Shown here: positions 1-64,000 of the stretch, in pieces
Layout of the letters: each line of letters starts with the position of its first letter
Position numbering within the stretch: position 1 is the first letter of the stretch
Assembly (NCBI GenBank): GCA_963708525.1
Contig: CAVPTH010000009.1
Span: forward strand, 273,351-337,350
Source: an uncultured Verrucomicrobiae bacterium
Lineage (GTDB): Bacteria > Verrucomicrobiota > Verrucomicrobiia > Limisphaerales > UBA11358
DNA length: 64,000 bases
Direction: 5' to 3'
The notes under the pieces: generated by a model
What the model saw: only the letters and a program-made list of their open reading frames with translations
Databases searched by the model: none
Told to the model about the DNA's origin: nothing
Program-made: the position numbers and the translations under genes

Positions 1-266
1 AACTTTTTGATTTCCGATTTGTGCAGGAGCAGCTTGCGCGGAGCCTTGGGCTGATGGTTCTGGAGATTGCCGTGCGAGTATTCGTCGATGTGCGCGTTGT
101 AAAGCCAGACCTCGTCCTTCTCCACCCGCGCGAAGGCGTCGGTGATCTGGCCCTTGCCCGCGCGCAGCGATTTGACCTCCGTGCCGTGCAACACGATGCC
201 CGCCTCAAACGTCTCCAGGATGTGGTAATCGCGCCGCGCCTTGTGGTTGGTCACGATGTCGGCCAT
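1..266 (-). CDS. smpB: SsrA-binding protein SmpB; 3' end cut by the window edge
   Basis: Absent from the ORF track because there is no stop in the window. Reverse complement from the ATG at 266-264 reads MADIVTNHKARRDYHILETFEAGIVLHGTEVKSLRAGKGQITDAFARVEKDEVWLYNAHIDEYSHGNLQNHQPKAPRKLLLHKSEIKKL, a typical SmpB N-terminal part. It supersedes the 21..320 + ORF. Confidence 0.9.
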   Translation of the reverse strand, partial: MADIVTNHKARRDYHILETFEAGIVLHGTEVKSLRAGKGQITDAFARVEKDEVWLYNAHIDEYSHGNLQNHQPKAPRKLLLHKSEIKK

Positions 267-276
267 GACCGTTTGG

Positions 277-388
277 GATTTTTGATTTATGATTTACGAT
301 TTATGATTTGCAGCCGGTGATCGAGCTTAGGTCTCACAACGGCGCTTTTAAAAATCATAAATCATCAATCGTAAATCGTAAATAAATC
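277..388. repeat. hairpin of inverted heptamer arrays: GATTTNN x5 (277-311) and NNAAATC x5-6 (350-388)
   Basis: Read directly. Left arm: GATTTTT GATTTAT GATTTAC GATTTAT GATTTGC. Right arm: AAAAATC ATAAATC ATCAATC GTAAATC GTAAATA AATC. Confidence 0.85.
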
Positions 389-641
389 AGCGCTTGCGGC
401 GTTTCTTGGCCTGCGGCCGGACCAATTCGACCGGTTCGGGCATTTCCCAGCCGATTTTCTCCTCGAGAATTTCCCGGAGCGCGATGTCGGCCACTCCGAG
501 ATTGGTGGTGTTGGCCACCAACGGACGGCTTAACCCGCCGCCGCCCGCATTGAGCTGGCGGACCCGGCGGGAAATCAGGTTGACGAGTACGTTGGGGTTG
601 CCAACTTTTTCGGCAGCCTTCCTACACAATTCAGCGTTCAC
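387..641 (-). CDS. rpoZ: DNA-directed RNA polymerase omega subunit
   Basis: 84 aa. NPNVLVNLISRRVRQLN matches the conserved omega N-terminal helix motif. Small size and basic tail fit. Confidence 0.7.
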   Translation of the reverse strand: MNAELCRKAAEKVGNPNVLVNLISRRVRQLNAGGGGLSRPLVANTTNLGVADIALREILEEKIGWEMPEPVELVRPQAKKRRKR

Positions 642-864
642 AATTTCAAGTCGAAAAGAGCGGGAAAGAATAGCTGCTTCGCCAACTTAAGCAATAAGAA
701 TTTTGCTGATTTTTCGAAACCGGATTTGATGCGATTTAGCGGCCAAATGGCATAAAACAGGGCAAATCCTGAAAACACGTCAATCAGGGAGGCTGGGGCC
801 GGTGGTTTTCTCCATCGGCCCACGGTATCCCGAACACATGATGCAATTAATCAGGCGATGAAAA

Positions 865-918
865 GGTAGGGACATCCCGCCGGGATGTCCGCGGACGCCG
901 CGGCGCGACGTCCCTACC
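865..918. repeat. nested palindromic REP-like element
   Basis: Outer arms GGTAGGGAC (865-873) / GTCCCTACC (910-918). Inner hairpin GACATCCC-gcc-GGGATGTC (871-889). Confidence 0.7.
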
Positions 919-986
919 AATGAAAATAAAATTCCCGGATAACCCGTTGCTTGCCCGAACCGGATTTTTTCTTAAAATAACGGTGC

Positions 987-1886
987 ATGTCCGCCTCAAA
1001 CCAATTTGATCTACAGGATTTTCTGGCCACGCGCACCGAAACCGTCAACCGCGCGCTCGATAAATTTCTGCCGACCGAAAAGACCAGGCCCGCGACCATC
1101 CACAAGGCGATGCGCTATTCGCTGTTCGCCGGCGGCAAGCGGATGCGTCCAGCACTTTGCCTGGCCGCCGCGGAAGCTTGCAATGGACGCGAAACCGATG
1201 CCCTGCCGCTCGCGTGCGCCGTCGAGTGCATCCACACTTATTCGCTCATCCACGACGATTTGCCCGCGATGGACAACGACGATTTCCGTCGTGGCAAACC
1301 GACCAACCACAAGGTGTTCGGCGACGGGATTGCCGTTCTGGCAGGCGATGCGTTGCTGACGCAGGCGTTCGAAATTGCCGCGCAAGCCAAAGGCTGGCCG
1401 CGTTATCCCCACCGGACGATTATTTTGGAGATCGCGAAGGCCTCCGGTTCGCTGCAACTCGTCGCCGGGCAGGTGGCGGATTTGGAAGGTGAAGGCAAAA
1501 AAATCTCCGCCAGCGAACTCCGCTACATCCACGAGCGCAAGACTTCCGCGTTGTTATGCTGTTCCGTACGGCTCGGCGGCATGAGCGCCAACTGCACGTC
1601 TGCGCAACTCAAGGCCCTGACAGATTTCGGCTATCACGTCGGGCTCGCGTTCCAGGTGATTGACGACATCCTGGATGTGACTCAAACCAGCGAGCAACTT
1701 GGCAAGACGGCGGGTAAAGACACCGCGGCGCAAAAGGCCACCTATCCGGCGATTGTCGGTTTGGAGAAATCCCGAAAGATTGCGAAACAACTGACCGCCC
1801 GAGCCTTCGCCGCGTTGAAGCTGTTCAAAGGCCGTGCCATCGCACTCGAAGCCTTGGCGGAATTTTTGTTGAAGCGGGATAAATGA
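987..1886 (+). CDS. ispA: polyprenyl (farnesyl/geranylgeranyl) diphosphate synthase
   Basis: 299 aa. First Asp-rich motif LIHDDLPAMDNDDFRRGKP and second motif FQVIDDILD; GKRMRP motif also present. Confidence 0.9.
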   Translation: MSASNQFDLQDFLATRTETVNRALDKFLPTEKTRPATIHKAMRYSLFAGGKRMRPALCLAAAEACNGRETDALPLACAVECIHTYSLIHDDLPAMDNDDFRRGKPTNHKVFGDGIAVLAGDALLTQAFEIAAQAKGWPRYPHRTIILEIAKASGSLQLVAGQVADLEGEGKKISASELRYIHERKTSALLCCSVRLGGMSANCTSAQLKALTDFGYHVGLAFQVIDDILDVTQTSEQLGKTAGKDTAAQKATYPAIVGLEKSRKIAKQLTARAFAALKLFKGRAIALEALAEFLLKRDK

Positions 1887-2017
1887 AACCAGTCGAGGTA
1901 ATATATGCAACCTCAGTTTGAAATATTTCCGGCTGAAATTTGATTTGCTTCCAGCGAAGGGAATTTGGGGAACGAACACCTGATCGTAAAAGCCGATATT
2001 TCGCGACTTTGGTTTTC

Positions 2018-2179
2018 CAGCACCGTAGGTGCGGCATATTTGCAGCCTCGAAAATCAAATCCATCTTGAGCCCCGTCGGGGCGGCATATTCCATCATCTG
2101 TTCCTACGATGCCGTTCCTGACGGAGCTTGGGGATTTTTGGTCGGGTTTTCTACAAATATGCCGCGCCTACGGCGCTGG
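2018..2179. repeat. three copies of a ~27-nt GC-rich motif ending GCGGCATATT(TG), third copy inverted
   Basis: CAGCACCGTAGGTGCGGCATATTTGCAG (2018-2045); CCCCGTCGGGGCGGCATATTCCATC (2071-2095); CTACAAATATGCCGCGCCTACGGCGCTGG (2151-2179) is the reverse complement of the same motif. Confidence 0.75.
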
Positions 2180-2225
2180 ATTTCATCAGCCCAATCGCTC
2201 GTTTGCAGATACGGCTTTTTCTCCA

Positions 2226-2846
2226 TCACAATCCCGCGGCGACCGCGAAAGGATCCCAGGAACTGTCTTCGTGCCATTCGAACTCCGCCCGGCGCGCAAT
2301 CTCCAAGCTCTTTTCCCGACCGCACAGCCTGGCAATCACGGCCAGCGCCATGTCCATACCCGCGCTGACACCCGACGATGTGAAATACTTGTCGTCCTCC
2401 ACCCAGCGCGCCTTCGCGATCCAGTTCACCTTCGGCGCATTGATCTTCACAAGCTGAAAGGCCCGCTTGTTCGAGGTCGCTTTGCGCCCGTCCAGCAATC
2501 CGGTTCTGGCCAGCAGAAGACTTCCCGTACAAACGGTGGCAACCAGCTGCGAGCCCTCGGCCAAGCGCTTCACTTCAGCAAGGAATTGCGTATTAGTCAT
2601 TTGTTTCCGGGTCCCAATCCCGCCTGGAATGAGCAGCACATCGAACCCGCTGGCGCCCGCCATTGTCGCGTCGGCCATTCCACTTGGGCCGGCAGCGCTT
2701 TTCACGGCGCCGATTTTCTCGGCCGCCACAGTAATCCTGGCGTCACCTTCTAAAAGACCGAACATTTCGAGCGGTCCATAACAATCAAGCAGTTCGAATC
2801 CCTCAAACAGGACTGCGCCCACCTGAATTGGTGATGAAACGTTCAT
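2226..2846 (-). CDS. DJ-1/PfpI (ThiJ) family protein
   Basis: 206 aa. LLIPGGIG and the nucleophile-elbow-like ATVCTGSLLLARTGLLDGRKAT are typical of the class I glutamine amidotransferase-like DJ-1 family. Confidence 0.85.
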   Translation of the reverse strand: MNVSSPIQVGAVLFEGFELLDCYGPLEMFGLLEGDARITVAAEKIGAVKSAAGPSGMADATMAGASGFDVLLIPGGIGTRKQMTNTQFLAEVKRLAEGSQLVATVCTGSLLLARTGLLDGRKATSNKRAFQLVKINAPKVNWIAKARWVEDDKYFTSSGVSAGMDMALAVIARLCGREKSLEIARRAEFEWHEDSSWDPFAVAAGL

Positions 2847-2868
2847 AAGCGATTGGCCGATTCGCCGG

Positions 2869-3768
2869 TTAAAACCTCGTCAGTTTTTCCAATTCCTTTA
2901 CGCGCCGGTTAATTTGGGCGCGACTGGTTATGGTGGTTTGTGTCAGGCCGAACCCTTCGCAGCAGAACGAGGCCACGACGCTGCCGTGAATCATCGCGCG
3001 CCGGAAATTATCGTCGATCGAACCGCGCGCCGTCGCCAGCCAGCCCATCATCCCGCCCACAAACGAGTCGCCCGCCCCGGTCGGGTCCACCACCTTGGAC
3101 AACGGGTACGCCGGGCAGATGAAAAAACCGCGCGGCCCGGACAAAATCGAGCCGTGCGAACCCTTCTTGACGATGACGTATTTGGGGCCGAGCTTGTGGA
3201 TCTTCTTCAGCGCGGAAAAAACGTTGTCTTCCTTGGTCAACTGGTGCGCCTCGCTGTCGTTGAGCACAAAGCCGTCCAGGCGCCCGAGCAGTCTCAGCAA
3301 ATCCGGCAGCGCGATGTTCAGCCACAGGTCCATGGTGTCGGCCACGACAAATTTCGGACGGCGCATCTGGTCGAGCACGTGGTGCTGGAGTGCGGGCGCA
3401 ATGTTTGCCAGCAGGACAAATTGGGCGTCCCGGTGCGACTCGGGCAGCGTGGGGGTGAAGGTCTCGAACACGCCGAGTTCAGTCAGCAGCGTGCGGCGGT
3501 TGTTCATGTTCACTTCATACTCACCCGACCAATGGAAGGTTTTGCCGGGCAAAATCTGCAGGCCTTCCAGATCAATTTTATGCCGGCGATAAAGCTGGAG
3601 ATATTTTTTGGGGAAATCCTCGCCGACGACGCCCACCAGTTTGACCGGGCTGAAGAAGCTCGCGGCCACGGCGGCGTGGCTGGCCGAGCCACCCAGCAGG
3701 CGCGGGTTTTCGGCTTTGGGCGTTTTGATGGAATCCAGCGCGGTGGAACCGACAATGAGAACGCTCAT
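2869..3768 (-). CDS. PfkB-family carbohydrate/nucleoside kinase
   Basis: 299 aa. N-terminal LLGGSASHAA and C-terminal DPTGAGDSFVGG (PfkB signature 2). Confidence 0.85.
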   Translation of the reverse strand: MSVLIVGSTALDSIKTPKAENPRLLGGSASHAAVAASFFSPVKLVGVVGEDFPKKYLQLYRRHKIDLEGLQILPGKTFHWSGEYEVNMNNRRTLLTELGVFETFTPTLPESHRDAQFVLLANIAPALQHHVLDQMRRPKFVVADTMDLWLNIALPDLLRLLGRLDGFVLNDSEAHQLTKEDNVFSALKKIHKLGPKYVIVKKGSHGSILSGPRGFFICPAYPLSKVVDPTGAGDSFVGGMMGWLATARGSIDDNFRRAMIHGSVVASFCCEGFGLTQTTITSRAQINRRVKELEKLTRF

Positions 3769-3782
3769 TTATTCAGGGTCTG

Positions 3783-3869
3783 GGATTTAGGTTTTTGGTT
3801 TTGGTTTTGCCCTCACCCCGGCCCTCTCCCATCGGATGGGAGAGGATGGCGCGAAGCGACGGGTGAGGG
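3783..3869. repeat. single-arm GGTTTTN array (3783-3809) abutting a nested hairpin element (3810-3869)
   Basis: Array: GGATTTA GGTTTTT GGTTTT GGTTTTG. Then outer stem CCCTCACCC/GGGTGAGGG enclosing inner stem CCTCTCCCA-tcgga-TGGGAGAGG. Confidence 0.75.
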
Positions 3870-3884
3870 TTTCAGTGGACACTT

Positions 3885-4280
3885 TCAGCCACCGCCTTTG
3901 CCTTTTTGAATCAGCTCGATTTCGTAGCCTTCCGGCGCGTCGATGAAGGCGAAGGTCGTGCCGCTCGAACTGGTCGTCGGGCCATCCGAATAGTTCAGGC
4001 CGTGTTTGGCCAGGTGTTTCGCAAACTTGTCGAGACTGTCCACCTCGAACGCCAGATGCGTCAAATCCGGTTGCACCTGGACCGAGGCGCTCCCGGGAAA
4101 ATGGCAAAGCTCAATTTCCTCGTCACTGCCGGGTGCCTTGAGAAAGACCAGTTCCGAGCCCCGCGGCGATTTGTGTCGCTTGATTTCCTCGAGACCGAGG
4201 ATTTCGCGGTAGAACTTAACCGTCCGTTCCAAATCATTCACGCGATAGCGCGTATGCAGGAGCTTGTTGACCTTGCTCAT
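3885..4280 (-). CDS. VOC family protein, lactoylglutathione lyase-like
   Basis: 131 aa. LLHTRYRVNDLERTVKFYREILGL ... IELCHF ... THLAFEV ... GYEIELIQ follows the glyoxalase I fold pattern. Confidence 0.8.
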   Translation of the reverse strand: MSKVNKLLHTRYRVNDLERTVKFYREILGLEEIKRHKSPRGSELVFLKAPGSDEEIELCHFPGSASVQVQPDLTHLAFEVDSLDKFAKHLAKHGLNYSDGPTTSSSGTTFAFIDAPEGYEIELIQKGKGGG

Positions 4281-4295
4281 GCGCGGAATTTAGCA

Positions 4296-4330
4296 CTCCA
4301 ACTCCCAAAGTCCAACGTCCAAAGCAACCT
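4296..4330. repeat. heptamer array NTCCAAM x4-5
   Basis: CTCCAAC TCCCAAA GTCCAAC GTCCAAA GCAACCT, 16 nt upstream of the VOC gene start on the opposite strand. Confidence 0.7.
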
Positions 4331-4453
4331 GTATCCGGAGCGTGGCGGTTCCGGCCGCAAATGGCCAAAAATTCCAGCAGCCTTCTGCAATTCCATTGCG
4401 TCTTTCGTTATTGCTGCACGGCGCCTGAGACAGGCGCGCTCCGCCGTTTGTTT

Positions 4454-4495
4454 GACTTTAGCCTTTAGCCTTTGGCCTTTAGCGTTTAGAATTTG
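4454..4495. repeat. heptamer array GCCTTTR x6, ending 4 nt before the nusB ATG
   Basis: GACTTTA GCCTTTA GCCTTTG GCCTTTA GCGTTTA GAATTTG. Confidence 0.8.
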
Positions 4496-4499
4496 ATTT

Positions 4500-5000
4500 A
4501 TGGGTAAACGCCGTGAGGCGCGTGAACGCGCCGTCCAGTTTCTGTTTCAGCACGACCTGAATCCGCCGGAGGATTTGGACCGGGCGCTGGAGGAATTCTG
4601 GCAGACGCAACGCGCCGCGGCCATCGCCGAGGAAAAAGGCCCGGCGACGTGGGGTCAGCCCCACGAATTGCCGCCGCCAACCGCCGAAGAAGCCGAAACG
4701 CGCCTGTTCGCCGACCCGCTCATCCGCGGCGTTCTGGAGCATCGCGACGCGATTGACGAGCGCATCAAGTCCCACGCAAAGAACTGGGAATTTCACCGCA
4801 TTGCGACGGTGGACCGCAACATCATGCGGCTGGCCATCTATGAAATGCTCCATCGCGAGGACATTCCGCCCATTGTCAGCATCAACGAGGCGGTGGACGT
4901 CGCGAAGAAATTCTCCACCCAGGACAGCGGCAAGTTCGTCAATGGCATTCTGGACAAGATCAAGGGCGAATTGATGCGTCCCGCCCGAATCGTGAAATGA
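4500..5000 (+). CDS. nusB: transcription antitermination factor NusB
   Basis: 166 aa. RREARERAVQFLFQ at the N-terminus and VDRNIMRLAIYEML ... INEAVDVAKKF ... KFVNGILDKI. Confidence 0.9.
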   Translation: MGKRREARERAVQFLFQHDLNPPEDLDRALEEFWQTQRAAAIAEEKGPATWGQPHELPPPTAEEAETRLFADPLIRGVLEHRDAIDERIKSHAKNWEFHRIATVDRNIMRLAIYEMLHREDIPPIVSINEAVDVAKKFSTQDSGKFVNGILDKIKGELMRPARIVK

Positions 5001-5845
5001 AATTCGCCGACTTGCATCTGCACACGTATTTCTCCGACGGGACGTTTTCACCGGAGGAGCTGGTCGGACACGGCCATCGGCTGGGCTTTGCGGCGCTGGC
5101 ACTGACCGACCACGATTCAGTGGAAGGTTGTGCGCGCATGACCGCGGCCTGCGCGGCAGCGGGCATTGATTTCATTCCCGGCACCGAACTGACCGCCGAG
5201 CACAACGACACGGAGATTCATCTGCTCGGCTATTACCTGGATACGGAGAACCAGACGCTACTGACGGAAATCGCCAAATTTCAGGCTGTGCGTCAGAACC
5301 GCATTCATGAAATGGTGTCGCGGCTCAATGGTTTGAAAGTGCCGCTGAAGGTTGAATCGGTATTCGCGCTGGCCAACTGCAAATCTCCCGGCCGTCCGCA
5401 CGTCGCCCGGGCGCTCGTGAAGGCCGGGCTGGTCGGGAGCCTGGACGAGGCTTTCGAGCGTTTTTTAAAAAAGAACCGGCCCGCCTGGGTGCCCAAGGCC
5501 AAAATGTCCGCGCTCGAGGCGGTGGAGCTCATCCATCAGGCCGGCGGACTGGCGGTCATGGCGCATCCCGGATTGAACCGCACCGATGACGTGATTCCGG
5601 TCCTGGTCGAAGCGGGCCTGGATGGCATTGAATGTTTTCATACCAAACATTCGACCGCCGCGTCCGAGCGATATCTGGAAATCGCCGACAAATTTCATCT
5701 GCTCATCACTGGAGGTTCGGATTGCCATGGTTTCAGCAAGGGCAAACCGCTCATCGGCACCGTCAAGCTGCCTTACGAACATGTCGAAATATTGAAGGCA
5801 AAAGCTGAAGAACGGAAATACTCCACCACGGATGGACACAAATAA
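4997..5845 (+). CDS. PHP-domain phosphoesterase (TrpH/YciV-like)
   Basis: 282 aa. DLHLHTYFSDG ... LALTDHDS ... AHPG ... GIECFH ... GGSDCHG metal-ligand pattern. ATGA overlap with the nusB stop. Confidence 0.85.
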   Translation: MKFADLHLHTYFSDGTFSPEELVGHGHRLGFAALALTDHDSVEGCARMTAACAAAGIDFIPGTELTAEHNDTEIHLLGYYLDTENQTLLTEIAKFQAVRQNRIHEMVSRLNGLKVPLKVESVFALANCKSPGRPHVARALVKAGLVGSLDEAFERFLKKNRPAWVPKAKMSALEAVELIHQAGGLAVMAHPGLNRTDDVIPVLVEAGLDGIECFHTKHSTAASERYLEIADKFHLLITGGSDCHGFSKGKPLIGTVKLPYEHVEILKAKAEERKYSTTDGHK

Positions 5846-5965
5846 ACACGGATTTCTCGAAAACGGATTATTGGAGTACTCCAGCTGCCTGGTGTTTCGC
5901 CAATCCATCAATCCACTAATCCATCACTCCGGTTTTCATCCGTGTCCATCCGTGTCCATCCGTGG
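5826..5965. repeat. long imperfect hairpin with octamer (YAATCCAY x3) and decamer (CATCCGTGTC x3) tandem units
   Basis: CCACGGATGGACAC (5826-5839, inside the last codons of the PHP gene) is the exact reverse complement of GTGTCCATCCGTGG (5952-5965). Octamers at 5901-5924 and decamers at 5937-5965. Confidence 0.75.
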
Positions 5966-5975
5966 TTAAAATCAC

Positions 5976-6889
5976 ATGGGACTTTTCCAGAAATTCAAGG
6001 CCGGCCTGCAAAAAACCCACAGCCAGCTGGCGCATGAAATCAAACGCATCGTCACACGCTCGCCCAAACTCGACGCCGCCACGCTCGAGGAACTGGAAGC
6101 CGCGCTCATCGCCGCCGATCTCGGCCTGGGCACGACCGCCCAAATCGTGGCCGCCGTCAAGCACGCCTACGAAACCCAGGGCGGTGCCGGTCCGGACGTG
6201 TTTGCCATCGCCCGCGCCGAAGTGGAGAAGAGCCTGGGCTCGAATACGACCGACCTGATCCAGGCACCGCACGGCCTGACCGTGGTTTCCATTGTCGGCG
6301 TCAACGGCACCGGCAAGACCACCACGTCCGCCAAGCTCGCCCATCTGATTCAAACGCAGAAAGAAGACCGCGCTGCTGGCGGCGTGCGACACCTTTCGTG
6401 CCGCCGCCATCGAACAAATCAAATTGTGGGGGCAAAAGCTGAAAGTGGAAGTCGTCGCCGGCGCCTACGGCGCGGATGCGGCTTCCGTCGCGCACGACGC
6501 CGTCACCGCGGCGCAATCGCGCAAGGCGGATTACCTGTTCATCGATACCGCCGGCCGGCTGCACACCAAGCACAACCTGATGCAGGAATTGCAGAAATTA
6601 CATCGCGTCATCGGCAAGCAACTGCCCGGCGCGCCGCACGAAGTCCTGCTGGTGCTCGACGCCACCACCGGCATGAACGCGCTGAACCAGGCGCGTGAAT
6701 TCAACAAGGCCGTACCGCTCACCGGCCTGGTGGTGACCAAACTCGACGGCACGAGCAAAGGCGGCATGGTCGTGGCCATCCAGAGGGAACTTGGCCTGCC
6801 CGATCAAATTCATCGGCCTTGGCGAGCAGGCGGACGATTTGCAGCCGTTCGACGCCAAACAGTTTGCGCAGGCGTTGTTTGAGGAATAA
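5976..6889 (+). pseudogene. ftsY: SRP receptor FtsY, reading frame broken twice as assembled (+1 near 6358-6366 and +1 near 6799-6803)
   Basis: The first frame gives ...IVGVNGTGKTTTSAKLAHLIQTQ. The next frame continues KKTALLAACDTFRAAAIEQIKLWGQKL...FIDTAGRLHTKHNLMQEL...LVVTKLDGTSKGG...QRELGLP. The third frame continues IKFIGLGEQADDLQPFDAKQFAQALFEE, with a stop at 6887-6889. Confidence 0.85.
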
Positions 6890-6957
6890 AGGAAGGAGAA
6901 ATTATCTTTGGTGCATATGCTTGGTTCGTCGATCCTCCGCGTGCAATTGCGCCATGG

Positions 6958-7081
6958 CGTAGCGGCGTCTCGGCAGAGCGCCGCACTTCTCTGTGAATTT
7001 TCAAACAACGGCGTTCAACCAAGTTGCCGCTGCGTAGCTTGATTGATGTTCATTTTGCGGTTTTTGCCAAAAGCCGCTACG
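6958..7081 (+). repeat. REP-like element with CGTAGCGGC / GCCGCTACG termini, long copy
   Basis: CGTAGCGGCGTCTCGGCAGAGCGCCGCA at the left end and AAAGCCGCTACG at the right end. Same family as 8823..8896 and 39461..39533. Confidence 0.75.
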
Positions 7082-7137
7082 TTGGCACGCCATGATTTCC
7101 TCGACGAACGCCGGCCAGAATCGCAAATTGACCGGTC

Positions 7138-8776
7138 ATGAATAACAATCCCACTTCAGGGCTGGTCATCCTCGTCGTCACAACTCTGATGCTGCCCATC
7201 AGCCCGGTTCGCGCGGCCAATACGAACGCCGTTTTCCATGTCGTCAGCACCAGTGACGAGCCGATGGTCCCGGGCAAGTTTGCGCCGACCTGGGATTCGT
7301 TGAAGCAATACCAGTGCCCCGAATGGTTCCGTAATGCGAAGTTCGGCATCTGGGCGCACTGGGGACCGCAGTGCGAGCCTGAGGACGGTGACTGGTACGC
7401 GCGGTTAATGTATTTTACCAACACCTCGCAGTATCGATTTCAGCTCCAGCACTACGGGTCGCCAGCCGATTTTGGGTTCAAGGACGTCATCCACGAATGG
7501 AAGGCCCAGAACTGGGATCCGGACAAACTGCTGGCCCTTTACAAACGCGCCGGAGCGCAATACTTCATGGCCCTGGCCGATCACCATGACAACTTTGATA
7601 ACTGGGATTCCAAATACCAGCCCTGGAATTCCGTGAAGGTCGGGCCGCGCAAAGACCTTATCGGCGGCTGGGCCGAAGGCCGCGCGCAAACAGGGCCTGT
7701 ATTTTGGCGTGAGCGTTCATGCGTCACATGCCTGGACGTGGTATGAGCCCGCGCAGGATTTCGACGGCAAACTGACGAAGGCCGACGGCCAGGGGAAATG
7801 GTGGGACGGTCTCGACCCGCAGGATTTGTATGCCCAAAACCACACGCCCAGCGCGAATTATCAAAAGGTGAGTTCAATTTTCAATCGCTGGTACTGGGAT
7901 AACGGCGCCAGCATCCCGGACGAGGCTTATTGCAACCGATACTACAACCGCACGATGGACCTCATTGAGAAGTATCGCCCTGACCTCATTTACTTCGATG
8001 ACACGGCGCTGCCGTTGTGGCCGATCAGCGACGCGGGTCTGAAGCTGGCCGCGAATTTTTACAACCTTAACAACCAGTGGCACGGAACCAAGGACGACGG
8101 CGTGCTGTTCGGGAAAATCCTGACGCCCGACCAGCGTCAGTGCATGGTGTGGGACATCGAACGCGGGCAGGCAAATGCAATAGAGCCGTTGCACTGGCAA
8201 ACCGACACCTGCCTGGGCAACTGGCATTATGACCGGAAGATCTACGAGCGACACGGTTATAAAACCACGAAGACGGTCATCCAGACCCTGTCTGATGTCG
8301 TCAGCAAGAACGGCAACCTGTTGCTCAGCGTCCCCGTGCGCGGCGACGGAACCATTGACGACGAGGAAGTCAATATCGTTGAAGGTATCGCCGGCTGGAT
8401 GGAGGTGAACCGGGAATGCATTTTCGATACGCAGCCATGGAAAATCTTTGGCGAAGGCCCGGCGTCGGCAGGTGCGAAGTTGAGAGCGGAGGGATTCAAC
8501 GAAGGCAAAGGCAAACCATTCACGGCGGAGGATTATCGGTTCACGCTGAAAAGCAACACGCTTTACGCGATTGAACTGGGTTGGCCGACCAACGGAGTGA
8601 ACATCAAGTCGCTCGGCAAATCCGCCCATTTACTCGAGGGAAAGATCCGCAAGATTGAACTGCTTGGCAGCGGAGAGAAAATCAAATGGAAGCAAACCTC
8701 GGACGCGCTGGTTATCGCTCAACCGAAGAACGCGCCGAACAATTTCGCTGTCGTTTACAAAATCACGGCCAGGTGA
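7138..8776 (+). pseudogene. GH29 alpha-L-fucosidase with signal peptide, one +1 frame break near 7675-7683
   Basis: ORFs 7138..7746 and 7709..8776 join as ...DLIGGWAE / AARKQGLYFGVSVHASHAWTW. GH29-type motifs are KFGIWAHWGPQ and ALADHHDNFDNWDS. Confidence 0.8.
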
Positions 8777-8822
8777 GTTTGGCCGGCAGAACCATCCGCC
8801 CGGGCGATATTCGGGCCAACTG

Positions 8823-8896
8823 CGTAGCGGCGTCTCGGCAGAACGCCGCATTTCTCCGGCTTTTCGGATGGCGGCTTTCTCCCGAAAGCCGCTACG
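8823..8896 (+). repeat. REP-like element with CGTAGCGGC / GCCGCTACG termini
   Basis: CGTAGCGGCGTCTCGGCAGAACGCCGCATTTCTCCGGCTTTTCGGATGGCGGCTTTCTCCCGAAAGCCGCTACG. It ends 1 nt before the ribD ORF ATG. Confidence 0.85.
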
Positions 8897-10093
8897 ATGC
8901 TGGCAATGTCTGATACCCGATTCATGCGCCTCGCTTTGCGCCTCGCCCGGCGCGGCCAGGGGATGACCTCGCCCAACCCGATGGTCGGCGCAGTGCTGGT
9001 GAAAAGCGGTAAAATTATCGGCCGCGGCTGGCACCGGCGCGCCGGACTGCCCCATGCGGAAATCGAGGCACTTCACGACGCACAAAGACACGGCCACCAT
9101 CCCAAAGGTGCGACACTTTATGTGACCCTCGAACCGTGCAGCACGCAGGGACGCACGCCGCCCTGCACCGACGCCATTATTGCCGCGGGCATCAAACGCG
9201 TGGTGGTGGGCGCGCTGGATCCGAACCCGAAGCATTCCGGCCGGGCATTCAAGATTTTGCAGCGTGCCGGAATTGAAGTTTTTGGACTGCGCCGACACGT
9301 CGGCGCTTTGAAAAGCGGTGACATGTCACCGCACTCCAAATTAGCAAACGAATGCACCCGGCTGAACGAAGCTTTCAATCACTGGATCGTTCATCGCACA
9401 CCGTTCGTCACCGTCAAAGCCGCGATGACACTGGATGGGAAAATTGCCACGGTCAAAGGCGAATCGAAATGGATTACGGGCGAAAGAGCGCGGGCTTACG
9501 GAATGAAACTGCGGCACGAAAATGATGCGATTCTGGTCGGCATCAACACGATCCTGGCGGATGATCCGAGCCTGACGGCAAGGACGAAGATAGAGGATCG
9601 AAGAGGGAAGATAGCAAAGCCGGTTCGGAGGATTGTTCTGGATTCAATGGCGCGGACGCCGTTGAAAGCAAAAGTTGTGAGCGACAAATTCGCCCAACTG
9701 ACAACCATTGTGGTAAGCAAACAAGCACCCAAAAACCGTGTGGCCGTATTGGCCAGGCAGGTGAAAGTCCTGGTGGCTCCGACAACTGATTCAAAATTCA
9801 AAATTCAAAATTTAAAATTGGATTTGAAGTGGTTGCTCAAAAAACTGGGTTCGGAAAACGTCACCAGCCTGTTGGTGGAAGGCGGTGGTGAAGTGAACGC
9901 TTCCTTCTTGCTGGGTGGATTCGCCCGGCGCGTGGCGTTTTTCTACGCACCGAAGATTCTGGGCGGACGGGATTCGCTCAAAGCCGTGGCCGGTGAAGGC
10001 GCCAGGAACCTCAACGAAGCCCTCCAACTCCATGATATTGAATGGAAACAGCTCGGCCCGGATTTGTTGCTGACGGCGCGGGTGGCATCGTAG
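8897..10093 (+). CDS. ribD: bifunctional riboflavin biosynthesis deaminase/reductase RibD
   Basis: 398 aa. Deaminase zinc motifs HAEIEAL and TLEPCSTQGRTPPCTDA; reductase part VTVKAAMTLDGKIA ... LLVEGGGEVNASFL. The start may instead be the ATG at 8906 (MSDTRF). Confidence 0.9.
   Translation: MLAMSDTRFMRLALRLARRGQGMTSPNPMVGAVLVKSGKIIGRGWHRRAGLPHAEIEALHDAQRHGHHPKGATLYVTLEPCSTQGRTPPCTDAIIAAGIKRVVVGALDPNPKHSGRAFKILQRAGIEVFGLRRHVGALKSGDMSPHSKLANECTRLNEAFNHWIVHRTPFVTVKAAMTLDGKIATVKGESKWITGERARAYGMKLRHENDAILVGINTILADDPSLTARTKIEDRRGKIAKPVRRIVLDSMARTPLKAKVVSDKFAQLTTIVVSKQAPKNRVAVLARQVKVLVAPTTDSKFKIQNLKLDLKWLLKKLGSENVTSLLVEGGGEVNASFLLGGFARRVAFFYAPKILGGRDSLKAVAGEGARNLNEALQLHDIEWKQLGPDLLLTARVAS
9289..9332. 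repeat. double palindrome inside ribD
   Basis: GCGCCGAC-AC-GTCGGCGC (9289-9306) and GCGGTGAC-AT-GTCACCGC (9315-9332), 8 nt apart. Translated in-frame as RRHVGALKSGDMSPHS. Confidence 0.8.
9790..9824. repeat. heptamer array TTCAAAA x3 plus TTTAAAA inside ribD
   Basis: TTCAAAA TTCAAAA TTCAAAA TTTAAAA TTGGATT. Translated in-frame as DSKFKIQNLKLD. Confidence 0.8.
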
Positions 10094-10212
10094 CCGCGTT
10101 CGTGAGAACGCGGATTTTGCACTGATTGTCCGCGCTTTCACCAGCGCGGCTAAAACTGATTGGAAGCAATCACGACTCGACGGCGTCTCGCTCCGTCGCT
10201 AATTTGGCTTAA

Positions 10213-10824
10213 ATGTTCACGGGCATCGTTGAAGAAACGGGAACGGTCGAGCGCATCCGGCCGACTGCGAAATCCGTTGAACTGACGATCCGTGCCGCTA
10301 CTACCGGGCGTGATTTGAAAGTCGGGGGCAGCCTGGCAGTGAATGGTTGTTGCTTGACGGCCGTCAAGCTTGCCACGCGCGGCAAATCCCGGCTGGTGCA
10401 ATTCGATCTGCTTCGCGAGACGTGGCGGCTCACCAATCTCCAGTTCGCCGGGCCGGGTTCGCTCGTGAATCTGGAGCGGCCCCTGCGGGCTGACGGCGAG
10501 TTCGGCGGGCATTTTGTGACCGGGCACATTGACGGTCTGGGCAAAATCATCCGTTGGGAACGCGCCGGTCAGGACCACCTGCTGGATATCGCCGCGCCGG
10601 CAGCGGTGATGCGATATATGGTTCACAAGGGCTCGGTTGCCGTGGACGGCATCAGCCTCACGGTGGCAGCGGTTCAAAAGAGAAGTTTCCGCATTTGGAT
10701 CATTCCACATACCTTTGCCGTAACCGCCTTGCGTGAACGAAAGGTCGGTGATGCCGTGAACCTGGAGGCGGATTTGCTGGGCAAATACGCAGAAAAATTC
10801 ATGGCTGCCCGCCGCCAAAAGTGA
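10213..10824 (+). CDS. ribE: riboflavin synthase alpha chain
   Basis: 203 aa. MFTGIVEETG start and two lumazine-binding repeats (GGSLAVNGCCLT / GSVAVDGISLT). Confidence 0.9.
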   Translation: MFTGIVEETGTVERIRPTAKSVELTIRAATTGRDLKVGGSLAVNGCCLTAVKLATRGKSRLVQFDLLRETWRLTNLQFAGPGSLVNLERPLRADGEFGGHFVTGHIDGLGKIIRWERAGQDHLLDIAAPAAVMRYMVHKGSVAVDGISLTVAAVQKRSFRIWIIPHTFAVTALRERKVGDAVNLEADLLGKYAEKFMAARRQK

Positions 10825-11001
10825 CGTAACCTGGCCGACCTGCGGCGTACCTGACGCTGGGCGCGACCATTTGCGGACCGCCGGCACTGGATCGTTCTTT
10901 CAAAACGATTGATTTTCTGACCATGCCCGACCTGGAGGCACTCTCATCGCCGGCCCGGGCACGATTTCTCAGTTGACCCGCGCGGCTTTCATGTTTGAAA
11001 T

Positions 11002-11781
11002 TTGTGCATGCACGGTCCGCGCCGCCACCCACTCCGCGTTGTCACGCGGCTGGTGCTCCTGGCCATCTCGATCTTCATTGGCCTGGTCGATTATCTGTTT
11101 CATTGTGCGTTTTGCCGGCCCGATGCCAAATCAGCCGCCCGCGTGGCCTGGCTGCATCGCACCTCTGCACGGACGTTGCGTTATTTCCGGATCCAAACAC
11201 AGGCGATTGGCCCCGCTCCAGCACGCGGATTATTGATCAGCAATCATATGAGTTATCTCGACGTTCTGGTGCTTTCGTCACTCACACCCGCGGTGTTTGT
11301 TTCCCGGCACGATGTCAAACACTGGCCGGTCTTCGGCCAGTTCGCCGTCCTGGCCGGAACGGTGTTCGTCGACCGCACCCGGCGATTTCAGGTCGGCCAG
11401 ACCAACGATGAAATCACGGCGGCGTTAAATCAGGGGGCCCTGGTGGTTGTGTTTCCGGAGGGAACCAGTTCAAACGGGGAAACGATCCTGCCGTTCAAAT
11501 CGTCCCTGCTGGAACCGGCAACGAACCCGGAATGGCCGCTGGCCGTCGGCTGGTTACACTACGAAATTGATGACGGGGACGCCGGCCAGGAGGTTTGTTA
11601 CTGGGGTAACCACACGTTCTTTCCGCACATGTTGAATTTGCTGAGCAAACAACGGGTGCGGGCGACTGTCCACTTTGGGCGGGGTCCGGTGCGGAACGAT
11701 GACCGCAAGGAACTCGCGGAGCAGTTGCGTGCGGAAATTCTGGGGCTGAAGGAACTGCACAGGCCGAAAGGCGGGATTTAA
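11002..11781 (+). CDS. lysophospholipid (1-acyl-sn-glycerol-3-phosphate) acyltransferase family
   Basis: 259 aa. Acyltransferase motifs ISNHMSYLD and VVFPEGTSSNG. Exact start uncertain. Confidence 0.8.
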   Translation: MCMHGPRRHPLRVVTRLVLLAISIFIGLVDYLFHCAFCRPDAKSAARVAWLHRTSARTLRYFRIQTQAIGPAPARGLLISNHMSYLDVLVLSSLTPAVFVSRHDVKHWPVFGQFAVLAGTVFVDRTRRFQVGQTNDEITAALNQGALVVVFPEGTSSNGETILPFKSSLLEPATNPEWPLAVGWLHYEIDDGDAGQEVCYWGNHTFFPHMLNLLSKQRVRATVHFGRGPVRNDDRKELAEQLRAEILGLKELHRPKGGI

Positions 11782-11962
11782 ACTTGCTTTTGGCCAAAAA
11801 TATACTATGATTAAACGAGTTTATCATGTTTAATACGACATCTGTTGTAATATCTAATGTTGCTCGGCTTAATTCCTTGAATTGCAGCGAACCCTCCGGC
11901 CGTTGGTTTCCAGCACCCACATGTTCTCGCGAAATGTTGATCTCGTAAACAAGCCACTTCCA

Positions 11963-14411
11963 ATGCACGGACGACTGGCTGCGCACTTGGTGTTCCTGCT
12001 GCTGGCGCTGGTGCTGGCCGACGAGGGGCTGGCCCAGGTTAAAATCGTAAATTGTGATGCGCAGGCGCAGAGCCGTAAGCGCGGTATAGCCGTAAATTCC
12101 ATGTCCGCTGCAGACTTTGAGGCCGTGGCACCGGGCGTATCCTGGTATTACAATTGGGGTGCAACCCCGCTGACTCTGCCCGGCGATGTGACGATGGATT
12201 TCATTCCCATGGCTTGGAATGGAAGCTTCAGGGTTCCAGACGGCGAATCCTTCTTATCTCGCGGCGGGAAACCGGCCCTGGAGAGTATTTGCTCTCAATG
12301 AGCCAAATCTTAATGGGCAGGCGTTCATGACACCCTCCAACTCGGCAGTCACCTTCAAGCAGGTCAAGGCGATTTGCGATCCCTATAACATTCCAGTGAT
12401 TGCCCCCCACATGGCCGCTGGCTCCGCTCCAGCCGACAGCATTACCGCGTATGACCCAATCCAAGGGGCAGTTGTCACTTATACAACCCAGGGGCCTTTC
12501 ATCAATGCGTTTCTTTATTACTGTGCTCCAGCGCAACCGGGGGGCATGGCCACTCATATGTATGATGTCAACTCCGGTGCCGTTACCGGGATAACAGGCC
12601 AGATGCATACAGATTATCCCACCCAAAAAATCTGGCTGACCGAGTTCTGCCCGTGGGGCGCCACCAGCGATGCGCAAGTGCTCGCATACATGATCCCGGC
12701 GGTGGATTATCTCGAACGCACGCCTTGGATTGAAGGCTATTCCTGGTTTATGGCACGGTTTGACAATCCCTACAACAGCCTGCTGACCAGCAGTTCCGGC
12801 GTCTTGACTCCGGCGGGCCAAGCCTACGTACAAATGCCGGTACATGATCCAAACCTCTATTATCGTATTCCCGGGCGGCTCCAGGCAGAGCGGTACGTCA
12901 CCATGAACCAGATGAACATTGCGGCGACAACCGACACTAACGGCCTGGCCGATATGATATCCACCGCCACCGGTGGGAGTGTGGACTACAATATCCAGGT
13001 GGATACCGCCGGGAGTTATCCTTTGAACTTTCGCGCGGCTGGCACCACCGGTCAGATCAGCGTTTACGAGAATGGCACGCTCCTGGGGACGGCCAATGTT
13101 ACGAAAACCAGCTGGTCCACGGTTTCGACTACCGTCTCCCTGCCGGCCGGCACGCAAACGCTTCACGTGGTCCTTGCCGCAAACCCGCAACAAGTGAACT
13201 GGATGGAATTCCAGTCGGTCAATGGCCCGGTCGCCGTTCCGACCGGCATCAGCGCAACCGCCGGCAATTCCCAGGTGACTTTGAGCTGGTCCCCGTCCGC
13301 GGGCGCAACCAGTTACAACGTCCAACGTTCGACGACCGCCGGCGGGCCTTACACCACGATCGCCTTTCCAACCGCCACGAGCTATACGAACATCGGCCTG
13401 GTCAACGGCACAACTTATTACTATGTGATCTCGGCGACAGATGGAATCAACCTGAGCTCAAATTCCATTGAAGTCAGTGCCACACCCGTGGCATCACACG
13501 TGAATCTGGCGTTGAACCGACCCGTCACGGTGAGCTCGTTCCAAGCCAATAGCCCCTATTGTCCCGGAAGCTATGCGGTGGACGGCAATACCACCAGCAC
13601 CCGCTGGGCTACGGATTGGAGTGATCCGCAATGGATTTATGTGGATTTGGGGGCGGCCTACACCGTCACGGAAGTGCAGCTCTACTGGGAAGCCGCTTAC
13701 GCGACGAGTTTTCAAATTCAGGTTTCCTCCGACGCCGTAAACTGGACCAATAGCTACAGCACGACCACGGGTCTTGGCGGCGTCCAGGATTTGACGGGGT
13801 TATCCGGAACGGGGCGTTACGTGAGGATGTATGGAACGAAGCGTGCGACAACTTATGGTTACTCCCTTTGGGAATTCCAGGTCTATGGAACACCTGTGTC
13901 AGGCAATCAGCCGCCCACGCTGGCACCGATTCCCAACCAATCCATCCTGGCCGGGCGGACGTTACTGGTCACCAATTCGGCCAGTGATGCCGACATCCCG
14001 ACGCAGACCCTGACCTTCAGCCTGCTCACAGCTCCAGTCAACGCAACCATCAATACCAACAGCGGGCTTTTCTCCTGGAGACCAACCATCACGCAATCGC
14101 CCTCCACGCAGACGGTCGCCGTGGTTGTCCTGGACAATGGCACGCCCGGCCTGAGTGCCACTCAGAGCTTCACGGCAACGGTGATTAGACCGTCCGTTCC
14201 CGTCATTAATGCCGGGCTCATCACCAACGGCAACTTTGGATTCTGGATCAATGGCGACAGCGGACCGGACTATACAATCCTGGCATCCACCAACCTGACA
14301 TCGTGGGCTCCCATCTTCACGAGCAATTCACCGGGATTGCCTTACTACTGGGTCGACACCAACTCCGCGGCCTATCCGATTCGTTACTACCGGACCGTTT
14401 TAGGACCTTAG
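11963..14411 (+). pseudogene. secreted multidomain glycoside hydrolase: PF11790-like catalytic core, CBM6-like, Fn3, F5/8 type C, Ig-like and a C-terminal beta-sandwich; one +1 frame break near 12215-12240
   Basis: Signal peptide MHGRLAAHLVFLLLALVLA from the ATG at 11963. KRGIAVN...VSWYYNWG...FIPMAWNG in the first frame, then ...RVFALNEPNL...IWLTEFCPWG...GYSWFMARF in ORF 12219..14411. Fn3 is seen as VTLSWSPSAGATSYNVQRS. Discoidin is seen as AVDGNTTSTRWATDWSDPQWIYVDLG...YSLWEFQVYG. Confidence 0.75.
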
Positions 14412-14519
14412 ATCCGCTGATTCTCAACGGATGCTTGACAAAGTTTAGCGATGCGGATGAGACGTCCTCGTCGCGACTATTTTTTAAGCTTGCACGTGAA
14501 GACAACAAAGTTAAACCTG

Positions 14520-14867
14520 ATGCCGATGAAAAAAGTCCTTTGTCTGCTCATCGTCGCCCTCCTTTCCGGATGTGCCAGCATCAAGAGTGTGTCCGTAAAA
14601 GTGACTGAGCCGCGCCCGGCCATTTCCGCCAACGACGTCCAGCTTATGTTGTCGGCGCCCACGAACGCCGTCCTGCTGGCCGATATTTATGTCGAGGCCT
14701 GCTGTGCCTCGAAGAAGGAAGCCGACGCGGCACAGATGGAGTTAAAGAAGGAAGCCGCTGCTGTTGGAGCAAATGCGCTGGTGATCCAAAGATGGGAACC
14801 GACGATTGACTATTCCAGCGTGGACGACCATTTCCGGATCGAGGCCAACGCCTACTTTATACCGTAA
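14520..14867 (+). CDS. small lipoprotein of unknown function
   Basis: MPMKKVLCLLIVALLSGCAS has a lipobox LSGC. About 115 aa. The ORF-track start at 14451 is probably too early. Confidence 0.6.
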   Translation: MPMKKVLCLLIVALLSGCASIKSVSVKVTEPRPAISANDVQLMLSAPTNAVLLADIYVEACCASKKEADAAQMELKKEAAAVGANALVIQRWEPTIDYSSVDDHFRIEANAYFIP

Positions 14868-14906
14868 TCGGCAGCCGCGATCTCATGGCTGGCGGCGGGC
14901 GACCTT

Positions 14907-16778
14907 TTAACCCTTCATTGAAACGTCGCCGGTTTCCTTCGCTGACCAGTCCAGCCATTCGCTCAAGGTGATCAAGGTCCAGATGGTGCGGCCGTGCTCG
15001 GCAGCCCGCCGGCAATGTTCGGACAACAATTCCAGAGCGACGGTGTTGCGGATGCCCACGCAACCCAGTTGTGCATTGCTCAGTGCGGCCTCGGCCCAAT
15101 CCCGTAACGGGCCGCGCAACCAGCGGCTGAGCGGCACGGACAAGCCCCGCTTGCGACGGTGCACGATGGTTTTGGGCAGGTAACGCAGCGCGTAACGTTT
15201 TAGAAAAACCTTGGTCGTAAAACCGCGGACCCTCTCTTCCACCGGCAGCGTGGCCGCGAAATTCATGACCGCCTCGTCGAGAAACGGCGCGCGCAATTCC
15301 AACGCGGAACTCATGCTGGCCCGATCCGCCTTGGTGAGCAGTCCCTCGGCCAATGAACCTTCAAAATCCCATCGCTGCACGCGGTCGAGCAAGCCGCCGT
15401 TGGCAGAATCAGTGCCCCTTGGCGGCGACGGCGGCACGCCGAGCCGGTCCAGGATTTCGGGGGGAATATTGGAAGTCCAGAGCTGATGCCGGACCATGCC
15501 CTCCATTTCCACACCCCGCACAAAACGCTTGAGCAGGAAGAGCACACTGACTTTTTTTTCGTCCGGCGGGCGCGATTCGACGTAACGACGGAAAGCCTTG
15601 CGGAACCATGCCGGCAGCCGTTGATAGCGCTCGGCGATACCCGCTCCCAGATAGGTGGGGTATCCGCCAAAGAGTTCGTCTGCACCTTCACCCACCAGCG
15701 CCAGCCGCACCTCCTCGGCCGCACTTTTTGCCAGAAGCGCCGTGGGCAGCCAGGCCGGGTCGGCCAGCGGCTCGCCGACCTTTCGAATGAGCGATGACAA
15801 TTCGCCCCGGAAATCTCCGGGCCGGACCCAGACCGGCACCGGCTCCAACTTCAGCAATCGCGCCACTTCCCCGGCGAATTCACCTTCATCGAACGATTCT
15901 TCCTCAAAGCGCAAGGTGTAAGCTTTCAAGGGCCGTTCCGGATGCACTGAGCGCGTGACCGCCGAAACCAGCGACGAGTCCACCCCGCCGCTCAGGAACA
16001 ACGCGAAATCCACGTCGACGTTACTTTGTCGCCGCACCGCTTCGCGGAACACCGTGTCAAATTCATCCAGTGAAGATTTTTTCTTGGGCGCCTCTACGTT
16101 GTTCCAGCGCCAATATCTCGAATGACGGACACCGCCCGCATCAATTTGGACCAGCCCGCCCGGCGGGACCTTCCGGATGTTGGCAAACGGCGTGTCCGGT
16201 GAGGCAAAATAGCCGAAGCGCGCGTATCGCCCTAAAGCTTCCCTGTCCAACGGAAGCGACAATTTCCCAGCCGAGACGACCCCGGCGATTTCCGTGGCGA
16301 AGATCGTTTCGCCATCGGTTTGGGTGAAAAACAGCGGCCGTTCGCCCGCCCGGTCGCGGGCCAGGAGTAACCGTTGTTTCCGCGGATCCCACAAGGCGAT
16401 GGCAAAAGCGCCGATCAGCCTGCCAACAAAGGCATCGCCGAGTTCCAGATACAAGCCGGGGATGACAGCCACGTCGGTGGCTTGTGGCACCGGTCGGCCA
16501 CGTTCGGCCAGCCAGTGGCGCAAGTCCTGGTGATTATCGATCTCACCGTTGCAGACTGCGACCACGCCACTTTCCGGGTCCAACAGGGGTTGGCTGCCGT
16601 CCTGCAGGCCACGGATGGCCAGGCGCGTCGCCCCCAGCACCGCGTGGTCCGAAGCCGCCAGGCCGGAGTCGTCCGGTCCCCGATGCGAGAGCGCCTGCAG
16701 CATGGCGTTGGCCCGGAGCCGCACGGACTCCGGTTGTCGAAATCCCGATACGCTGACGACACCACAAATTCCGCACAT
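14907..16778 (-). CDS. asnB: asparagine synthase (glutamine-hydrolysing) family amidotransferase
   Basis: 623 aa. N-terminal nucleophile MCGICGV; synthetase P-loop-like LFLSGGVDSS. Confidence 0.9.
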   Translation of the reverse strand: MCGICGVVSVSGFRQPESVRLRANAMLQALSHRGPDDSGLAASDHAVLGATRLAIRGLQDGSQPLLDPESGVVAVCNGEIDNHQDLRHWLAERGRPVPQATDVAVIPGLYLELGDAFVGRLIGAFAIALWDPRKQRLLLARDRAGERPLFFTQTDGETIFATEIAGVVSAGKLSLPLDREALGRYARFGYFASPDTPFANIRKVPPGGLVQIDAGGVRHSRYWRWNNVEAPKKKSSLDEFDTVFREAVRRQSNVDVDFALFLSGGVDSSLVSAVTRSVHPERPLKAYTLRFEEESFDEGEFAGEVARLLKLEPVPVWVRPGDFRGELSSLIRKVGEPLADPAWLPTALLAKSAAEEVRLALVGEGADELFGGYPTYLGAGIAERYQRLPAWFRKAFRRYVESRPPDEKKVSVLFLLKRFVRGVEMEGMVRHQLWTSNIPPEILDRLGVPPSPPRGTDSANGGLLDRVQRWDFEGSLAEGLLTKADRASMSSALELRAPFLDEAVMNFAATLPVEERVRGFTTKVFLKRYALRYLPKTIVHRRKRGLSVPLSRWLRGPLRDWAEAALSNAQLGCVGIRNTVALELLSEHCRRAAEHGRTIWTLITLSEWLDWSAKETGDVSMKG

Positions 16779-18539
16779 TTAGGATGGCGGCAAAAGCGCG
16801 CCGACATACTGCGGCGTCAATTGCCGGATGGTTGTTTTTCGGGCAGCGACAATCGACTCCAGCCGGGAACGATCCCGCTGCTTGACCACTAAATACACCG
16901 GATGCTCCCGCGTGGCCAGCCAGTGATCGAAATCGGAAACGGCAACGAGGTTGGACGGCCAGGATTGTCCGGACTTCAGATGAAACAGAATATAATTACT
17001 GCTTAATTCGTCGCCTTCTTTTGTGATCAAGGTGGCGGTGCGATCCAGATAAAACGCCAGCCCGTTGGGGAAACATTCCAGACAGGCCAATTCCGTCCGG
17101 GGTGGCAAGGCCGGGATCTGTTGCGCCAGGGCCCGCGCCGATTTGGCGCTGAAAACCACATTGATCATTCCGTGGTTCAGACTCATCAACAACAATGGAA
17201 ATGAGGCAAAACAGGCAAGACAAAGCCTGGCGTTCCGCCGCCAAACCGCCAGCCCTGCGAAGGTGACGTACGCCAACAGCATGACTACGGCGGCGGTGAA
17301 GTAAGGTTTGAATCGCGCGGCGTCGGCTTCGCTGATGCCCATTGGCCGGGCCATTAGCGCGGTTCGGGAGGACAGAAAAAGCACCATCGCCACCCCGATC
17401 AGACACAGAACTGCGAAGGCGATCGCGGCGTGCCATACGATCCGGGTTGGCGTTCCTTCGGGCTGTCCCAGGGCCCGGTCAAAAAGCCGCGCCACCAGAA
17501 TCCCGCAGGCGACCGTGGCGCTCAGGATGTATCCCGGCAGTTTCGACCCGGAAAGGGAAAAGAAAATCACCACCACCAGCGCCCAGACGATACAAAGGAC
17601 ATCGGCACGCAACCGACTGCGCCGCGCTTTCCACGCAGCGACGACGGCCTCCGGCAGCAACAAACTCCAGGGCAAAAACATGGTGACGACAACGATTCCA
17701 TAAAAATAAAACGGCTGCGACCGGTGAAAGCTGGTGGTGGTGAAACGGTGGAACGACTCTTCGACCAGCCCATAATAGGGAAAATCCCGATGTGCCAGTG
17801 AAAGCGGGACAAACCACGCCAATCCAATACCAAAAAAAACGAGCAGATTCAGCGGCGCGAAAAAACGCCTCCAGACCCCGCGTCGTCCCAGGACACGGTG
17901 AAAGACCAGCAGCACGAGGGCCGGAATCAGGAAGCCGACCGGCCCTTTTACCAGTGTGGCGAAGCCGGCGGCGGCGGCCCCAACCAGATACCAGACCCGG
18001 CGCGCTTTTCCCTCCGTTTCCTCGGCCCGGAAGCCGGCAAAAATTGCCGCCGTGGTGAAGAAACTCAGCGCAATATCGAAAATGACGGTGCGCGCATGTA
18101 CGAGAAAGAGCGGCGTGGTCGCCAACACGATGGCAGCCAGGGCCGCACAACGGACGCCATATTCGCGCCGGCAGAAAAGATAGGTCAGGCCCAGCAGACC
18201 GATGCCAAAGGCCGCCGACGGGATGCGTGCGGCGGTCTCGGAATCCCCGAAACAGGCAAGCGAAAGGGCGACGGTCTTGAAATAAAAAGCCGGCTTGTCG
18301 AGATAGGTGATCCCGTTATAGGTGGGAACCAGCCACGTACCCGATACTTTCATTTCGCGGGCCACCTCGGCATTCCGGCCTTCGTCCGGTTGCAGCAAGG
18401 GCAGATCACCCAATCGAAAGCAAATCGCCAACCAGAGAACGACCAAAACCAAAGAAATCCATGCAGTTTCCGATTGAAAACCTGAAAATGATTGACGCGA
18501 TTCGATGGCGAATTTTAGCAACTCCGACAAACGATACAA
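16779..18539 (-). CDS. ArnT/PMT-like GT-C fold glycosyltransferase, polytopic membrane protein
   Basis: 586 aa. LQPDEGRNAEVAREM ... YLDKPAFYF loop motif and about 12 hydrophobic segments. TTG start. Its stop directly abuts the asnB start, with no spacer. Confidence 0.75.
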   Translation of the reverse strand: MYRLSELLKFAIESRQSFSGFQSETAWISLVLVVLWLAICFRLGDLPLLQPDEGRNAEVAREMKVSGTWLVPTYNGITYLDKPAFYFKTVALSLACFGDSETAARIPSAAFGIGLLGLTYLFCRREYGVRCAALAAIVLATTPLFLVHARTVIFDIALSFFTTAAIFAGFRAEETEGKARRVWYLVGAAAAGFATLVKGPVGFLIPALVLLVFHRVLGRRGVWRRFFAPLNLLVFFGIGLAWFVPLSLAHRDFPYYGLVEESFHRFTTTSFHRSQPFYFYGIVVVTMFLPWSLLLPEAVVAAWKARRSRLRADVLCIVWALVVVIFFSLSGSKLPGYILSATVACGILVARLFDRALGQPEGTPTRIVWHAAIAFAVLCLIGVAMVLFLSSRTALMARPMGISEADAARFKPYFTAAVVMLLAYVTFAGLAVWRRNARLCLACFASFPLLLMSLNHGMINVVFSAKSARALAQQIPALPPRTELACLECFPNGLAFYLDRTATLITKEGDELSSNYILFHLKSGQSWPSNLVAVSDFDHWLATREHPVYLVVKQRDRSRLESIVAARKTTIRQLTPQYVGALLPPS

Positions 18540-18594
18540 GGGAGAGAATTTTGGCGGCCGCGAAATGGCGGCAAACCATCAACCTCAAGAGAAC

Positions 18595-18679
18595 TGGTGC
18601 GCATAGCAGGACTTGAACCTGCACGGGTTGCCCCACTACCACCTCAAAGTAGCGTGTCTGCCAATTCCACCATATGCGC
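18595..18679 (-). tRNA. tRNA-Leu (anticodon GAG), CCA encoded
   Basis: The reverse complement GCGCATATGGTGGAATTGGCAGACACGCTACTTTGAGGTGGTAGTGGGGCAACCCGTGCAGGTTCAAGTCCTGCTATGCGCACCA folds by hand. Acceptor stem GCGCATA/TATGCGC. Anticodon stem CTACT/GGTAG with loop TTGAGGT. Long variable arm. T arm GCAGG-TTCAAGT-CCTGC. Confidence 0.9.
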
Positions 18680-18827
18680 AAAACGAAACGCTCGACCGCG
18701 GAATCGTCGCGGATTGACCACTTTCCATTGTCAGCCGCTCAAGGACAAAGTCAAGCCTTTCCCTCCCTGCACGCTCAAGGACACCAAACTCCAAGGCAAC
18801 GAGATCCGGCCCGGGGAGGCGTCGACA

Positions 18828-21212
18828 TCACGGCGCAACCGGCGGACCTTGATGTTTTGACGCACGGATTTCACCGAGGTATTGCTTCGCCGGCTGGTTT
18901 GAGGGATCCAGCTGCAAGGCAATCTCAAACTGGGTCACCGCCGGGTCCAGCCTTTGCTGTTTCAGCAACACCACGCCAAGATTCAAATGTGACCCGGCAA
19001 AGTCCGGGCGATAAATGATGGCGTTCCAAAACCGCTTTCCGGCATCATCGAGTTTTCCTGCGGCAGCCAGTTCCAGCCCGAGGAGATAGTGGGCCTGCCA
19101 AAATTCCGGTTTGCGTTCGACAGCCATTCCAAAAAACTCAATCGCCCTGGCCGACTGTCCCAATGCGGCCGCGGCTACCGCCCGGTTAAAATAATCCGCC
19201 GCCCCTTGCGGTTGAAGATTGGCTGCGCGTTGATAATAGACTGCGGCCGGTTTTAAATTTCCCCGGGTCTGTTCGAGAAAGCCGAGGTTGATGCACGTGT
19301 CCACGTCATCGGGATCAGCCCGAAGCGCCTGCCGGAAACAGGCCAGGGCCTCATCGGTTTTCTGCCGGTTTTCCAGGATCTGACCGAGTCCGTTCAGCGC
19401 GGGCACGAAATTGCCCCGGATGGCCAACGCCCGTGAAAAATATTCGGCGGCCTCGTCGATTTTCGCCTGAAGAATCAACAATTTACCCACATCGGAAAAT
19501 TCACCGGGCACCTGCGGCAGCAATTCACAAAAACGTTTCGCCTCCGCGGTGGCTTGCGCCAGTTCTCCTTTCGCTCCCAAATATTGGGCAAAATTAAAGT
19601 GCAACAAGGCATCCGCGGGAGCCGATGCGAGCGCCGCCTCGTAGAGTTCCTGGGTTTGCCCCGGCAACTCGGAATCGGTTCGGGATTTCAGTTCGCTGAT
19701 TTTTTCGTTGCACAGATTGACACCGGCAGCCTGCGTCAACTGCGCGCTATACGGCGGTCCGGAGATGCGGCTTAAAATCTCCTGCCAGATCCGCAGCCGG
19801 TCCCAGGCTGAAACCGCCAGGCGACCCTCACAAAATGCTTCGGACGCCCATTGGCCCTGGTCGTGCACAGCCAGGGATTGGGGAAGCAGTTTTGCGATCT
19901 TGTCGGCAAAGGCCCGGCCCAATAAATAGTTGCCTTCAAAGCTCAAATGCACGTGCTCATAAAACAATTCGTGGCCGGGAATGTTTTCCGGAGAGTTCCG
20001 GGCAAACAATTCGGCGGCATCCAAATCATAGACGCCCTGGCCGGCACGGGTGTTTGCTGCTTCTTTTATGATCTGATTGATACGACGGTCCGCGCGGAAG
20101 GCCAGCGTGTCATAGTCCCTTGCCAGCTCAAACTCGCGCAGGGCCTGGTCGTCATTGGTCATCGCCAACTGGCAGCGTCCGATGCGATAATGTAATTCAG
20201 CATAATCAGGATCCACGGCATTGGCCTGGGTATACTTGCTTAACGCCTCCGGGAATTTTTCCGCCGACTCCAGAGCGATTCCTTCCTGATACAGTTTATC
20301 CCAATTCGCTTTCTGAGGTTCTTCCAGGGTTGCGGCATGAAGCGAGGCAAACGGCGAGCAGTCTTTCAAGTTGCAGCCGACGGTGCTTAGAATAATGGGC
20401 ACCCCGGCCTGGTGACCCGCGCGCAAAATATCCTCCAGATTGACTTTGAAATTTTCATAAGCGCGCAAGCGGTCCGGCTCGTTATATCGAAGCTGGTGAC
20501 CTCGGAACATTTCCAACCCCTGCCATTTTTCGGGCACTGCTGAACGCCTCGGCCACCGTTGCAACAGGCTGTCCAACCCTTGCCCGATCCGCGTGGTCTT
20601 TATCGCCAGATCAGCCCGGATCAGACCCACCCCCGGCGCGGGGGAGCCAAAGACCGTGCCTCCGCCGAAAGGTCCGACCATTTCGTTGTTGCCCATGTAG
20701 ATAATCCATAAGTCGCCGTCGCGGCCGGCACATTCACGCGCAATCGGCAGCACCACATCGGAATCAATAGCCGTCATCGCCACGCAAATGACCTCGAATT
20801 TTGTTCCGGGATAACGCTCGTCCAGCAATACCTGCAGGTAACGCCAGACACCGAAACTCGAATCCGGATCGCCCATCGCTGCCGATTCACCGAACACAAA
20901 AATGCGGTAGGTATCCGGAGATTTTTTTACCCCCATGCGCTGGGGAACGGGTGTACGGGCGAGGGCCGATGGAAAAAATCGGCGACCGAATTGGTCATTG
21001 GGAACATAATAATCCTGTCCGTTGATTTTATACTTAACGAAGAAACTCGTGGGATAACCGTAGCCTAACAGGCGCAAACCCAGTTCTAGCCCGCCGATGA
21101 TCACCAACGGAATCAAAACCGCCGCACAGAACCGGAACAACCACAGGCGGAGCCGGGAAATTGGGGGCGTCGGATCTGCCGGTGAGAAATCTTTTCGATT
21201 GGTTGAATGCAT
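18828..21212 (-). CDS. membrane-anchored SGNH/GDSL-like domain protein with C-terminal TPR repeats
   Basis: 794 aa. N-terminal TM helix, IFVFGESAAMG block, then many TPR-like repeats in the C-terminal half. Confidence 0.65.
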   Translation of the reverse strand: MHSTNRKDFSPADPTPPISRLRLWLFRFCAAVLIPLVIIGGLELGLRLLGYGYPTSFFVKYKINGQDYYVPNDQFGRRFFPSALARTPVPQRMGVKKSPDTYRIFVFGESAAMGDPDSSFGVWRYLQVLLDERYPGTKFEVICVAMTAIDSDVVLPIARECAGRDGDLWIIYMGNNEMVGPFGGGTVFGSPAPGVGLIRADLAIKTTRIGQGLDSLLQRWPRRSAVPEKWQGLEMFRGHQLRYNEPDRLRAYENFKVNLEDILRAGHQAGVPIILSTVGCNLKDCSPFASLHAATLEEPQKANWDKLYQEGIALESAEKFPEALSKYTQANAVDPDYAELHYRIGRCQLAMTNDDQALREFELARDYDTLAFRADRRINQIIKEAANTRAGQGVYDLDAAELFARNSPENIPGHELFYEHVHLSFEGNYLLGRAFADKIAKLLPQSLAVHDQGQWASEAFCEGRLAVSAWDRLRIWQEILSRISGPPYSAQLTQAAGVNLCNEKISELKSRTDSELPGQTQELYEAALASAPADALLHFNFAQYLGAKGELAQATAEAKRFCELLPQVPGEFSDVGKLLILQAKIDEAAEYFSRALAIRGNFVPALNGLGQILENRQKTDEALACFRQALRADPDDVDTCINLGFLEQTRGNLKPAAVYYQRAANLQPQGAADYFNRAVAAAALGQSARAIEFFGMAVERKPEFWQAHYLLGLELAAAGKLDDAGKRFWNAIIYRPDFAGSHLNLGVVLLKQQRLDPAVTQFEIALQLDPSNQPAKQYLGEIRASKHQGPPVAP

Positions 21213-21283
21213 ATCCGCATCCGGACAAATAGCGAATCAGGCCCGGCCTGCCGGCGCAAGGTGTTTTTGGGCGTGACCGGCTT

Positions 21284-22477
21284 TTACCACCAACTGCGCC
21301 AATGCTGTGGCTGCAGCACTTTGAACGCCCGGCTGGGCTGGGGACCCAAATCCAACTGAAGGAGAATGCCGATGCTGTTGGCCCCGCGCCCGTGCGAACG
21401 AATGGCATCAATGCCATAGGCGTACGTGACCAGGATTTTCAACCGGTCGGACGGCGAATGAAACAAAATACCGCCGCCCACGCCGCTGAGCCAGTTGCCG
21501 GGTTGTTCTTCACCGGGCAGATAGTTCACCCAGGCAGTCGAGGCGTTCAGATCCAGGTCCCAGCGTTTCTGGGGATCCAGAGGCAGGAGGTAGTTTGCGT
21601 TGAGCAACGCAAACTGCTTGGCGCTGATTTCCTGGTAATAATAACCGGGCAGGGACAGTGGGAATTCCGAGATGAGCGGCAGGAAACCGCCCAATCGAAA
21701 GGCGCTGAAACGGTCGGCATCGATACTGGTGCCGGCGGTCAGGCGCACGTAAAAACTCTGCTGGCTCTTGGGCAACGTGTAAGCCAGCGCCGTCTCACCC
21801 CAGAACAACTGCGATTGGGGATTGAGCTGGCGGTCGCCATTGAAGCCGTAGGTGCCCCAGGCGGTACGGAATTGACCCTCATACCAGACGGACATTTCCA
21901 TGGCCAATGGCGGGAACAGAGTCGGCTCGACGCCGCCCCAGCGCAACCCGGTGCGCACGGCAAAGGTGCCATGGTTGTCGGGCAACTGAAAATTCGCCGC
22001 CGTCTTGTCGCTGTCATGGTAAAAGGAATAATGCATCCCGCCGCGTAAAACAAAGTTCAGCGGTATCCGGCTGGCGGGGTTGAACAGATGGTAAATACCG
22101 AGAGCGGTTCCGGCCCCATAGCCATCAAAGGATTCATCGGAATAATACGTGCCATCCCGGATTTCATAGTAGTTATCGGAGAACCCGCCGCCGGCTATGC
22201 CGACGCCCAGGTCCGTGTTGGGGCCAAGGGCGCCGACAAAACCGAATTCAGAATCCAGATACACCGGTGCGATCGCGAGCCGCAAAGTAAGATTGGTCCG
22301 CAGGAAATCCGGCCGGTTGTAATAATAAAAGGCGTAACCGGCAAATGGCGCATGGCCTTCCAACGGCTGGTTGTAGCCCAGCTGAATCAGGTTACGCGCA
22401 ACCGGGTCCACCTGGGCAAAAACAAAACACGGGGTCAGCAACAGCAACCCAAGCAGAACCCTCCCCGTTCGTTTCAT
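21284..22477 (-). CDS. putative outer-membrane beta-barrel protein
   Basis: Start moved to MKRTGRVLLGLLLLTPCFVFAQ (signal peptide; ATG at 22477-22475). Alternating aromatic/glycine-rich strands and a C-terminal aromatic residue. Confidence 0.5.
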   Translation of the reverse strand: MKRTGRVLLGLLLLTPCFVFAQVDPVARNLIQLGYNQPLEGHAPFAGYAFYYYNRPDFLRTNLTLRLAIAPVYLDSEFGFVGALGPNTDLGVGIAGGGFSDNYYEIRDGTYYSDESFDGYGAGTALGIYHLFNPASRIPLNFVLRGGMHYSFYHDSDKTAANFQLPDNHGTFAVRTGLRWGGVEPTLFPPLAMEMSVWYEGQFRTAWGTYGFNGDRQLNPQSQLFWGETALAYTLPKSQQSFYVRLTAGTSIDADRFSAFRLGGFLPLISEFPLSLPGYYYQEISAKQFALLNANYLLPLDPQKRWDLDLNASTAWVNYLPGEEQPGNWLSGVGGGILFHSPSDRLKILVTYAYGIDAIRSHGRGANSIGILLQLDLGPQPSRAFKVLQPQHWRSWW

Positions 22478-22574
22478 CGCACTTTCGTAACCAAACGAGC
22501 CGGGAGCGGCAAGTGTAATCAGTCTCTGCTGGACAGATGAACTTATGTTCGCATAATCAAATGTCGTGCGCGCG

Positions 22575-24227
22575 ATGATAAAACCGGCGCCTGGCGCCAT
22601 TTGGATCTCGTTTGGACTTTGGGCAGGCATCGGCGTTTCCTTTCCGGCGGCAGGAGAACAGGCCTCACCGCGATTAGAGCATCTGGGAACGCATTCCTTC
22701 AAGATCAGCACTTCTTCGCCCACGGCTCAAGATGACTTTAACCGCGGGCTGACCCTCGCTTACTCCTTCAGTCACTATGCCGCGGAGCAGGAGTTTCGCC
22801 GCGCTTTGACCGCAGATACAAACTGCGCGATGGCCTACTGGGGCATCGCGCTGGTAAACGGGCCGCACATCAACTTCCCGCTGGTGCCGCCGGACAAGGC
22901 GGCGGTCGCGTGGGCGGCGCTCGGGCAAGCCAAACGGCTCGCCCCGCGTTGCTCACCGCTGGAAAAGGCATTGATCAAAGCACTCGAAACACGCTATGCC
23001 AATCCGCAACCGGACGACCGTTCCTCCCTGGATGCCGCTTATGCCTCCGCCATGCGTGAAGTCTGGCATGATTATCCGCAGAATGCCGATGTGGGGACGC
23101 TCTTTGCCGAAGCGTCGATGGATTTGCACCCGTGGGATTTTTGGACGAATGGCGCGCCGCAACCCTGGACGCCGGAGATTATTGAAACCCTGGAAACGGC
23201 GTTGCGCCTCGACCCGGCCAATCCAGGGGCCAATCATTTCTACATCCATGTCATGGAGCCATCGCCGGCTCCCGCCCGGGCGCTGACCGAGGCGGACCGG
23301 TTGCGCACTCTCGTGCCGGATGCCAGCCACATGGTTCACATGCCGGCGCATATTTACTCACGGGTTGGACAATGGGACGCCGCCGCCGATGCCAGTCATT
23401 CGGCCATCAAAGCCGATGTTTTGTATCGTACGGTTTATCCGCGTCCCGGTTTCTATGCGATGTATATGGCACACAACGAACATTTCCTGACGTGGGTATG
23501 CATGATGCAGGGCCGCAGCACCGAGGCACTGGCCAGCGCGCACGCAATGTTAAATCAGATCCCTGATGAATTTCTGCAGAATTACGCCTTCATTGCCGAC
23601 GGTTACATGGCCATCGTTCCGGAAACGCAGATGCGCTTTGGTCGATGGAACGACATCCTGAATGAACCTGAACCGGCCGGGCAACTTTTTCTGGCCCGCG
23701 CCTTGTGGCGCTACACCCGGACAACCGCGTTGACGGCGCAGGGTCGCCCGGCCGAAGCCGCGGCGGAACGCGTGGCGTTTGCCAAAGCAGCTGCCGCCGT
23801 GCCGCCGGATCGCACCATGGGAAACAATTCCGCGTCCGATTTGCTGGCCATCGCCACGCTGATGCTGGACGGCGAAATCGCGGCGAAAACGAACAATTAT
23901 GACGTCGCCGTGGTGAAATTGCGCGAAGCCGTCCGGCATGAAGACAATCTGAGATATGATGAACCGCCCGACTGGATTCAACCGGCGCGACACACCCTGG
24001 GGGCGGTGCTCCTGCGCGCGGGGCGGCCGGCCGAAGCGGAAGCGGTCTATCGTGAAGATTTGCAGAAGAACCCGGAAAACGGCTGGGCCCTGATGGGCCT
24101 GCGCAACGCTTTGCTGATGCAAGGTAAAGGGACGGACGCAGCCAATGCCGACGCACGGTTCCGCAAGGCATGGGCGCACGCCGACGTTTCTCCGAAATTC
24201 ACCTGTTATTGCCAGGCCAGCCAGTAA
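22575..24227 (+). CDS. secreted TPR-like helical repeat protein, function unknown
   Basis: About 550 aa. Signal-like MIKPAPGAIWISFGLWAGIGVSFPAAG. The ORF-track GTG start at 22566 is also possible. Confidence 0.55.
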   Translation: MIKPAPGAIWISFGLWAGIGVSFPAAGEQASPRLEHLGTHSFKISTSSPTAQDDFNRGLTLAYSFSHYAAEQEFRRALTADTNCAMAYWGIALVNGPHINFPLVPPDKAAVAWAALGQAKRLAPRCSPLEKALIKALETRYANPQPDDRSSLDAAYASAMREVWHDYPQNADVGTLFAEASMDLHPWDFWTNGAPQPWTPEIIETLETALRLDPANPGANHFYIHVMEPSPAPARALTEADRLRTLVPDASHMVHMPAHIYSRVGQWDAAADASHSAIKADVLYRTVYPRPGFYAMYMAHNEHFLTWVCMMQGRSTEALASAHAMLNQIPDEFLQNYAFIADGYMAIVPETQMRFGRWNDILNEPEPAGQLFLARALWRYTRTTALTAQGRPAEAAAERVAFAKAAAAVPPDRTMGNNSASDLLAIATLMLDGEIAAKTNNYDVAVVKLREAVRHEDNLRYDEPPDWIQPARHTLGAVLLRAGRPAEAEAVYREDLQKNPENGWALMGLRNALLMQGKGTDAANADARFRKAWAHADVSPKFTCYCQASQ

Positions 24228-24282
24228 CCGATGGCAAGCAACGCTGGACAGGTGAAACATTTTCCGGCTTACTGTCCCGCCG

Positions 24283-26082
24283 ATGCCGCTTCCAAATTCT
24301 GAATTGCTGACCAGGGCCAAAGGGTTGGGATTTTCCGACCGGCAAATCGCCCATTTGACGGGCCAGACCGAGGACAAAATCCGCGCGTTGCGGAAGAAAT
24401 TAAAACTCGTGCCGAGCTACCGGCTGGTGGACACCTGTGCGGCCGAATTTGAGGCTTACACCCCGTATTATTATTCCACCTACGACCGCGGTGACGACGA
24501 GATCAAGCAGACGCCGAAGCAGAAGGTGATGATTCTCGGCGGCGGCCCGAACCGCATCGGCCAGGGCATCGAATTCGATTATTGCTGCGTGCACGCCGCG
24601 TTCGCACTCAAGGAGGACGGTTTCGAAACCCTCATGGTCAACTCGAACCCCGAGACGGTCTCGACCGATTACGACACGAGTGACAAGTTGTTCTTCGAAC
24701 CGCTCACCCTCGAGGACGTGCTGCATATTTACGAGCGCGAAGGCTGCTGGGGCGCCATCGCGCAGTTCGGCGGCCAGACGCCGCTCAACCTTGCCCTCGG
24801 CCTCCAGAAGAACGGCGTCAATATCATCGGCACCTCGCCGCAGAGCATTGAAATCGCCGAAGACCGCAAGCTGTTCGCCGCGATGTTGAACAAGCTGAAA
24901 ATTCCCCAGCCGCCCAACGGCCTGGCCACGAATGCGGAAGAGGCCCTCGTCGCCTCCAAGAAACTGGGTTACCCGGTTTTGGTCCGCCCTTCCTTCGTCC
25001 TGGGCGGGCGCGCCATGCAAATTGTTTATTCCGACGCCGAGCTGCAACATTACATGCGCTTTGCCGTTGAAGCCTCGCCGGAACGACCCGTGCTCGTGGA
25101 CAAATTTCTGGAGGATGCCACCGAGGTGGACGTGGATTGCATCGCCGACGTCGGCCATTTCAAAAAGGCCGGCGAAGGAACCATTGTCATCGGTGGCATT
25201 TTGGAACACATCGAGTTTGCGGGGGTTCACTCCGGCGATGCCGCCATGGTACTGCCGCCACACACACTTTCCAAAAAGGTCATCGACACGATTCGCGAGT
25301 ACACGCAGGCGATGGCACGTGAACTGAAGGTCGTCGGCCTGATGAATGTCCAATACGCCGTCAAGGATGAGAAGGTGTTCGTGTTGGAGGTGAACCCGCG
25401 GGCGTCACGCACCGTGCCGTTCGTGAGCAAGGCCATCGGGGTGCCGCTGGCAAAACTGGCGGCCAAAGTCATGGCCGGGAAAAGTCTGAAGGAGCTGGGG
25501 TTCACGAAAGAAATCCGGCCGGAGTATTGGGCCATCAAGGAATCTGTCTTCCCGTTCAACCGTTTTCACGGTCAGGACATCCTGCTTTCGCCGGAAATGC
25601 GGTCGACCGGTGAGGTCATGGGTCTCGATGCCGACCGCGGCATCGCTTACGCCAAATCGCAAATGGCCGCGGGCTCGCCGCTGCCGTTGAGCGGTAAAGT
25701 CTTTGTCAGCGTCAGCGACGCGCACAAGAAGTATGTGGCGCCGGTGGCCAAACAATTCGCCGAACTCGGCTTTGAGCTGGTGGCCACGAGCGGCACGGCG
25801 GCGGTTCTGGAGAAGGCAGGTCTGAAAATTCAGCGGGTGATGAAGCTGCTCGAAGGCCGGCCGAACGTCATCGATCTGCTCAAGAACAAGGAAATCCAGC
25901 TGGTCATCAATACGCCCAGCGGCGCCGCGCCGCGCGAGGATGAAGTCAAAATCCGCACGACGGCCATTTACACCGGCACGCCCATTATGACGACGTTGAG
26001 CGGCGCCAAGGCCGCCGCGCGCGGCATCGCCGCCCTCAAGAAATCCGGTTACGCCGTGAAGACGCTGCAGGAGTATCATTAG
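24283..26082 (+). CDS. carB: carbamoyl-phosphate synthase large subunit, C-terminal half only (oligomerisation tail, second ATP-grasp, MGS-like domain)
   Basis: 599 aa. It starts within the oligomerisation-domain region (LGFSDRQIAHL ... VDTCAAEFEAYTPYYYSTY), followed by ILGGGPNRIGQGIEFDYCCVHA and VNPRASRTVPFVSKA. No N-terminal half lies upstream. Confidence 0.85.
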   Translation: MPLPNSELLTRAKGLGFSDRQIAHLTGQTEDKIRALRKKLKLVPSYRLVDTCAAEFEAYTPYYYSTYDRGDDEIKQTPKQKVMILGGGPNRIGQGIEFDYCCVHAAFALKEDGFETLMVNSNPETVSTDYDTSDKLFFEPLTLEDVLHIYEREGCWGAIAQFGGQTPLNLALGLQKNGVNIIGTSPQSIEIAEDRKLFAAMLNKLKIPQPPNGLATNAEEALVASKKLGYPVLVRPSFVLGGRAMQIVYSDAELQHYMRFAVEASPERPVLVDKFLEDATEVDVDCIADVGHFKKAGEGTIVIGGILEHIEFAGVHSGDAAMVLPPHTLSKKVIDTIREYTQAMARELKVVGLMNVQYAVKDEKVFVLEVNPRASRTVPFVSKAIGVPLAKLAAKVMAGKSLKELGFTKEIRPEYWAIKESVFPFNRFHGQDILLSPEMRSTGEVMGLDADRGIAYAKSQMAAGSPLPLSGKVFVSVSDAHKKYVAPVAKQFAELGFELVATSGTAAVLEKAGLKIQRVMKLLEGRPNVIDLLKNKEIQLVINTPSGAAPREDEVKIRTTAIYTGTPIMTTLSGAKAAARGIAALKKSGYAVKTLQEYH

Positions 26083-29000
26083 TCCACTTCCACTTCGCCG
26101 CTTTGAACTCCGTCCGCCCGGGAAGTTGAAGGCGCGTGCAGCACGCGATACCCGTGCGTCCAGGGATCAATCCGGCAGGCGGCGCGATAATCGCAAAATC
26201 GACATGGCGTTTCACTGCCTTTGCGGTACGGATCCACTTTGGCCGTACCGGCAAAAATGGAACGGCCCATCCCGGTCAACTGCCTTTCCACCCGGTCCAG
26301 CAACGCCTCAAATTCCGCACGCGGCAAGGCCTCGACCGAACCCTTGCTCGTGGAGCCATCCTTGTTTCGACGATAATTGAATTGGTCGCCGGCCTTCGCG
26401 GCGGGCCGGCTGTCCAGCCTGGGCAATGCGTCCACACTGAAACGGCCTGTGTGACGGTAGGCCAGGCGCCGTGATTCCCCCGCATCGGCGAGCGCCTCGG
26501 CCCGCGTGGCACCGCTGTCATATTTACCACGCAGGTTCACATAAAAGAACCCAGCGGGAATCAACTCTTTCACCCCGGGCAGCACACGCAAACGGGTCCA
26601 ACGTCGCGCCGCCGCCAGATAGGCCGGCAATTGCAGCTGCACACCCTGCTCGAGCAGAATCCGATCAAGCTTACGATGACCGGACTTGTAATCCACCACC
26701 ACGCACCAGGCGCGGTTGGCGGTCTCCCGGAACAAATCAATCCGGTCAATTCGCCCGCGCAAGGCCAGTTGATGGCCGTCGCCGAGGGCCAGGTCCCAGG
26801 ACGGTGCTCCCCCGGCACTGAACCCGAATTCCAGCTCGGCCACCGCCGGGTCAAACTCATATTGTCCGTGCATCCACGTCACCAGCATTTCCACAAAATC
26901 CTGCAACCACCCGCCCAGCATACGCGCTGTGAACCGGCCCTGGTCATCCGCCCGCAATAAACCGTCGCGGTAGCCGGGCGCCAGTTCGGAAGCGATCTGG
27001 CCGACGAGTTTGCGTGCCGCCGCCGGCGTGAGATCGCGCCAGCGCCGGCCTTCGGCAGTCAATTGTTCGTGAAACCGCTTGAGGACTTCGTGCTGAAAAC
27101 TGCCGCGTTCGCGCGCGTCCAGCTCGAACACTTTGCGCTCCTCGGCTCGCAGACCGGAATGGACAAAAAAACGGAACGGGCACTGGGCAAATTCCTCCAA
27201 TCGGCTGACCGAACTTAGCAGCGTTGGGCCGTAAAGGGCTTCCACCAAAACCGGCGAAAGATTTTCAGCCGGATCCGGCTCGCGCAATTGGCGCAGACTC
27301 CCGGCGAGGGTTTTGACCGCCGGTAATTCAAGCAGTTCGGCCCAATTCTTGTCGCGCCCCTCGTCCCGGCCCTCTCCCCGCCCGGCAGGAAGAGGGTGGT
27401 CGGAGGTCGGGCAAAGCGAGTTAAATTCCACCAGGGGCGCAACCAATTCATGCACCTGCACCGCGTCGCGCCAATCTGCATCGGGGTGAAATTCCTCAAT
27501 TTTCAAGTCCGGCAACAACGCCTGCAAATGCGTGATGAGAGACGACGGGTTCAATGGCCGGCCACCGGTGTCGTAGCGCGAACAGGTCACAAAAAGTTTT
27601 TCGCTGGCACGGGTACAGGCGATGTAACCGAGGTAACGTTCGCGCGCGAGCTGGTCACGCAAATTCGGACCGAGCACAACTTTCTGTCGCTCCAATTCAT
27701 CCCGGTCGGCAGCAGTCAGAATCGGTGGAGCAGCGGGGGTTTCAGGAAAAACCCCCTCGTTGGCGCCCAGCACCAGGGCGAGTCGCAAATCCGGATTGCG
27801 CGCGCGGTCCACGGCCCCGATGAGCACCTGATCGAGTGCCGGCGGAACCACCCCGACGGTCAGGCCCGCCAGCCCTGCTTCCAGAATCGGCAGCCAATCG
27901 CGCAACGACAGCGACTCATCGGAAAAAGCGAGGGCGACGTTGTCCAACCAGACATTCATCTGGTCCCAGACGGTGGAGTGGATGGCTGCTTGCGGATTGC
28001 GGATAACGGATTGGTCCGATTCAACGTGACTCCAGCGTTCCAGGGTATCCTTGACCTGCAACGCACCCCAGAGGTCACGCAAAATTTCAGCCAGTTCCGG
28101 TCCGGTCGGTTGATTTTTCAGCCGGGCCAGTTGCACGGCCAGAGCTTCAAATGGCGGCAGGATTTTTTGGCGCAGCGGTTCGAGGGATTTGGCCAAACCC
28201 GGATCGGCAGCGATTTGAACCGGCTCCCGCCATTTCGCGCCGCGCCAGCCGAATTCGAGCGCGGCGTTTTCGAGCCGGTCAATCTCCGGCTGGCCCACGG
28301 CGGAAAACCCGGCCTTCAGCGCGGCAAACCAATCATCGTGCAGCCAGTTGAATGCAATCGTGCGCAGGGCACTGCGGGTGAGTTCGGCCAGCGGGTGGTG
28401 GGTTACCGATTCACGTCGATCCAGAAAGAAGGGGATCCCATAACGGCGGAAGGCGCGAGCGAGCGGTTTGTGATAATCATCCAGGTTCCGCACCAGCACC
28501 GCCGTGTCCCGAAAGCGCCCGCCGGCGCGGACGAAACGTAAAATCTCCCGCGCCGCGAACACGGCCTCGGCATCCGGATGCGCGCAAACCGCCAGGGAAA
28601 TGGCGGATTGCCGGTTGCCGGTTGCCGATTCTCCGAATTTTCCACCCGAAGTATGCGACCAATTGTGTTCGAGGTGCCCCAGTGTGGAATATCCTGCGAA
28701 GCGATTTTTCTTCCCGTCGCGCTTGAGACAGTCGACGCTGATTTTGCAATCCGGCAAAGATTCGAGGCGCTGGCGGCATTGCTCACAGGTTTTGGCGACG
28801 GCGGATGAAACGGAAAGCCAGGAATGTTTTGCGCCGGCTGCCGGTGCGGTTTCGAGGCAAAACGACAGGGTAGCGCTGTCACAAAGCGGCAAAACGGCGG
28901 CCATCAGGTCGAGCTCCTGCGGGGTCATTTCGGCAAAACCGTCGAGCCACAGGCCGCTGATTCGGAAGTCAGAAGCCTGAAGCCGGAAATCAGAGCGAAG

Positions 29001-29636
29001 AGTGACCGTGGCAAAGTTCAAAAGACCATCGGCGTCCTGCAATTCGCGCCGGTCGAGCCAATGCAAGTAGGCCTCCAGCAACAAGGCAAGGTCATGGAGC
29101 TTGTCTTGAAGTTCATGGCGCTCCGGAAAACGGGCGGTGAGCGAGCGCAATCGGGCCGGAGTGAATTGGTGCTGCTGTAATTCACTGAGCAACCGGCTGA
29201 GTTGCTGTGCAAACCCCGGCCGGCGAATGCTGGGCCGGAACAATTTCAGTTTGTCTTCATGCCGCATGACCAGGGCGCGCAGCACCATGACGCGGCCCTC
29301 GTCGTCCAACTGGGCGGGCGGTGTGACCCGTTGTTTTTCCAGGATAAATCGCGCCAGCCGGTCGAATGAAAAAATATGCAGCCGGGTATAGCCGCACAAC
29401 CCGTTGCCGGCCAGTAACTGACGTTCGAGCTGAAAGGTGGCCTGTTTCGGGGCCAGCAGCATCAGCGGCGGGCCGCTGATGCTGCTGGCCTCTTCCCGGA
29501 GTGCCGACCGGATTTCGGCCAGACAACGAAAGGTCTTGCCGCTGCCGGCGGGACCGAGAAGAAAACGCACTTGCACGCGGGATTGTTCGCGCAAAGCCGC
29601 GGTGGCGGAAAGCAATTTATTGCGTTCGGGCTGCAA
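26079..29636 (-). CDS. addB: AddB-like helicase-nuclease subunit (PD-(D/E)XK nuclease with Fe-S cysteines)
   Basis: 1185 aa. Walker A LLGPAGSGKTF near the N-terminus; C-terminal nuclease with FAQCPFRFF ... VVDYKSG ... CRFCDYRAACRI. Confidence 0.75.
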   Translation of the reverse strand: MQPERNKLLSATAALREQSRVQVRFLLGPAGSGKTFRCLAEIRSALREEASSISGPPLMLLAPKQATFQLERQLLAGNGLCGYTRLHIFSFDRLARFILEKQRVTPPAQLDDEGRVMVLRALVMRHEDKLKLFRPSIRRPGFAQQLSRLLSELQQHQFTPARLRSLTARFPERHELQDKLHDLALLLEAYLHWLDRRELQDADGLLNFATVTLRSDFRLQASDFRISGLWLDGFAEMTPQELDLMAAVLPLCDSATLSFCLETAPAAGAKHSWLSVSSAVAKTCEQCRQRLESLPDCKISVDCLKRDGKKNRFAGYSTLGHLEHNWSHTSGGKFGESATGNRQSAISLAVCAHPDAEAVFAAREILRFVRAGGRFRDTAVLVRNLDDYHKPLARAFRRYGIPFFLDRRESVTHHPLAELTRSALRTIAFNWLHDDWFAALKAGFSAVGQPEIDRLENAALEFGWRGAKWREPVQIAADPGLAKSLEPLRQKILPPFEALAVQLARLKNQPTGPELAEILRDLWGALQVKDTLERWSHVESDQSVIRNPQAAIHSTVWDQMNVWLDNVALAFSDESLSLRDWLPILEAGLAGLTVGVVPPALDQVLIGAVDRARNPDLRLALVLGANEGVFPETPAAPPILTAADRDELERQKVVLGPNLRDQLARERYLGYIACTRASEKLFVTCSRYDTGGRPLNPSSLITHLQALLPDLKIEEFHPDADWRDAVQVHELVAPLVEFNSLCPTSDHPLPAGRGEGRDEGRDKNWAELLELPAVKTLAGSLRQLREPDPAENLSPVLVEALYGPTLLSSVSRLEEFAQCPFRFFVHSGLRAEERKVFELDARERGSFQHEVLKRFHEQLTAEGRRWRDLTPAAARKLVGQIASELAPGYRDGLLRADDQGRFTARMLGGWLQDFVEMLVTWMHGQYEFDPAVAELEFGFSAGGAPSWDLALGDGHQLALRGRIDRIDLFRETANRAWCVVVDYKSGHRKLDRILLEQGVQLQLPAYLAAARRWTRLRVLPGVKELIPAGFFYVNLRGKYDSGATRAEALADAGESRRLAYRHTGRFSVDALPRLDSRPAAKAGDQFNYRRNKDGSTSKGSVEALPRAEFEALLDRVERQLTGMGRSIFAGTAKVDPYRKGSETPCRFCDYRAACRIDPWTHGYRVLHAPSTSRADGVQSGEVEVD
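27357..27410. repeat. degenerate copy of the CCCTCTCC...GAGGG hairpin element inside addB
   Basis: CCCCTCGTCCCGGCCCTCTCCCCGCCCGGCAGGAAGAGGGTGGTCGGAGGTCGGG resembles 3810-3869. It encodes HPLPAGRGEGRDEGR on the minus strand. Confidence 0.5.
28606..28633. repeat. heptamer array GRTTGCC x3 plus GATTCTC inside addB
   Basis: GATTGCC GGTTGCC GGTTGCC GATTCTC. It encodes ESATGNRQS on the minus strand. Confidence 0.55.
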
Positions 29637-29735
29637 ATTTTTGCGTCATATTTTGTATTTCCTTTCGAGTGAATTTGTTTATGCTTGCCGCCCGTTGGAA
29701 AAATTCGAATCCAAAGACGGAAAAAGCGAAATCAT

Positions 29736-30701
29736 ATGCCACTAACACATACCAGGGAACTTTTTGCGAAGGCGTTGAAGGGTAAATACGCGCTGGGCGC
29801 GTTTAACGTCAACAACATGGAATTGCTTCAGGCCATCATCGAGGCATGTGAGGAGGAAAAGGCGCCGGTCATGCTCCAGATTTCCAAGGGTGCCCGTCAA
29901 TATGCCAATCCGGTTTACCTTAAAAAACTGATTGAGGCGGCCGTCAGTCTGTCCACCATCCCTATCGCGGTCCACCTCGATCACGGTGACACCTTTGAAT
30001 TGTGCAAGGAATGCATTGATGAAGGATTTACCAGTGTGATGATCGATGCCAGCCACGAACCGTTTGAGAAAAACGTGGAAATTACCCGGAAAGTCGTGGA
30101 TTACGCCCACAAACACAACTGCGTGGTGGAATCCGAACTGGGCCACCTGGTCGGCGCCCAGTTCGACGAAGGCGAAGAAGGCGGCGCCCATTCCGTCAGC
30201 GGCCATTACACGATTCCGGAAGAGGCGGTGAAATTCGTCCAGGAATCCGGCTGTGACTCGTTGGCGGTGGCCATCGGCAATTCACACGGCGCCTACAAAT
30301 TCAAAGGTACGCAACATCTCGATCTGGAGCGGCTTAAACTCATCAAAAAGGCGTTGATGGACGCCGGCTTGGGCGATTATCCGCTGGTGTTGCACGGGGC
30401 ATCGTCCGTACCGAAGGAACTTGCCGAAGAAATCAATAAATACGGCGGCAAACTGGGCACCGACACCGCTGGCGTCCCGGAAGCCGATATCGAAGTGGCC
30501 CGGCGTACAGGCTGCACCAAGGTAAACATTGACACGGACTTGCGCCTGGCCATGACCGCTGCCATCCGCAAAGTCATGTCCGAAAATCCCAAAGAGTTTG
30601 ATCCACGCAAATATCTCGGCCCGGCCCGTAACAAGGTAAAAGATCTGGTTCGTCATAAAATCAAAGATGTTCTCTGCTGCGCCGGACATGCGTTTGATTA
30701 A
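29736..30701 (+). CDS. fba: class II fructose-bisphosphate aldolase
   Basis: Start moved to the ATG at 29736 (MPLTHTRELFAKALKGKYALGAFNVNNMEL). Motifs HLDHG, VMIDASH, GNSHGAYK. Confidence 0.9.
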   Translation: MPLTHTRELFAKALKGKYALGAFNVNNMELLQAIIEACEEEKAPVMLQISKGARQYANPVYLKKLIEAAVSLSTIPIAVHLDHGDTFELCKECIDEGFTSVMIDASHEPFEKNVEITRKVVDYAHKHNCVVESELGHLVGAQFDEGEEGGAHSVSGHYTIPEEAVKFVQESGCDSLAVAIGNSHGAYKFKGTQHLDLERLKLIKKALMDAGLGDYPLVLHGASSVPKELAEEINKYGGKLGTDTAGVPEADIEVARRTGCTKVNIDTDLRLAMTAAIRKVMSENPKEFDPRKYLGPARNKVKDLVRHKIKDVLCCAGHAFD

Positions 30702-30735
30702 GGATTAAACCTTCAATCAACCTCTTCAACGAACA

Positions 30736-30767
30736 GGCTTCCACCAGAAACGGTGGAAGCCATTTTT
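30736..30767 (+). terminator. intrinsic terminator after fba
   Basis: GGCTTCCACC-agaaac-GGTGGAAGCC (10-bp stem) followed by ATTTTT. Confidence 0.8.
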
Positions 30768-30800
30768 ATGATCCTCAATTACCCTGCAATACGTCGGAAT

Positions 30801-30813
30801 TGTCATTGTGACA
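30801..30813. promoter_or_regulatory. perfect palindrome TGTCA-TTG-TGACA about 125 nt upstream of the sigma54-like element
   Basis: Read directly. The position fits an upstream activator site, but no enhancer-binding protein gene lies in the window. Confidence 0.25.
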
Positions 30814-30933
30814 CATCAATACCATTTAAAATATTTAAAAGGGACATAATGACTCTATTTAGACACCGCTTCTGGTATCGTTATCGAGTTGCAATATACT
30901 TATTATAAATGTGTTATAAAATTATGTTTAAAC

Positions 30934-30949
30934 TGGCATCCTCAAAGCT
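30934..30949 (+). promoter_or_regulatory. sigma54-like -24/-12 element upstream of hsp20
   Basis: TGGCATCCTCAAAGCT has GG and GC in the spacing of the consensus TGGCAC-N5-TTGCW. It lies about 50 nt upstream of the hsp20 start, within an AT-rich leader. Confidence 0.3.
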
Positions 30950-30996
30950 TTAGTAATTTACATCGAAACAAACATTCTTAAATGAAAGGAAAAAAT

Positions 30997-31431
30997 ATGA
31001 GACTGGTACGATATCAAAATCCCGGACTGATCTGGCCCGGCTTCGGACGTTTGTCGTCCCTGCAGGACGAACTACAGCGCCTGTTTGAATTACCGTTGAC
31101 GGATTGGGCGCCTGCACTCGATGTGTACGAGGACAAGGATAACTTTGTTGTCCACACGGAGTTGGCCGGATTGAAACGGGAAGACATTAACGTGTCGCTG
31201 CAAGATGGCGTGCTCGTTATTTCCGGCGAGCGCAAGACCGAGGAGAAGCAAACGGAAGGCGAAATCCGACGGCAGGAACGCTTCTACGGAAAATTCCAGC
31301 GCACCTTGACCCTCCCCGCACCGGTTGCGGCAGACAAGGTCAAAGCACAATACAAGGACGGCATCCTGACGGTAACCGTTCCCAAAGCGGAAGAGGCCAA
31401 GCCGAGGAAAATTGACGTGAGCGTCAATTAA
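30997..31431 (+). CDS. Hsp20/alpha-crystallin small heat-shock protein
   Basis: Alpha-crystallin domain PALDVYEDKDNFVVHTELAGLKREDINVSLQDGVLVISGERK ... FYGKFQRTLTLP ... YKDGILTVTVPK. The ATG at 30997 has AAAGGA 8 nt upstream. The ORF-track start at 30982 is also possible. Confidence 0.9.
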   Translation: MRLVRYQNPGLIWPGFGRLSSLQDELQRLFELPLTDWAPALDVYEDKDNFVVHTELAGLKREDINVSLQDGVLVISGERKTEEKQTEGEIRRQERFYGKFQRTLTLPAPVAADKVKAQYKDGILTVTVPKAEEAKPRKIDVSVN

Positions 31432-31447
31432 CCGGGGCAGGTTCGAA

Positions 31448-31479
31448 CCCTGCGAACGCACCGGTTCGCAGGGTTTTTT
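31448..31479 (+). terminator. intrinsic terminator after hsp20
   Basis: CCCTGCGAAC-gcaccg-GTTCGCAGGG followed by TTTTTT. Confidence 0.85.
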
Positions 31480-31715
31480 CGACGACTCGGGGAGTAAACA
31501 CCTGCCTGCAAAAAGGAAAAAGGCGGGTGCGGCGATCACACACGAGTTTACACCGCCAACACCCGCCGAAGCGCCCAGTTCTCATTGGGAGCAGGGGAAA
31601 CCTAACTCATTGCTCGATTCTGACAAGTGGTTTTTAAAAAAAATTACCGGGTCCCGAGCCGGCATCCGGGCTGTAAACAGCTTTACATCCGGCCCGATAG
31701 TTCGAAAAATCAGAC

Positions 31716-34700
31716 ATGCCGAAGAAACGCCGGCTGCTTCCAGGCGCCGGGCTCCTGTTTTGCTTTTTTGCCTTCGCCCTGCCGCTGTGGGCGGACACGG
31801 TGGACCGGTCTGAGTCCCCTTTCATTGTGGATGGCTGGAGTACGAAACAGGGCCTTCCAGGAAGTGCCGTTATCTCCATGATTCAAACCCGGGACGGCTA
31901 TCTCTGGTTGGGCACCCAATATGGTCTGGTCCGGTTCGATGGGATTCATTTCACCGTTTTTGACGAGGGCAATACCCCTGGTTTGAATAACGACCAAATC
32001 GACTATTTGTTCCAGGACACCCACTCAAACCTTTGGATTGGCACGGACGCCGGCGGGGTGGCCCTGGAAACGGGAGGCCGGCTGGAAAATTTCGCTTTAG
32101 GACGCAGCGGTCGCGAGGGCCGGCTGGTGTCGGCCTGCGAGGATTCCACCGGAACCGTATGGTTTTATACGGCGGACGCCCACCTGGGGCGGTATCAAAA
32201 CGGGAAAATGGAGGTCTGGGATTTTCGTTTCAAAACGCCGGCGATCACCCGGATGTTGGCCGCGGAAAAATCCGGTGTGCTGTGGATTGGTGAGGACTGG
32301 GTGGACCAGGAACGGAACGTTTCGCTTCTATTTTCCTTTCGCCCCGCCAACGTCAGTCCGCCGGCGTTTGCCATTGAACAACAGATTCCGGTTCAGCGGC
32401 TGGATTACCTTCTGGCCAGCCAACGCGGTGGAACCTGGCGGTTCGTGGACGGCCAAGTCCAAAAATGGGGTTCCAACCAGCTCGAAAGAAATTACGGGGC
32501 ATATCCCTGGGGTAATTTGCGGATTTTAGCCGCGTGCGAGGATCCCGCGGGCAATTTGATCGTTGGTACGCGGGGAGCCGGAGTTTTCTGGTTTGAACCG
32601 GATGGAACCTATCGACAAATCTCCACCGCGCAGGGTTTGTCATCGCCTTATGTGCTTTCCTTGTGCCTGGACCGCGCCGGTAATCTCTGGGTGGGCACCG
32701 ACGGGGGTGGTTTGGATCGCGTCAAACGGAAAATTTTTAACACGCCGGACGGAGTGCATCCCTGGGACGCTCAGTCACTGGCCGGTGACGCGCAGGGTGG
32801 TCTTTGGGCCGCTTTCTTTACCCATGGCGTGACTTGCTGGCGGACCAATGTCGCGCAAGACTTTGGCGTGGGCCAGGGCTCCAACGCCTGGACGGTGCTG
32901 GTGGATCATCAACAGCGCGTTTGGGCGGGGACCTGGTACGAAGGGCTGTTTCAATTTGAAAACGATCGTTTCGTGCCGGCACCCGACACGGAAATCCTCC
33001 GTTCTCAGATTTCCGTTTTGTATGAAGATAAGGCCGGACAAGTGTGGGCCGGCACCCCCAACGGCCTGGGACTTTGGAACGGACTGATTTGGAAAACCTA
33101 TACGACCCGGGACGGTCTCTCCGGAAACGTGGTTTCCGCAATGGCCGAAGACGCTGCAGGGAATCTCTGGATCGGAACGAAAGACGGCGGATTAACCTGT
33201 TTTAGAGCTGACAAATTTGTCGCTTATCCGGCATCGGAAAACGGCCCGCCGGGCAACGATATTTCCTGTCTTTACGTCGACAAAGGGGGTGACTTGTGGG
33301 TCGGCACCTCGGGTTATGGGCTGGCTCGCTATCATCAGGGGCGATGGGCACACTATTCAAAGCGAGAGGGCCTGGTCAGCGACAGTATCAGTTATCTCAT
33401 CGAGGATGACACGGGGAATTTATGGATTGGTTCCAATCTGGGGTTGATCCGCATTCCACGAGAACTCCTGAACGCTTCGCTCCAGGGAACATTGGATTTT
33501 TCCGCCTGTCGGATTTATAGCGAAGCGGACGGTCTGCCGACGCGTGAATGTTCGAGCGGTTCGCAGCCGGCCGCGTGCCGCACGAGTGACGGCCGCCTGT
33601 GGTTTCCCACGACCCGGGGCCTGGCGTATGTGAATCCGGCCGGGCTAACCCCCAATCTGCAGCCGCCACCGGTCATGATCGAATCGGTGCTGGTAGACGG
33701 CCGGGAGCAAAAGACCAACCGCATCGATTCGATCTGGCCGCCCGCCATCGTGATTCCACCGGGTCGCGACCGGTTGGAAATCCATTACACCGGCCTGAAT
33801 CTTTCCGCACCAAACGAAGTGCGATTCCGGTACCTGCTCGCCGGACACGAAACGGCCTGGACGGAGGCTGGGGACACGCGCGTGGCGTTTTACAACAAAC
33901 TGCCGCCCGGAGATTATCAGTTCCAGATCGAAGCTTGCAATGAAGACGGTATTTGGAACAAAAAAAGCAGCGAGCTGGCCATCACCGTGCAACCGCAATT
34001 CTGGCAGACGGGCTGGTTTCGGCTGGTGGCCATCCTGGTGTTCCTGGGCCTGGTTGCTGCCGTGGTGCGCTATCTTTCCACGCAGAAATTACATCGCCAG
34101 TTGCAGGCGCTCCGACAGCGGGAGGCGCTGGAACAGGAACGTTCCCGCATCGCCCGCGACCTCCACGATCAACTGGGCGCCAATCTCACCCAGGTGGCGT
34201 TGTTGGGTGAAATGGCCGAAGCCGACCGGCATTCCCCGGAGGAGATCGCGTCCCACGCGCAGCAAATTTCCCAGACGGCGCGTGAGACCACGCACGCGCT
34301 CGATGAAATTGTCTGGGCGGTCAATCCTTCCAATGACACCCTGGACGGCCTGATCACGTATGCCTGCAAGTACGCGCAGGAATACCTGGGCATGGCCGGG
34401 TTGCATTACCGCGCCGAGGTGCCGCCGCAACTGCCGGTGGCCATCATTCCACCGGAGGTGCGCCATAATGTCTTTCTGGCATTTAAAGAAGCGGTCAACA
34501 ATGTCGTCAAACATGCCCAGGCCACCGAAGCCCGGATCCGATTACGATTGCAGCCTGACCGTTTTGTTCTGGAAATTGAAGACGACGGGCGCGGTGTTGG
34601 CAAACCGGATGCACCGGCAGCACGGACGCGGAACGGCCTGCGGAACATGCGCAAACGGATGGAAGATATTCATGGCGAGTTTTTCATGGCCGGCGGGGCC

Positions 34701-34748
34701 AAAGGCGGAACCATTGTCCGCCTGGTGGTGCCCATCACCATGAAATGA
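31716..34748 (+). CDS. sensor histidine kinase with periplasmic beta-propeller/Y_Y_Y sensor, HisKA_3 type
   Basis: 1010 aa. Repeated LWIGT/LWVGT propeller blades, one TM helix, then RSRIARDLHDQLGANL (H-box) and a HATPase region NVVKHAQAT ... DDGRG. Confidence 0.85.
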   Translation: MPKKRRLLPGAGLLFCFFAFALPLWADTVDRSESPFIVDGWSTKQGLPGSAVISMIQTRDGYLWLGTQYGLVRFDGIHFTVFDEGNTPGLNNDQIDYLFQDTHSNLWIGTDAGGVALETGGRLENFALGRSGREGRLVSACEDSTGTVWFYTADAHLGRYQNGKMEVWDFRFKTPAITRMLAAEKSGVLWIGEDWVDQERNVSLLFSFRPANVSPPAFAIEQQIPVQRLDYLLASQRGGTWRFVDGQVQKWGSNQLERNYGAYPWGNLRILAACEDPAGNLIVGTRGAGVFWFEPDGTYRQISTAQGLSSPYVLSLCLDRAGNLWVGTDGGGLDRVKRKIFNTPDGVHPWDAQSLAGDAQGGLWAAFFTHGVTCWRTNVAQDFGVGQGSNAWTVLVDHQQRVWAGTWYEGLFQFENDRFVPAPDTEILRSQISVLYEDKAGQVWAGTPNGLGLWNGLIWKTYTTRDGLSGNVVSAMAEDAAGNLWIGTKDGGLTCFRADKFVAYPASENGPPGNDISCLYVDKGGDLWVGTSGYGLARYHQGRWAHYSKREGLVSDSISYLIEDDTGNLWIGSNLGLIRIPRELLNASLQGTLDFSACRIYSEADGLPTRECSSGSQPAACRTSDGRLWFPTTRGLAYVNPAGLTPNLQPPPVMIESVLVDGREQKTNRIDSIWPPAIVIPPGRDRLEIHYTGLNLSAPNEVRFRYLLAGHETAWTEAGDTRVAFYNKLPPGDYQFQIEACNEDGIWNKKSSELAITVQPQFWQTGWFRLVAILVFLGLVAAVVRYLSTQKLHRQLQALRQREALEQERSRIARDLHDQLGANLTQVALLGEMAEADRHSPEEIASHAQQISQTARETTHALDEIVWAVNPSNDTLDGLITYACKYAQEYLGMAGLHYRAEVPPQLPVAIIPPEVRHNVFLAFKEAVNNVVKHAQATEARIRLRLQPDRFVLEIEDDGRGVGKPDAPAARTRNGLRNMRKRMEDIHGEFFMAGGAKGGTIVRLVVPITMK

Positions 34749-34833
34749 AGAAGGTAGAATGAAGAATGAAGAAAACATTTCGCGGTGGTTCAATCCTTGT
34801 TTCTTCATTCTGCATTCTTCATTCTGCATTTGA
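34742..34833. repeat. hairpin of inverted heptamer arrays AGAATGA x5 / CATTCTK x5 filling the kinase-regulator spacer
   Basis: Left arm: GAAATGA AGAAGGT AGAATGA AGAATGA AGAAAAC (34742-34776). 22-nt loop. Right arm: GTTTCTT CATTCTG CATTCTT CATTCTG CATTTGA (34799-34833). Confidence 0.85.
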
Positions 34834-34836
34834 GCG

Positions 34837-35463
34837 ATGCCCATTTCCGTCTCCATTGTAGAGGACAACGAAAAGCTGCGCGGGACGCTGGTGCGGGTGA
34901 TGAATCGCGCCGACGGTTTTCGCTGCGTCAGCGATTATGGAAACGCCGAAGACGCGCTGAAAAACCTGCCGCAAGTCCGTCCCGACGTGGTGCTCATGGA
35001 CATCAACCTGCCTGGTATGAACGGCGTCGAATGCGTACGCCAACTGAAGCAACTGCTGCCGCAGACCCAGGTGATGATGCTGACGGTTTACGAGGACACG
35101 GAAAACATTTTCAACGCGCTGGCGGCCGGCGCCAATGGCTACATGCTCAAACGCACCTCCAGCAAGGAACTATTGGAAGCCATTCACGATGTGCAACGCG
35201 GCGGTTCGCCCATGACGATGCACATCGCGCGCAAGGTGGTGCAGTCCTTCCAAAAAACTGCCGCCACGGCGCACCCCACCGAAAACCTTTCTGAACGCGA
35301 ACAGCAGGTGCTCGACCTGTTGAGCCAGGGACTGATGTACAAGGAAATTGCCGACAAGCTCGCCATCAGCTACGAAACGGTTCACACCTACATCCGCCGC
35401 ATTTACGAAAAACTCCAGGTCCGGACGCGGACCGAAGCCGTGGCCAAGTTTCTCCGCCGATAA
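34837..35463 (+). CDS. NarL/LuxR-family response regulator
   Basis: 208 aa. Receiver domain (VEDNEKL ... DVVLMDINLPGMNG ... MLTVYED ... GYMLK) and LuxR HTH (LSEREQQVLDLLSQGLMYKEIADKLAISYETVHTYIRRIYEKLQV). Confidence 0.9.
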   Translation: MPISVSIVEDNEKLRGTLVRVMNRADGFRCVSDYGNAEDALKNLPQVRPDVVLMDINLPGMNGVECVRQLKQLLPQTQVMMLTVYEDTENIFNALAAGANGYMLKRTSSKELLEAIHDVQRGGSPMTMHIARKVVQSFQKTAATAHPTENLSEREQQVLDLLSQGLMYKEIADKLAISYETVHTYIRRIYEKLQVRTRTEAVAKFLRR

Positions 35464-35714
35464 ATCGCTCCTTCTCATTCGTATTCAATCGCTTGAAGAC
35501 AAAATGGGTTTGTGAAGGATATAATCCCGCCTCTGCATGTAACCAGAACTGGTGACTGGCCGGGGACGGCGCTTCCAGTAGATTGATGGCGTCGTTGATG
35601 CAGAAATGCGGTTTATCGTGTGTGAAGTAAGGCGTGGTCCGCAGCGCCGCATCCGATGAAAAGTTCGTGGCGGCGCGGCCATGAACGATGATTTAAGCGC
35701 TTAGTTCTCATTGG

Positions 35715-35745
35715 GAGGCCGGAGTAATCCGGCCTCTTTCTTTTT
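35715..35745 (+). terminator. intrinsic terminator about 250 nt downstream of the response regulator stop
   Basis: GAGGCCGG-agtaat-CCGGCCTC followed by TTTCTTTTT. Confidence 0.7.
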
Positions 35746-35759
35746 CACACTGTCCCTGG

Positions 35760-36566
35760 CTAATCGAGGGCAGGGTGCCGGAGTTTCGGGAAAATGAAGC
35801 CGGCCCGTTTCATGTATTCCCGGTATTCGACACTGTGCTCGGAAAGCCGCACCTCTTCCAGATGCGCCCGATATAGCAGCAGGAAGATATGAATTGGGAC
35901 CAGCATCAGGTAAGCCGGTGAAAAGTTGACGAGCACGAGTCCGGCCAACATAAAAATATAACCCAGATACATCGGATGCCGCACCCAGCGGTAAGGTCCG
36001 TCGATTACCACTTTCCGCACCACGACAAAGATGCCGAAGGACCGTCCGAGAAACAGGACGCTCCAGATCGCCATGGCCGGCCCACAGAGACCCAGAATCA
36101 GGCCGGTGACCGTGAATGGGATTTGCCAATCGGGTGAACTGAGATTTCTCAGCCACAATGCCGGAAACCACCGCGTGGCATTGTAAGTAAGGTTGAAGAA
36201 GGACGCGATCAGGGGAACGATAATGTCACCCGGGGTTTGCGGCGGCACCGCAGCGCGCCGCCCCAGCAGCAACAGGAAGGCAACGAAGAAATTCAGCATC
36301 AGCAAGATGACATGGCGGGCGGCTTCCACGGCCGCGGCACTGGAAGTATTGGGAGGACTCAGCCAGATGAGCCAGAGCTTATGGAATTCGACCCAGGTCA
36401 GGAACAGATAGACGAGAGATAGCCCGTATCTTTCGATATGAACCGTCAGCAACGCAACCTTGGGGCCGAGGGTTTTTACCATAACAATGTCTTTGTTCTC
36501 CGCTCCCATCTTCCGGCGCTGTGTTTGCTCTGCGTTTAACAGCCGGCTCGCCGAGTCGTAGCCCAA
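35760..36566 (-). CDS. isoprenylcysteine carboxyl / phospholipid methyltransferase family membrane protein
   Basis: C-terminal GPYRWVRHPMYLGYIFMLAG ... EEVRLSEHSVEYREYMKR is the ICMT/PEMT signature. Start uncertain; in-frame ATGs at 36509 and 36482. Confidence 0.7.
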   Translation of the reverse strand: MGYDSASRLLNAEQTQRRKMGAENKDIVMVKTLGPKVALLTVHIERYGLSLVYLFLTWVEFHKLWLIWLSPPNTSSAAAVEAARHVILLMLNFFVAFLLLLGRRAAVPPQTPGDIIVPLIASFFNLTYNATRWFPALWLRNLSSPDWQIPFTVTGLILGLCGPAMAIWSVLFLGRSFGIFVVVRKVVIDGPYRWVRHPMYLGYIFMLAGLVLVNFSPAYLMLVPIHIFLLLYRAHLEEVRLSEHSVEYREYMKRAGFIFPKLRHPALD

Positions 36567-36750
36567 AGCATATCTCCAGACAAGAGTTTCGGCCCGCCTA
36601 CGCGCTTTGCGCTACGGCGCGGCAGTCTTCGCTCTCCGCTGCATCAGGCTGGCTTGCTGAGCCGCAGCTCGGAGCGCTGGTGACAGTGATGCCGCTCTCC
36701 CGTCCGCCTTCACTTCGTTTCGGCGCGACAGTCCCGAACGCGTTCGGAGG

Positions 36751-36836
36751 TGGTGGTAGGTGATGGATTCGAACCATCGAAGGCGTAAGCCAGCAGATTT
36801 ACAGTCTGCCCCCGTTGGCCACTTGGGTAACCTACC
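36751..36836 (-). tRNA. tRNA-Tyr (anticodon GTA), CCA encoded
   Basis: The reverse complement GGTAGGTTACCCAAGTGGCCAACGGGGGCAGACTGTAAATCTGCTGGCTTACGCCTTCGATGGTTCGAATCCATCACCTACCACCA folds by hand. Acceptor stem GGTAGGT/ACCTACC. Anticodon stem GCAGA/TCTGC with loop CTGTAAA. Long variable arm. T arm GATGG-TTCGAAT-CCATC. Confidence 0.9.
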
Positions 36837-36890
36837 GACCGTCCCGGAACGTGGGGAGTGCAGATTAAGCCAAAGCACTGCTTTTGTCTC

Positions 36891-36972
36891 AAGTTCAAAG
36901 TTCAACGTTCAGAGCTCAGTGTTGGACGCGGCATCGGCCAACTTTGCACTTTGAACCCGCAACCCGAAACGT
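36891..36972. repeat. hairpin of inverted heptamer arrays AAGTTCA x4 / complementary NNAACNN x5
   Basis: Left arm: AAGTTCA AAGTTCA ACGTTCA GAGCTCA (36891-36918). 19-nt loop. Right arm: CCAACTT TGCACTT TGAACCC GCAACCC GAAACGT (36938-36972). Confidence 0.8.
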
Positions 36973-36985
36973 TTAGACTGGCAGG

Positions 36986-38332
36986 ATGTTCGATTCGTTA
37001 AGCGGCAAGCTCCAGAACGCCTTCCGCAATCTGCGCGGGCTCGGAAAGATTTCCGAGGCCAATGTTGCCGATTCCCTGCGCGAGGTCCGCATGGCGTTGC
37101 TGGAGGCTGACGTGAATTTCAAAGTCGCCCGCGACTTCATCGAGCGCGTCAAGACCAAGGCCATCGGCGCGGATGTCGTCCAGAGCATCCAGCCCGGCCA
37201 GCAAATCATCAAAATCATCCACGACGAACTGGTCGATCTGCTCGGCTCGCAAAATGCCGGGCTGAATTTGGGCGCCAACCCGAGTTGCCTCCTGATGGTC
37301 GGTCTGCATGGCTCGGGCAAAACCACGTCGAGCGGCAAGCTGGCCCGCCTGCTCCAGAAACAAGGCCGCCAGCCGTTGCTGGTGGCGGCGGACGTCTATC
37401 GCCCGGCGGCCATGGACCAATTGGACACGCTCGGTAAACAACTGGAACTGCCGGTTTTTGTGAAACGCGGTGAAACGGATGTTTCGAAAATTGCGCGCGA
37501 AGCGCTGGACTTTGCAAAGGCGAACAGTCGCAATGTGCTGATTTTTGACACCGCCGGACGGTTGCAGATTGACGAGCCGCTGGTGCAGGAGCTGGTCCGC
37601 CTGCGCGACCTGGTGAAGCCGCAGGAAATATTGCTCGTGCTCGATGCCGCCACCGGCCAGGAAGCCGTGAATGTCGCCACGCACTTCGATCAGGCATTGC
37701 AAATTACCGGCTCGATCCTGACCAAGTTGGACGGCGATGCCCGCGGTGGTGCGGCATTAAGCATGAGAGCCGTCACGGGCAAGCCCATCAAGTTCGCCGG
37801 CTTCGGCGAAAAACTGGACGAGTTCGAACCGTTTCATCCCGAACGGATGGCGTCGCGGATTCTCGGCATGGGCGACGTCGTCAGCCTCGTCGAAAAGGCC
37901 GCTGAAGCCGTGAATTTGGAGGACGCCAAACGCCTCGAGGAAAAGATGCGCAAGGGCGAGTTCACGCTGGAGGATTTTCTGGAGCAATTGCGCGCGATGA
38001 AAAAGCTTGGCTCGCTTGAAAGCGTGGTCGGGATGTTGCCGGGCGGCGCGGAGATGCTGAAACAGCAGGGCGACTTGTCGAAACAGGAAAAGGAATTCAA
38101 GCGGATGGAAGGGATGATTTGCGGGATGACGCCAAAGGAGCGCAAAAGCCCGCAAATCCTGAATGCAAACCGCCGCCGCCGCATCGCCGCCGGCAGCGGT
38201 GTGAGTGTAACGGAACTGAACACCATGCTGAACAAGTTCGGTCAGATGCAACAGATGATGAAGAAGATGGGCAAGCTCCAGCGCATGATGGCCAAAATGG
38301 GCGGCGGTCTGCCAGGCATGTTGCGGCGATGA
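36986..38332 (+). CDS. ffh: signal recognition particle protein Ffh
   Basis: 448 aa. MFDSLSGKLQNAFRNLRG start, GLHGSGKTTSSGKLA, DTAGRL, TKLDGDARGGAALS, Met-rich M domain. Confidence 0.95.
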   Translation: MFDSLSGKLQNAFRNLRGLGKISEANVADSLREVRMALLEADVNFKVARDFIERVKTKAIGADVVQSIQPGQQIIKIIHDELVDLLGSQNAGLNLGANPSCLLMVGLHGSGKTTSSGKLARLLQKQGRQPLLVAADVYRPAAMDQLDTLGKQLELPVFVKRGETDVSKIAREALDFAKANSRNVLIFDTAGRLQIDEPLVQELVRLRDLVKPQEILLVLDAATGQEAVNVATHFDQALQITGSILTKLDGDARGGAALSMRAVTGKPIKFAGFGEKLDEFEPFHPERMASRILGMGDVVSLVEKAAEAVNLEDAKRLEEKMRKGEFTLEDFLEQLRAMKKLGSLESVVGMLPGGAEMLKQQGDLSKQEKEFKRMEGMICGMTPKERKSPQILNANRRRRIAAGSGVSVTELNTMLNKFGQMQQMMKKMGKLQRMMAKMGGGLPGMLRR

Positions 38333-38880
38333 CCTGGACACCACGATTGGCATGTGAAAATGACATTCCCGCTTTGGAGGAATTGATTCCTCTGTCTGTC
38401 CGGATTCTACAGGCTGCCCATTATTCATCAGCCCAGATGGAAGCCGCCATTGGCCCTGTCTTTGGTGTTGACCGGCAACTGATCCGCGACGGAACTTATT
38501 TTGTGGTTGAGCACGACAACAAAATTGCAGGCTGTGGCGGCTGGAGTAGGCGGAAAACTTTATTCGGCGGCGATCGTAGACGGACCGGTGAAGACGAACA
38601 GCTTGACCCGAAGCGCGACTCGGCGCGCATCCGGGCTTTTTTCGTGCACCCGACGTGGGCACGACGAGGAATCGGACGAAGCATTCTTACTACATGCGAA
38701 CGCGCTGCATTTGAAGCCGGTTTTCAGAAAGCCGAACTTGTGGCAACGCTGGCAGGAGAACCCCTGTATGCTGCATTTGGTTACACCGTCGCCGAACGTT
38801 GTGAAGCTCCGATGACAGGTGGTTTGAGTTTGCCAGTCGTACGAATGATAAAATATCTCAAAGTGGTGCCCCAACATTGA
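38329..38880 (+). CDS. GNAT-family N-acetyltransferase
   Basis: Start placed at the ATG overlapping the ffh stop (ATGA). RAFFVHPTWARRGIGRSIL is the acetyl-CoA-binding motif A. Confidence 0.75.
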   Translation: MTWTPRLACENDIPALEELIPLSVRILQAAHYSSAQMEAAIGPVFGVDRQLIRDGTYFVVEHDNKIAGCGGWSRRKTLFGGDRRRTGEDEQLDPKRDSARIRAFFVHPTWARRGIGRSILTTCERAAFEAGFQKAELVATLAGEPLYAAFGYTVAERCEAPMTGGLSLPVVRMIKYLKVVPQH

Positions 38881-39406
38881 TTTTGTGTTTCAGGCAATAC
38901 TCACTGTTTTCCACGTATTTTTCCGCCCACCATTTGAGTCCGGCGCGTTCCTTCGGCGTCAGTTTGCGGACAACTTTCGCGGGCGCACCGAGGACGAGTG
39001 AGCCGGGCGGGATTTTCATCCCTTGCGTCACCAGCGCCCTGGCGCCGATGATGGATTGTTTACCAACGACCGCGCCGTCCAGAATCACCGCGCCCATGCC
39101 CACCAGCACTTCGTCGCCGATGGTGCAGGCGTGGACAATTGCACTGTGGCCAACCGTAACCCAATTGCCAATAACGCAGGCGTAATCGTCCGCCAGGTGC
39201 AATACGGCGTTGTCCTGGATATTCGAATGGTGACCGACGATGATGCGGTTGATGTCACCGCGCAAAACCGCGCCATACCAGACACTCGAATACGCGCCGA
39301 GGGTCACGTCACCGAGCACGACGGCAGTTTTGGCAAGATAAACGCCTTTGCCAAGTTTTGGCGTTTTGCGCAGGAACGTGTCGAGTTGTTTATGGACAGT
39401 CGTCAC
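38858..39406 (-). CDS. gamma-carbonic-anhydrase-like hexapeptide-repeat protein (YrdA/PaaY/CaiE family)
   Basis: 182 aa. SVWYGAVLRGDINRIIVGHHSNIQDNAVLH plus left-handed beta-helix repeats. Convergent 23-nt overlap with the GNAT gene. Confidence 0.85.
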   Translation of the reverse strand: MTTVHKQLDTFLRKTPKLGKGVYLAKTAVVLGDVTLGAYSSVWYGAVLRGDINRIIVGHHSNIQDNAVLHLADDYACVIGNWVTVGHSAIVHACTIGDEVLVGMGAVILDGAVVGKQSIIGARALVTQGMKIPPGSLVLGAPAKVVRKLTPKERAGLKWWAEKYVENSEYCLKHKINVGAPL

Positions 39407-39460
39407 ACCGGGAATTTAATCGCGCAACGCGGGAATGTCGCGGATTTTTGCAATTAGAAG

Positions 39461-39533
39461 CGTAGCGGCTTTCGGCAGAAAACCGGAATTTTCTCGTATC
39501 GAAAATGCGGCGCTCTCCCGAGACGCCGCTACG
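39461..39533 (-). repeat. REP-like element with CGTAGCGGC / GCCGCTACG termini, inverted copy
   Basis: The reverse complement is CGTAGCGGCGTCTCGGGAGAGCGCCGCATTTTCGATACGAGAAAATTCCGGTTTTCTGCCGAAAGCCGCTACG. The stop codon of the 39529..41523 gene lies inside its terminal repeat. Confidence 0.85.
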
Positions 39534-41523
39534 GTTGTGATTTTGGCAGCAGTCGCGAAATAATGATCAGCAGCACCGCCACGACAACGGCCAGCATCCC
39601 CCAAAACAACACGCCACCTTTCCCCGAAATTTCGTATTCCCGCCATGAAGGTTTATTGAGCTGCTGCTCAGCACCCAGTGGCACGGTTTTTTTATCGGCG
39701 GCCAATAATTGGCCGGCTACAAGGCTTAAATCATAACGCGGTGGCGGCACGTGCTGATTGCCGTAGTAAAGAAAAAGATCGTCATCGGCTTTCGATTTGA
39801 ACAACACCCGCGTCACGGGATAAGCGGCCGTGAACTTTCCCAGTTCAATCGGCGGGTTATCGCCATTTTCGGTTTCCAGAAACAGCGTGTCGCTCTGCGG
39901 CACGTTATCAAACACCAGCACGAATTCCTTCGATTTGTTGTCCGGTGTCTGGGTCCAGGTTATGTTACCGAGTGGATATCGGTACTTGTCTCCACGGTCA
40001 TCGGTAAGTTCTTCGTAAAGTGACAGCGCGCGCTGAAACAACGGTGTTGAGGAAGCGCAGGTCAGGCGCGTCAGCGGGAGGTTAGCTTGCGGCAGCTTGA
40101 TAAGCCAACGACTCAATTTGGGGTTCTTCGCATCATTTGTCATCATCACCGTCAATGCCAAGGAACGGCTGATGGACGTGTGCTGGACGATATAGGGCAC
40201 CTGATTGCTGCCCCGCATTACACGCAAATCGGAGAAATCCGTCCCGCCCGGGCGGGAGTGCGCGAGTACGTCCAAATCGAGTTCGACCTGCTGCGCGCCG
40301 GCACCGGAGATTTGCAGCGGTTTGCGGAATTTCCATTCAGACGTGTCGAGCGACGCACCAGCCATCTCGATACCGGGCAAGACTTCGGGCGGGTGATACG
40401 CCGGATTGTCCGACGGCGGCGGGATTTCAACCAGCGCGACCGGGACGGATTTCAGGTTCATGCCGAGCGCGGCCAAATCATAGCGCGGCGCGGCGCACCG
40501 GGCGTTGCCGGTTAGCAAATGAAAAGTACCCGGTTGGCGTGCGAGAAACACGAGGTAAACCGGTCGCCGTTCCGCCCGCACCGTCTTGATGGACAACGGC
40601 GGGCTGTCGCCGTTTTTAACGAACAAAATCAGTTCGCGCGAGCGGACCCGGTTTTCCAGTGGCACGGAAAGATTTTCGGACGCGGGCTGGCCCTCGACAC
40701 CGACGCGATAAATCACGCCTTGCCCAATCATCTGTTCGCGAATGGCGTCCTCGGAAATTTGTGGAACGGCGATGGAAATCTGCCGGGTGAAGAGCGGTTC
40801 GGCGGTTTCAATCTGCAGACTGGCGACGTCCAGATTGGCCGCGCCGAGATCCAGCGCCAGCCGGGTTTCGCCGGGATTTTCATCGCGTTCGGCGATGGTC
40901 ACGGGAACGGTTTCCATCGGGGCTGATTCACCCGACGCAGCGTGGACCCGCGCCCCGGTGAACGGGACCGGCTGCGAACGCTGGTCGTCTACCGTCAGCC
41001 GCAGCCATTTAGCCGCGGTCGGCGGAAAGGGAATATCCAAATTCGCCGCGCCATAGGACTGGCGAAAAATCGGCCGGCCCTGGGCAAGTGTCCGCCAGCT
41101 CTTGCCCTCAGCCGAACCCTCGATGCGCACGGCTTTGATGAAATCACCGGCGGGAGTTTCGAGTGTAACGGCGTCGAGCGGTGGCACCAGCCCGGTTTCC
41201 AGCGTGATGACTGTGTTATTGGCGTTGAGCGAAGCCTGGAATGTTTTCGCATTCTGAATAATTTTCGGCGCTGGAACGGGCTGTGCGAGCACGTAAGGAA
41301 TCTCGGTGCCGGCGTCGTCATAAAGACGCAAATCCTCGAGCGCCGGGCGCGCGGCATCCAGCGTTTCGACCGGCAGATTGATTTTTACAAGTCCGGTCGT
41401 CGTGACGTCAAACGTCTGCTCGTGCTGCCAATCGGCCGGCAGATTGACCGCAGCTGCGGAAAAACCCGCCCAGAGGAGACATCCGCAAATTCCAGTTGCC
41501 AGAAAGTTATTGAGATATTTCAT
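39529..41523 (-). CDS. secreted, C-terminally membrane-anchored protein of unknown function (resembles the DUF3999 family)
   Basis: Start moved to MKYLNNFLATGICGCLLWAGFSAAA (ATG at 41523-41521). C-terminal TM helix VLFWGMLAVVVAVLLIIISRLL. Always-paired context with the upstream large membrane protein. Family assignment is from memory. Confidence 0.55.
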   Translation of the reverse strand: MKYLNNFLATGICGCLLWAGFSAAAVNLPADWQHEQTFDVTTTGLVKINLPVETLDAARPALEDLRLYDDAGTEIPYVLAQPVPAPKIIQNAKTFQASLNANNTVITLETGLVPPLDAVTLETPAGDFIKAVRIEGSAEGKSWRTLAQGRPIFRQSYGAANLDIPFPPTAAKWLRLTVDDQRSQPVPFTGARVHAASGESAPMETVPVTIAERDENPGETRLALDLGAANLDVASLQIETAEPLFTRQISIAVPQISEDAIREQMIGQGVIYRVGVEGQPASENLSVPLENRVRSRELILFVKNGDSPPLSIKTVRAERRPVYLVFLARQPGTFHLLTGNARCAAPRYDLAALGMNLKSVPVALVEIPPPSDNPAYHPPEVLPGIEMAGASLDTSEWKFRKPLQISGAGAQQVELDLDVLAHSRPGGTDFSDLRVMRGSNQVPYIVQHTSISRSLALTVMMTNDAKNPKLSRWLIKLPQANLPLTRLTCASSTPLFQRALSLYEELTDDRGDKYRYPLGNITWTQTPDNKSKEFVLVFDNVPQSDTLFLETENGDNPPIELGKFTAAYPVTRVLFKSKADDDLFLYYGNQHVPPPRYDLSLVAGQLLAADKKTVPLGAEQQLNKPSWREYEISGKGGVLFWGMLAVVVAVLLIIISRLLPKSQP

Positions 41524-44500
41524 CTTTCGTTTCCTTGTTCTTTGCCCTGGCGGCAAAAAATTTCTGATATGCGAACGACGCCAGCATGGCGATGATGGCC
41601 ACGCCGACGAAGGCGCCGATGCGGTAAAGCTGGCCCAGCCGCGCCAGGTCATGGAAGAACAGCTTGAGCAGTGCGACACACAGCAGGCCCATCGCCGCGT
41701 AGCGCGCGGCGGTCGTGTTTTTAAGAATGCCACGGACGAGCAATCCCAGCGCGAAGAGCGCCCAGGCGATGGAATAAGTCATGTCTCGCGCGAAATTGCC
41801 GCTGAACTGGAAGGTGAGGGTCGAACCGGGCGCGCTGAAGTAGTCTGCGATCTCGATGTTCAACAGGAGAAACGCCAGCAGGGTGCCCAGGCCGGCAAGG
41901 ATCGGCGGCGCGTTGATTTTAAAAATCTGATTTCGTGGCGGCGCCAGCAGTTTTGCGCCGGCGAACAAGGCTACGGTTACAATACCGTACGCGTACAAGT
42001 ACCAGTTAAAAATGGCTGTGGCGGTGCTGGGATGATAGTCGAGTACCGCGGGATTGAGCGCGAGTCGGACAAAGGCAACGGCGAGCAGCCCGGCGCCGAC
42101 CAGACGCAATCCGGGATGCGGCACGCGATGAAAGAGCCACAACAAGGCGGCCCCTTCGAGCGCCCAACCGATGGTAATCCACTGGCGATCGAACTGGATT
42201 GGGAAAATGAGCGTAATAAAAAAGAGCGCCACGCCACCAAACCAGGCCAGCTGGGTCAGGCGTGCTTTGTTTTCAGCGGAAACGGTTTTCAGCACCACCG
42301 TGAGGCTCAACAAGCCGGGGACGGCAAACGCGGCGGGCAACAGGCCCATGAAGTGATTCGGATAAACGGCGGCCACGAAACGGTGGATGAGGAAAAACTG
42401 CAGTGGACCGGCCATGGCGGCAGCGGCCCAGGGAACAATTTTACTTTTAAATTGCGGCAGGAACAAAAACGGGAACACGGCGAACACGGCGAAAAAAATC
42501 AAATACCACGCCAGCACCAAATCGAGCGGCTGGTTCAGGTTGGACGGATCAAAGCGGTTGAAATGCCAGGCACACTCAAGTGACGTCACCGACACCAGGC
42601 CGATGGCCGGCATCCAGTCAAAGGAGAACAATTTGGTCACGCCCAGCAACAGCACGACCAGCAGCAATGCCAGGCCGAACACCGGCGAGGGATTGATTAA
42701 TGGCAGCCGCAAGGTGGCCATGATGAGCAACAGAAACGGCAAGACGATGGAAAACGCCGGCAGCAGGGCGGCCAAATCGCCCGGTGCGGTGAGGTCGCCA
42801 CCAAATTTAGTTCCCGTCTTCAACGCTTCCGGTTTGAATTTTCTGACCAGCCAGATGCCCGCCACGACGAAAAACACCACAAAGGAGCCGAGCAGGAAGA
42901 AAGTGGTCGGCAGGCCGGTGAGGTCGGAGGGAATTTTGAAAATGAGCGCGCCGGTGGCGGCGAGGGTCAGCAGCAGCACCGCAATTACCGGCAGCAGTCT
43001 GGCGGTCAGCGCCGCGAGCGCGATGGCCAGCAAATCGACGAGCAAAATGAACGGCCAGACGATGAACGAAACCTCGGCGAGCTTGAAAACGGGCACGAGC
43101 ACCAGCGCGAGCGCGAGAATGGGAAAGAGGTGACTTGACCGAGGTGACTTCATAACGCCGTGCTGGCGTTGAAACCACGCGGGCAAAGCCGAATGAAGAA
43201 CGGCGAAAATGAAATAGAATACCAGGCCGGCATTGAGCAATTCGTTCGACAAGGAGTTTGTCGTCCACAAGGTGAGCAATCCGAAAACGGCAAAACCTGA
43301 AATGGAGCTGGCAAAAGAAACCAGTTCATCGAGCCGGGCAACTGCGATGGCGACCAGATCAATCAGGAAAACGAAACCGAACATGAGCCACGGACGCTGC
43401 GCGAGCGGGGAAAAATCCAGAAACCATGCGGTAAATGCCAGGGCGACGGCAACGAGGCCGAGCGACGAGCCGGAAAGCCATGGGTTGATTTGACCGCGGC
43501 TTTTCGCCAGCCCGTTAGCTGCGAGCCAAAGTGCGTTGAACCCGAGCAGGACGGCGAGCGCGATAAAAACTTTGTCGCCGGCAAAATATTGTCCACTGAC
43601 GAAGAATTTCCCGGCCCAGCCGATTTGCAGGACAGCCGTCCCGAGCGCCGCCAGCGCGGTAAGAAAGTGCCAGCGGCGTACGAGCGCGACGACGATCAGG
43701 CCGAGGTCGAGTATGGCAATGTACCCGAACAGGCCGAGGGGATTATCCTGACCAGTCGAAAGCAGGACCGGCGTGAGGAAACCACCCAGCATTCCGAGGA
43801 TGGCGACGACCAGCGCATCCAGCCGGACCGCCAGCAGGAACGCCGTGGTGGTGATGAGGGCCATCAGCAGGAACGTGGGCAAGGGCCCGAAAAATTCAAA
43901 ATGGTAAATGGAGCGGCAGGCGAAGGTAACGGCGTAAAGCACGACGACACCGGTCGCGCACAACGTTTGCGAGAGCACGAGAAAATTTTTCCGCGACATC
44001 ACCACGCCACCGACGAGCAGGCCAAGACCGGCGAGGAACCCGATGGCAACACGCAGTTCCGGGGGGACAAGATTGTTGTCGAACGAATACTTGACGAAGA
44101 ACGCGACACCGAGGAACAGCGCGAATCCGCCGAGCCAGGCGAATCCCTTGACCCCCATGAACTGTTCCCAATTGATTTTCTGCGAGGGCGGGCGAATCGG
44201 TTCCGGCGCGATGGAAGGAGGTATAGACGCCTCGGTTAAAACCGGCTCCGGCCGGGGAGGAAGGGGTGGCGGCGCGGCGGTGAGCGGAGCTTCCGGTTGA
44301 ATGATTGGATGGGGAACGACCATTGGTTTTGGCGGTGTTACCGGAGGCGGGGTAATGATTTCTGCCCTGGGTTCGCGCGCCGTTTCAATCGGCGTCACCG
44401 ATTCGCGCCCGCGTTTCAATTGAAAAACCTCCATTTCGAGCGTGCCCAGACGGCGAGTTAGCTCTTCGATGCGATTTTTGGCGTTGACGGCGCGGACAAT

Positions 44501-44569
44501 CAACCAGACGGCCAGGGCGAGCGGGATTCCGAAAACAACCAAGACGACCAGAGCAATTACGGGTTCCAT
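41507..44569 (-). CDS. very large polytopic membrane protein (resembles the DUF2339 family)
   Basis: 1020 aa. N-terminal TM helix, short coiled coil (RIEELTRRLGTLEMEVFQLK), Pro-rich linker, then more than 20 hydrophobic helices. 17-nt overlap with the downstream gene. Confidence 0.6.
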   Translation of the reverse strand: MEPVIALVVLVVFGIPLALAVWLIVRAVNAKNRIEELTRRLGTLEMEVFQLKRGRESVTPIETAREPRAEIITPPPVTPPKPMVVPHPIIQPEAPLTAAPPPLPPRPEPVLTEASIPPSIAPEPIRPPSQKINWEQFMGVKGFAWLGGFALFLGVAFFVKYSFDNNLVPPELRVAIGFLAGLGLLVGGVVMSRKNFLVLSQTLCATGVVVLYAVTFACRSIYHFEFFGPLPTFLLMALITTTAFLLAVRLDALVVAILGMLGGFLTPVLLSTGQDNPLGLFGYIAILDLGLIVVALVRRWHFLTALAALGTAVLQIGWAGKFFVSGQYFAGDKVFIALAVLLGFNALWLAANGLAKSRGQINPWLSGSSLGLVAVALAFTAWFLDFSPLAQRPWLMFGFVFLIDLVAIAVARLDELVSFASSISGFAVFGLLTLWTTNSLSNELLNAGLVFYFIFAVLHSALPAWFQRQHGVMKSPRSSHLFPILALALVLVPVFKLAEVSFIVWPFILLVDLLAIALAALTARLLPVIAVLLLTLAATGALIFKIPSDLTGLPTTFFLLGSFVVFFVVAGIWLVRKFKPEALKTGTKFGGDLTAPGDLAALLPAFSIVLPFLLLIMATLRLPLINPSPVFGLALLLVVLLLGVTKLFSFDWMPAIGLVSVTSLECAWHFNRFDPSNLNQPLDLVLAWYLIFFAVFAVFPFLFLPQFKSKIVPWAAAAMAGPLQFFLIHRFVAAVYPNHFMGLLPAAFAVPGLLSLTVVLKTVSAENKARLTQLAWFGGVALFFITLIFPIQFDRQWITIGWALEGAALLWLFHRVPHPGLRLVGAGLLAVAFVRLALNPAVLDYHPSTATAIFNWYLYAYGIVTVALFAGAKLLAPPRNQIFKINAPPILAGLGTLLAFLLLNIEIADYFSAPGSTLTFQFSGNFARDMTYSIAWALFALGLLVRGILKNTTAARYAAMGLLCVALLKLFFHDLARLGQLYRIGAFVGVAIIAMLASFAYQKFFAARAKNKETKDEISQ

Positions 44570-44801
44570 AAATTTTGCCTTTCAACCGGCGATGCGACTT
44601 GGTGGTCGGCAATGTGCGCTTTGCCACCAATCACTGGCAAGCTACAAATGCGCGCATGAAAGCCGATGGCAGTTCCTTCGCCGACAAGACAACGTCGGGG
44701 ATAACCAATGGTGAATAGAAAAAATTGGCGGAATGGTCAAAAATTGATGCGGCATTTTCCATTTCATTCGCCGGGTGGCGGGAGTAAAATGCAGTCGTCG
44801 T

Positions 44802-45731
44802 ATGACGAAACCATTTTCGCAGCGTCCGCCGTCACCCCCGCGGCGATTGCCGCGTTCGTTCAAGGACTTGACCCCGTCCCGGCATTTTAATCCGCGAACG
44901 TTTTTTCAGGAAATGGTCTGGAAGGCCCTGTTGACGCCGCGCACCGGACACCACCGCCGCCCGGTTTTTCCCAAGTTGTCGCGCGGCCAGATGGCCGTTA
45001 CCTGGATCGGCCATGCGTCGTTTCTGATTCAGTTCACGGACCTGAACGTGCTGATTGATCCGAACTTCGCCAACTGGCTGTTTCTGCTCAAACGCATCAA
45101 GCGTTCCGGGCTGAAAATCCGCGACCTGCCACCCATTGACCTGGTATTGTTGACGCACGCGCATTTTGATCATTTCCACAAGCCGACGTTGCGCCGCCTG
45201 CCGCACCCCAAAATCGGCCTCATGCCGTGGGGCGTCGGCGACCTGGCCTTTGACCTGGGCTTTTCGCGGGTTATCGAACTGGCCTGGTGGGAAAGTTTTT
45301 CGCACCGGGACTGGAAGGTCTCTTTCACCCCGAGCCGGCATTGGGGCGCGCGCACCCTGGCGGATCATCACCGCGGTTACGGCGGGTTTGTGCTGGAATA
45401 TCAGGGCCGGAAAATTTATCACGCGGGCGACAGCGCCTACTTCGACGGCTTCAAAGAAATCGGCGAAAAGTTTTCACCGGAAATCGCGTTGCTGCCCATT
45501 GGCGCCTACCATCCGGAATCCTTCCGTCGCGTGCACATGGGTCCGGACGAGGCGGTGAAGGCGTTTAAAGATTTGCGATCGCGCTGGCTGGTGCCGATGC
45601 ACTACGGCACGTTTAAATTGTCGTTTGAAGACCTGGACGAGCCGCCGCGCTGGCTCCGTCAAATTGCGGTGCAGGAAAATCTGACTTCAAAGCTTCAAAT
45701 ACTTGACGAGGGCGTGCCAACGGTGTTTTGA
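44802..45731 (+). CDS. MBL-fold metallo-hydrolase (Lactamase_B_2 / NAPE-PLD-like)
   Basis: VTWIGHASFLIQF ... LLTHAHFDHF ... YHAGDSAY. ATG at 44802 preferred over the GTG at 44775. Confidence 0.8.
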   Translation: MTKPFSQRPPSPPRRLPRSFKDLTPSRHFNPRTFFQEMVWKALLTPRTGHHRRPVFPKLSRGQMAVTWIGHASFLIQFTDLNVLIDPNFANWLFLLKRIKRSGLKIRDLPPIDLVLLTHAHFDHFHKPTLRRLPHPKIGLMPWGVGDLAFDLGFSRVIELAWWESFSHRDWKVSFTPSRHWGARTLADHHRGYGGFVLEYQGRKIYHAGDSAYFDGFKEIGEKFSPEIALLPIGAYHPESFRRVHMGPDEAVKAFKDLRSRWLVPMHYGTFKLSFEDLDEPPRWLRQIAVQENLTSKLQILDEGVPTVF

Positions 45732-45752
45732 TTCGCCATTGCGCCGCCAAGC

Positions 45753-47296
45753 ATGACCAATCCTACCGGCCATCTTAATGCGCCATCTCTTGAGGCGTTG
45801 CGACGTTACGTTCCCCTGGCGGTCTGGATCGTGGTCATTCTGACCATCCTCGCCATCCCCTTGAAAATTATCAGTTATGGTTTTCTGCCCGTGGATGACG
45901 CTTTGCGGCACGCGGCCAAGGCCGTCAGCGGCAAGCCGTGGCCGGACATCCTGGTGCTGGGTCCATCCTTCCAGATTGATCATAACCTCGGCTGGCACCT
46001 GTTCCTGCGACAGACCTTTCTCTGGAGCCACTGCAGTACCGAATCGCTGGTTGTATTTTCTGTCGTATTCTTATTTGTCGTGGTGGGCTGGTCGGCGTTG
46101 CCGTGGCTAAAGCGACCCGAAGCGTGGCTGATTACCCTGACGGCCGTGGCGCTTGCATCCAGTCTGTTCATGCGATTCTCGCTCGGACGACCATACCTGC
46201 TGACGGTCGCCGGATTGGTGACCATTTTTTTCTTCTGGCGGACTCATAGCGAGTCTCCACCAAAACGGTGGACGGTGTTGTGGATGACGGGCCTTATCGC
46301 CCTCTGCATCTTCGTACATGGTGTCTGGTATCTCTGGGTCCTGCCCATCGTCGCTTTCTTCCTGGCCGGGCAATTTCGCTGGGGAGCAACCCTGGCTGTA
46401 GCCTGGATGATGGGTTCGTTTTTGGGTGCTTCGCTCACGGGGCATCCGTTTGAAGCCCTGTATCAGGCAGTGGAGTTGGCCCGGCGGGCGTTTGCTCTGC
46501 ACATTACCGAGCGGACGATGGTAAGCGAATTTCAGCCGTCCAATGGCAATGTTTTTGCATTGATCATCATGGGCGGTCTTCTGATTTTACGCCAACTCGC
46601 GAAGCTGAAGGCGCGACCGCTGAGGCGGATCCGGCTTTCTGGTTGGCGGCTTTGAGCTGGGTGCTGGGCTTCAAGGCCGTCCGGTTCATGGACGACTGGG
46701 GTTGGCCGGCATTAATGGTATTGATCGCCGGGGATATGCAACTGTTGCTGCTGACACGTTTCGCCGCCGATTCCTTCAAACGGCTGGCTTTGACTGGCGG
46801 ACTGGCCTTGACCGTGTTCATGGTGTTTACCAACGACATTGACAGCCGTTGGACGCAAAATTTGACCTGGACTTATTTGACCCCGGACAACAAGAACCTC
46901 ACTGGCTGGCTTCCGGAGAAAGGCGGCATTTTTTACACCATCGACATGACGCTTTTTTACCAGACTTTTTTCAAGAACCCGAACGCCGACTGGCGGTATA
47001 TTCTGGGCTATGAACCCGCGCTGATGAGTGACGAAGATTTTGCCGTGTATCACAAAATCCTCTGGAATTCGGGCGACCCCGAGGCCTACCTGCCGTGGGT
47101 GAACAAGATGCGGCCGGCCGATCGGCTCGTGATCCGAGGCGGCAGTCCGCCGGACATTCCGCGACTCGAATGGTATTATGTTCCCCACCGTATCTGGATC
47201 GGGCGCTTGCCGGACACCAACGCTCCGCCGCCCGCCCCTACGATCCCGGCGAAAGCGGTGGTCAGTCCGACCAACGCAGATACGTCAACGCGGTAA
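45753..47296 (+). CDS. polytopic membrane protein with C-terminal soluble domain; either split by a -1 frame break near 46600-46645 or two overlapping ORFs (45753..46655 and 46643..47296)
   Basis: The first ORF ends just after a TM helix (FALIIMGGLLILRQLAKLK). The second frame is open upstream of its TTG and continues with ADPAFWLAALSWVLGFKAVRF... One missing G in the run at about 46609-46610 would fuse them. Confidence 0.45.
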
Positions 47297-47569
47297 CAAG
47301 CGGTCGAACTCCTGCGCCAGGGTGAAATCCTTTTCCGTCAGACCGCCGGCGTCATGGGTGGTAAGCGTGAGCGTGACCTTGTTCCATCGGATGTCAATGT
47401 CCGGATGATGCCATGCCCGCTCGGCGAGTTCGGCGACGGCGTTCACGAAACGAACCGCGGCGGGAAAATCCTTGAACTGGAATGTCCGCGAAATGGTCTC
47501 GCCCTTTTTCGCCCATTCCGGCACAACCGCCAGCGCGGATTTGATTTCAGAAGCGTTCAGTTTTGACAT
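47285..47569 (-). CDS. phhB: pterin-4-alpha-carbinolamine dehydratase
   Basis: 94 aa. FKDFPAAVRFVNAVAELAERAWHHPDIDIRWNKVTLTLTTHDAGGLTEKD is the PCD/DCoH signature. Confidence 0.9.
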   Translation of the reverse strand: MSKLNASEIKSALAVVPEWAKKGETISRTFQFKDFPAAVRFVNAVAELAERAWHHPDIDIRWNKVTLTLTTHDAGGLTEKDFTLAQEFDRLLPR

Positions 47570-47606
47570 GGCTCACCATCGTCCGGACCTTGCGATTTGG
47601 CAAATT

Positions 47607-48074
47607 TCAGAACCACTCTTTCCGTCCCTCCACGTAAACGCGCACAAATTCCTCGTCGGACTTGCACAGATAAATGATACCTTCGATGAGGCCGATGATC
47701 CACATCACCCAAGCGGCGATGCCGCAGGTGATCAAGCCGCCAACGAGAGTCACCAGCAGCATGACCACGCCCGCCCCGGTGTATCCCAGAATGAATTTAT
47801 GAATGCCAAGACTGCCCAGCAATATTCCGCAAATGCCCGCCGGGATTTTATTGGAGGCGCGGGCGGCATAGATGGACGGCGGCGCCACGGGAGGCGGAAG
47901 CGTTTTCAATCCGGCAACCAGTTCAGGAATTTCTATCAACGGTTTCCATTCGGTGGCGCCTTCAATTTGGGCAAGTGTTTGCGCGTTTACCCGGTTTTCG
48001 GCCGCCCAGCGCCGGATTTGCTCCGCATCGACGGGACCGTAAGGCCGGCCATCGGTTCCGATAATTCTATACAT
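47607..48074 (-). CDS. GYF_2 (DUF4339) domain fused to a TM2 domain, membrane protein
   Basis: 155 aa. N-terminal GRPYGPVDAEQIRRWAAENRVNAQTLAQIEGATEWKPL; C-terminal GILLGSLGIHKFILGYTGAGVVMLL (TM2 motif). Confidence 0.7.
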   Translation of the reverse strand: MYRIIGTDGRPYGPVDAEQIRRWAAENRVNAQTLAQIEGATEWKPLIEIPELVAGLKTLPPPVAPPSIYAARASNKIPAGICGILLGSLGIHKFILGYTGAGVVMLLVTLVGGLITCGIAAWVMWIIGLIEGIIYLCKSDEEFVRVYVEGRKEWF

Positions 48075-48098
48075 AACAGGCCTTTCTGTTTTTGGTTG

Positions 48099-48512
48099 TT
48101 ATTCCGTCAGTTTCGGCGGTTCTGCCGGCGGGTTCGCGGTCGGCGGTGGAATTATTTGCGATACGGGTGGTTCCTCTGATTTTGACCGAGTCACCAGGCT
48201 GATGCTGGTGACCAGGGCCCAACACCAGGCCATGAGGAACAACACCGCGCCCATTTCACCAACGCCGGCAACGGACTGGGGACTGACATCCCCAATGATC
48301 TGGTTATAGGCCTGAACCATCGTTTCGAAAAACCACTTGATCACAAAGGCAAAGCCGGCCAATGCCAAAAGCAATTGCCCGGTTCCTGCCATCCACCGTC
48401 TTGCCATGAGCGAACCCAGGCCCGGCGTGGCGAATTGATTGATCAATGCCGCGTTGCGGGCGGCGGTGCGGCTAACCGTTTTGCGGTTCGGCCGGGGAAC
48501 AGACGGTTTCAT
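48099..48512 (-). CDS. small membrane protein, unknown function
   Basis: 137 aa with two hydrophobic helices. 41-nt overlap with the upstream gene, so the start may be internal (MARRWMAG). Confidence 0.4.
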   Translation of the reverse strand: MKPSVPRPNRKTVSRTAARNAALINQFATPGLGSLMARRWMAGTGQLLLALAGFAFVIKWFFETMVQAYNQIIGDVSPQSVAGVGEMGAVLFLMAWCWALVTSISLVTRSKSEEPPVSQIIPPPTANPPAEPPKLTE

Positions 48513-49467
48513 AAGCGTACATCAGCGCCCCCAAGCCAATGGGTACCATAAACAATATGCCCACACAACACAACAGCAGTCCGCCGATATTGATCAGGCT
48601 CACGAGCACCAGCAACCCGAACGCATGCCACCAATGTTTGTTGACCCGTTTCCAACTGACTTTCATGGCCGACCAGAAACCCAGCTGTTTGTCGATGATC
48701 AGCGGCAAAGTGAACAGCCAGCTGGTGTGCAGATAAGTCACCGGGATCAGGCAGACAAATAACACCGGGAGACACACGACCATCGCCGCTTTGATGGCCG
48801 GCATCAGATTTTGCATTTCGGCGCTGTCCGGCGTGGAGGAATGCAGGTGGGCAAAGACCGGGATGAGTTTGACGGCCAGAACCACCACAAAAGGAATCAG
48901 ACAGAGCCCGGCCAGCAAAGCCGGCACCAGATAACCCAGGAAAAGCTGTCCAAAGGCCAGCCGGAACCCGGCAAATATGTCGCCTACTGTGGTCGGCTGG
49001 CCGCGGATGGCTTGAAGGAACATGTAAAAGACCCCGCCCATCAATGGCCCGACCAGGATCAGATTGGCAATCGAAAACAAGGGTCCGATGAGGGGAATCT
49101 GTCCGCCCATGCCCATGGCGCCTTCAATTAACATATACAGCAGGCAACCCCCGAACAGGATCCCGAAGTTCTTCTGATACAACGCCCAACTGCGGCCGAT
49201 GCAACCGCCAAGGTCCAATTGATAGTCAAGGTCCAGCCAGTTGGCCGGACTTTGGATCGGCGACGGCGTACTCGTGGCCGCGGGGCGAGCCGCCAGCGCA
49301 TCGGCAAACTCGGGGAACTGGGACAATTTTTTCCATTCGATGTCCCCGTAGGCCTGCACGAGGGATTGCGCGTTCAGCCGGCCTTCGGCAATCCACTTGC
49401 ACAAGTCTTCGGTGGAGACCGGTCCGTATTGTTTCAGGTCGCCGCCTATGACTTTATAGTTTGCCAT
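48472..49467 (-). CDS. GYF_2 (DUF4339) domain fused to a polytopic membrane domain
   Basis: 331 aa. N-terminal LKQYGPVSTEDLCKWIAEGRLNAQSLVQAYGDIEWKKL, then 5-6 TM helices. Confidence 0.65.
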   Translation of the reverse strand: MANYKVIGGDLKQYGPVSTEDLCKWIAEGRLNAQSLVQAYGDIEWKKLSQFPEFADALAARPAATSTPSPIQSPANWLDLDYQLDLGGCIGRSWALYQKNFGILFGGCLLYMLIEGAMGMGGQIPLIGPLFSIANLILVGPLMGGVFYMFLQAIRGQPTTVGDIFAGFRLAFGQLFLGYLVPALLAGLCLIPFVVVLAVKLIPVFAHLHSSTPDSAEMQNLMPAIKAAMVVCLPVLFVCLIPVTYLHTSWLFTLPLIIDKQLGFWSAMKVSWKRVNKHWWHAFGLLVLVSLINIGGLLLCCVGILFMVPIGLGALMYAYETVCSPAEPQNG

Positions 49468-49532
49468 AATCGCATTGATTTTCGCGGGTTCTAGTCGGTT
49501 GGCGGCGTTTACGCAAGCACTGGTTTGTAAAA

Positions 49533-50639
49533 TTATGTGTTCCGCACGAATAATTTCCCGGGCAATTGCTTAACAGCCCGTTTCATTTCCAGACTCAGTA
49601 AGGCCACCGAAACCGCCGAACTCGGCAGCCCGCTCCGCCGGATGACCTCGTCAATCGCCGATTCCTCAGGGTTCAGAGAATCATAGACGCGCCGTTCGTT
49701 TTCGGATAATTCCAGCGCCGGCAGCACGCCGGTCTCGCCCGGTGACGGCGGACGGTTGCTTCCCGGAAACAGATATTCGAATTCACTCAAAATATCCTCG
49801 GCGCTTTCGCACAGCTTGGCCCCCTTTTTGATCAGGTCGTGACTACCCTTGCTGCGCGGCGAATCAATCCGCCCCGGCACGGCGAACACCTGTCGGCCGT
49901 ATTCAGTGGCGAAATTCGACGTGATGAGCGCGCCACTATTCAGGTCCGCTTCCACGACCACGGTGCCGAGCGTCATGCCGGCGATGATCCGGTTGCGGAT
50001 GGCGAAACTTTGTTTGTCGCCGTTGCGATTGAAGGGGAATTGGGTGAGGACGGCGCCGCCGGCAGCCGCCCGTTCGAACAATTCCCTGTTTTCCGGCGGG
50101 AATACGACGTTGATACCGGTACCCAACACCACGACGGTGCGACCTTTGGCTGCCAGCGCACCCTGATGCGCCGCCGTGTCAATGCCTCGTGCACCACCAC
50201 TGACCACCGTCACCCCGACATAGGCCAGTTGGTAGGCCAGCTTGCGTGACGTCTCGATGCCGTAATGCGTCGTCATCCGCGAACCGACCATCGCCACCGC
50301 ATTTTTGTCCCTGGCAATTAATTTGCCTTTGACGTAAAGCACGAGCGGCGGATCGTAAATCTCACGGAGCAGGGCGGGATATTCGTCATCGCTTTGAATT
50401 AAAACCCGGCAGCCGGAATCCGCAACGCGTTTCAGCTCACCGGCGAGGTCAACGGTTTTCTCCCACTGACAAATCGCCTCAGCGGTTTCGTCGCCAATAT
50501 TGCGGACGCGGAGCAGGGCGGAACGGGAAGCGGCCAGGATTTTGGGTGCCTCGCCGAAATGTTCGAGCAACGAGCGAGCCCGCACCGGGCCAACATGTTC
50601 AATGAGGTTCAACGCGATTAGGGCTTCGCGGGAATCCAT
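49533..50639 (-). CDS. dprA: DNA-processing protein DprA (Smf)
   Basis: IAMVGSRMTTHYG ... VVSGGARGIDTAAHQGAL ... GTGINVVFPPEN ... FAVPG, with a C-terminal winged-helix tail. ATG at 50639 preferred over the TTG at 50699. Confidence 0.85.
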   Translation of the reverse strand: MDSREALIALNLIEHVGPVRARSLLEHFGEAPKILAASRSALLRVRNIGDETAEAICQWEKTVDLAGELKRVADSGCRVLIQSDDEYPALLREIYDPPLVLYVKGKLIARDKNAVAMVGSRMTTHYGIETSRKLAYQLAYVGVTVVSGGARGIDTAAHQGALAAKGRTVVVLGTGINVVFPPENRELFERAAAGGAVLTQFPFNRNGDKQSFAIRNRIIAGMTLGTVVVEADLNSGALITSNFATEYGRQVFAVPGRIDSPRSKGSHDLIKKGAKLCESAEDILSEFEYLFPGSNRPPSPGETGVLPALELSENERRVYDSLNPEESAIDEVIRRSGLPSSAVSVALLSLEMKRAVKQLPGKLFVRNT

Positions 50640-50721
50640 GCGGTCTGAATAATGGGTTATGATGCCGGCCGCAAGCAAAAGGTGTGGGCAGCGTTGCAAT
50701 TTTTAAATTCTTTGCTACTTA

Positions 50722-51558
50722 ATGCACGTGCCTGATCCCAGTCTGTTGCTCCTGATCCCGGCTTATAACGAGGAGCGCCGCATCGAACCGGTGTTGCGCG
50801 ACTATGCCCGTTTCTTCCAGGAGCAATACCAGGGCCGATTCCAGCTCGTCGTCATCCTTAACGGCTGTACCGACAACACGCTCGGCATCGTGCAACATGT
50901 CACGAAGGAATACTCCAGCGTCAGCTATTTGAATTTTCCCGGACCCATCGGCAAGGGAGGCGCACTCATTGAAGGTCTCAAGCTCGCGCCGTTCGCCGAT
51001 GTGATCGGTTACGTGGATGCCGACGGTGCCACGCCGCCGCACGCTTTTCTGGAACTGGTCCGGCAGCTCGACGACGCGGACTGTGTCATCGGCTCGCGCT
51101 GGCTGCCTGGCGCGGTCATTCACCAGTCGCAGGCCGGCCACCGGCGGTTGGCGAGTCGCACCTTTCATCTGATCGTCCAACTGATGTTCTGGCTGGACAT
51201 CAGGGACACGCAATGCGGGGCGAAGGTGATGAAGCGGGCAGCCGTCGAAAAAATCCACCCCTACCTGCGGATTGCCGACATGGCGTTCGACATCAACCTG
51301 CTGGTCGCCTTGCACCGCGCAGGTTTCCGCATCCTGGAGATACCGACCGAGTGGACGGACCAAGCGGGTACCAAGGTGGCGCTGGGCCGCACGTCACTGA
51401 CGATGTTTCTCTCAACCCTGCGTGTCTGGCTGATTTATAAACCTTTTTATAAATGGCTGCGACCGCTGCGTGCTTTGGAAGGCTGGATTTACGGAAAACT
51501 TCGCCAGCCGCCGCCACTGCCCGGACCGGATTCAAAGGGAAACGAGGATGGAAAATAG
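50722..51558 (+). CDS. family 2 glycosyltransferase (dolichyl/polyprenyl-phosphate hexosyltransferase-like)
   Basis: 278 aa. LLIPAYNEERRI ... VVILNGCTDNT ... YVDADG ... DTQCGAK. Confidence 0.85.
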   Translation: MHVPDPSLLLLIPAYNEERRIEPVLRDYARFFQEQYQGRFQLVVILNGCTDNTLGIVQHVTKEYSSVSYLNFPGPIGKGGALIEGLKLAPFADVIGYVDADGATPPHAFLELVRQLDDADCVIGSRWLPGAVIHQSQAGHRRLASRTFHLIVQLMFWLDIRDTQCGAKVMKRAAVEKIHPYLRIADMAFDINLLVALHRAGFRILEIPTEWTDQAGTKVALGRTSLTMFLSTLRVWLIYKPFYKWLRPLRALEGWIYGKLRQPPPLPGPDSKGNEDGK

Positions 51559-51593
51559 TGAATGCAGGATGGCGTGGGTCGTTTCGCCCCTTG

Positions 51594-52889
51594 CTATTCC
51601 CGGTTCGTCATCACCGCTTTTCCTTTTGCGCCCCACGTGAACCATGCACATGCGCCCAGCAACAGCAGATTAAAAACGCCGAGCGTCTTCAACACCATGA
51701 TCAGCGTGTCGTGATACCGGGTCAGCGCGAAGCCGTAGGCCGCGGCCAGTACCAGCAGCACCGGCACAATGCGGAATTGCGATCGCGCGAGCAGGTTGTT
51801 CACCAGCGCATACGCCAAGGACAACGGCACCATTGCCCACGCATACCACGGCAACACCGCTGCCGCCACCTGCACATAGGAATCCTTATACACCAGCCGG
51901 ATGATCAGCGGTCCCAAAACCGTCAAAACCAGCGCGCCGCCCGCCGAAAGAATACCGGTGCCGAGCAGCACCACGCCCAGCAGGTTGCTCTTCTCCGAGC
52001 GCGCCACGCTGTGGACGATTTTGGGAAACATCACCGTCGCCAGCGGTATGACCAGCCACATGAGCGCGCGCGACATCGTTCCGGCACTGAGATAGTATCC
52101 GGTTTCGTCGCTGGAGAAGTAAGCCCGGACAAATAACATATCCGCCGTAAATAGAAATTGTACCGCGCCGAATCCCAGCATGAGCGGGATGATTTGCGCC
52201 AACAGGTCACGCCAGGCAAATGGCTGCGGGTGCGGCAGCCAGAGTGAGCGCGTCTGCCAGACTCCGATGCCGGTGGCCACGGCCAGTCCACTGCAGACCC
52301 CCACCATCATTCCTCCTGCGCCTGCGCCCACCAGGAGCACCAGCCCGGCCGCCAGGCTCAAACGCCCCACGCCGTTGAAAATATTCGACCAGCCGAGCGA
52401 AAAAAAATCCTGTTGTCCCTGCAACACGCCCCAAAACATCGGCATCCAGAGGGAAAGCAGCACGGCCAGGACGGTGGCCCATAACCCGGCGGCGCTGGCC
52501 AATTTCCAGCCCGCCAGGATATCCGCCTGCCAGATGAACACCCCGACGGCCAGCAACAGGCAAAGGGCGAAAGTTCCCCACCACGCGAGCCGGATCATGC
52601 CCGCCAGTTCGCGTTCGCGGTTCTTCGCCAGCGCCTGGGCGGTTTGTTGCGCAAAGACCATTTGCAACGGCAGGTTCGGCACGCACATCACCACCGACAG
52701 CATGACTCCAAACGCTCCATATTCCGCCGCGGAAATATTTTTGCTTTTGGCCAGAAGATGCACCGCATACATCATGACGCCACTCGAAATGTTGGCCATC
52801 ATCAGCCAGCCGCTCTGCCGGAAAAAGGCGGCGTGATGCGACGTGGCCGTCGCGGGAGAAGGGACTGTTTCAGTAGATGCTTCGGACAT
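51594..52889 (-). CDS. Wzx/MurJ-superfamily oligosaccharide flippase
   Basis: 431 aa, about 12 TM helices. Convergent with the GT2 gene. Confidence 0.65.
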   Translation of the reverse strand: MSEASTETVPSPATATSHHAAFFRQSGWLMMANISSGVMMYAVHLLAKSKNISAAEYGAFGVMLSVVMCVPNLPLQMVFAQQTAQALAKNRERELAGMIRLAWWGTFALCLLLAVGVFIWQADILAGWKLASAAGLWATVLAVLLSLWMPMFWGVLQGQQDFFSLGWSNIFNGVGRLSLAAGLVLLVGAGAGGMMVGVCSGLAVATGIGVWQTRSLWLPHPQPFAWRDLLAQIIPLMLGFGAVQFLFTADMLFVRAYFSSDETGYYLSAGTMSRALMWLVIPLATVMFPKIVHSVARSEKSNLLGVVLLGTGILSAGGALVLTVLGPLIIRLVYKDSYVQVAAAVLPWYAWAMVPLSLAYALVNNLLARSQFRIVPVLLVLAAAYGFALTRYHDTLIMVLKTLGVFNLLLLGACAWFTWGAKGKAVMTNRE

Positions 52890-52924
52890 GGGCGGGAAGA
52901 TTGCCGGATGCGTTCAACCGAGAA

Positions 52925-52979
52925 AAGGTAAAAGCAAATGCAGGAGCCAAGGTAACAGGGCTCAAATTCCTGAAGGTAA
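52925..52979. promoter_or_regulatory. AAGGTAA repeated three times at exactly 24-nt spacing upstream of the flippase gene
   Basis: AAGGTAA at 52925, 52949 and 52973. The flippase start codon is at 52889 on the minus strand. Confidence 0.3.
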
Positions 52980-53016
52980 ATTTCATATAGAGCCTCCTCA
53001 CGTCGGCTCCTACATT

Positions 53017-54234
53017 TCAGGGTAACGATTTCAGGAAGTTCAAAAGAAGATTCTTGCCGCGCTCCAGCGATGCCAGCGAAATCCATTCGTCGGTCGTATG
53101 CGCCTGTGCAGCATCGCCGGGGCCGAACACCACGCTCGGAATTCCGCCCGCCGACAATATCGCCGCGTCGCAAAAGAAATGAACGCCGACAGGTTTTGAT
53201 TGACCCACGCATTTCATGAATTGGCGAACGAGCGGCAATCTGTGATTTGTTTCCAGCGGCAGCGCCGGCGCGAGTTTTTTGTCAGCGATGGTCGCCGAAA
53301 AATGTTTTGACCGGAGAAATTTCTGGATTTCACGCTTCACTCCGGCCTCGGTTTCGCCCGGCAATGTACGACGGTCAATCGTGATCGTGCAGTAGTCGGG
53401 CACGATGTTCGCCTGTTGGCCGCCGCAGATCATGCCCACGTTCACTGTCGGCAAGCCGAGCAACGGATGACGACGGCGGCGCTTCAAATCCGCCGCGTAA
53501 TCCGTCTGAAGCCAGTCAACGATGCGCGCCATTTCGTGAATCGCATTTTTGCCGAACTGCGGCGTCGCGCCGTGCGCCGCCACACCGCTCGCCTCCAGTT
53601 CCAGCCACAAACTGCCCTTGTGCGCTGTCACGACTTGCAAATTTGTGAACTCGCCGACGATAGCCAAAGTAGCGCAGCCGTCCCGGCTGCTGCGGCAGAC
53701 TGGAATTTGCAGGCGATACGCCTGCGCTACCAGCGCGCGTGAACCGGCCTGGGCGTGTTCTTCATCCACCAATCCCGCGAAAACAATTTCGGTCTCCCGC
53801 GGACGTGATTTTGATTCTGCCACTTCGCAAAGCGCGGTAAGCATGGCGGCGACCGAACCTTTTGTGTCGCATGCGCCACGACCATGCAGGCGACCGTTTT
53901 TCTGCCGCGGTACAAAGTGTGAATCCTCCGCATTGACCGTGTCGAGATGCGGTGCAAGCAGGATGGTCCGGCGGATCTTAGTTCGTGGTCGGAGACGCGC
54001 GATCAGATTGGAGCGCCCGGACAGCACCTTTTGAAACTCGACTTCGAGTCCGGCCCGGCGGGCGACTTTGGCGAGAAAATCCGCAACGTTCTTTTCACCA
54101 AACTTGGCCGGGACGACCTGCCGGTCGTCCGAGCCCGCGCGGCAGTGCGGCCCTGTCGAATCTTGCTGGGCGAAGGCGGGATTCACACTGGGGATGGCGA
54201 TGAGTTCGGCCAGGAGCTTTTCAGTACGCGTCAT
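53017..54234 (-). CDS. M20-family metallopeptidase (ArgE/DapE-like deacylase)
   Basis: 405 aa. LIAIPSVNP ... LLAPHLDTV ... HGRGACDTKG ... LVDEEH ... IVGEFT ... HTTDEWI. Confidence 0.85.
   Translation of the reverse strand: MTRTEKLLAELIAIPSVNPAFAQQDSTGPHCRAGSDDRQVVPAKFGEKNVADFLAKVARRAGLEVEFQKVLSGRSNLIARLRPRTKIRRTILLAPHLDTVNAEDSHFVPRQKNGRLHGRGACDTKGSVAAMLTALCEVAESKSRPRETEIVFAGLVDEEHAQAGSRALVAQAYRLQIPVCRSSRDGCATLAIVGEFTNLQVVTAHKGSLWLELEASGVAAHGATPQFGKNAIHEMARIVDWLQTDYAADLKRRRRHPLLGLPTVNVGMICGGQQANIVPDYCTITIDRRTLPGETEAGVKREIQKFLRSKHFSATIADKKLAPALPLETNHRLPLVRQFMKCVGQSKPVGVHFFCDAAILSAGGIPSVVFGPGDAAQAHTTDEWISLASLERGKNLLLNFLKSLP
53674..53725. repeat. two short hairpins inside the M20 peptidase gene
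   Basis: GCAGCCG-tcc-CGGCTGC (53674-53690) and GCAGGCG-ata-CGCCTGC (53709-53725). They encode part of YRLQIPVCRSSRDG on the minus strand. Confidence 0.45.
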
Positions 54235-54323
54235 GTGCGGAAAGCTTAATGCCCGGGTGCGGAAGTGTCGAGAATCGTGACTTTAGCTGGACAAAAATTA
54301 CGTGCGGAAGCACAGTCAAATTT

Positions 54324-54725
54324 ATGAAACAAACCAAGGAAAGCTCGAACACTATCCTCTGGGTTGAAGCCTTCGGCTTCTCGATATTGATTGCGTTTTC
54401 GTGGCTGACGGAAGTAACACGGATCCCCCATCTTCTTTTCGGCGAGCCGTTCACACCCAATTGGCACCGGGCGATTTTGCGGACCATAGTAATAGCTCTG
54501 ATCTGGACCTGGGTCCATCTGGCAACCCGGCGGCTGCTGAAACGGTTGCATCATCTGGAGGAATTCCTGCGGATCTGCAGCTGGTGTCGCAAAGTATGTC
54601 ATGAAGGGGATTGGCTTACCCTGGAAGAGTATTTCAACTCCAAGTTCGCCACGCAGACGTCGCACGGCATGTGTCCGGAATGCCTGAAAAAAGGTGTTCA
54701 AGAACTCAAAGAAGGCGGGAAATAG
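54324..54725 (+). CDS. small two-TM protein with C-terminal Cys4-type zinc-ribbon-like motif
   Basis: MKQTKESSN start at 54324. Two hydrophobic helices, then ICSWCRKVCHEGDWLTLEEYF...SHGMCPECLKK. Confidence 0.5.
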   Translation: MKQTKESSNTILWVEAFGFSILIAFSWLTEVTRIPHLLFGEPFTPNWHRAILRTIVIALIWTWVHLATRRLLKRLHHLEEFLRICSWCRKVCHEGDWLTLEEYFNSKFATQTSHGMCPECLKKGVQELKEGGK

Positions 54726-54897
54726 GGAGTAAAAAAGCGGCGGGCGTTGAGCAACATACAAATACGACTAAATATGACTTGTATCCAACATCCGCCGCCA
54801 AAACTTGGGCTACCATGGCCAACTTAAGCCGGTTTCCTCTTTTGACAAGTGACGTTTGCGTTCCAAATTTGTGACGGCCCCTGACGCTTGACCATTC

Positions 54898-56016
54898 ATG
54901 CTTATGAAAAGTTTCTTTCTCGCCATCCTCACTTTGATCGCCGCTGGCTTTGTCCGGGTTGAAGCGACCGAACCCAATCCAGCGCCCGTGCACCTCGCGA
55001 TTTACGGTCTGGTTCATGATCACGTGAAAGGGTTCCTGCCCAACGTGCTCAAAAGCCGGGAAGTGCAACTGGTCGGTATTGTCGAACCCAACCACGATCT
55101 GGCCATGCGCATCGCGGCTTCGTTTCACCTGGACACGAACCTCTTCCACGCCACGTTGGATGACTTGCTCGCTCGCACGAACGTGGACGCGGTGGCGACG
55201 TTTACGAGCACATACGATCACTGCCGCGTCGTCGAGGAATGTGCTCCGCACGGCCTGACCGTGATGATGGAAAAGCCATTGGCCGTGAATTTGAAGGATG
55301 GCCGCGCGATTGCGGCGACGGCTAAAAAATACGGCATCCCGATTATTGTAAATTATGAAACCACCTGGTACCCGGGAAACCAGGCGGCTTACGATCTGAT
55401 CTGCCAACAACATGCCATCGGTGACATCCGCAAAATCGAGGTGAACGACGGGCATTGGGGCCCGAAGGAAATCGGCTGTTCCCAGGACTTTCTGGCCTGG
55501 CTCACGGATCCCAAACTCGACGGCGGCGGCGCGCTGATGGATTTCGGCTGTTACGGTGCAGACCTGATGACGTGGCTGATGCAGGGCGAAAGACCCACCT
55601 CGGTCTTTGCTGTGACGCAACATTTCAAACCGGACGTGTATCCAAAGGTGGAAGACGAAGCGACCATTGTAGTGACATATCCCAAAGCGCAGGGAATCAT
55701 CCAGGCCTCCTGGAACTGGCCGTATAACCGCAAGGACATGGAAATTTACGGTACTGGCGGCTATGTGTTCGTGCCCCTAAGCAATGCGTTGCGCGTGGTG
55801 AAAAATAACGGCGTGGAAACCCAATCCACGGTCCCTCCGCTGACCGGCACACAGGCCGATTATTTGTCGTATCTCGCTGCCGTGGTGCACAAGGAAATCC
55901 AACCTTCAGGGCTTTCTTCCCTGGACCTGAACCTGACCGTGATGGAAATTCTGGATGCCGCCCGAGAATCGGCCAGAACCGGCAAGCGCATTGATCTACC
56001 GGCGCATGTACTTTGA
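54898..56016 (+). CDS. Gfo/Idh/MocA-family oxidoreductase with signal peptide
   Basis: 372 aa. LAIYGLVHDH Rossmann start, MMEKPLA, and the C-terminal alpha/beta domain. Confidence 0.8.
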   Translation: MLMKSFFLAILTLIAAGFVRVEATEPNPAPVHLAIYGLVHDHVKGFLPNVLKSREVQLVGIVEPNHDLAMRIAASFHLDTNLFHATLDDLLARTNVDAVATFTSTYDHCRVVEECAPHGLTVMMEKPLAVNLKDGRAIAATAKKYGIPIIVNYETTWYPGNQAAYDLICQQHAIGDIRKIEVNDGHWGPKEIGCSQDFLAWLTDPKLDGGGALMDFGCYGADLMTWLMQGERPTSVFAVTQHFKPDVYPKVEDEATIVVTYPKAQGIIQASWNWPYNRKDMEIYGTGGYVFVPLSNALRVVKNNGVETQSTVPPLTGTQADYLSYLAAVVHKEIQPSGLSSLDLNLTVMEILDAARESARTGKRIDLPAHVL

Positions 56017-56069
56017 CCAAACTCGTTTCTCTTTACGACTTTATTGATAGAGAATATTTTTTCTTTCAA

Positions 56070-56984
56070 ATGGCTTCTGACTCCAGCGCAGATAATCAGC
56101 CTGAGGAAGCCAAAGCTATAGTCGTCCGCGTTTTCAGCAGCCGCGAAAGCGCAGCGCTGGCGGTTGGAAATTTGGAAGCTCGCGGTATCGCTAGTTGGAT
56201 CACCGCCGATGATTGCGGTGGAATGTACCCGAGTCTGACAGCACCCGGCGGTGTGCGTTTGCATGTTCTCGCTTCGGATGCCGAGGCGGCCCTGGCTTTG
56301 CTGAATACACCGGCATCACCCGCTGAAGTAAACCAAATTGAGGTCGAGGCCGTTGCCTCTGCTCCGCCGGAACCCGTTTCGCAAAAACCACTGGCCCAAG
56401 GTCAGATCCTGTTGGGGATTATAATCGGAGCAATTCTTGGAGTTATCATTTGTTTACTTTATCAATGGGCAGACGAACTTGGGACAAAAACATACTACCA
56501 TCATCGAGCTGGCAAACGCGATGAGGCTTGGGTTTATCGCGACGGACGTCTGGTCGAATTTCTTCAAGACCGAAACTTTGACGGGCATTGGGATCATTGG
56601 ACTCATTATAAAAATGGGCGCGCAGTGCGTTCGGAATCAGATCATAATTTTGATGGAAAGCCGGACGAATGGTGGACGTTTTCCGATGACGGGAGGGATA
56701 CCCTCCAAAAAGACACAGACTTCAATGGTGTCCCCGACGAGTTTTGCACCTACAAACACCAAATAATTCAGCAAATGGATATGAAGCCAAACGGATCGAA
56801 ATATACCACGGTGCGAGAAATCTTTAAGGACGGAGTGCTGACAGAAGAATGGCGAGGCGGTGACAGCAACGGCAATTTTAAAGAAATCGTGCGCTACGAT
56901 CCGTTTTTCAATCCGGTAGATACAAGTCCCATTAACGAAAAGAGTTCTGCTCCATTTCAGTTACTATCACCTGCTTCCAAATAG
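56070..56984 (+). CDS. membrane protein: DUF2007-like N-domain, one TM helix, repeated D-x-NFDG-x-D-x-W modules
   Basis: ATG at 56070 (MASDSSADN). VVRVFSSRESAALAVGNLEARGI, TM helix ILLGIIIGAILGVIICLLY, then the repeats DRNFDGHWDHW, DHNFDGKPDEWW and DTDFNGVPDEF. Confidence 0.45.
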   Translation: MASDSSADNQPEEAKAIVVRVFSSRESAALAVGNLEARGIASWITADDCGGMYPSLTAPGGVRLHVLASDAEAALALLNTPASPAEVNQIEVEAVASAPPEPVSQKPLAQGQILLGIIIGAILGVIICLLYQWADELGTKTYYHHRAGKRDEAWVYRDGRLVEFLQDRNFDGHWDHWTHYKNGRAVRSESDHNFDGKPDEWWTFSDDGRDTLQKDTDFNGVPDEFCTYKHQIIQQMDMKPNGSKYTTVREIFKDGVLTEEWRGGDSNGNFKEIVRYDPFFNPVDTSPINEKSSAPFQLLSPASK

Positions 56985-56988
56985 TGTT

Positions 56989-59148
56989 TCACACAATCTC
57001 CACCGGACATTTGGGCAGGGCGTCGAGAAAGGATTGGCCGTATTGCTTCGTTAAAACCCGGTTGTCCAGCACCACGATAATGCCGGTATCGGTTTTGGTG
57101 CGAATCAATCGGCCGACGCCCTGGCGGAATTTCAGAATCGCCTCGGGCAGGGAAAATTCGCCGAAGGAATTGCCGCCGCGCGCTTCAATCGCCTCAATGC
57201 GCGCCTCGATCAGCGGATGGTCCGGCACGGCAAACGGCAACCGCGTGATGATGACGTTGCTCAACGCCTCGCCCGGCACGTCCACGCCCTGCCAGAAACT
57301 GTCCGTGCCGAACAGCACCGAATCCACGTCGTCCTTGAATTTCTCCAGCATGGTCGAGCGCGGCGTGCCGGTGCCCTGCACAAAACAGGCGACGCCGAGC
57401 TTGTCGAAAAACGGCGCCATCCGCTCGCCCAATTCCTGCATGAGTTTGTAATTGGTGAACAGCACGAACGCCTTGCCGTGGGTTTGCTTGACGAAATGCG
57501 CAATCCAATGTTCAAGCGCGTCGGCATAGCCGGCCTCGCGCGGATCGGGCATTTTTTTGGCCACGAAAATTTTCATCTGCCGCTCGTATTCAAACGGCGT
57601 GCCGACCTGAAGTTGGGTGGCGGATTCGGCGCCGACGCGGCGGATAAAATACTGGAGACCCGGAGTGGAATTTTTGGTTTTGTCAGTAGTCAGTAGTTCG
57701 TAGTTGGTAGCCTTTAACTTTGGCTGTCCAGGTACTGACTGCTGGCTTCTGACTACTGACTGCGTTGCGAGCGTCGCGCTGGTCATGACGATGCTGGTGT
57801 CACTTTCAAACAAACGCCGGCGCAGAAACTCCGCCACGTCAACTGGCGCAGCGTTCAGGGTAAGGTTTTTGTGCGCCTTGCCACCGCGTTCCACCCAATA
57901 AACATGGTCACCGGCGCTCTGCTCGAGAAACGCCTTCACCTCCACCCGCAATTCGTCCAATCGCCGGTTGCATTCAATCAATTCCTGCCCGATGTCCTTG
58001 TCTTCGCTCGTCTTGATCATATCGCCGACGGCCTCACGCAACCGTTGAATCGACAACGTAACATTGTCCTTCACGAGTTCGGCCCGGCGAATGCGAAGTT
58101 CCGTCCATTTCCGACCGGCGGGGCGGGAGTCGGTCGAACCGAACCTGTTTTTACCTGCGGATTTTTGGATTTCCTCACAGGCGGTCTCAACATTTTCAAA
58201 AAATTTGTCGGCTTCGCCAAGAATGTCGGCCACCAGCTTCACCGCTCCACCTTGACGCAATGTGCCTAGCAGGCCCTTTTCCGTGCGCGGATTCCACAAC
58301 CGGTTCAAAGCGTAGCGCACCTGACCGCTCGACACGCTCAGCCCGATGTGTTTGGACGCGACCGGTTCCATCTGGTGGGCCTCGTCGAAAATCACAAAGT
58401 CGTTCTTAAACAGGATGCCGCCGTCCATCTCTTCGTCCACGCCGCCCAGCAACGTGAAAAACAGTGTGTGATTCAACACCAGCACGTCTGACGAGAGGAA
58501 TTTATTCCGGGCACGCTGGAAAAAACACACGCCGTGGTCTTTGGCGAAATCGGACGGGAAGCCACACACCTTGGGCGAACACAGGCCGCGCTCGGAGCAG
58601 ACCTGTGCCCAGACCTTCGGGTCCGGCTCGACCTCAAAATCCGACAGGCTGCCGTCCCGGGTTTCCTTCGACCACTCGTAAATGCGCTGGAGTTCCTCGG
58701 CCTCGGAGGAGGTGAACAGGTTGCCGGACTGCTGCATGGCCTTTTGCAGCCGGCGGGTGCAGAGATAGTTCGCGCGGCCTTTGAGCATGGAAAAGCTGAA
58801 CTTCACGGGCAAAATTTGCGCCAGCATCGGCAGGTCCTTTTCAGTGAGCTGCTCCTGCAAATTGATGGTGTGCGTGGAAACGATGGCCTTTTTCTTTTCG
58901 GCGACGGCGAATAAAATGGCCGGAATCAGGTAGGCGAGCGATTTGCCGACACCGGTACCGGCCTCGACGGCGAGATGTTCGCGGTTCTGCAACGCCCGCG
59001 CCACCGCCACGGCCATTTCCTGCTGTTGCGGGCGGAATTCAAAATTCTTCGCGCGCGACAGGATGCCCGACGGGGAAAAAATTTCCTCAACCTGTCTGAC
59101 CAGATCGATGGCTGCCCCGGCGGGTTGAGATTCGATGACAGAAATCAT
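56989..59148 (-). CDS. dinG: DinG/Rad3-family Fe-S ATP-dependent DNA helicase
   Basis: 719 aa. AVEAGTGVGKSLAYL (Walker A), DEAH box IFDEAHQME, Fe-S cysteines (YLCTRR ... VCSERGLCSPKVCG ... VCFF), C-terminal FWQGVDVPGE ... QGVGRLIR. Confidence 0.85.
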   Translation of the reverse strand: MISVIESQPAGAAIDLVRQVEEIFSPSGILSRAKNFEFRPQQQEMAVAVARALQNREHLAVEAGTGVGKSLAYLIPAILFAVAEKKKAIVSTHTINLQEQLTEKDLPMLAQILPVKFSFSMLKGRANYLCTRRLQKAMQQSGNLFTSSEAEELQRIYEWSKETRDGSLSDFEVEPDPKVWAQVCSERGLCSPKVCGFPSDFAKDHGVCFFQRARNKFLSSDVLVLNHTLFFTLLGGVDEEMDGGILFKNDFVIFDEAHQMEPVASKHIGLSVSSGQVRYALNRLWNPRTEKGLLGTLRQGGAVKLVADILGEADKFFENVETACEEIQKSAGKNRFGSTDSRPAGRKWTELRIRRAELVKDNVTLSIQRLREAVGDMIKTSEDKDIGQELIECNRRLDELRVEVKAFLEQSAGDHVYWVERGGKAHKNLTLNAAPVDVAEFLRRRLFESDTSIVMTSATLATQSVVRSQQSVPGQPKLKATNYELLTTDKTKNSTPGLQYFIRRVGAESATQLQVGTPFEYERQMKIFVAKKMPDPREAGYADALEHWIAHFVKQTHGKAFVLFTNYKLMQELGERMAPFFDKLGVACFVQGTGTPRSTMLEKFKDDVDSVLFGTDSFWQGVDVPGEALSNVIITRLPFAVPDHPLIEARIEAIEARGGNSFGEFSLPEAILKFRQGVGRLIRTKTDTGIIVVLDNRVLTKQYGQSFLDALPKCPVEIV
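57682..57760. repeat. hairpin of inverted heptamer arrays GTCAGTA x4 / TACTGAC x4, in-frame inside dinG
   Basis: Left arm: GTCAGTA GTCAGTA GTTCGTA GTTGGTA (57682-57709). 23-nt loop. Right arm: TACTGAC TGCTGGC TTCTGAC TACTGAC (57733-57760). Confidence 0.85.
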
Positions 59149-59996
59149 TTATCAAAGGGTCGGCTGCTGATAACGACCTTCAGCCCGGCCGTTTTACCGG
59201 GCGCGAGCGAAAGCTTATTCTGCTTTACGTTGCCGGACTCCACGCAAACCATCGTTTTGTGTTCCGCCGGATCGAAATCGTCGGGCAATTTCTGCGTGGT
59301 CCACGGATTCCAGACGACGGTGGAATGGGAGCTGAATTTTTCCACGCGGATGGTCCGATTCAGGTTTTCATCACAGATTTCCACCGGACTGGTCGCGTTG
59401 GGATATACGCGGTTGGTTTCCCTCGTGATATGCAACGTGGAACCGTTTTCCAGTCTGCGGACACCGGCCGCACCGGCAGCGAAGTCGTCAAACGGCAAGC
59501 CTTGCAGACCGGTAACGAAGACCTGCGCGATGTCGCCGACGTGAAAATAAGTATGCAAACAATTTTCGATCACCTGCATTTCCGCACAGGAATCATTCGT
59601 GGTCATCAACTCCATGGTCAGCGTGTCCGCCACCGTCACGACGAATACCGTTCGGAGACCTTTCCAGGCTTCGCGCCCGGGAATCTGCGGCAGCGCAAAG
59701 GTCAAAGTCACCGCCCCGGCCGGTACAGCGGAGGTTTTGACCAGCTGCCACTCGCTGACGCGCGCGAATCCATGGGAAGGTTCATGGTCGCGATTGCCGA
59801 ACCACGGATAACAAACGGGCACCCCGCCGCGAATGGGCTGGCCCGGCGCGAAAAAACTTTTGGTGCTCAGGAACAGCAGAGGCGCTTCGCCGTTCTTTTG
59901 AAACCCGGTAATATGCGCGCCGTGAAGATAAATTTCCGCCGTGCTCCGGCCGGTGGCGACGTCAATTTTTGGCAGATCACCGTTGCCCCGGGCCAA
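59145..59996 (-). CDS. aldose 1-epimerase family protein (D-hexose-6-phosphate mutarotase-like)
   Basis: 283 aa. IRGGVPVCYPWFGN ... HGFAR ... CLHTYF ... ESGN. TTG start. Its stop overlaps the dinG start (ATGA). Confidence 0.8.
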   Translation of the reverse strand: MARGNGDLPKIDVATGRSTAEIYLHGAHITGFQKNGEAPLLFLSTKSFFAPGQPIRGGVPVCYPWFGNRDHEPSHGFARVSEWQLVKTSAVPAGAVTLTFALPQIPGREAWKGLRTVFVVTVADTLTMELMTTNDSCAEMQVIENCLHTYFHVGDIAQVFVTGLQGLPFDDFAAGAAGVRRLENGSTLHITRETNRVYPNATSPVEICDENLNRTIRVEKFSSHSTVVWNPWTTQKLPDDFDPAEHKTMVCVESGNVKQNKLSLAPGKTAGLKVVISSRPFDK

Positions 59997-60252
59997 ACGG
60001 ATACGTCCCGGAATTTCAAATTTTAGTTAATGATTCGGAAAAAGCCGGTGTTGACATAAACGGCATCCTTTTAACACAAACCGCCGAGGTGCACAGTTTT
60101 TTGTGATCTAAAATGCACGACACCGGGAACATCGCGCGCGGCCGGATAACCCGGCCGGCGCTGAAGGTACGCGGAAAATCATTGAAATTCCCCGGGCGAT
60201 CATTGTAATGGTCAGCCAAGGCGTTCCCGACCAATGGAAACTGATTAAACTT

Positions 60253-60801
60253 ATGAACGAAAACATCCCTCCGCTATCCGGCAGCGCACCCCAACCCAAA
60301 AATTCCGGACTGGCCATCTCGAGCCTCGTGTTGGGGATAATCGGCCTGGTGCTGCTCCTGATCTGTATCGGGCCGCTGTTCGCCATTCCAGCCGTTATTT
60401 GCGGGCATATGGCTTATTCGCGCATCAACCGTTCCGGCGGCGCCTTGGTTGGCCAGGGGATGGCTCTGGCCGGTCTGATTACCGGTTATCTGAGCATCGC
60501 ACTCTCCATCTTTCTGATCCCGATGATGCTGGCCATTGCTATTCCCAATTTCGTCAAGGCACGTGATACGGCTATGCAAAACGCCTGCATCAATAATCTC
60601 CGTATGCTTGACGCCGCCAAACAGCAATGGGCCCTGGAAAATAATAAGAAGGGGGATGACATTCCCACGGCGGCAGACCTCAAGCCCTTTTTGAAAAACG
60701 GCATTTTCCCGATTTGCCCCTCCGGTGGCGTTTACACGATCGGCGCGGTCAGTAACGCACCGGCCTGCTCGATTCCCGGCCATACATTTTTGAGCGATTG
60801 A
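60253..60801 (+). CDS. DUF4190-like two-TM domain fused to a pseudopilin-like (GspG-type) helix and globular domain
   Basis: ATG at 60253 (MNENIPPLSG). GLAISSLVLGIIGLVLL ... AIPAVICGHMA (DUF4190-like), then MLAIAIPNFVKARDTAMQNACINNLRMLDAAKQQWALE (pilin-type helix). No G-FTLIE prepilin cleavage site. Confidence 0.55.
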   Translation: MNENIPPLSGSAPQPKNSGLAISSLVLGIIGLVLLLICIGPLFAIPAVICGHMAYSRINRSGGALVGQGMALAGLITGYLSIALSIFLIPMMLAIAIPNFVKARDTAMQNACINNLRMLDAAKQQWALENNKKGDDIPTAADLKPFLKNGIFPICPSGGVYTIGAVSNAPACSIPGHTFLSD

Positions 60802-60841
60802 CGGTTGGCTGGTAGTCAGCCCTTCCGCAAGCAGCAAGGAT

Positions 60842-60881
60842 CGTAAAAGCAACAGGCGCGTCCTGTAGAGGGACGCGCCTG
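60842..60881 (-). terminator. terminator hairpin serving the minus-strand repeat-protein gene
   Basis: CAGGCGCGTCC-ctgtagag-GGACGCGCCTG (11-bp stem). On the minus strand it is followed by TTGCTTTTAC. Confidence 0.6.
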
Positions 60882-60887
60882 ATGATG

Positions 60888-60915
60888 CGGCCGGTCATCG
60901 ACCGGCCGGTTTATT
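60888..60915 (+). terminator. terminator-like hairpin after the DUF4190-pseudopilin gene
   Basis: CGGCCGGTC-atc-GACCGGCCG followed by GTTTATT. The T tract is weak. Confidence 0.45.
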
Positions 60916-60925
60916 AGTTAACGGT

Positions 60926-61762
60926 TTATTTGTTTTCCGCCACCGTACTGCCTGACCCGTTTGCGGGGGCAATCCGGTTGACCACGTTCACGCCGTTGAC
61001 GTTGTAGTAACTGAACCTGAGGCTTTCGCCGGGCCGCAGATCGGTCAACTTGCCGTTGGTCTTGCCGTTAATCACCACGGCACAGTCATCGCCCACGTTG
61101 AATTTCTTCGAGGTGAACATGGCCTTGGCCGTTATGGTTTTCTGGTCCAGGTCAATCGCCGTCAGATCGCCCGTGAACGTTTGGCTGGTTTGCGCGATTT
61201 GTCGCGCCGTGGCTTTGCCGTTCGGGACTTCATAGGTGATCAACACATGATTGCCGGGTTGAATATCGGCAATCGTGCCGGACCTGTCACCGCGGAGGGT
61301 GACTTCACAATCAGTCGGCAGTTGGAACTTCTTGTCCATCACTGCCTGGTCCAGTGTCAACGTCTGCGTTGCCGGGTCGATGGATTTGACCATGCCCTCA
61401 TCCCGCATCGGTTGTTGCGTCACGCGGTCCGCCACCAGTACGCCATGCGCATCCTGGTAACCCACGGTGACCTTCTGGCCGGGTCGCAAATCGCCGGCCG
61501 TTCCGCTGTCCTGGCCGACCATGGCATAGGTACAGGCGTCGCCCAGGTTGAACTTTTTGTCGCTGAACGGGAAACTTTTCAGCTCCAGTGTGTGTTCCTT
61601 CGGGTCAATCGAAACGATCGTACCCGTGTAGGTTTTGTCCGGTTTCGCAGCCGCATTTGCCGATGCGTCGTCCGCCAATGCGCGGTACCCCGCCGTCGCT
61701 GTCACGGCCGACAAACAAACAGCTGCCCATGTACGCAATGCTTTATTTTTCATATATATCAT
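60926..61762 (-). CDS. secreted protein made of three ~70-aa internal repeats, unknown function
   Basis: Signal peptide KNKALRTWAAVCLSAVTATA, then three copies of the pattern G-x-[IV]-x-[SA]ID-x5-T[IL]-x-[LA]-x6-KKF-x7-C...GDL/ADI/TDL-xPG-x-... Confidence 0.55.
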   Translation of the reverse strand: MIYMKNKALRTWAAVCLSAVTATAGYRALADDASANAAAKPDKTYTGTIVSIDPKEHTLELKSFPFSDKKFNLGDACTYAMVGQDSGTAGDLRPGQKVTVGYQDAHGVLVADRVTQQPMRDEGMVKSIDPATQTLTLDQAVMDKKFQLPTDCEVTLRGDRSGTIADIQPGNHVLITYEVPNGKATARQIAQTSQTFTGDLTAIDLDQKTITAKAMFTSKKFNVGDDCAVVINGKTNGKLTDLRPGESLRFSYYNVNGVNVVNRIAPANGSGSTVAENK

Positions 61763-61916
61763 TAGATAAGTAACAAATCGCTGCGTTCAACCGGAAAAGG
61801 CCTGTTTTAGCCGCTAAACCGGCCCGAAAGTGGAAGCCCAGCGTTCCACCAGGCCGCATCTTTGCCTTGTCCGCGATGGCCCCTTTCAGCTACTAGAGAA
61901 CAAACCTGCTGACCCT

Positions 61917-64000
61917 ATGAAAATTCCAGCCCTTGTTGCCGTCCTGGCGATGTTCACTGTCAGCCCGCTGGCCGCCGCTGACAGCCCGTTGTTTCCCCGG
62001 GCGGACCTCATGCCGATCGGCGTTTATTATTACCCGGAAGCGTGGCCGTCGAACGAATGGGCGCGCGACATCGCCAACATCAAAAAAATGCATTTGGAAT
62101 TTGTCCACCTGGGCGAGTTTGCCTGGGCATTCATGGAACCGGAGGAAGGCAAGTTTGATTTCTCCTGGCTGGACCGCACCATCGAACTCTGTGCCCGGCA
62201 AGGCTTGAAAGTGGTTCTTTGCACGCCGAGTCCCGCTCCGCCGGTGTGGCTTTCGGAGGCACATCCGGAGATTCTCATGGTGAACGCCGAAGGGCGGACG
62301 ATGTTGCATGGCACCCGGCAACAGGCGAGTTGGAGTTCGGAGGTCTATCGCGAATATGTCGGCAAAATTGTGGAGGAACTCGGCAAACGTTATGGCAACG
62401 ACCCCCGCGTCTGGGGCTGGCAGCTCGACAACGAGTTGAGTCATTACGGCCATGAGCCTTCGTACGAGGAGGCCAGCCAGAAAAAATTCCGGGCGTGGCT
62501 CAAAAACAAATACGGCACGATCGACAACTTAAACGAGGCGTGGGGCACGGCTTTTTGGTCGCAGGTCTATCAGAACTTCGACCAGATTCGCATTCCGAAC
62601 AGCCAGGAGCTCGTAGCCCAGGTCAACGAACACGCGGAACTGGATGCGCAACGCTGGTTCGCGGAGGAAGCCGCCGATTACCTCCGCTTTCAGGCCAACA
62701 TCCTGCGGAAGTATTGCGGCCACCGCCAATGGATCACGAGCAACTTCATGCACATGTTCGCCGCGGTCAATCCGGCGCTTAATGGCGACGATTTCGAAAT
62801 CATCACCTGGACCCATTACCCGGCGCACGGCAATCTGAACGAAGGCCCGCTTGGCTTCCGTCTCGGCGGCGCGGCGGCGATGTCGTTCTCTCACGACTTT
62901 CATCGCAGCATCAACGGCTATGAGGGGTTGATGGAATTGCAGCCCGGCCAGGTGAATTGGGGGGATGTCAATCCGCAACCGTATCCGGGCGCTGTTCACC
63001 TGTGGATCATGCGCGCGTTCGCCGCTGACGCCAAAATTGTCTGCACCTATCGCTATCGCGAACCGCTCTCCGGTCCCGAGCAATATCATTACGGACTGGT
63101 CGGCACGGACGGCGTCACGCCCACGACCGGCGGCGAGCAGTATTCGCAGGCCGCGCAGGAGATGGCGTTGCTGCGGAAAAATTTCAAACCCGACGCGAAG
63201 GAGCCGGCTGCTTACGCCGCGCGCCGCACTGCCTTGCTCTACAACGTGGAGAGCCGCTGGAACATTGACGACCACAAGCAAACCGTGCGCTGGGACACGA
63301 TGGAACACATGCTTAAACAATATCGGGCCTTGAAACGCCTCGGCTGCCCGGTGGATGTCATCACGGAAGACAAGGATTTCAATCAATATCCGTTCCTGGT
63401 CGTGCCGGCCTGCCAGTTGGTGGACGGGAAACTGGTACGACGCTGGAAGGATTATGCGGAGCAAGGCGGGCATCTGATTCTTACCTGCCGCACCGGGCAG
63501 AAGGACCGCCACGGACACCTTTGGGAAGGACCGTGGGCGGCGCCCATTCTTGATCTCATCGGCGCGAAGATAAAATTCTACGATACCTTGCCCGAACCGT
63601 ATGTTGGCAAGGTGAAGGCCGGCAAACAAACCTTTGACTGGGCAACCTGGGCCGAAGTGCTCGAACCACAACCGGGCACCACCGCATTGGCCCATTATGC
63701 CGACCAATATTACGCCGGCGGCGTGGCAGCGGTGACCCGTCATCTGGGCAAGGGTACCGTAACGTATATCGGCGTGGACTCGCGAAGCGGCGAACTCGAA
63801 GCCCAACTCATCCGCGGTGTTTTTCAGCGGGCGGAGGTGCCGGTGGAAAATTTCGACAACGGTTTTCTGGTGGATTGGCGCGACGGTTTCTGGGTGGCCA
63901 CCAACTTCACCGAAAAGGACCAGCACGCGCCTATTCCGGGAAAGGCAAAGATTTTGATCGGCTCCGTCGATGTGCCAATCGCCGGGGTGGCCGTCTGGCA
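61917..64000 (+). CDS. GH42-family beta-galactosidase with signal peptide; 3' end beyond the window
   Basis: Absent from the ORF track because there is no stop. From the ATG at 61917: MKIPALVAVLAMFTVSPLAAA...IGVYYYPEAWPSNEWARDIANIKKMHLEFVHLGEFAWAFMEPEEGKFDFSWLD...WGWQLDNELSHYG...MELQPGQVNWG... Confidence 0.85.
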   Translation, partial: MKIPALVAVLAMFTVSPLAAADSPLFPRADLMPIGVYYYPEAWPSNEWARDIANIKKMHLEFVHLGEFAWAFMEPEEGKFDFSWLDRTIELCARQGLKVVLCTPSPAPPVWLSEAHPEILMVNAEGRTMLHGTRQQASWSSEVYREYVGKIVEELGKRYGNDPRVWGWQLDNELSHYGHEPSYEEASQKKFRAWLKNKYGTIDNLNEAWGTAFWSQVYQNFDQIRIPNSQELVAQVNEHAELDAQRWFAEEAADYLRFQANILRKYCGHRQWITSNFMHMFAAVNPALNGDDFEIITWTHYPAHGNLNEGPLGFRLGGAAAMSFSHDFHRSINGYEGLMELQPGQVNWGDVNPQPYPGAVHLWIMRAFAADAKIVCTYRYREPLSGPEQYHYGLVGTDGVTPTTGGEQYSQAAQEMALLRKNFKPDAKEPAAYAARRTALLYNVESRWNIDDHKQTVRWDTMEHMLKQYRALKRLGCPVDVITEDKDFNQYPFLVVPACQLVDGKLVRRWKDYAEQGGHLILTCRTGQKDRHGHLWEGPWAAPILDLIGAKIKFYDTLPEPYVGKVKAGKQTFDWATWAEVLEPQPGTTALAHYADQYYAGGVAAVTRHLGKGTVTYIGVDSRSGELEAQLIRGVFQRAEVPVENFDNGFLVDWRDGFWVATNFTEKDQHAPIPGKAKILIGSVDVPIAGVAVW

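Follow-up and report, generated by a model that had tools for sequence, protein, structure and literature searches.

Results

A heptamer hairpin between an rpoZ-like gene and smpB

The window, that is, the whole 64,000-nt stretch of DNA analysed here, carries an rpoZ-like gene (387–641, minus strand; Pfam) and smpB (start codon at 266, minus strand). The spacer from the stop codon of the former to the start codon of the latter is filled by a hairpin of two inverted heptanucleotide arrays, referred to below as the prototype, with the following parts:

277–311: arm 1, five GATTTNN units (GATTTTT GATTTAT GATTTAC GATTTAT GATTTGC)
312–349: loop, 38 nt
350–388: arm 2, about 5.5 NNAAATC units, complementary to arm 1

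Arm 1 ends 10 nt from the smpB start codon, and arm 2 abuts the stop codon of the rpoZ-like gene (387–389, minus strand). TRF reported 277–309 and 352–383 as period-7 repeats with approximately 4.7 copies and 88% matches. Over 32 nt, 84% of the positions in the two arms are complementary; the pair is the second longest inverted repeat in the window, the longest being the hairpin at 34743–34831 (AGAATGA/TTCTKCA). The heptamer units, the 38-nt spacer and the complementary array are all as described in the first-pass annotation of this DNA. Because independent short-read soil-metagenome contigs cover positions 177–381 with three substitutions and no gaps, the hairpin is not an assembly artefact. 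Alternative loops from related strains are also found among the metagenome contigs, and relatives of the prototype combine conserved arms with unrelated loops.

Other arrays in the window

Further arrays with other units were located between and within genes:

3783–3809: single array of GGTTTTN, period ambiguous between 6 and 7 (TRF)
4296–4330: array of TCCAAMG, adjoining the start of a glyoxalase-family gene (4280, minus strand)
4454–4495: array of about five CTTTAGC units, followed by TAGAAT, 7 nt and the nusB ATG at 4500
5825–5966: long hairpin with the period-10 unit CATCCGTGTC, between a PHP-domain gene and ftsY
9789–9824, plus strand: in-frame array of 4.4 copies of ATTCAAA in loop B of RibD_C, coding for SKFKIQNLKL
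27990–28013, minus strand: weak array in frame within addB, reading TTGCGGA on the plus strand and belonging to the AATCCGC family
28606–28633, minus strand: in-frame array of GGTTGCC in addB, coding for ATGNRQSAI
34742–34774, plus strand: arm 1 of the AGAATGA hairpin, starting inside the stop codon of a histidine kinase gene (34746–34748)
34800–34833, plus strand: arm 2 of the same hairpin, TTCTKCA, ending 3–6 nt before the response-regulator ATG at 34837
36891–36972: array of AAGTTCA with a short complementary partner, a weak hairpin
57682–57761, minus strand: in-frame hairpin in a DinG-like helicase gene, CAGTCAG ... CTACTGA on the coding strand

The array at 3783–3809 lies just upstream of the start of a pfkB-family kinase gene (3768, minus strand), whose orthologs carry GGGTCTG, GGAGATG or GGAGTTT arrays in its place. 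The arrays at 4296–4330 and 4454–4495 are inverted partners of each other across the divergent spacer between the glyoxalase-family gene and nusB. In RibD, loop B is 21 nt longer in the window than in array-free relatives, and the Pfam RibD_C match, with SKFKIQNLKL inside it, spans 224 residues against a 197-position profile. At the site orthologous to the GGTTGCC array of addB, the related locus L010 carries AATCCGC. The hairpin in the DinG-like helicase corresponds to 30 extra residues directly after the TSATLAT motif. Every site listed in the first-pass annotation is present, with two reservations: the hairpin at 36891–36972, between a tRNA gene (36754–36836, minus strand) and ffh (36986), is no more stable when folded than shuffled sequence (z +0.8), and the heptameric period of 3783–3809 is ambiguous.

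The hairpin at 5825–5966 is a related but different element from the period-7 arrays, and its 3' part (5933–5973) is a multi-copy dispersed motif.

Excess of period 7 in the lineage

Five strong period-7 arrays were detected in the window, and the other periods from 4 to 12 gave none or one each. Over the window together with 80 related loci (1.36 Mb), the count rose to 125 arrays at period 7, with at most 8 at any other period from 4 to 15; second-order Markov controls yielded approximately 0.3 period-7 arrays. Exact runs of at least three copies, counted over the window and 84 related loci (1.44 Mb), numbered 70 at period 7 against 0 expected, at most 5 at each of periods 5, 6 and 8–12, and as many as expected at period 4. 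An independent 354 kb fetched through other genes contained 22 period-7 arrays and no more than 2 at other periods. In reading these counts, it should be noted that ribD, which served as bait, is over-represented and holds 68 arrays, and that many arrays are orthologous and do not stand for independent events. The proposal that the architecture recurs and is highly non-random is borne out by the 125 arrays against approximately 0.3, the 70 exact runs against 0 and the inverted pairing of 28 of 59 arrays described below, the period-7 count being far above that in Markov sequence.

The RibD relatives, sampled as one genome per species, belong nearly all to Verrucomicrobiota subdivision 3 (Limisphaerales, Pedosphaera) and come mostly from soil and peat MAGs. 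The organism of the window is a soil Verrucomicrobium, and arrays occur in its Limisphaerales/Pedosphaera-like relatives too. Outside ribD, array density drops from 11.2 to 3.6 per 100 kb with falling RibD identity to the window. Given the period-7 excess, its replication in the independent DNA and this gradient, the arrays characterise the lineage, most strongly so close to the window's own clade.

Inverted pairing and diversity of the units

At a slightly more sensitive threshold, 163 arrays were obtained, 59 between genes and 104 inside genes. An inverted partner, defined as a match of at least 12 of 14 positions to the array's own reverse complement within 160 nt, was found for 28 of the 59 arrays between genes (47%), with 0–1 in composition-matched controls (reversed or complement-only), and for 6 of the 104 inside genes, with 1–2 in the controls. 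Half of the pairs lie in divergent spacers. Partnerless single arrays are as common as pairs and dominate inside genes, and the earlier view of the hairpin as the basic unit has to be given up: hairpins make up one part of a broader feature, the STRR-like heptanucleotide microsatellites.

After merging of rotations and reverse strands, the 163 arrays comprise 93 distinct canonical heptamers, the commonest of which accounts for 10 arrays, mostly orthologous. The units are of mixed composition, mostly with two to five G+C among the seven bases. No core shared by the 93 units was found, the top 4-mer occurring in 13 of them. Since there are 93 distinct heptamers without a shared core, the arrays are not decayed copies of one family, in agreement with the first-pass annotation. 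With respect to previously defined repeat classes, terminal inverted repeats of the MITE/REPIN kind are present in the same 28 of the 59 arrays between genes and absent from the rest. The features of STRR repeats, namely at least three head-to-tail 7-nt copies, an excess of period 7, a location mostly between genes and variation by whole units, are found here, except that the arrays are not dominated by one or a few fixed heptamers.

Position relative to genes and start codons

With ribD excluded, array density is 0.34 per kb between genes and 0.028 per kb within them, an approximately 12-fold difference. The 59 arrays between genes are distributed over tandem (37), divergent (21) and convergent (1) spacers; approximately 9 would be expected in convergent spacers from spacer length, and the Poisson probability of the single observed case is approximately 0.001. 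Distances from array to start codon peak at 5–20 nt (33 of 58 cases), although the starts on the fetched loci were called with our own codon-usage caller and carry some error. These results uphold the description of arms ending a few nt before start codons, and of arrays occurring in divergent spacers and also inside genes, where those of RibD, AddB and the DinG-like helicase lie in frame.

Analysis of 716 genes revealed that a TANNNT motif ends 6–7 nt before the start codon in 107 of them (73 at 6 nt and 34 at 7 nt), against a background of approximately 6 genes per position. Shine–Dalgarno-like motifs showed no enrichment upstream of the same 716 starts. The TANNNT peak and the lack of Shine–Dalgarno enrichment suggest that many mRNAs of the lineage may be leaderless; some Verrucomicrobia have independently been reported to be Shine–Dalgarno-scarce (PMC10783764). 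If so, many arrays would lie in promoter DNA rather than in the leader. A -10-like hexamer ending 5–9 nt before the start codon follows 20 of 36 start-proximal arrays, compared with approximately 163 of all 716 genes (23%).

The units themselves carry -10- and -35-like motifs with no asymmetry between sense and antisense strands. The prototype arms gave two promoter-like hits, as AT-rich repeats are expected to do, and the scan for promoters and terminators gave nothing specific at the arrays. We also considered that the start-proximal arms might act as G-poor leaders, and rejected this on finding only a weak excess of C (C>G in 20 arms and G>C in 9, with many orthologs among them). The array upstream of ftsY, of pfkB and of nusB holds its position in many species while its unit changes.

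Growth of arrays in place

The seed of an array can be recognised in RibD, where loop B without an insert reads AAATCGGCAATCAAC or close variants, corresponding to approximately 1.6 heptamer copies. In other relatives the same loop contains (AATCGGC)x4, (AATCCGC)x4, (AATCGCC)x3 together with one variant, (AATCGTC/AATCATC), (AAATCGA)n or (AATTCAA)n; relatives with different local codons have a TCACNCG series instead. The loop with an array is always 21 nt longer than the insert-free form. Site A, a second RibD loop, behaves likewise, with GAAGATG, AACATTC, GTCCAAA and others. Orthologous arrays are each internally uniform and differ between species by one or two bases per unit, which points to repeated re-expansion from a mutated seed, or to homogenisation.

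Differences in unit number were also observed between close relatives. In the DinG-like helicase, the left arm has four CAGTCAG-type units in the window and one in the 96%-identical protein of L081, a length difference of exactly 21 nt; in the right arm nothing has changed. The rpoZ–smpB hairpin has five units per arm in the window and three in L004 and L027, with 95% amino acid identity in the flanking SmpB and RpoZ proteins, and across 80 metagenome loci the number ranges from 2 to approximately 6. All arrays inside genes are in frame, and their differences between relatives are multiples of 21 nt. As read from these alignments, the comparisons show whole 7-nt units being gained or lost in place, with the local sequence of approximately 1.6 copies as the seed, and show that in protein loops only multiples of 21 nt pass selection; we assume that inside genes the three units were gained in a single step. 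Slippage-type growth, one of the origins suggested in the first-pass annotation, is thereby visible in the ortholog comparisons of RibD, the DinG-like helicase and the rpoZ–smpB spacer. On the related question of insertion against expansion in situ, the alignments favour expansion at these sites, but some types occur at new, non-orthologous sites.

Recurrence and replacement of hairpin types

Among genomes that differ from the window by 7–20% in smpB DNA, the rpoZ–smpB spacer takes at least five forms. One is the GATTTAY hairpin, whose loop is of either of two unrelated types, and another is an AGAATGA/TTCTTCA hairpin, which occupies the spacer in at least 12 other genomes. Further forms are a TTTTAATCCGTGAAATCCGCG..CATCCGCGGTTA motif, a hairpin that is rich in GC and resembles a terminator, and an almost empty spacer of 12–15 nt. 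These alternatives replace each other among genomes only 7–13% apart in smpB DNA. Mapping of the spacer types on a phylogeny built from 264 nt of smpB gave a resolution too poor for the events to be counted.

The AGAATGA form at rpoZ–smpB is the same element as the hairpin between the histidine kinase and response-regulator genes of the window. Its ends match at the two loci (AAATGmAGAA ... TTCTkCATTT), and both share an irregular second unit, AAGGTAG in the window and AAGGCGG at rpoZ–smpB. GATTTAY arms were found at four other loci (L001 8524, L084 2281, L015 5394 and L040 14019), one of which shares 24 identical bases. Because the AGAATGA and GATTTAY types recur at non-orthologous loci, some hairpin types must also have been copied to new sites, and for at least two types a mobile-element component is needed. 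Besides these two, no type recurred at non-orthologous loci in 1.8 Mb of loci. The first-pass annotation had called the sites unrelated and non-transposing, which the AGAATGA and GATTTAY types show to be only partly right.

The DinG loop is also variable in content, being filled by three different period-7 sequences, by a REP, by a whole REP–RAYT–REP unit, or by nothing. RAYT-type transposases are present in the lineage, and the RAYT of L084 is flanked by GTAGGACAGGCG-type REPs and not by heptamer arrays. Inspection by eye of the two AGAATGA sites, and of nearly empty against filled rpoZ–smpB spacers, revealed no target-site duplication, and neither shared termini nor a matching transposase was found for the arrays.

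RNA structure and other candidate roles

RNA folds of three prototypes were more stable than those of shuffled sequences (z -4.2, -4.7 and -2.6). Of 13 spacers, only 3 folded better as sense than as antisense RNA; among smpB spacers, 13 of 29 did so. The consensus fold of 17 short-loop rpoZ–smpB spacers contained no clean hairpin and its covariation term was 0.15. Several lineages show decay of the right arm. Since antisense folds are equal or better, covariation is negligible and the motifs show no strand asymmetry, a DNA-level origin is preferred to one in sense RNA.

Rfam covariance models reached the gathering score in the window only for two tRNAs, and none of the terminator-like sites in 1–10200 coincides with an array. 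Folds, covariation and spacer types gave no evidence for terminators or for selected sense-RNA structures. Ordinary terminators were rejected, in agreement with the earlier annotation: the stems are AT-rich rather than GC-rich, a T-run is absent, and convergent spacers contain a single array out of 59. Neither integron attC sites nor CRISPR fit the arrays, there being no conserved R/L boxes, no spacer–repeat alternation, and no cas or intI in view. For two other origins put forward at the outset, the footprint of a nuclease and reading by a repeat-binding protein, we found nothing in support.

Discussion

On balance, the arrays are probably STRR-type heptanucleotide microsatellites, spread through the DNA of the Limisphaerales as a lineage, and no dedicated hairpin element. 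Seeded by a local heptamer in approximately 1.6 copies, they gain or lose whole 7-nt units and survive at sites that can take extra DNA, in spacers just upstream of starts and in surface loops of proteins. The step behind these changes would be slipped-strand mispairing as DNA is replicated or repaired, in which this lineage would favour a 7-nt register. The inverted pairs would come about at the DNA level, through expansion of both arms of an existing inverted repeat or, alternatively, through strand switching that copies an array the other way round; with tandem arrays in both arms, pairing out of register would let them change in parallel. Most copies would have no sequence-specific function, and their effect is probably limited to a change of spacing or local structure just upstream of genes. 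The strong concentration of arrays near gene starts, together with their avoidance of convergent spacers, suggests that selection or an origin linked to starts is at work rather than plain neutrality, and a regulatory role just upstream of genes, consistent with this bias, is possible. The non-orthologous AGAATGA and GATTTAY sites, and the replacement of one element by another at rpoZ–smpB, strain this reading; expansion in situ alone does not account for the replacement.

These same sites are what would be expected if the hairpins were small non-autonomous mobile elements, MITE- or REPIN-like, forming many families with heptamer-structured terminal inverted repeats that insert into spacers and permissive protein loops, with changes in unit number as secondary noise. 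Conserved arms around unrelated loops fit this explanation, as do the matching ends and odd second unit of AGAATGA at two loci, the GATTTAY arms at four others, an rpoZ–smpB spacer with four alternative fillings or nearly none (12–15 nt), the DinG loop with its three period-7 fillings, REP or REP–RAYT–REP unit, and the RAYT-type transposases of the lineage. We nevertheless regard it as rather unlikely, given that target-site duplications and shared termini were not seen and that 93 units make up 163 arrays, most types in 1.8 Mb being either unique or shared by orthologs alone. Partnerless arrays match pairs in frequency, the RibD arrays clearly grew from local sequence, and the REPs flanking RAYT are unrelated to any heptamer array; REP and MITE types, moreover, favour the 3' and convergent spacers that the arrays avoid. 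Another explanation is that the arrays are cis-regulatory elements of gene starts, whose unit number would tune expression, either through the spacing or structure of leaderless-gene promoters at the DNA level or as unstructured leader RNA bound by S1, Csp or a protein of that kind. Array ends 5–20 nt before start codons, the avoidance of convergent spacers, the -10-like hexamer after 20 of 36 start-proximal arrays compared with 23% of all 716 genes, and the place kept upstream of ftsY, pfkB and nusB despite a changing unit are all consistent with such a role; TAACTGA repeats of Beggiatoaceae and heptamer repeats of Nostoc also adjoin starts, and deletion of the latter altered reporter expression (PMC4679880; bioRxiv 10.1101/2022.06.06.494920). 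This explanation seems doubtful all the same: with nearly a hundred units a single binding protein is implausible, -10- and -35-like motifs show no sense/antisense asymmetry and only the weak excess of C over G remains, the same arrays occur inside housekeeping genes, and relatives do without arrays at the same loci.

Intercistronic RNA stem-loops, serving as terminator or attenuator, as 3'-end stabiliser or in translational coupling, would account for paired arrays that fill the DNA from a stop codon to approximately 6–10 nt before the next start (rpoZ–smpB, histidine kinase–response regulator, PHP–ftsY), that fold more stably than shuffles (z -2.6 to -4.7) and that are replaced by a GC-rich terminator-like hairpin at the same rpoZ–smpB position in some relatives. 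They are very unlikely to be the explanation, as terminators are concentrated in convergent spacers but just one array of 59 is found there, the stems are AT-rich and lack a T-run, antisense folds equal or surpass sense folds, covariation is almost nil with arms decaying in several lineages, and half of the pairs lie in divergent spacers, so that their arms would be parts of different transcripts. A 7-nt unit does shift the reading frame, and some perfect arrays lie in genes or promoter regions, so that phase variation, with one unit toggling a gene as a contingency switch, also came into consideration; it is scarcely credible, as the genes are housekeeping ones (ribD, addB, dinG, smpB, nusB, ftsY, ffh) and all arrays observed inside genes are in frame and differ by multiples of 21 nt.

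A further, distinctly unlikely prospect is that Limisphaerales possess a dedicated activity working in a 7-nt register that builds or extends arrays and copies them inverted. It might reside in a polymerase of replication or repair, in a primase-polymerase, or in a nuclease or recombinase that recognises structure. Spread perhaps by horizontal transfer, such an activity could also lie behind the STRR arrays of cyanobacteria and the TAACTGA arrays of Beggiatoaceae. In that case, the contrast offered by an unrelated phylum, with its hundreds of idiosyncratic arrays, its clean series from seed to array in conserved genes and its many inverted pairs, would allow the gene to be sought by phylogenetic profiling, and the question "why seven?" would become testable.

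To what is known of such repeats, the lineage adds a clean natural series in conserved proteins, from a seed of approximately 1.6 copies to an array of 4–5, always by 21 nt. It further adds arrays with a fixed place and a changing unit sequence, and a high rate of inverted pairing that is rare elsewhere (1 of 170 sets in Beggiatoa). There are practical consequences as well: the arrays insert low-complexity peptides of 7–30 residues into housekeeping proteins, which is an annotation issue, they break short-read assemblies, and they sit exactly at the promoter place of apparently leaderless genes.

Comparison with known heptamer systems

Heptanucleotide arrays have been known since 1990; the name STRR and the original description are reportedly due to Mazel et al. 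in that year, and a 2007 report on heptameric simple repeats is attributed to Mrazek et al. The arrays described here share with the STRR repeats of heterocystous cyanobacteria tandem 7-nt units in few copies per array and in many arrays, mostly between genes. The cyanobacterial repeats, however, use few fixed heptamers genome-wide, whereas here 93 units serve 163 arrays, approximately half of those between genes form inverted pairs, and the phylum is another one. Calothrix PCC 7601, as cited in PMC4692102, has three STRR heptamers, and Nostoc also carries STRRs. Among long simple repeats, heptamers show the strongest over-representation in many bacteria, for which polymerase slippage has been proposed (PMC4692102, PMC4679880), and a general heptameric over-representation was reported for many bacteria in 2007 (reference 33 of PMC4692102).

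The closest counterpart in position is the TAACTGA repeat of marine Beggiatoaceae, some Cyanobacteria and Bacteroidetes, which occurs in 2–6 copies that stop a few nt short of start codons, many of which lack a Shine–Dalgarno sequence; its targets include housekeeping genes, a few arrays lie in genes or overlap stop codons, and closely related Cyanothece strains differ by 7-nt indels at the arrays (PMC4679880). Heptamer copies near start codons, housekeeping genes and 7-nt length differences are common to both systems. In the TAACTGA system, however, there is one heptamer with a strong orientation bias, and in Beggiatoaceae 1 inverted repeat among 170 sets (PMC4679880); here, there are many heptamers, no clear orientation rule and an inverted partner for 47% of the arrays between genes. 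GGGAATC repeats in Xanthomonas and GGGGAYT repeats in Nostoc (PMC4692102) likewise show an excess of period 7 in spacers, variation in length and sequence between close relatives, some arrays in inverted arrangement and a slippage hypothesis, but their units are rich in G and could form quadruplexes, and each genome has a single type, in contrast to the mixed composition observed here. In the ctxAB promoter of Vibrio cholerae, TTTTGAT heptads are reported to vary in copy number between strains and to be bound by ToxR (bioRxiv 10.1101/2021.05.14.444153). Tandem heptamers of variable copy number in a promoter region are shared, but the Vibrio case is a single locus with ToxR as a defined binding protein, whereas the present arrays are spread over hundreds of loci and differ in their units.

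REP/REPIN elements with their RAYT transposases, and MITEs, resemble the hairpins in having inverted arms, a variable centre, a place between genes and some types at several loci; they differ in that the arrays appear to lack a common consensus in the loci covered, show no target duplication that we could see, avoid convergent spacers and are unrelated to the REPs that flank RAYT. Rickettsia palindromic elements are in-frame palindromic insertions in protein-coding genes, and are copies of a few dispersed families. They share with the insertions in the DinG-like helicase and RibD the reading in frame of hairpin DNA at permissive loops of conserved housekeeping proteins, but the arrays inside genes described here expanded by 21 nt at a time from sequence already present.

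A full-text search of the literature on Verrucomicrobia and Pedosphaera found no account of such arrays. The first-pass statement that no description was known from a PVC-type genome accordingly stands for the literature searched. In other bacteria the kind has been described: start-adjacent heptamers, 7-nt indels between strains and occasional inverted pairs are all on record (PMC4679880, PMC4692102). What differs here is the phylum, the many unit sequences, the inverted pairing of 47% and the in-frame arrays in conserved proteins.

Insertions within the helicase gene, and an array sequence shared between loci

In the related verrucomicrobial locus L084 (10001-12889), an entire RAYT-type tyrosine transposase lies in frame within the DinG-like helicase, with REP sequences on both sides. 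The transposase domain is recognized as Pfam Y1_Tnp (24-28 bits), and the same arrangement was found in proteins P0038, P0039, P0074, P0098, P0104, P0116 and P0120. In several relatives helicase and transposase form a read-through protein of 950-967 residues. The insertion point in the relatives' helicase is the exact position of the in-frame heptamer hairpin of the window (57682-57761). We know of no other case of a transposase gene in frame inside a conserved helicase across several diverged clusters.

A 24-base identity (AATCATCAATCGTAAATCGTAAAT), variant unit included, was found between window 359-382 and 8524-8547 of the related locus L001. The two arrays occupy non-orthologous loci, the rpoZ-smpB spacer in the window versus the PHP-ftsY spacer in L001.

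Gene starts and a dispersed upstream motif

Of 716 gene starts analysed (window and related loci L001-L084), 107 have a -10-like TANNNT whose end lies 6-7 nt ahead of the start codon, over a background of ~6 per position, and SD-like motifs show no enrichment. The lineage appears to lack SD sequences and to have many leaderless mRNAs.

A dispersed ~40-nt motif, TTTT(A/C)ATCCGTG..ATCCG(T/C)G..CATCCG(T/C)GGTTA, sits just upstream of the start codons of various genes, which makes it a candidate promoter module. Soil-metagenome contigs carry it in great abundance, with a word depth ~10-fold over neighbours. It occurs as follows:

Window 5933-5973, the 3' part of a long hairpin upstream of ftsY
L020, 4 places
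L007, 3 places
L030, 3 places
L085-L164 (soil-metagenome contigs), many rpoZ-smpB spacers

Reading frames and record labels

Three regions of the window carry split or doubtful reading frames:

5976-6882, ftsY, two reading frames
7138-8776, alpha-L-fucosidase gene, two reading frames
36612-36905, minus strand, 97-codon ORF

In both split genes the Pfam domains run on across the break, and the genes are either pseudogenes or products of single-base assembly errors. The 97-codon ORF is probably spurious, since it shares sequence with a tRNA gene (36754-36836, minus strand) and matches nothing in Pfam.

Several MAG records (L016, L031, L043, L054, L069, L080 and others) are labelled Bifidobacterium, Klebsiella pneumoniae, Acidoferrum etc. 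Their loci are clearly verrucomicrobial and syntenic, and either the labelling or the binning seems to be in error.

REP-like palindromes

The window has REP-like palindromes of high GC content at three places, and they bear no relation to the heptamer arrays:

865-918, GC-rich REP-like palindrome
2016-2180, GC-rich REP-like palindrome
3810-3890, GC-rich REP-like palindrome; replaced by 55 different bases in related-strain contigs

REP-like palindromes are also inserted in frame in loop B of RibD in L012, L014, L021, L037, L007 and L011, where they encode peptides such as VGRVTPCAP...RRARSDAPYQ. This loop is occupied elsewhere by a heptamer array (window equivalent 9789-9824). The in-frame palindromes of RibD loop B resemble the Rickettsia palindromic elements.

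Follow-up and report, generated by a model that had tools for sequence, protein, structure and literature searches.

The closest described systems to the element analysed here are the REP/REPIN-RAYT systems, i.e., the REP/BIME repeats of Escherichia coli with TnpA-REP (4ER8) and the REPINs of Pseudomonas fluorescens (PMC3116915, PMC3337134). In these systems short GC-rich hairpin repeats, which carry a GTAG tetranucleotide and number in the hundreds, are mostly extragenic and occur as inverted pairs of monomers that form one long hairpin, and a single-copy gene for an HUH/Y1 transposase is flanked by the repeats. Copies within genes have precedents as well. In a survey of intragenic REPs with the GTAG/CGTC tag, the highest numbers came from the verrucomicrobium Opitutus terrae and from Rickettsia conorii; monomers and dimers lay in frame in known genes, the dimers encoded 20-30 amino acids, and the authors took the inserts for neutral decorations on proteins of modular build (Di Nocera et al. 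2013, PMC3733652). The RPEs of Rickettsia, as they are described in papers that cite the original work (Ogata et al. 2000, cited in PMC3733652 and PMC3184786), are palindromic selfish DNA tolerated in frame in functional genes of an intracellular alphaproteobacterium; they measure ~105-146 bp, and those descriptions give no known dedicated transposase for them. Other small repeats, i.e., BRE in Bordetella and RUP, BOX and SPRITE in the pneumococcus, are occasionally fused to, or lie within, ORFs (PMC3184786).

The window, i.e., the whole 64,000-nucleotide stretch that was analysed (C9:273351-337350 of a 3.43-Mb, 73%-complete assembly, G000), contains a ribD gene whose product matched Bacillus subtilis RibD (PDB 2B3Z) at E=1e-77, with the Pfam deaminase domain PF00383 at residues 5-105 and the RibD_C domain PF01872 at residues 169-392. 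A sequence-only reading of the window had drawn attention to two perfect palindromes with 8-bp stems, 8 nt apart, within this gene, and both were found at the positions it gave, as was the peptide it quoted for them. The palindromes turned out to be only the inner part of a larger unit than that reading had recognised, which measures 60 nt with its outer arms (Table 1). Its layout is TTTGGACT-hairpin-TTTGAAAA-hairpin-ACTCCAAA, and its 20 codons are translated in frame 0 as RibD residues 129-148 (FGLRRHVGALKSGDMSPHSK).

Table 1. Positions in the window of ribD and of the parts of the element that interrupts it.
Feature	Position	Strand	Remarks
ribD (bifunctional pyrimidine deaminase / uracil reductase)	8897..10093	+	intact 398-aa ORF; HAE and PC..C zinc motifs present
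Whole REPIN-like element, two inverted subfamily-2 REP monomers	9281..9340	+	family alignment; nhmmer E=6e-19
Outer left arm TTTGGACT	9281..9288	+	pairs with 9333-9340; single C·C mismatch, family-wide
Hairpin 1, GCGCCGAC-AC-GTCGGCGC	9289..9306	+	monomer A2, inverted; perfect 8-bp stem
Spacer TTTGAAAA	9307..9314	+	8 nt; intergenic copies in G000 mostly 7 nt (59-nt elements)
Hairpin 2, GCGGTGAC-AT-GTCACCGC	9315..9332	+	monomer B2; 18-nt perfect palindrome
Outer right arm ACTCCAAA	9333..9340	+	8-nt inverted arm, partner of TTTGGACT

Alignment to proteins of solved structure gave the RibD of the window 16 more residues than the B. subtilis and E. coli enzymes, exactly at the position of the element, close to the ~17 of the sequence-only reading. 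The junction reads 'IEV fglrrhvgalksgdmsphsk LANE' against 'IEV-R-EG-ILADQ', and the net gain of 16 reflects the replacement of four residues (VHGI) by the 20 that the element encodes. The reading frame is kept with no stop codon, and both Pfam domains and the zinc motifs are retained. That the insertion lies between the two Pfam domains, as had been stated, was borne out, but the site is not a free linker; it is the loop that leads from the last beta-strand of the deaminase core to the long helix entering the reductase domain, and in the alignment to 2B3Z the insert falls in a 3-residue turn. An AlphaFold2 model, built on a 59-sequence alignment and poor overall (mean pLDDT 58), placed insert residues 131-144 in coil with pLDDT <50, and at the same low confidence flanked this coil by a strand (127-130) and a helix (145-167); as modelled, the 20 residues are probably an unstructured peptide in a surface loop of RibD. 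The nucleic acid was predicted to be strongly structured, folding at -31.2 kcal/mol as RNA (z=-4.4) and at -18.8 kcal/mol as DNA (z=-4.0), either into one long hairpin, which was the minimum-energy fold, or into two hairpins closed by the outer stem. An Rfam scan of 8500-10400 found no family over the element, and its sole match was a weak one to Acido-Lenti-1, 3' of the stop codon.

The palindrome pair in ribD is a member of a repeat family and not a product of chance. Within the 3.43 Mb of the assembly there are 38 matches to the motif GCGnnGACnnGTCn'n'CGC, each an 18-nt hairpin, where base composition would lead one to expect ~0.55; the variable positions are complementary in all 38, and a control with the pattern reversed had no match in 41 genomes. 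A search of the genome for further palindrome pairs had been proposed as a check on the sequence-only reading, and it returned 13 strict doublets, while an nhmmer profile brought the family to 29 loci in G000 (E<1e-3), including three-hairpin variants of ~90 nt. Most copies are intergenic or adjoin the ends of genes, with at least three intragenic among the ~30 loci of this 73%-complete assembly, and a RAYT gene is flanked by members of the family. Of the 24 hairpin clusters, 14 were doublets, which have a spacer of 7-8 nt and share the outer arms. Two types of monomer, A (GCGGCGAC… then AGTCCAAA) and B (GCGCGGAC… then ACTCCAAA), are always paired head-to-head, and each consists of a GC-rich hairpin, whose core is GAC-NN-GTC, and a tail that reads TTTGGAST/ASTCCAAA. 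The conserved head of the family is TTTGGAGT/TTTGGACT, and the GTAG or CGTC tag is absent from it.

The RibD copy differs from its relatives in the same genome. Its stems, GCGCCGAC and GCGGTGAC, define a subfamily 2, and every other copy in G000 has the stems of subfamily 1 (GCGGCGAC and GCGCGGAC); the differences between the two are paired, complementary changes, i.e., covariation at the level of the family. No second subfamily-2 copy beside that of RibD was found in the 73%-complete G000 assembly, and in sister species subfamily 2 occupies one to three other loci. Spacer length also varied: ten of the 13 strict doublets in G000 have a spacer of 7 nt and so a 59-nt element, whereas the three with 8 nt, at 60 nt a multiple of three, include both of the intragenic doublets, that of RibD and one in a GcvT-like gene.

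The candidate for the enzyme that moves the family is encoded, in single copy in G000, on a contig other than that of ribD. This 175-aa ORF (C22:2043-2570) matched nearly the whole of the NCBIfam profile REP_Tyr_transpos (NF047646) with E=4e-20, although at 72 bits it scored under the 80-bit cutoff of that profile, and it was under the cutoff of Pfam Y1_Tnp too; its top PDB match was E. coli TnpA-REP (4ER8), and the HUH (HYH) and YxxxNP motifs were aligned. Direct three-hairpin members of the family flank it on both sides (C22:1941-2029 and 2599-2688), and a RAYT gene flanked by family repeats is the REPtron arrangement. Judging from homology and position, this predicted HUH/Y1 transposase is probably the mobilising enzyme of the family.

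The likeness to REP/REPIN-RAYT systems covers the GC-rich hairpins, the inverted monomer pairs that make one long hairpin, the mostly extragenic location and the single-copy HUH/Y1 transposase gene flanked by repeats, and the head-to-head A and B monomers resemble the Y and Z REPs of E. coli BIMEs. The family departs from these systems in its head (GGAST and not GTAG), in its ~30 loci rather than hundreds, and in that the RibD copy is translated and persists as an orthologous copy across species with conservation at the level of the stems. By sequence, then, the ribD element has the characters of a REPIN/RAYT system other than the GTAG tag and high copy number, with binding and cleavage by the RAYT being putative. 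As an in-frame REP dimer in the Verrucomicrobia it has a precedent in the intragenic REPs surveyed by Di Nocera et al., but its tag sequence is different. With RPEs, as described, it shares the in-frame palindromic insertion that leaves the domains and catalytic motifs of the host protein in place, and it is set apart from those descriptions by its 60-nt length, its host phylum and its association with a RAYT. It is, like BRE and RUP/BOX/SPRITE, a small structured repeat within an ORF, but these are MITE-like, with terminal inverted repeats and target duplications, unlike a REP doublet, and no slot behaviour has been described for them.

The history of the insertion site was followed in RibD proteins from 40 relatives, 80 species representatives and 120 metagenomic proteins. 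An alignment of RibD orthologues, also proposed as a check, found that many lack the segment and read VHGIL in its place (…G-I-E-V-V-H-G-I-L-A-D-E-C…), and an empty site of the form V-H/R-G-I/V-L was present in 42 of the 70 species representatives that could be parsed. The many empty sites (…EV-VHGI-LADEC…), together with the family copies elsewhere, support the earlier view that a selfish, RPE-like palindrome occupies a loop able to accommodate it. As to whether the peptide exists apart from the palindrome, every peptide-bearing orthologue for which there was DNA has the palindromes, with 0-3 stem mismatches, and neither of the two conditions named beforehand as refuting the earlier view held. 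In the remaining orthologues inserts stand at the same place, all filled states are without VHGI, and the inserts belong to at least seven unrelated palindromic types. The 149 orthologues comprised 45 with T1, the element of the window (FGLRRHVGALKSGDMSPHSK), 16 with T2 (GSSRRDDRTAQRAVPT), 40 with T3 (WGE…GSRGRSPHQ), eight with T4 (GRARHSVRA…RRAEDCAPY), six with T5 (GSAGVPPA…RRRDAGAP), ten with T6 (FGVPRSRG…RLKAELQT), four with T7 (SPSP…GERDGVRG) and 16 with the empty site. Those inserts of species representatives that were checked are all strongly self-complementary as DNA (-17 to -88 kcal/mol), and members of the T2, T3 and T4 families are present elsewhere in the G000 genome. No RAYT gene was found in frame within the slot among ~300 orthologues examined.

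The ribD loop is a slot that is either vacant or taken by a palindromic element, of which there are at least seven families, and its occupants have turned over repeatedly. On the RibD tree of the 149 sequences, which is poorly resolved in places and whose retained alignment columns may extend into the insert, the state of the slot changed at least 41 times, the minimum possible being 8, and at least 8 changes for T1 were forced by well-supported branches alone, so that T1 is polyphyletic on the tree.

How one occupant may give way to another is suggested by several cases. In most windows of 60 nt, the RibD gene of G000 is 93-98% identical to that of L207 (P0003), a close relative, and yet between identical boundaries (GAAGT|…|TTRGC) the former has T1 and the latter T2, with divergence raised for ~35 nt to the right of the insert; the one element may have replaced the other like a cassette, or a short tract may have been exchanged by recombination. 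Composite forms also exist. In the RibD of L120/L121, the right arm of a T3 comes immediately after T1, an arrangement that the peptides P0019, P0021 and P0025 suggest as well, and in that of L170 it is T2 that precedes the T3 right arm, as suggested too for the peptides P0050 and P0056. At a locus unrelated to RibD (L218), a complete T3 has a subfamily-2 T1 doublet nested in its central loop. Such composite and nested arrangements suggest that an occupant is replaced when another element inserts into its hairpin. Most likely, a new element would insert into the hairpin of the resident one, after which the older arms would be lost in frame, and short-tract recombination between alleles probably adds to the turnover of the slot. 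Since ribD is presumed to be needed, the only inserts to survive would be those free of stop codons and with a length that is a multiple of three. The insertion itself may have been RAYT-mediated transposition of a single-strand hairpin.

The residues VHGI pose a complication for any such scheme. Their loss in all filled states is not explained by simple insertion, and so one has to suppose either that a deletion took place in addition or that all go back to one ancestral event; such an event, followed by a succession of occupants, would leave VHGI missing from every filled state, as is seen. No target-site duplication is visible at the RibD element, and because the element stands for 12 nt (VHGI), no clean insertion footprint can be reconstructed. 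On the combined evidence we consider it highly probable that the segment in the window is a REPIN-type element of a RAYT-associated family, that it is an old in-frame copy, and that its slot has turned over, most likely by nested insertion.

The age of the RibD copy was apparent from the DNA of 16 T1-type RibD alleles, that of G000 and 15 others, from different contigs and MAGs; a metagenome scan for T1 DNA gave at least five T1 loci (L117, L118, L120, L121 and, by later parsing, L119). The 15 other alleles encode RibD proteins that are ~75-91% identical to that of G000, and all 16 have the same junction (codon V | TTTGGA), the same orientation and frame, and subfamily-2 stems. The insert is old in this soil Verrucomicrobiae clade, and not a recent accident. 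An assembly artefact was also considered and was rejected, the same insert being found in 16 contigs with diverged flanks.

In these 16 alleles the nucleotides of the stems are conserved at synonymous sites. Identity at synonymous third positions reached 0.91 within the element, compared with 0.56 and 0.59 for the flanks of 40 codons, while amino-acid identity was equal (0.835 in the element and 0.83 in the flank), and when the whole gene was taken in windows of 20 codons, that of the element stood out furthest, the others having a mean of 0.584 ± 0.055 and a maximum of 0.726. Variation followed pairing: there were 0.38 minor alleles per site in the hairpin stems, 0.69 in the outer stem and 2.08 in the loops and spacer (p=2e-4). 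The periodicity of codons was lost within the element, with 0.8/0.6/1.0 across the three codon positions compared to 1.1/1.0/5.4 in the left flank. That the segment is simply a linker peptide peculiar to the lineage, under selection as protein and only incidentally palindromic, would agree with an amino-acid identity no different from that of the flank, but this reading, to which we give next to no chance, has already been refuted by the 29 related DNA copies elsewhere, which are mostly non-coding, by the conservation of third codon positions and a variation that tracks pairing and not codon position, and by the use of the same DNA in other frames or on the other strand in other genes. The sequence-only reading was right to see a selfish palindromic element, but its notion that the element is merely tolerated was too weak for an old copy whose stems are conserved at synonymous sites, in a slot shared by several families.

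The synonymous sites that adjoin the element are diverged, and a co-transferred recombination tract can therefore not explain the conservation. The diverged neighbours would, on the other hand, suit repeated homing, in which a transposase re-inserts T1 into an already occupied slot and the identity of the copies reflects a master sequence, as the breakpoints would then match the ends of the element. The polyphyly of T1 on the RibD tree, with its forced changes, the nested insertion into a resident at L218 and the L120 composite are all in keeping with homing, and the uniform orientation is no obstacle to it, since the reverse orientation gives an in-frame TGA stop and selection would enforce the one that is seen. 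We nonetheless think homing unlikely, for the exact left junction is common to all 16 copies and all are without VHGI, and the resident family of G000 is subfamily 1, with no subfamily-2 copy found other than that in RibD. In addition, G041 and G042 have decayed RibD copies together with intact subfamily-2 copies elsewhere.

The same genomes bear on concerted evolution, i.e., that gene conversion or hairpin-templated repair holds the RibD copy near the consensus with no selection involved. The confinement of variation to positions that are variable in the family (the loops and the centre of the spacer) is what such a process should give, and in the M20 peptidase and PdxJ, too, the orthologous intragenic copies have diverged less than the sequence on either side. 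However, a donor of subfamily 2 was not found in G000 and sister genomes hold only one to three, and the decayed RibD copies of G041 and G042 coexist with intact copies elsewhere. Repair from the opposite arm should, moreover, end in a fixed compensatory double change in about half of cases, yet none was seen among the 12 stem changes in the 16 orthologous T1 copies. Concerted evolution is for these reasons an improbable account. Six of the 12 stem changes preserved pairing as G·U, which is not clearly above expectation, and with no compensatory changes and no enrichment of G·U there is no evidence from covariation for an RNA structure at the RibD locus.

Our leading guess for the cause of the conservation is a constraint on the hairpin itself, which we favour over re-insertion or concerted evolution because no donor was detected in G000 and because decayed RibD copies stand beside intact copies in G041 and G042. 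The constraint is not universal, given the decayed T1 copies in some carriers, e.g., L037 with 3 stem mismatches, and P0040 and P0086 with degenerate peptides. It might be thought that the hairpin was exapted by the host, as a translational pause between the domains, as a site of mRNA stability or processing, or as a protein-binding site. The stems conserved at synonymous sites and the lost codon periodicity would be expected of such a function, all elements that occupy the slot fold strongly, and the position lies exactly between two catalytic modules. Yet 60% of the species representatives of the order have no insert at all, the occupants are unrelated in sequence and some copies decay, and there was no match in Rfam, all of which makes exaptation quite unlikely.

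In-frame REPs are a known kind of insertion, and they and RPE inserts have usually been taken as neutral decorations; the turnover of the RibD slot and the conservation of its occupant as a hairpin are a noteworthy addition that goes beyond this, with stem nucleotides evolving several-fold more slowly than neighbouring synonymous sites across 16 genes. A limited search of the literature found no description of a single codon position serving as a slot for multiple families, of intermediates of nested replacement, or of a pairing-dependent constraint at synonymous sites of a translated REP copy, and the Di Nocera et al. survey (PMC3733652) likewise has no report of one multi-family codon position, nested replacement or synonymous-site constraint. 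The RibD slot offers a natural, alignable series for questions regarding REPINs and RAYTs, i.e., what the target of insertion is and whether individual copies are selectively maintained. Anyone who annotates genomes or predicts structures in these phyla should also be aware that a variable "linker" can be mobile DNA.

A wider reading, which we put forward tentatively and regard as possible but doubtful, is that the ribD loop is a heritable slot for translated REPINs, in which the resident hairpin would serve as the landing site, unrelated palindromic families would follow each other in frame, and the occupant would be under purifying selection as a hairpin, either for a host function, e.g., a translational pause or a feature of the mRNA between the enzyme modules, or as a maintained RAYT substrate, with similar slots in the genes for the M20 peptidase, pdxJ, panC and prmC. 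If true, the slots in these four genes would represent a general REPIN lifestyle in the housekeeping genes of soil Verrucomicrobiota. All four contain in-frame copies of the family: the M20 peptidase has an identical in-frame 60-mer at the orthologous site in three sister species, pdxJ and panC each have a copy at an orthologous site in two sister species, the former with the opposite strand read and the latter with another frame read, and prmC has one, also at an orthologous site, in sister genomes. Going by these copies, life in frame is common for the family in this clade. In G000 itself a vWA protein has a three-hairpin copy within its Pfam DUF58 domain.

Within relatives, the 60-nt REPIN-like doublet carried in frame by ribD (T1) recurs as its subfamily 2, which differs from subfamily 1 in stem sequence, in prmC, pdxJ and panC, where the same DNA is given three different translations. 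Further in-frame members of the family are present in the source genome itself (see table); the reading frame of the GcvT-like gene that holds one of them looks broken further downstream of the doublet.

Coordinates and context of family copies and related features
Feature	Location	Strand	Context
Three-hairpin family copy, in frame	C10:82217-82305		outside window; inside DUF58 domain of vWA protein
60-nt family doublet, in frame	C28:85331-85395		outside window; GcvT-like folate-binding protein
Subfamily-2 doublet, in frame	L213		prmC
Subfamily-2 doublet, in frame	L214/L217		pdxJ of two species (orthologous copies); opposite strand translated
Subfamily-2 doublet, in frame	L215/L221		panC of two species (orthologous copies); different frame translated
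M20 peptidase gene	window 53017-54234	-	in-frame twin-hairpin element at 53670-53732
T1 doublet in central loop of complete T3 element	L218, G042:C2:~3123050-3123220		
REPtron	C22:1941-2688		outside window; RAYT-like gene and flanking family members

The M20 peptidase gene also has several slots, since its in-frame twin-hairpin element (GTAGCGCAGCCG…CGCCTGCGCTACC), which is different from T1, and the 60-nt subfamily-1 T1 element that is identical in the orthologous genes of three sister species (L208-L210) lie at separate sites, the latter site being empty in the source genome, and since one of these orthologues (L208) has an element like T6, another of the palindromic types known from the RibD slot, where the source genome has its twin hairpin. 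Direct evidence that palindromic elements insert into one another was provided by locus L218, at which T1 is nested within T3, an unrelated type.

The 175-aa RAYT-like gene (C22:2043-2570) is single-copy in the source genome, and a three-hairpin member of the GACATGTC family lies on each side of it, the two in direct orientation. Elsewhere on this contig (C22:63161-84438), copies of the family have a mirror-symmetric layout, with an identical pair at 63161/84369 and inverted pairs at 68601/78987 and 72037/75574, which suggests a large inverted duplication of ~20 kb.

In the relative G033, from one family of the order, the deaminase and reductase parts of RibD were separate matches on different contigs, suggesting that the genes are split. 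The reductase domain encoded in the window has two more hypervariable loops (9587-9619 and 9789-9819), of which the second is a 7-nt unit repeated in tandem (ATTCAAA x4.4) and translated as SKFKIQNLKL. In orthologues both places are taken up by low-complexity repeats of other kinds or by palindromic inserts. Directly 3' of the ribD stop codon are two GC-rich hairpins (10094-10160), CCGCGTTC…GAACGCGG and CCGCGCT…AGCGCGG, one of which gave a weak, sub-threshold Rfam match to Acido-Lenti-1 (E=0.07).

Follow-up and report, generated by a model that had tools for sequence, protein, structure and literature searches.

The DinG helicase gene of an uncultured Verrucomicrobiae bacterium carries, within its open reading frame, a hairpin of 79 bp whose arms are inverted arrays of a 7-bp repeat (57682-57760 of the 64,000-nt stretch of DNA that was analysed, hereafter the window). 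The explanation that we favour, and regard as rather probable, is that this hairpin is a passenger repeat, similar to Rickettsia palindromic elements (RPEs) or REPINs, in a permissive linker of DinG, and that its history was one of frame-compatible insertion, slippage, decay and allele exchange. In relatives the same spot is either empty or occupied by one of about a dozen other hairpin cassettes, so that the enzyme seems to tolerate the hairpin as a passenger and not to use it as a working part.

A heptamer-array hairpin in the reading frame of DinG

Read on the plus strand, the 5′ arm of the hairpin (57682-57709) is GTCAGTA GTCAGTA GTTCGTA GTTGGTA, which corresponds to the 3′ arm of the coding strand (..TNYELLTTD). 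It is followed by a 23-nt loop, GCCTTTAACTTTGGCTGTCCAGG (57710-57732), for which the related loci L001, L004, L008, L036 and L055, with this type of cassette, have homologous loops, and by the 3′ arm TACTGAC TGCTGGC TTCTGAC TACTGAC (57733-57760), which reads GTCAGTA GTCAGAA GCCAGCA GTCAGTA on the coding strand (QSVVRSQQSV). Each 28-nt arm holds four units, of which the inner ones are degenerate, and TRF detected period 7 in both arms. In an inverted-repeat search of the hairpin, the arms, 23 nt apart, were 75% complementary with a perfect outer 12 bp; inverted repeats were found between the arms and none inside a single arm. The 14-mer GTCAGTAGTCAGTA, with up to two mismatches, occurred four times in the window, always within the arms (0.04 expected). 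The predicted folding energy was −29.9 kcal/mol as mRNA (z = −4.7) and −17.9 kcal/mol as DNA (z = −5.3), values equalled by none of 200 shuffles in either case. Wherever two units of the 5′ arm meet, GTAG is present, and the 3′ arm contains CTAC; other heptamer units at the DinG site (GTCGAGA, GTTGAAG and TTTCAAG) are without GTAG. When the window was searched against Rfam at gathering thresholds, just two tRNAs were returned and no known RNA family at any hairpin.

The host gene (56989-59148, minus strand) is intact and encodes a 719-aa Fe-S helicase of the DinG/XPD family (Pfam DEAD and Helicase_C_2; PDB 6fwr, E 4e-45). Its start is overlapped over 4 nt by the stop of an aldose-1-epimerase gene (Aldose_epim; 59145-59996). 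The SF2 helicase motifs, the Fe-S cysteines and an XPD-like four-domain fold are all present in the protein. C130 is invariant among close relatives (alignment A1); the same is true of C190 in the diverse alignment A3, where conservation of C195 and C208 is 90% or more. The AlphaFold (AF2) model of DinG matched 6fwr_A in Foldseek with an E value of 1.6e-42 and a TM score of 0.69-0.71.

The hairpin is translated as QSVVRSQQSV-PGQPKLKA-TNYELLTTD, between TSATLA and GLQYFIRRVG, and the five other frames across it all contain stops. An earlier note on this DNA had described the heptamers, the loop and their position inside the DinG frame correctly, as confirmed on the plus strand, and its claim that a single frame stays open is borne out as well. 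It had further proposed that the repeat was retained because it kept the frame, and this is supported, with a refinement. With a 7-nt unit that contains a stop, a perfect array leaves no frame open, and in both arms the inner units have changed at exactly those positions at which a perfect array would yield an in-frame TAG and TGA. Keeping the frame was thus insufficient by itself; the stop-creating positions of the arrays had to mutate as well. The reading frame is kept in 80 of 80 orthologous genes, and the gene is intact in all relatives.

The hairpin fills an insertion behind motif III

Compared with the wider DinG family, the protein contains a 90-nt insertion of 30 codons (residues 463-492, QSVVRSQQSVPGQPKLKATNYELLTTDKTK; 57673-57762, minus strand), nearly all of which is filled by the hairpin. 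In an alignment of 110 diverse DinG homologues, these residues were gaps in 88-99% of the sequences, with an occupancy of 0.01-0.12 versus 0.99-1.0 in the flanks, and the boundaries of the insertion coincided with the hairpin. Likewise, the distance from TSATL to SPFDY is 56 aa here versus 23-30 aa in 84 of 105 diverse DinG representatives. A homologous segment of the same length but free of repeats was not found in distant relatives. By its distribution the insertion is old, being common to relatives down to about 80% protein identity, and it is partly decayed.

In the AlphaFold model, which was built with 115 diverse sequences and has a mean pLDDT of 90.6, the insert is the sole low-confidence internal coil and lies between a strand and a helix. 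Its site is right after motif III (TSATL) and ahead of the helix beginning GLQYF, which, from the general layout of SF2 helicases and from the model, we take to be the crossing from HD1 to HD2; the text of the eLife paper on the DinG structure names no domain boundaries. The 30 extra codons are predicted to form an unstructured surface loop that is flexible and hydrophilic, and the best explanation is that the motif III connector would be the one place in DinG that tolerates extra residues. The alignments and the model, together with the short linkers of some orthologues (see below), support the reading of the earlier note that the segment is an in-frame insertion or expansion, and the checks that it had proposed, for about 30 extra residues and for a surface loop, both agree with it.

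Linker length and cassette type vary among relatives

The comparison covered Verrucomicrobia subdivision 3, with 80 orthologous loci and another 240 proteins. The whole hypervariable linker spans residues 462-496 in the window copy (105 nt; 57661-57765, minus strand) and measures 21-141 nt in the orthologues. Over all loci and proteins it is either 7 aa long, the empty state, or 14-55 aa long. The empty linker was found in 17 of the 80 loci, and some insert in the other 63 species (79%). The modal length is 28 aa (63 of 250 distinct linkers), with 84 nt in 19 of the 80 loci. Long linkers comprise heptamer-array hairpins with different units as well as GTAG-type REP doublets (REPINs), and the peptides of different cassette types are unrelated in sequence. 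Stems range from perfect to nearly erased, with fold energies from −4 to −65 kcal/mol across alleles. The closest relative differs from the window copy by a 21-nt (3-unit) deletion between GTCAGTA direct repeats. Judged from these orthologues, the DinG linker is a multi-allelic insertion hot spot and not the place of a one-off event.

An insert in 63 of 80 species with a mode of 28 aa could reflect selection for a long linker, which counts against a mere passenger. What is kept for use might be the hairpin, at the mRNA or the DNA level, or the loop that it encodes, for instance as a translational pause at the domain boundary that aids folding or Fe-S loading, as an mRNA processing site or as a protein-interaction loop. 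This would agree with the high share of species that carry an insert at exactly this domain junction, with the strongly modal length and with the fact that most inserts fold well, at a conserved position right after motif III. However, stem covariation was absent from the best-aligned cassette type, in which 83.6% of cells were paired versus 83.0% in shuffles and two compensatory pairs were seen versus 2.3 expected, and a selected RNA structure was therefore not adopted. In addition, many alleles fold at only −4 to −12 kcal/mol, the insert is missing from 17 of 80 species and from most of the wider DinG family, and the loop, whose peptides are unrelated among types, is predicted to be disordered. 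We therefore consider a selected function improbable.

Cassette types are scattered over the DinG tree. For instance, L016, L018 and L019 are 92% identical in their DinG DNA and carry three different types, and nearest neighbours agreed in cassette type in 32 of 75 cases. Flanking DinG variants, synonymous ones included, co-segregate with the cassette type over short distances only, about 30 nt upstream of the cassette and about 50 nt downstream, which gives an approximate mosaic tract at 57607-57795 (minus strand). The excess identity of the flanks was 0.106 at +3 to +51 and 0.028 at −30 to −1, each reached by 0 of 1000 permutations, and there was none at +51 to +111. A recombination test with 120-nt sliding windows gave nothing beyond the windows overlapping the linker; the signal is seen only at a resolution of 15-60 nt. 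For this one gene and an NJ tree of MAG sequences, the pattern suggests short-tract allele exchange between lineages.

Most of the comparison sequences are MAG contigs, palindromes and repeats assemble poorly, and public runs cover the window only in fragments (best word share 0.31; Logan contigs). These points would be in line with a hairpin or mosaic pattern produced by mis-assembly of metagenomic reads, an objection that the earlier note had itself raised for the hairpin. Yet the same cassette is present in at least seven independent assemblies (L004, L001, L003, L008, L036, L055 and L201), where its divergence tracks that of the gene, and a contig from an unrelated soil run spans 57707-57857 with one mismatch and covers the loop and one arm. 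Moreover, large contigs named like long-read assemblies (L018, 897 kb, and L019) differ in cassette type at 92% gene identity, and no frame is broken in any of the 80 genes. An artefact is thus very hard to believe.

Heptamer hairpins and REPINs at other loci

Period-7 arrays were in about tenfold excess in 1.37 Mb, with 133 arrays versus 12, 12 and 9 for periods 8, 9 and 10. Dispersed copies of REPIN type, with identical arms and loop ends, were found in L018 (13993-14063) and L058 (6162-6236), and the REPIN arms of L009 and L016 are identical despite DinG genes that are 83% identical. In the REPIN1 cassettes of these two loci, each unit is itself an imperfect palindrome or stem-loop. Dispersed GTTGAAG heptamer hairpins in L064 (7825-7910) and L057 (1060-1140) share idiosyncratic arm features with the DinG copies. 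Two candidates were rejected: the interval between two REPIN1 copies in L058, considered for a RAYT, is a Dus gene with an in-frame REP, and GTTGAAG/CTTCAAC does not fit the RYYYAAC/GTTRRRY pattern of the 7-nt core sites of integron attC.

GTCAGTA hairpins in contexts other than DinG were found at 120 metagenome loci. The polarity GTCAGTA...TACTGAC was seen in 33 of 33 cases, and heptamer hairpins of the Verrucomicrobia loci had the corresponding polarity in 31 versus 4 cases, the G-rich/GTAG arm lying 5′ and the C-rich/CTAC arm 3′. TACTGAC arrays were biased in orientation towards ORF starts within 25 nt (25/91 versus 10/91), and examples are also present in the window. The loops of the dispersed metagenome hairpins are unrelated to the DinG loop, and the DinG cassette therefore has a single origin; a mobile source copy was not found.

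These observations bear on the possibility, which we rate as rather unlikely, that nothing moved in and that the hairpin was born in place. Slippage of a proto-repeat during replication would then have expanded the native 21-nt linker into arrays, the second arm would have formed by intrastrand template switching (quasi-palindrome formation), and units common to other loci would reflect a shared mutational preference. The excess of heptamer arrays fits such an origin and is in line with the literature, where units of 7 nt are seen as those preferred for slippage in prokaryotes (Mrazek 2007, in the summary of PMC4679880). Of itself, the native linker AATTCCA AATCGCA consists of two imperfect heptamers, and the CAAATCT type looks like an expanded native linker. 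One-armed GAATTCA/GAAGTCA arrays occupy this place in L022, L063 and L080; such arrays in other lineages resemble the native linker AATTCCAAATCGCAG, and the window arm has the similar GTCAGAA GCCAGCA. Furthermore, a 90%-identical relative has an empty linker whose end (..TCGCAGTCA, then G) is matched by the head of the insert, ACGCAGTCAG; the empty L202 allele ends in CGCAGTCAG, which equals the head of the window insert. Besides these matches, it speaks against an inserted passenger that a second GTCAGTA hairpin was found neither in the 64-kb window, which covers a fraction of the genome and lies on a contig of at least 414 kb, nor outside DinG in the 1.3 Mb from related loci, and that no transposase was identified.

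On the other hand, sister species have perfect copies of a dispersed REPIN at the same site, and the non-DinG copies of one heptamer family share details outside the unit with the DinG copies, so copying between loci does happen. Birth in place is also at odds with insertion boundaries that match the hairpin, and with the strict polarity (33/33, and 31 versus 4), which random template switching does not predict.

We thus prefer the passenger repeat. A pre-formed hairpin of a dispersed heptamer-repeat family would have been copied into the DinG linker, either through template switching or through a mechanism that acts on single-stranded hairpins, as for REPINs, and would have survived because the frame stayed open or was re-opened. 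Later changes may have come from slippage in 7-nt units, with only net multiples of three surviving, from stop-avoiding substitutions that eroded the inner stem, and from neutral decay. Homologous recombination over short tracts, to which the palindrome itself may be a stimulus, may also have replaced alleles between lineages. The hairpin would not need to have any function in DinG.

A broader reading, which we put forward tentatively, is that heptamer-array hairpins may form a distinct REPIN-like class across phyla, in which inverted arrays of a locus- or family-specific 7-nt unit have an obligatory polarity, with the C-rich arm typically abutting a start codon, and can be copied into genes. 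In Verrucomicrobia subdivision 3, the DinG motif III linker might then be a hot spot of cassette exchange, where recombination over short tracts would swap hairpins and REPINs for each other, even between species. Literature searches returned nothing relevant on the array sequence itself and no paper on heptamer hairpins in Verrucomicrobia, and it is conceivable that such a class has not been described before.

Significance and comparison with known repeats

In-frame palindromic insertions are known from Rickettsia (RPEs) and, as REPs, from a handful of genomes. Since a given case is mostly observed in one genome only, there is little documentation of how they arise and what becomes of them. 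In DinG, one codon position of a conserved repair gene can be traced through more than 300 natural alleles, among them empty, freshly perfect and decayed ones and cases of unit slippage, stop repair and cassette replacement, so the birth, decay and turnover of palindromic insertions become directly measurable. The cassettes also link two separate literatures, that on heptanucleotide STRR-type repeats and that on REP/REPIN hairpins, and the strict polarity of heptamer hairpins and their association with start codons point to a specific mechanism or factor. In practice, the linker is a natural permissive site for engineered insertions in DinG/XPD helicases, and the hypervariable cassette can tell strains apart on a fine scale in an abundant uncultured lineage of soil and peat.

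The earlier note had compared the hairpin to RPEs. In behaviour it does resemble RPE and REP insertions, but membership of neither family was shown. As in RPEs (Ogata et al. 2000, as cited in PMC3733652), a short palindromic repeat lies in frame at a permissive surface site of a conserved gene whose product remains functional. RPE families have a conserved consensus of about 100-150 bp and occur in Rickettsia, whereas the present repeats are 7-nt arrays in a Verrucomicrobium. Moreover, no second copy with the same loop was found here, and relatives have many unrelated cassettes at this site.

Like REP dimers and REPINs (Di Nocera et al. 2013, PMC3733652; Bertels & Rainey 2011, PMC3116915), the hairpin is a long one formed by an inverted doublet. 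Its 28-nt arms and 23-nt spacer give it the overall size of the 84-nt REPIN cassettes at the DinG site, true GTAG-REP doublets occupy the same site in sister species, and the polarity seems to be alike. In contrast, each REP arm of 20-40 nt forms its own small stem-loop, while the arms in the window are direct heptamer arrays. Intragenic GTAG/CGTC REP dimers form hairpins that encode 20-30 aa in ORFs, reach their highest number in the verrucomicrobium Opitutus terrae, and are enriched in DNA repair and replication genes (PMC3733652); DinG had no match among the REP-carrying genes listed there. The repeats of Borg elements (PMC9879509) likewise evolve fast and add intrinsically disordered peptide, but they are direct and perfect, and the length of their units is a multiple of three, unlike the inverted 7-nt arrays described here.

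The 7-nt unit is shared with known heptanucleotide repeats, such as cyanobacterial STRR, TAACTGA of Beggiatoaceae, Cyanobacteria and Bacteroidetes (MacGregor 2015, PMC4679880) and GGGACCG/MTYCTGA of Geobacter (PMC2700814). Those arrays have 2-6 copies at many loci per genome, are mostly intergenic, and are oriented towards start codons and end a few nt before them (PMC4679880, PMC2700814). The present arrays agree with the STRR class in having at least three tandem 7-nt units and in the genome-wide excess of period 7, but the window copy differs in location, as it is intragenic instead of intergenic and start-directed; its class as a whole does show the start-directed placement (25/91 versus 10/91, see above). 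Furthermore, heptanucleotide repeats have been described as direct, with one inverted case among 170 sets in BOGUAY, whereas here inverted pairs of fixed polarity are common, with many units per genome and with copies translated inside genes.

The linker between motif III and domain 2 of DinG is filled by a heptamer-array hairpin

The hairpin lies in the minus-strand ORF 56989..59148, which contains DEAD and Helicase_C_2 domains and has E. coli DinG (6fwr, E 4e-45) as its best solved relative. On the plus strand, the 5′ arm reads GTCAGTA GTCAGTA GTTCGTA GTTGGTA (57682-57709) and is followed by the 23-nt loop GCCTTTAACTTTGGCTGTCCAGG (57710-57732) and the 3′ arm TACTGAC TGCTGGC TTCTGAC TACTGAC (57733-57760). 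A repeat finder returned two arms of 28 nt that are 75% complementary and spaced by 23 nt, and TRF found period 7 in both. The 14-mer GTCAGTAGTCAGTA, allowing up to two mismatches, had four matches in the window, all within the arms (0.04 expected). The folding energy of the segment is −29.9 kcal/mol as mRNA (z −4.7) and −17.9 kcal/mol as DNA (z −5.3), values that 0 of 200 shuffles matched. The sequence is as the earlier note described it, and a six-frame check agreed with its claim of a single open frame, as the DinG frame alone is free of stops.

The 12 outermost base pairs of the window hairpin are perfect, and its inner units are degenerate. When perfect arrays were restored in silico, each arm gained an in-frame stop, TAG in one and TGA in the other. 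As 7 and 3 are coprime, three or more perfect stop-containing units close all frames. The window copy is open only through mutation of the stop-making positions. In L004, the nearest relative at 97% identity, exactly 21 nt (three units) are missing between a pair of GTCAGTA direct repeats, a probable slippage footprint filtered by the reading frame.

An AlphaFold model built from 115 diverse sequences was confident (mean pLDDT 90.6, pTM 0.91) and superposed on 6fwr_A (E 1.6e-42, TM 0.69-0.71). Its sole internal stretch of low confidence is residues 461-495 (block means 65, 53, 44 and 72; values below 50 at 468-471 and 480-491), modelled as coil between strand 453-457 (motif III, TSATL) and helix 496-505 (GLQYFIRRVG). 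In SF2 helicases, RecA domain 1 ends at motif III, so that this stretch crosses over to domain 2. When the window DinG was aligned with 110 diverse homologues, residues 463-492 had an occupancy of 0.01-0.12, compared to 0.99-1.0 in both flanks. TSATL and SPFDY..Q are 23-30 aa apart in 84 of 105 representatives (one per 50%-identity cluster; median 26) and 56 aa apart in the window DinG. Together, occupancy and spacing indicate an insertion of 30 codons (57673-57762) filled by the 79-nt hairpin. The roughly 30 extra residues that had been proposed are therefore real, falling in gaps for most homologues, and mapping onto structure places them in a low-pLDDT coil of an otherwise confident model. 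A minority of distant DinGs also carry 38-130 aa at this linker, and P0265, P0275, P0300, P0271 and P0283, from other lineages, have insertions of 50-130 aa there, indicating that permissiveness at this site is common to the whole family.

The DinG start codon overlaps the stop of an aldose-1-epimerase-family gene (59145-59996, minus strand) by 4 nt (59145-59148), suggesting that translation of the two is coupled. The pair is kept in L202, a relative with an empty linker, where a DDE transposase follows dinG.

The linker is a multi-allelic site in related genomes

A scan of species-representative genomes yielded 80 orthologous loci (79-97% protein identity), all from MAGs of Verrucomicrobia subdivision 3 (Limisphaerales/Pedosphaera-type). 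The dinG gene is intact in 80 of 80. In 17 loci the linker is 21 nt long and conserved (TNSKSQT-like); the remaining linkers are 45-141 nt, with 84 nt in 19 loci, and every length is divisible by 3. Another 240 proteins agreed, giving 250 distinct linker peptides in 306 sequences (mode 28 aa).

Nearly all long linkers are hairpins at the DNA level. GTCAGTA units form the hairpin in the window, L001, L003, L004, L008, L036 and L055; the other heptamer units are GTCGAGA/CCTCGAC, TTTCAAG/CTTGAAA, GTTGAAG/CTTCAAC, GTGTTGC/GCAACAC and GCGGTGC. One-armed GAAGTCA/GAATTCA arrays were also found, as well as two kinds of short-palindrome doublets (e.g. GTAGGACAGGCGTCGCGCCTGTCTC-loop-GAGACAGGCGCGACGCCTGTCCTAC), which are GTAG-tagged REP dimers, i.e. 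REPINs.

Stems of the alleles form a continuous series, from perfect ones to ones almost lost, with folding energies between −65 and −4 kcal/mol. In the type with the best sampling (84 nt, 10 alleles), 83.6% of the cells were paired versus 83.0% after shuffling, and the search for covariation in these alleles gave 2 compensatory pairs versus 2.3 expected. The pairing is inherited and decaying rather than maintained, and the cassette is probably a passenger, not a selected structure.

Origin and turnover of the cassettes

REPIN copies with matching arms and loop ends are present outside DinG in L018 (13993-14063), in L058 (6162-6236 and 6802-6870) and elsewhere; further loci of the GTAG-tagged doublet are L016 13695-13765, L065 9019, L080 6243 and L014 7564. 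The REPIN cassette is therefore a dispersed element. One of the L058 copies is translated in-frame within a tRNA-dihydrouridine synthase (Dus) gene (..NENGDRRDACPTLPEP..). L009 and L016 have the same REPIN arms despite an identity of 83% between their DinG genes, which speaks for a recent insertion from source copies that are conserved. The GTTGAAG hairpin likewise occurs outside DinG (L064 7825-7910, L057 1060-1140), and DinG and non-DinG copies have the inner end GGTTGAAAGTTC, the 3′ end CAACTC and the GTTGAAG/GTTGCAG unit mix in common.

A metagenome scan for GTCAGTAGTCAGNAG matched at least 120 loci with a GC content of 28-70%. Among the matches listed, 96 have at least three units and 33 an inverted partner, a few look verrucomicrobial, and neither DinG itself nor a donor copy of the GTCAGTA cassette was found. 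DinG alleles of this type have loop and tail in common, and the loops of the listed metagenome loci are unrelated to theirs, indicating one origin for the GTCAGTA cassette in DinG. Copying of a cassette into the linker ranks first of two origins. Growth in place from the native linker ranks second: in a relative at 90% identity, the last part of the empty linker is CGCAGTCAG, which is the head of the window insert, and the one-armed GAATTCA/GAAGTCA arrays are similar to the native linker AATTCCAAATCGCAG.

On an NJ tree of this one protein, with the linker removed, cassette types are scattered. L016, L018 and L019, for instance, are 92% identical in DNA and carry a REPIN, a GTCGAGA hairpin and a TTTCAAG hairpin, respectively. 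Nearest neighbours agree in type in 32 of 75 cases; even so, the types show a weak overall clustering (0 of 2000 permutations). They hold to about 93% protein identity, with changes at 90-92%. Same-type pairs showed an excess identity of 0.106 at +3..+51 nt and of 0.028 at −30..−1 nt (0 of 1000 permutations each), and none at +51..+111. This co-segregation of the flanks covers synonymous sites and is visible in single discordant taxa. Short-tract allele exchange between lineages is the simplest reading of these sequence patterns, and the palindrome itself may stimulate such exchange. Chimeras of short-read assembly could also create discordance, but they are unlikely, since it is also seen in large MAG contigs that, to judge by their names, come from long-read assembly.

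Heptamer arrays are widespread outside DinG

Across 1.37 Mb (the window and 80 loci), we found 133 arrays of period 7, compared to 12, 12 and 9 for periods 8, 9 and 10 at comparable stringency. Outside DinG there are 93, many of them paired as hairpins. All 33 listed metagenome GTCAGTA hairpins (L081-L200) read 5′-(GTCAGTA)n-loop-(TACTGAC)n-3′. In 37 verrucomicrobial heptamer hairpins (L001-L080), the 5′ arm contains more G than C in 31 cases and less in 4 (p = 3e-6), orthologous sites being included, so that the counts are not fully independent. An ORF starts within 25 nt downstream of C-rich, TACTGAC-sense arrays in 25 of 91 cases and of the opposite sense in 10 of 91.

In the window, an ACGATTT/AAATCGT hairpin (276-383) lies between two minus-strand genes; its unit occupies a conserved orthologous intergenic site in eight related loci and other sites in L038 and L069. 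Inverted TCCAAAG (4297-4324) and CTTTAGC (4451-4495) arrays occupy either end of the spacer that separates the divergent genes for a glyoxalase (3885-4280, minus) and nusB (4500-5000, plus). About 130 nt apart, each is sense-oriented just upstream of its own start codon, and from this placement they may be leader elements rather than one hairpin. A (GAATGAA)n-loop-(TTCATTC)n hairpin (34744-34830) fills the 88-nt spacer from the stop of a hybrid histidine kinase gene (31716-34748) to 6 nt ahead of the ATG of its LuxR-type response regulator (34837-35463). A CAAAGTT/AACTTTG hairpin (36890-36960) lies between a tRNA (36754-36836, minus) and ffh/SRP54 (36986-38332, plus). A nested palindromic repeat, CCCTCACCCCGGCCCTCTCCCATCGGATGGGAGAGG...GGGTGAGGG (3808-3872, −38 kcal/mol), was seen 3′ of a TTTTGGT array; its CCCTCACCC/GGGTGAGGG motif was counted 21 times, spread over 14 of 81 sources.

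In-frame arrays are also present in the DNA repair gene for AddB (26079-29636, minus; ADDB_N and PD-(D/E)XK, 1185 aa), with units TTGCGGA (27990-28011), TTGCCGG (28603-28631) and TCAGAAG (28963-28988), the last belonging to the unit family of the DinG arm. Two of the three fall where B. subtilis AddB (3u44_B) has gaps of 3 and 5 aa. Compared to solved structures of RibD, the RibD ORF (8897-10093, plus) has two in-frame inserts: about 9 aa from an ATTCAAA array (9787-9820, TDSKFKIQNLKLDLKW), and 16 aa at the deaminase/reductase domain junction from a double palindrome (9289-9335, GCGCCGACACGTCGGCGC...GCGGTGACATGTCACCGC, encoding ..RRHVGALKSGDMSPHS..).

Comparison with known repeat systems

The earlier note compared the element to Rickettsia palindromic elements (RPEs). 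Its in-frame palindromic behaviour upholds the likeness, which extends to intragenic REP dimers; membership of either family is not supported, and no family consensus beyond the heptamer unit was found in the 64 kb of host genome covered. According to Di Nocera et al. (PMC3733652), intragenic REP dimers code for 20-30 aa, reach their highest number in the verrucomicrobium Opitutus terrae and show an enrichment in repair genes, a trend that DinG and AddB fit. However, REP arms are stem-loops, whereas the arms here are direct heptamer arrays. No RAYT was identified, the stretch between the two L058 REPIN copies being the Dus gene. GTAG...CTAC REPINs have the same polarity as the heptamer hairpins, and the position of C-rich arms near ORF starts echoes the start-codon association of the Beggiatoaceae TAACTGA repeats (PMC4679880). 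By its unit, the element belongs with STRR-type heptanucleotide repeats, but those are described as direct, intergenic arrays, while it is inverted and intragenic. The in-frame palindrome as such is already known; new here are the hairpin architecture of heptamer arrays, the polarity rule and a cassette site with many alleles.
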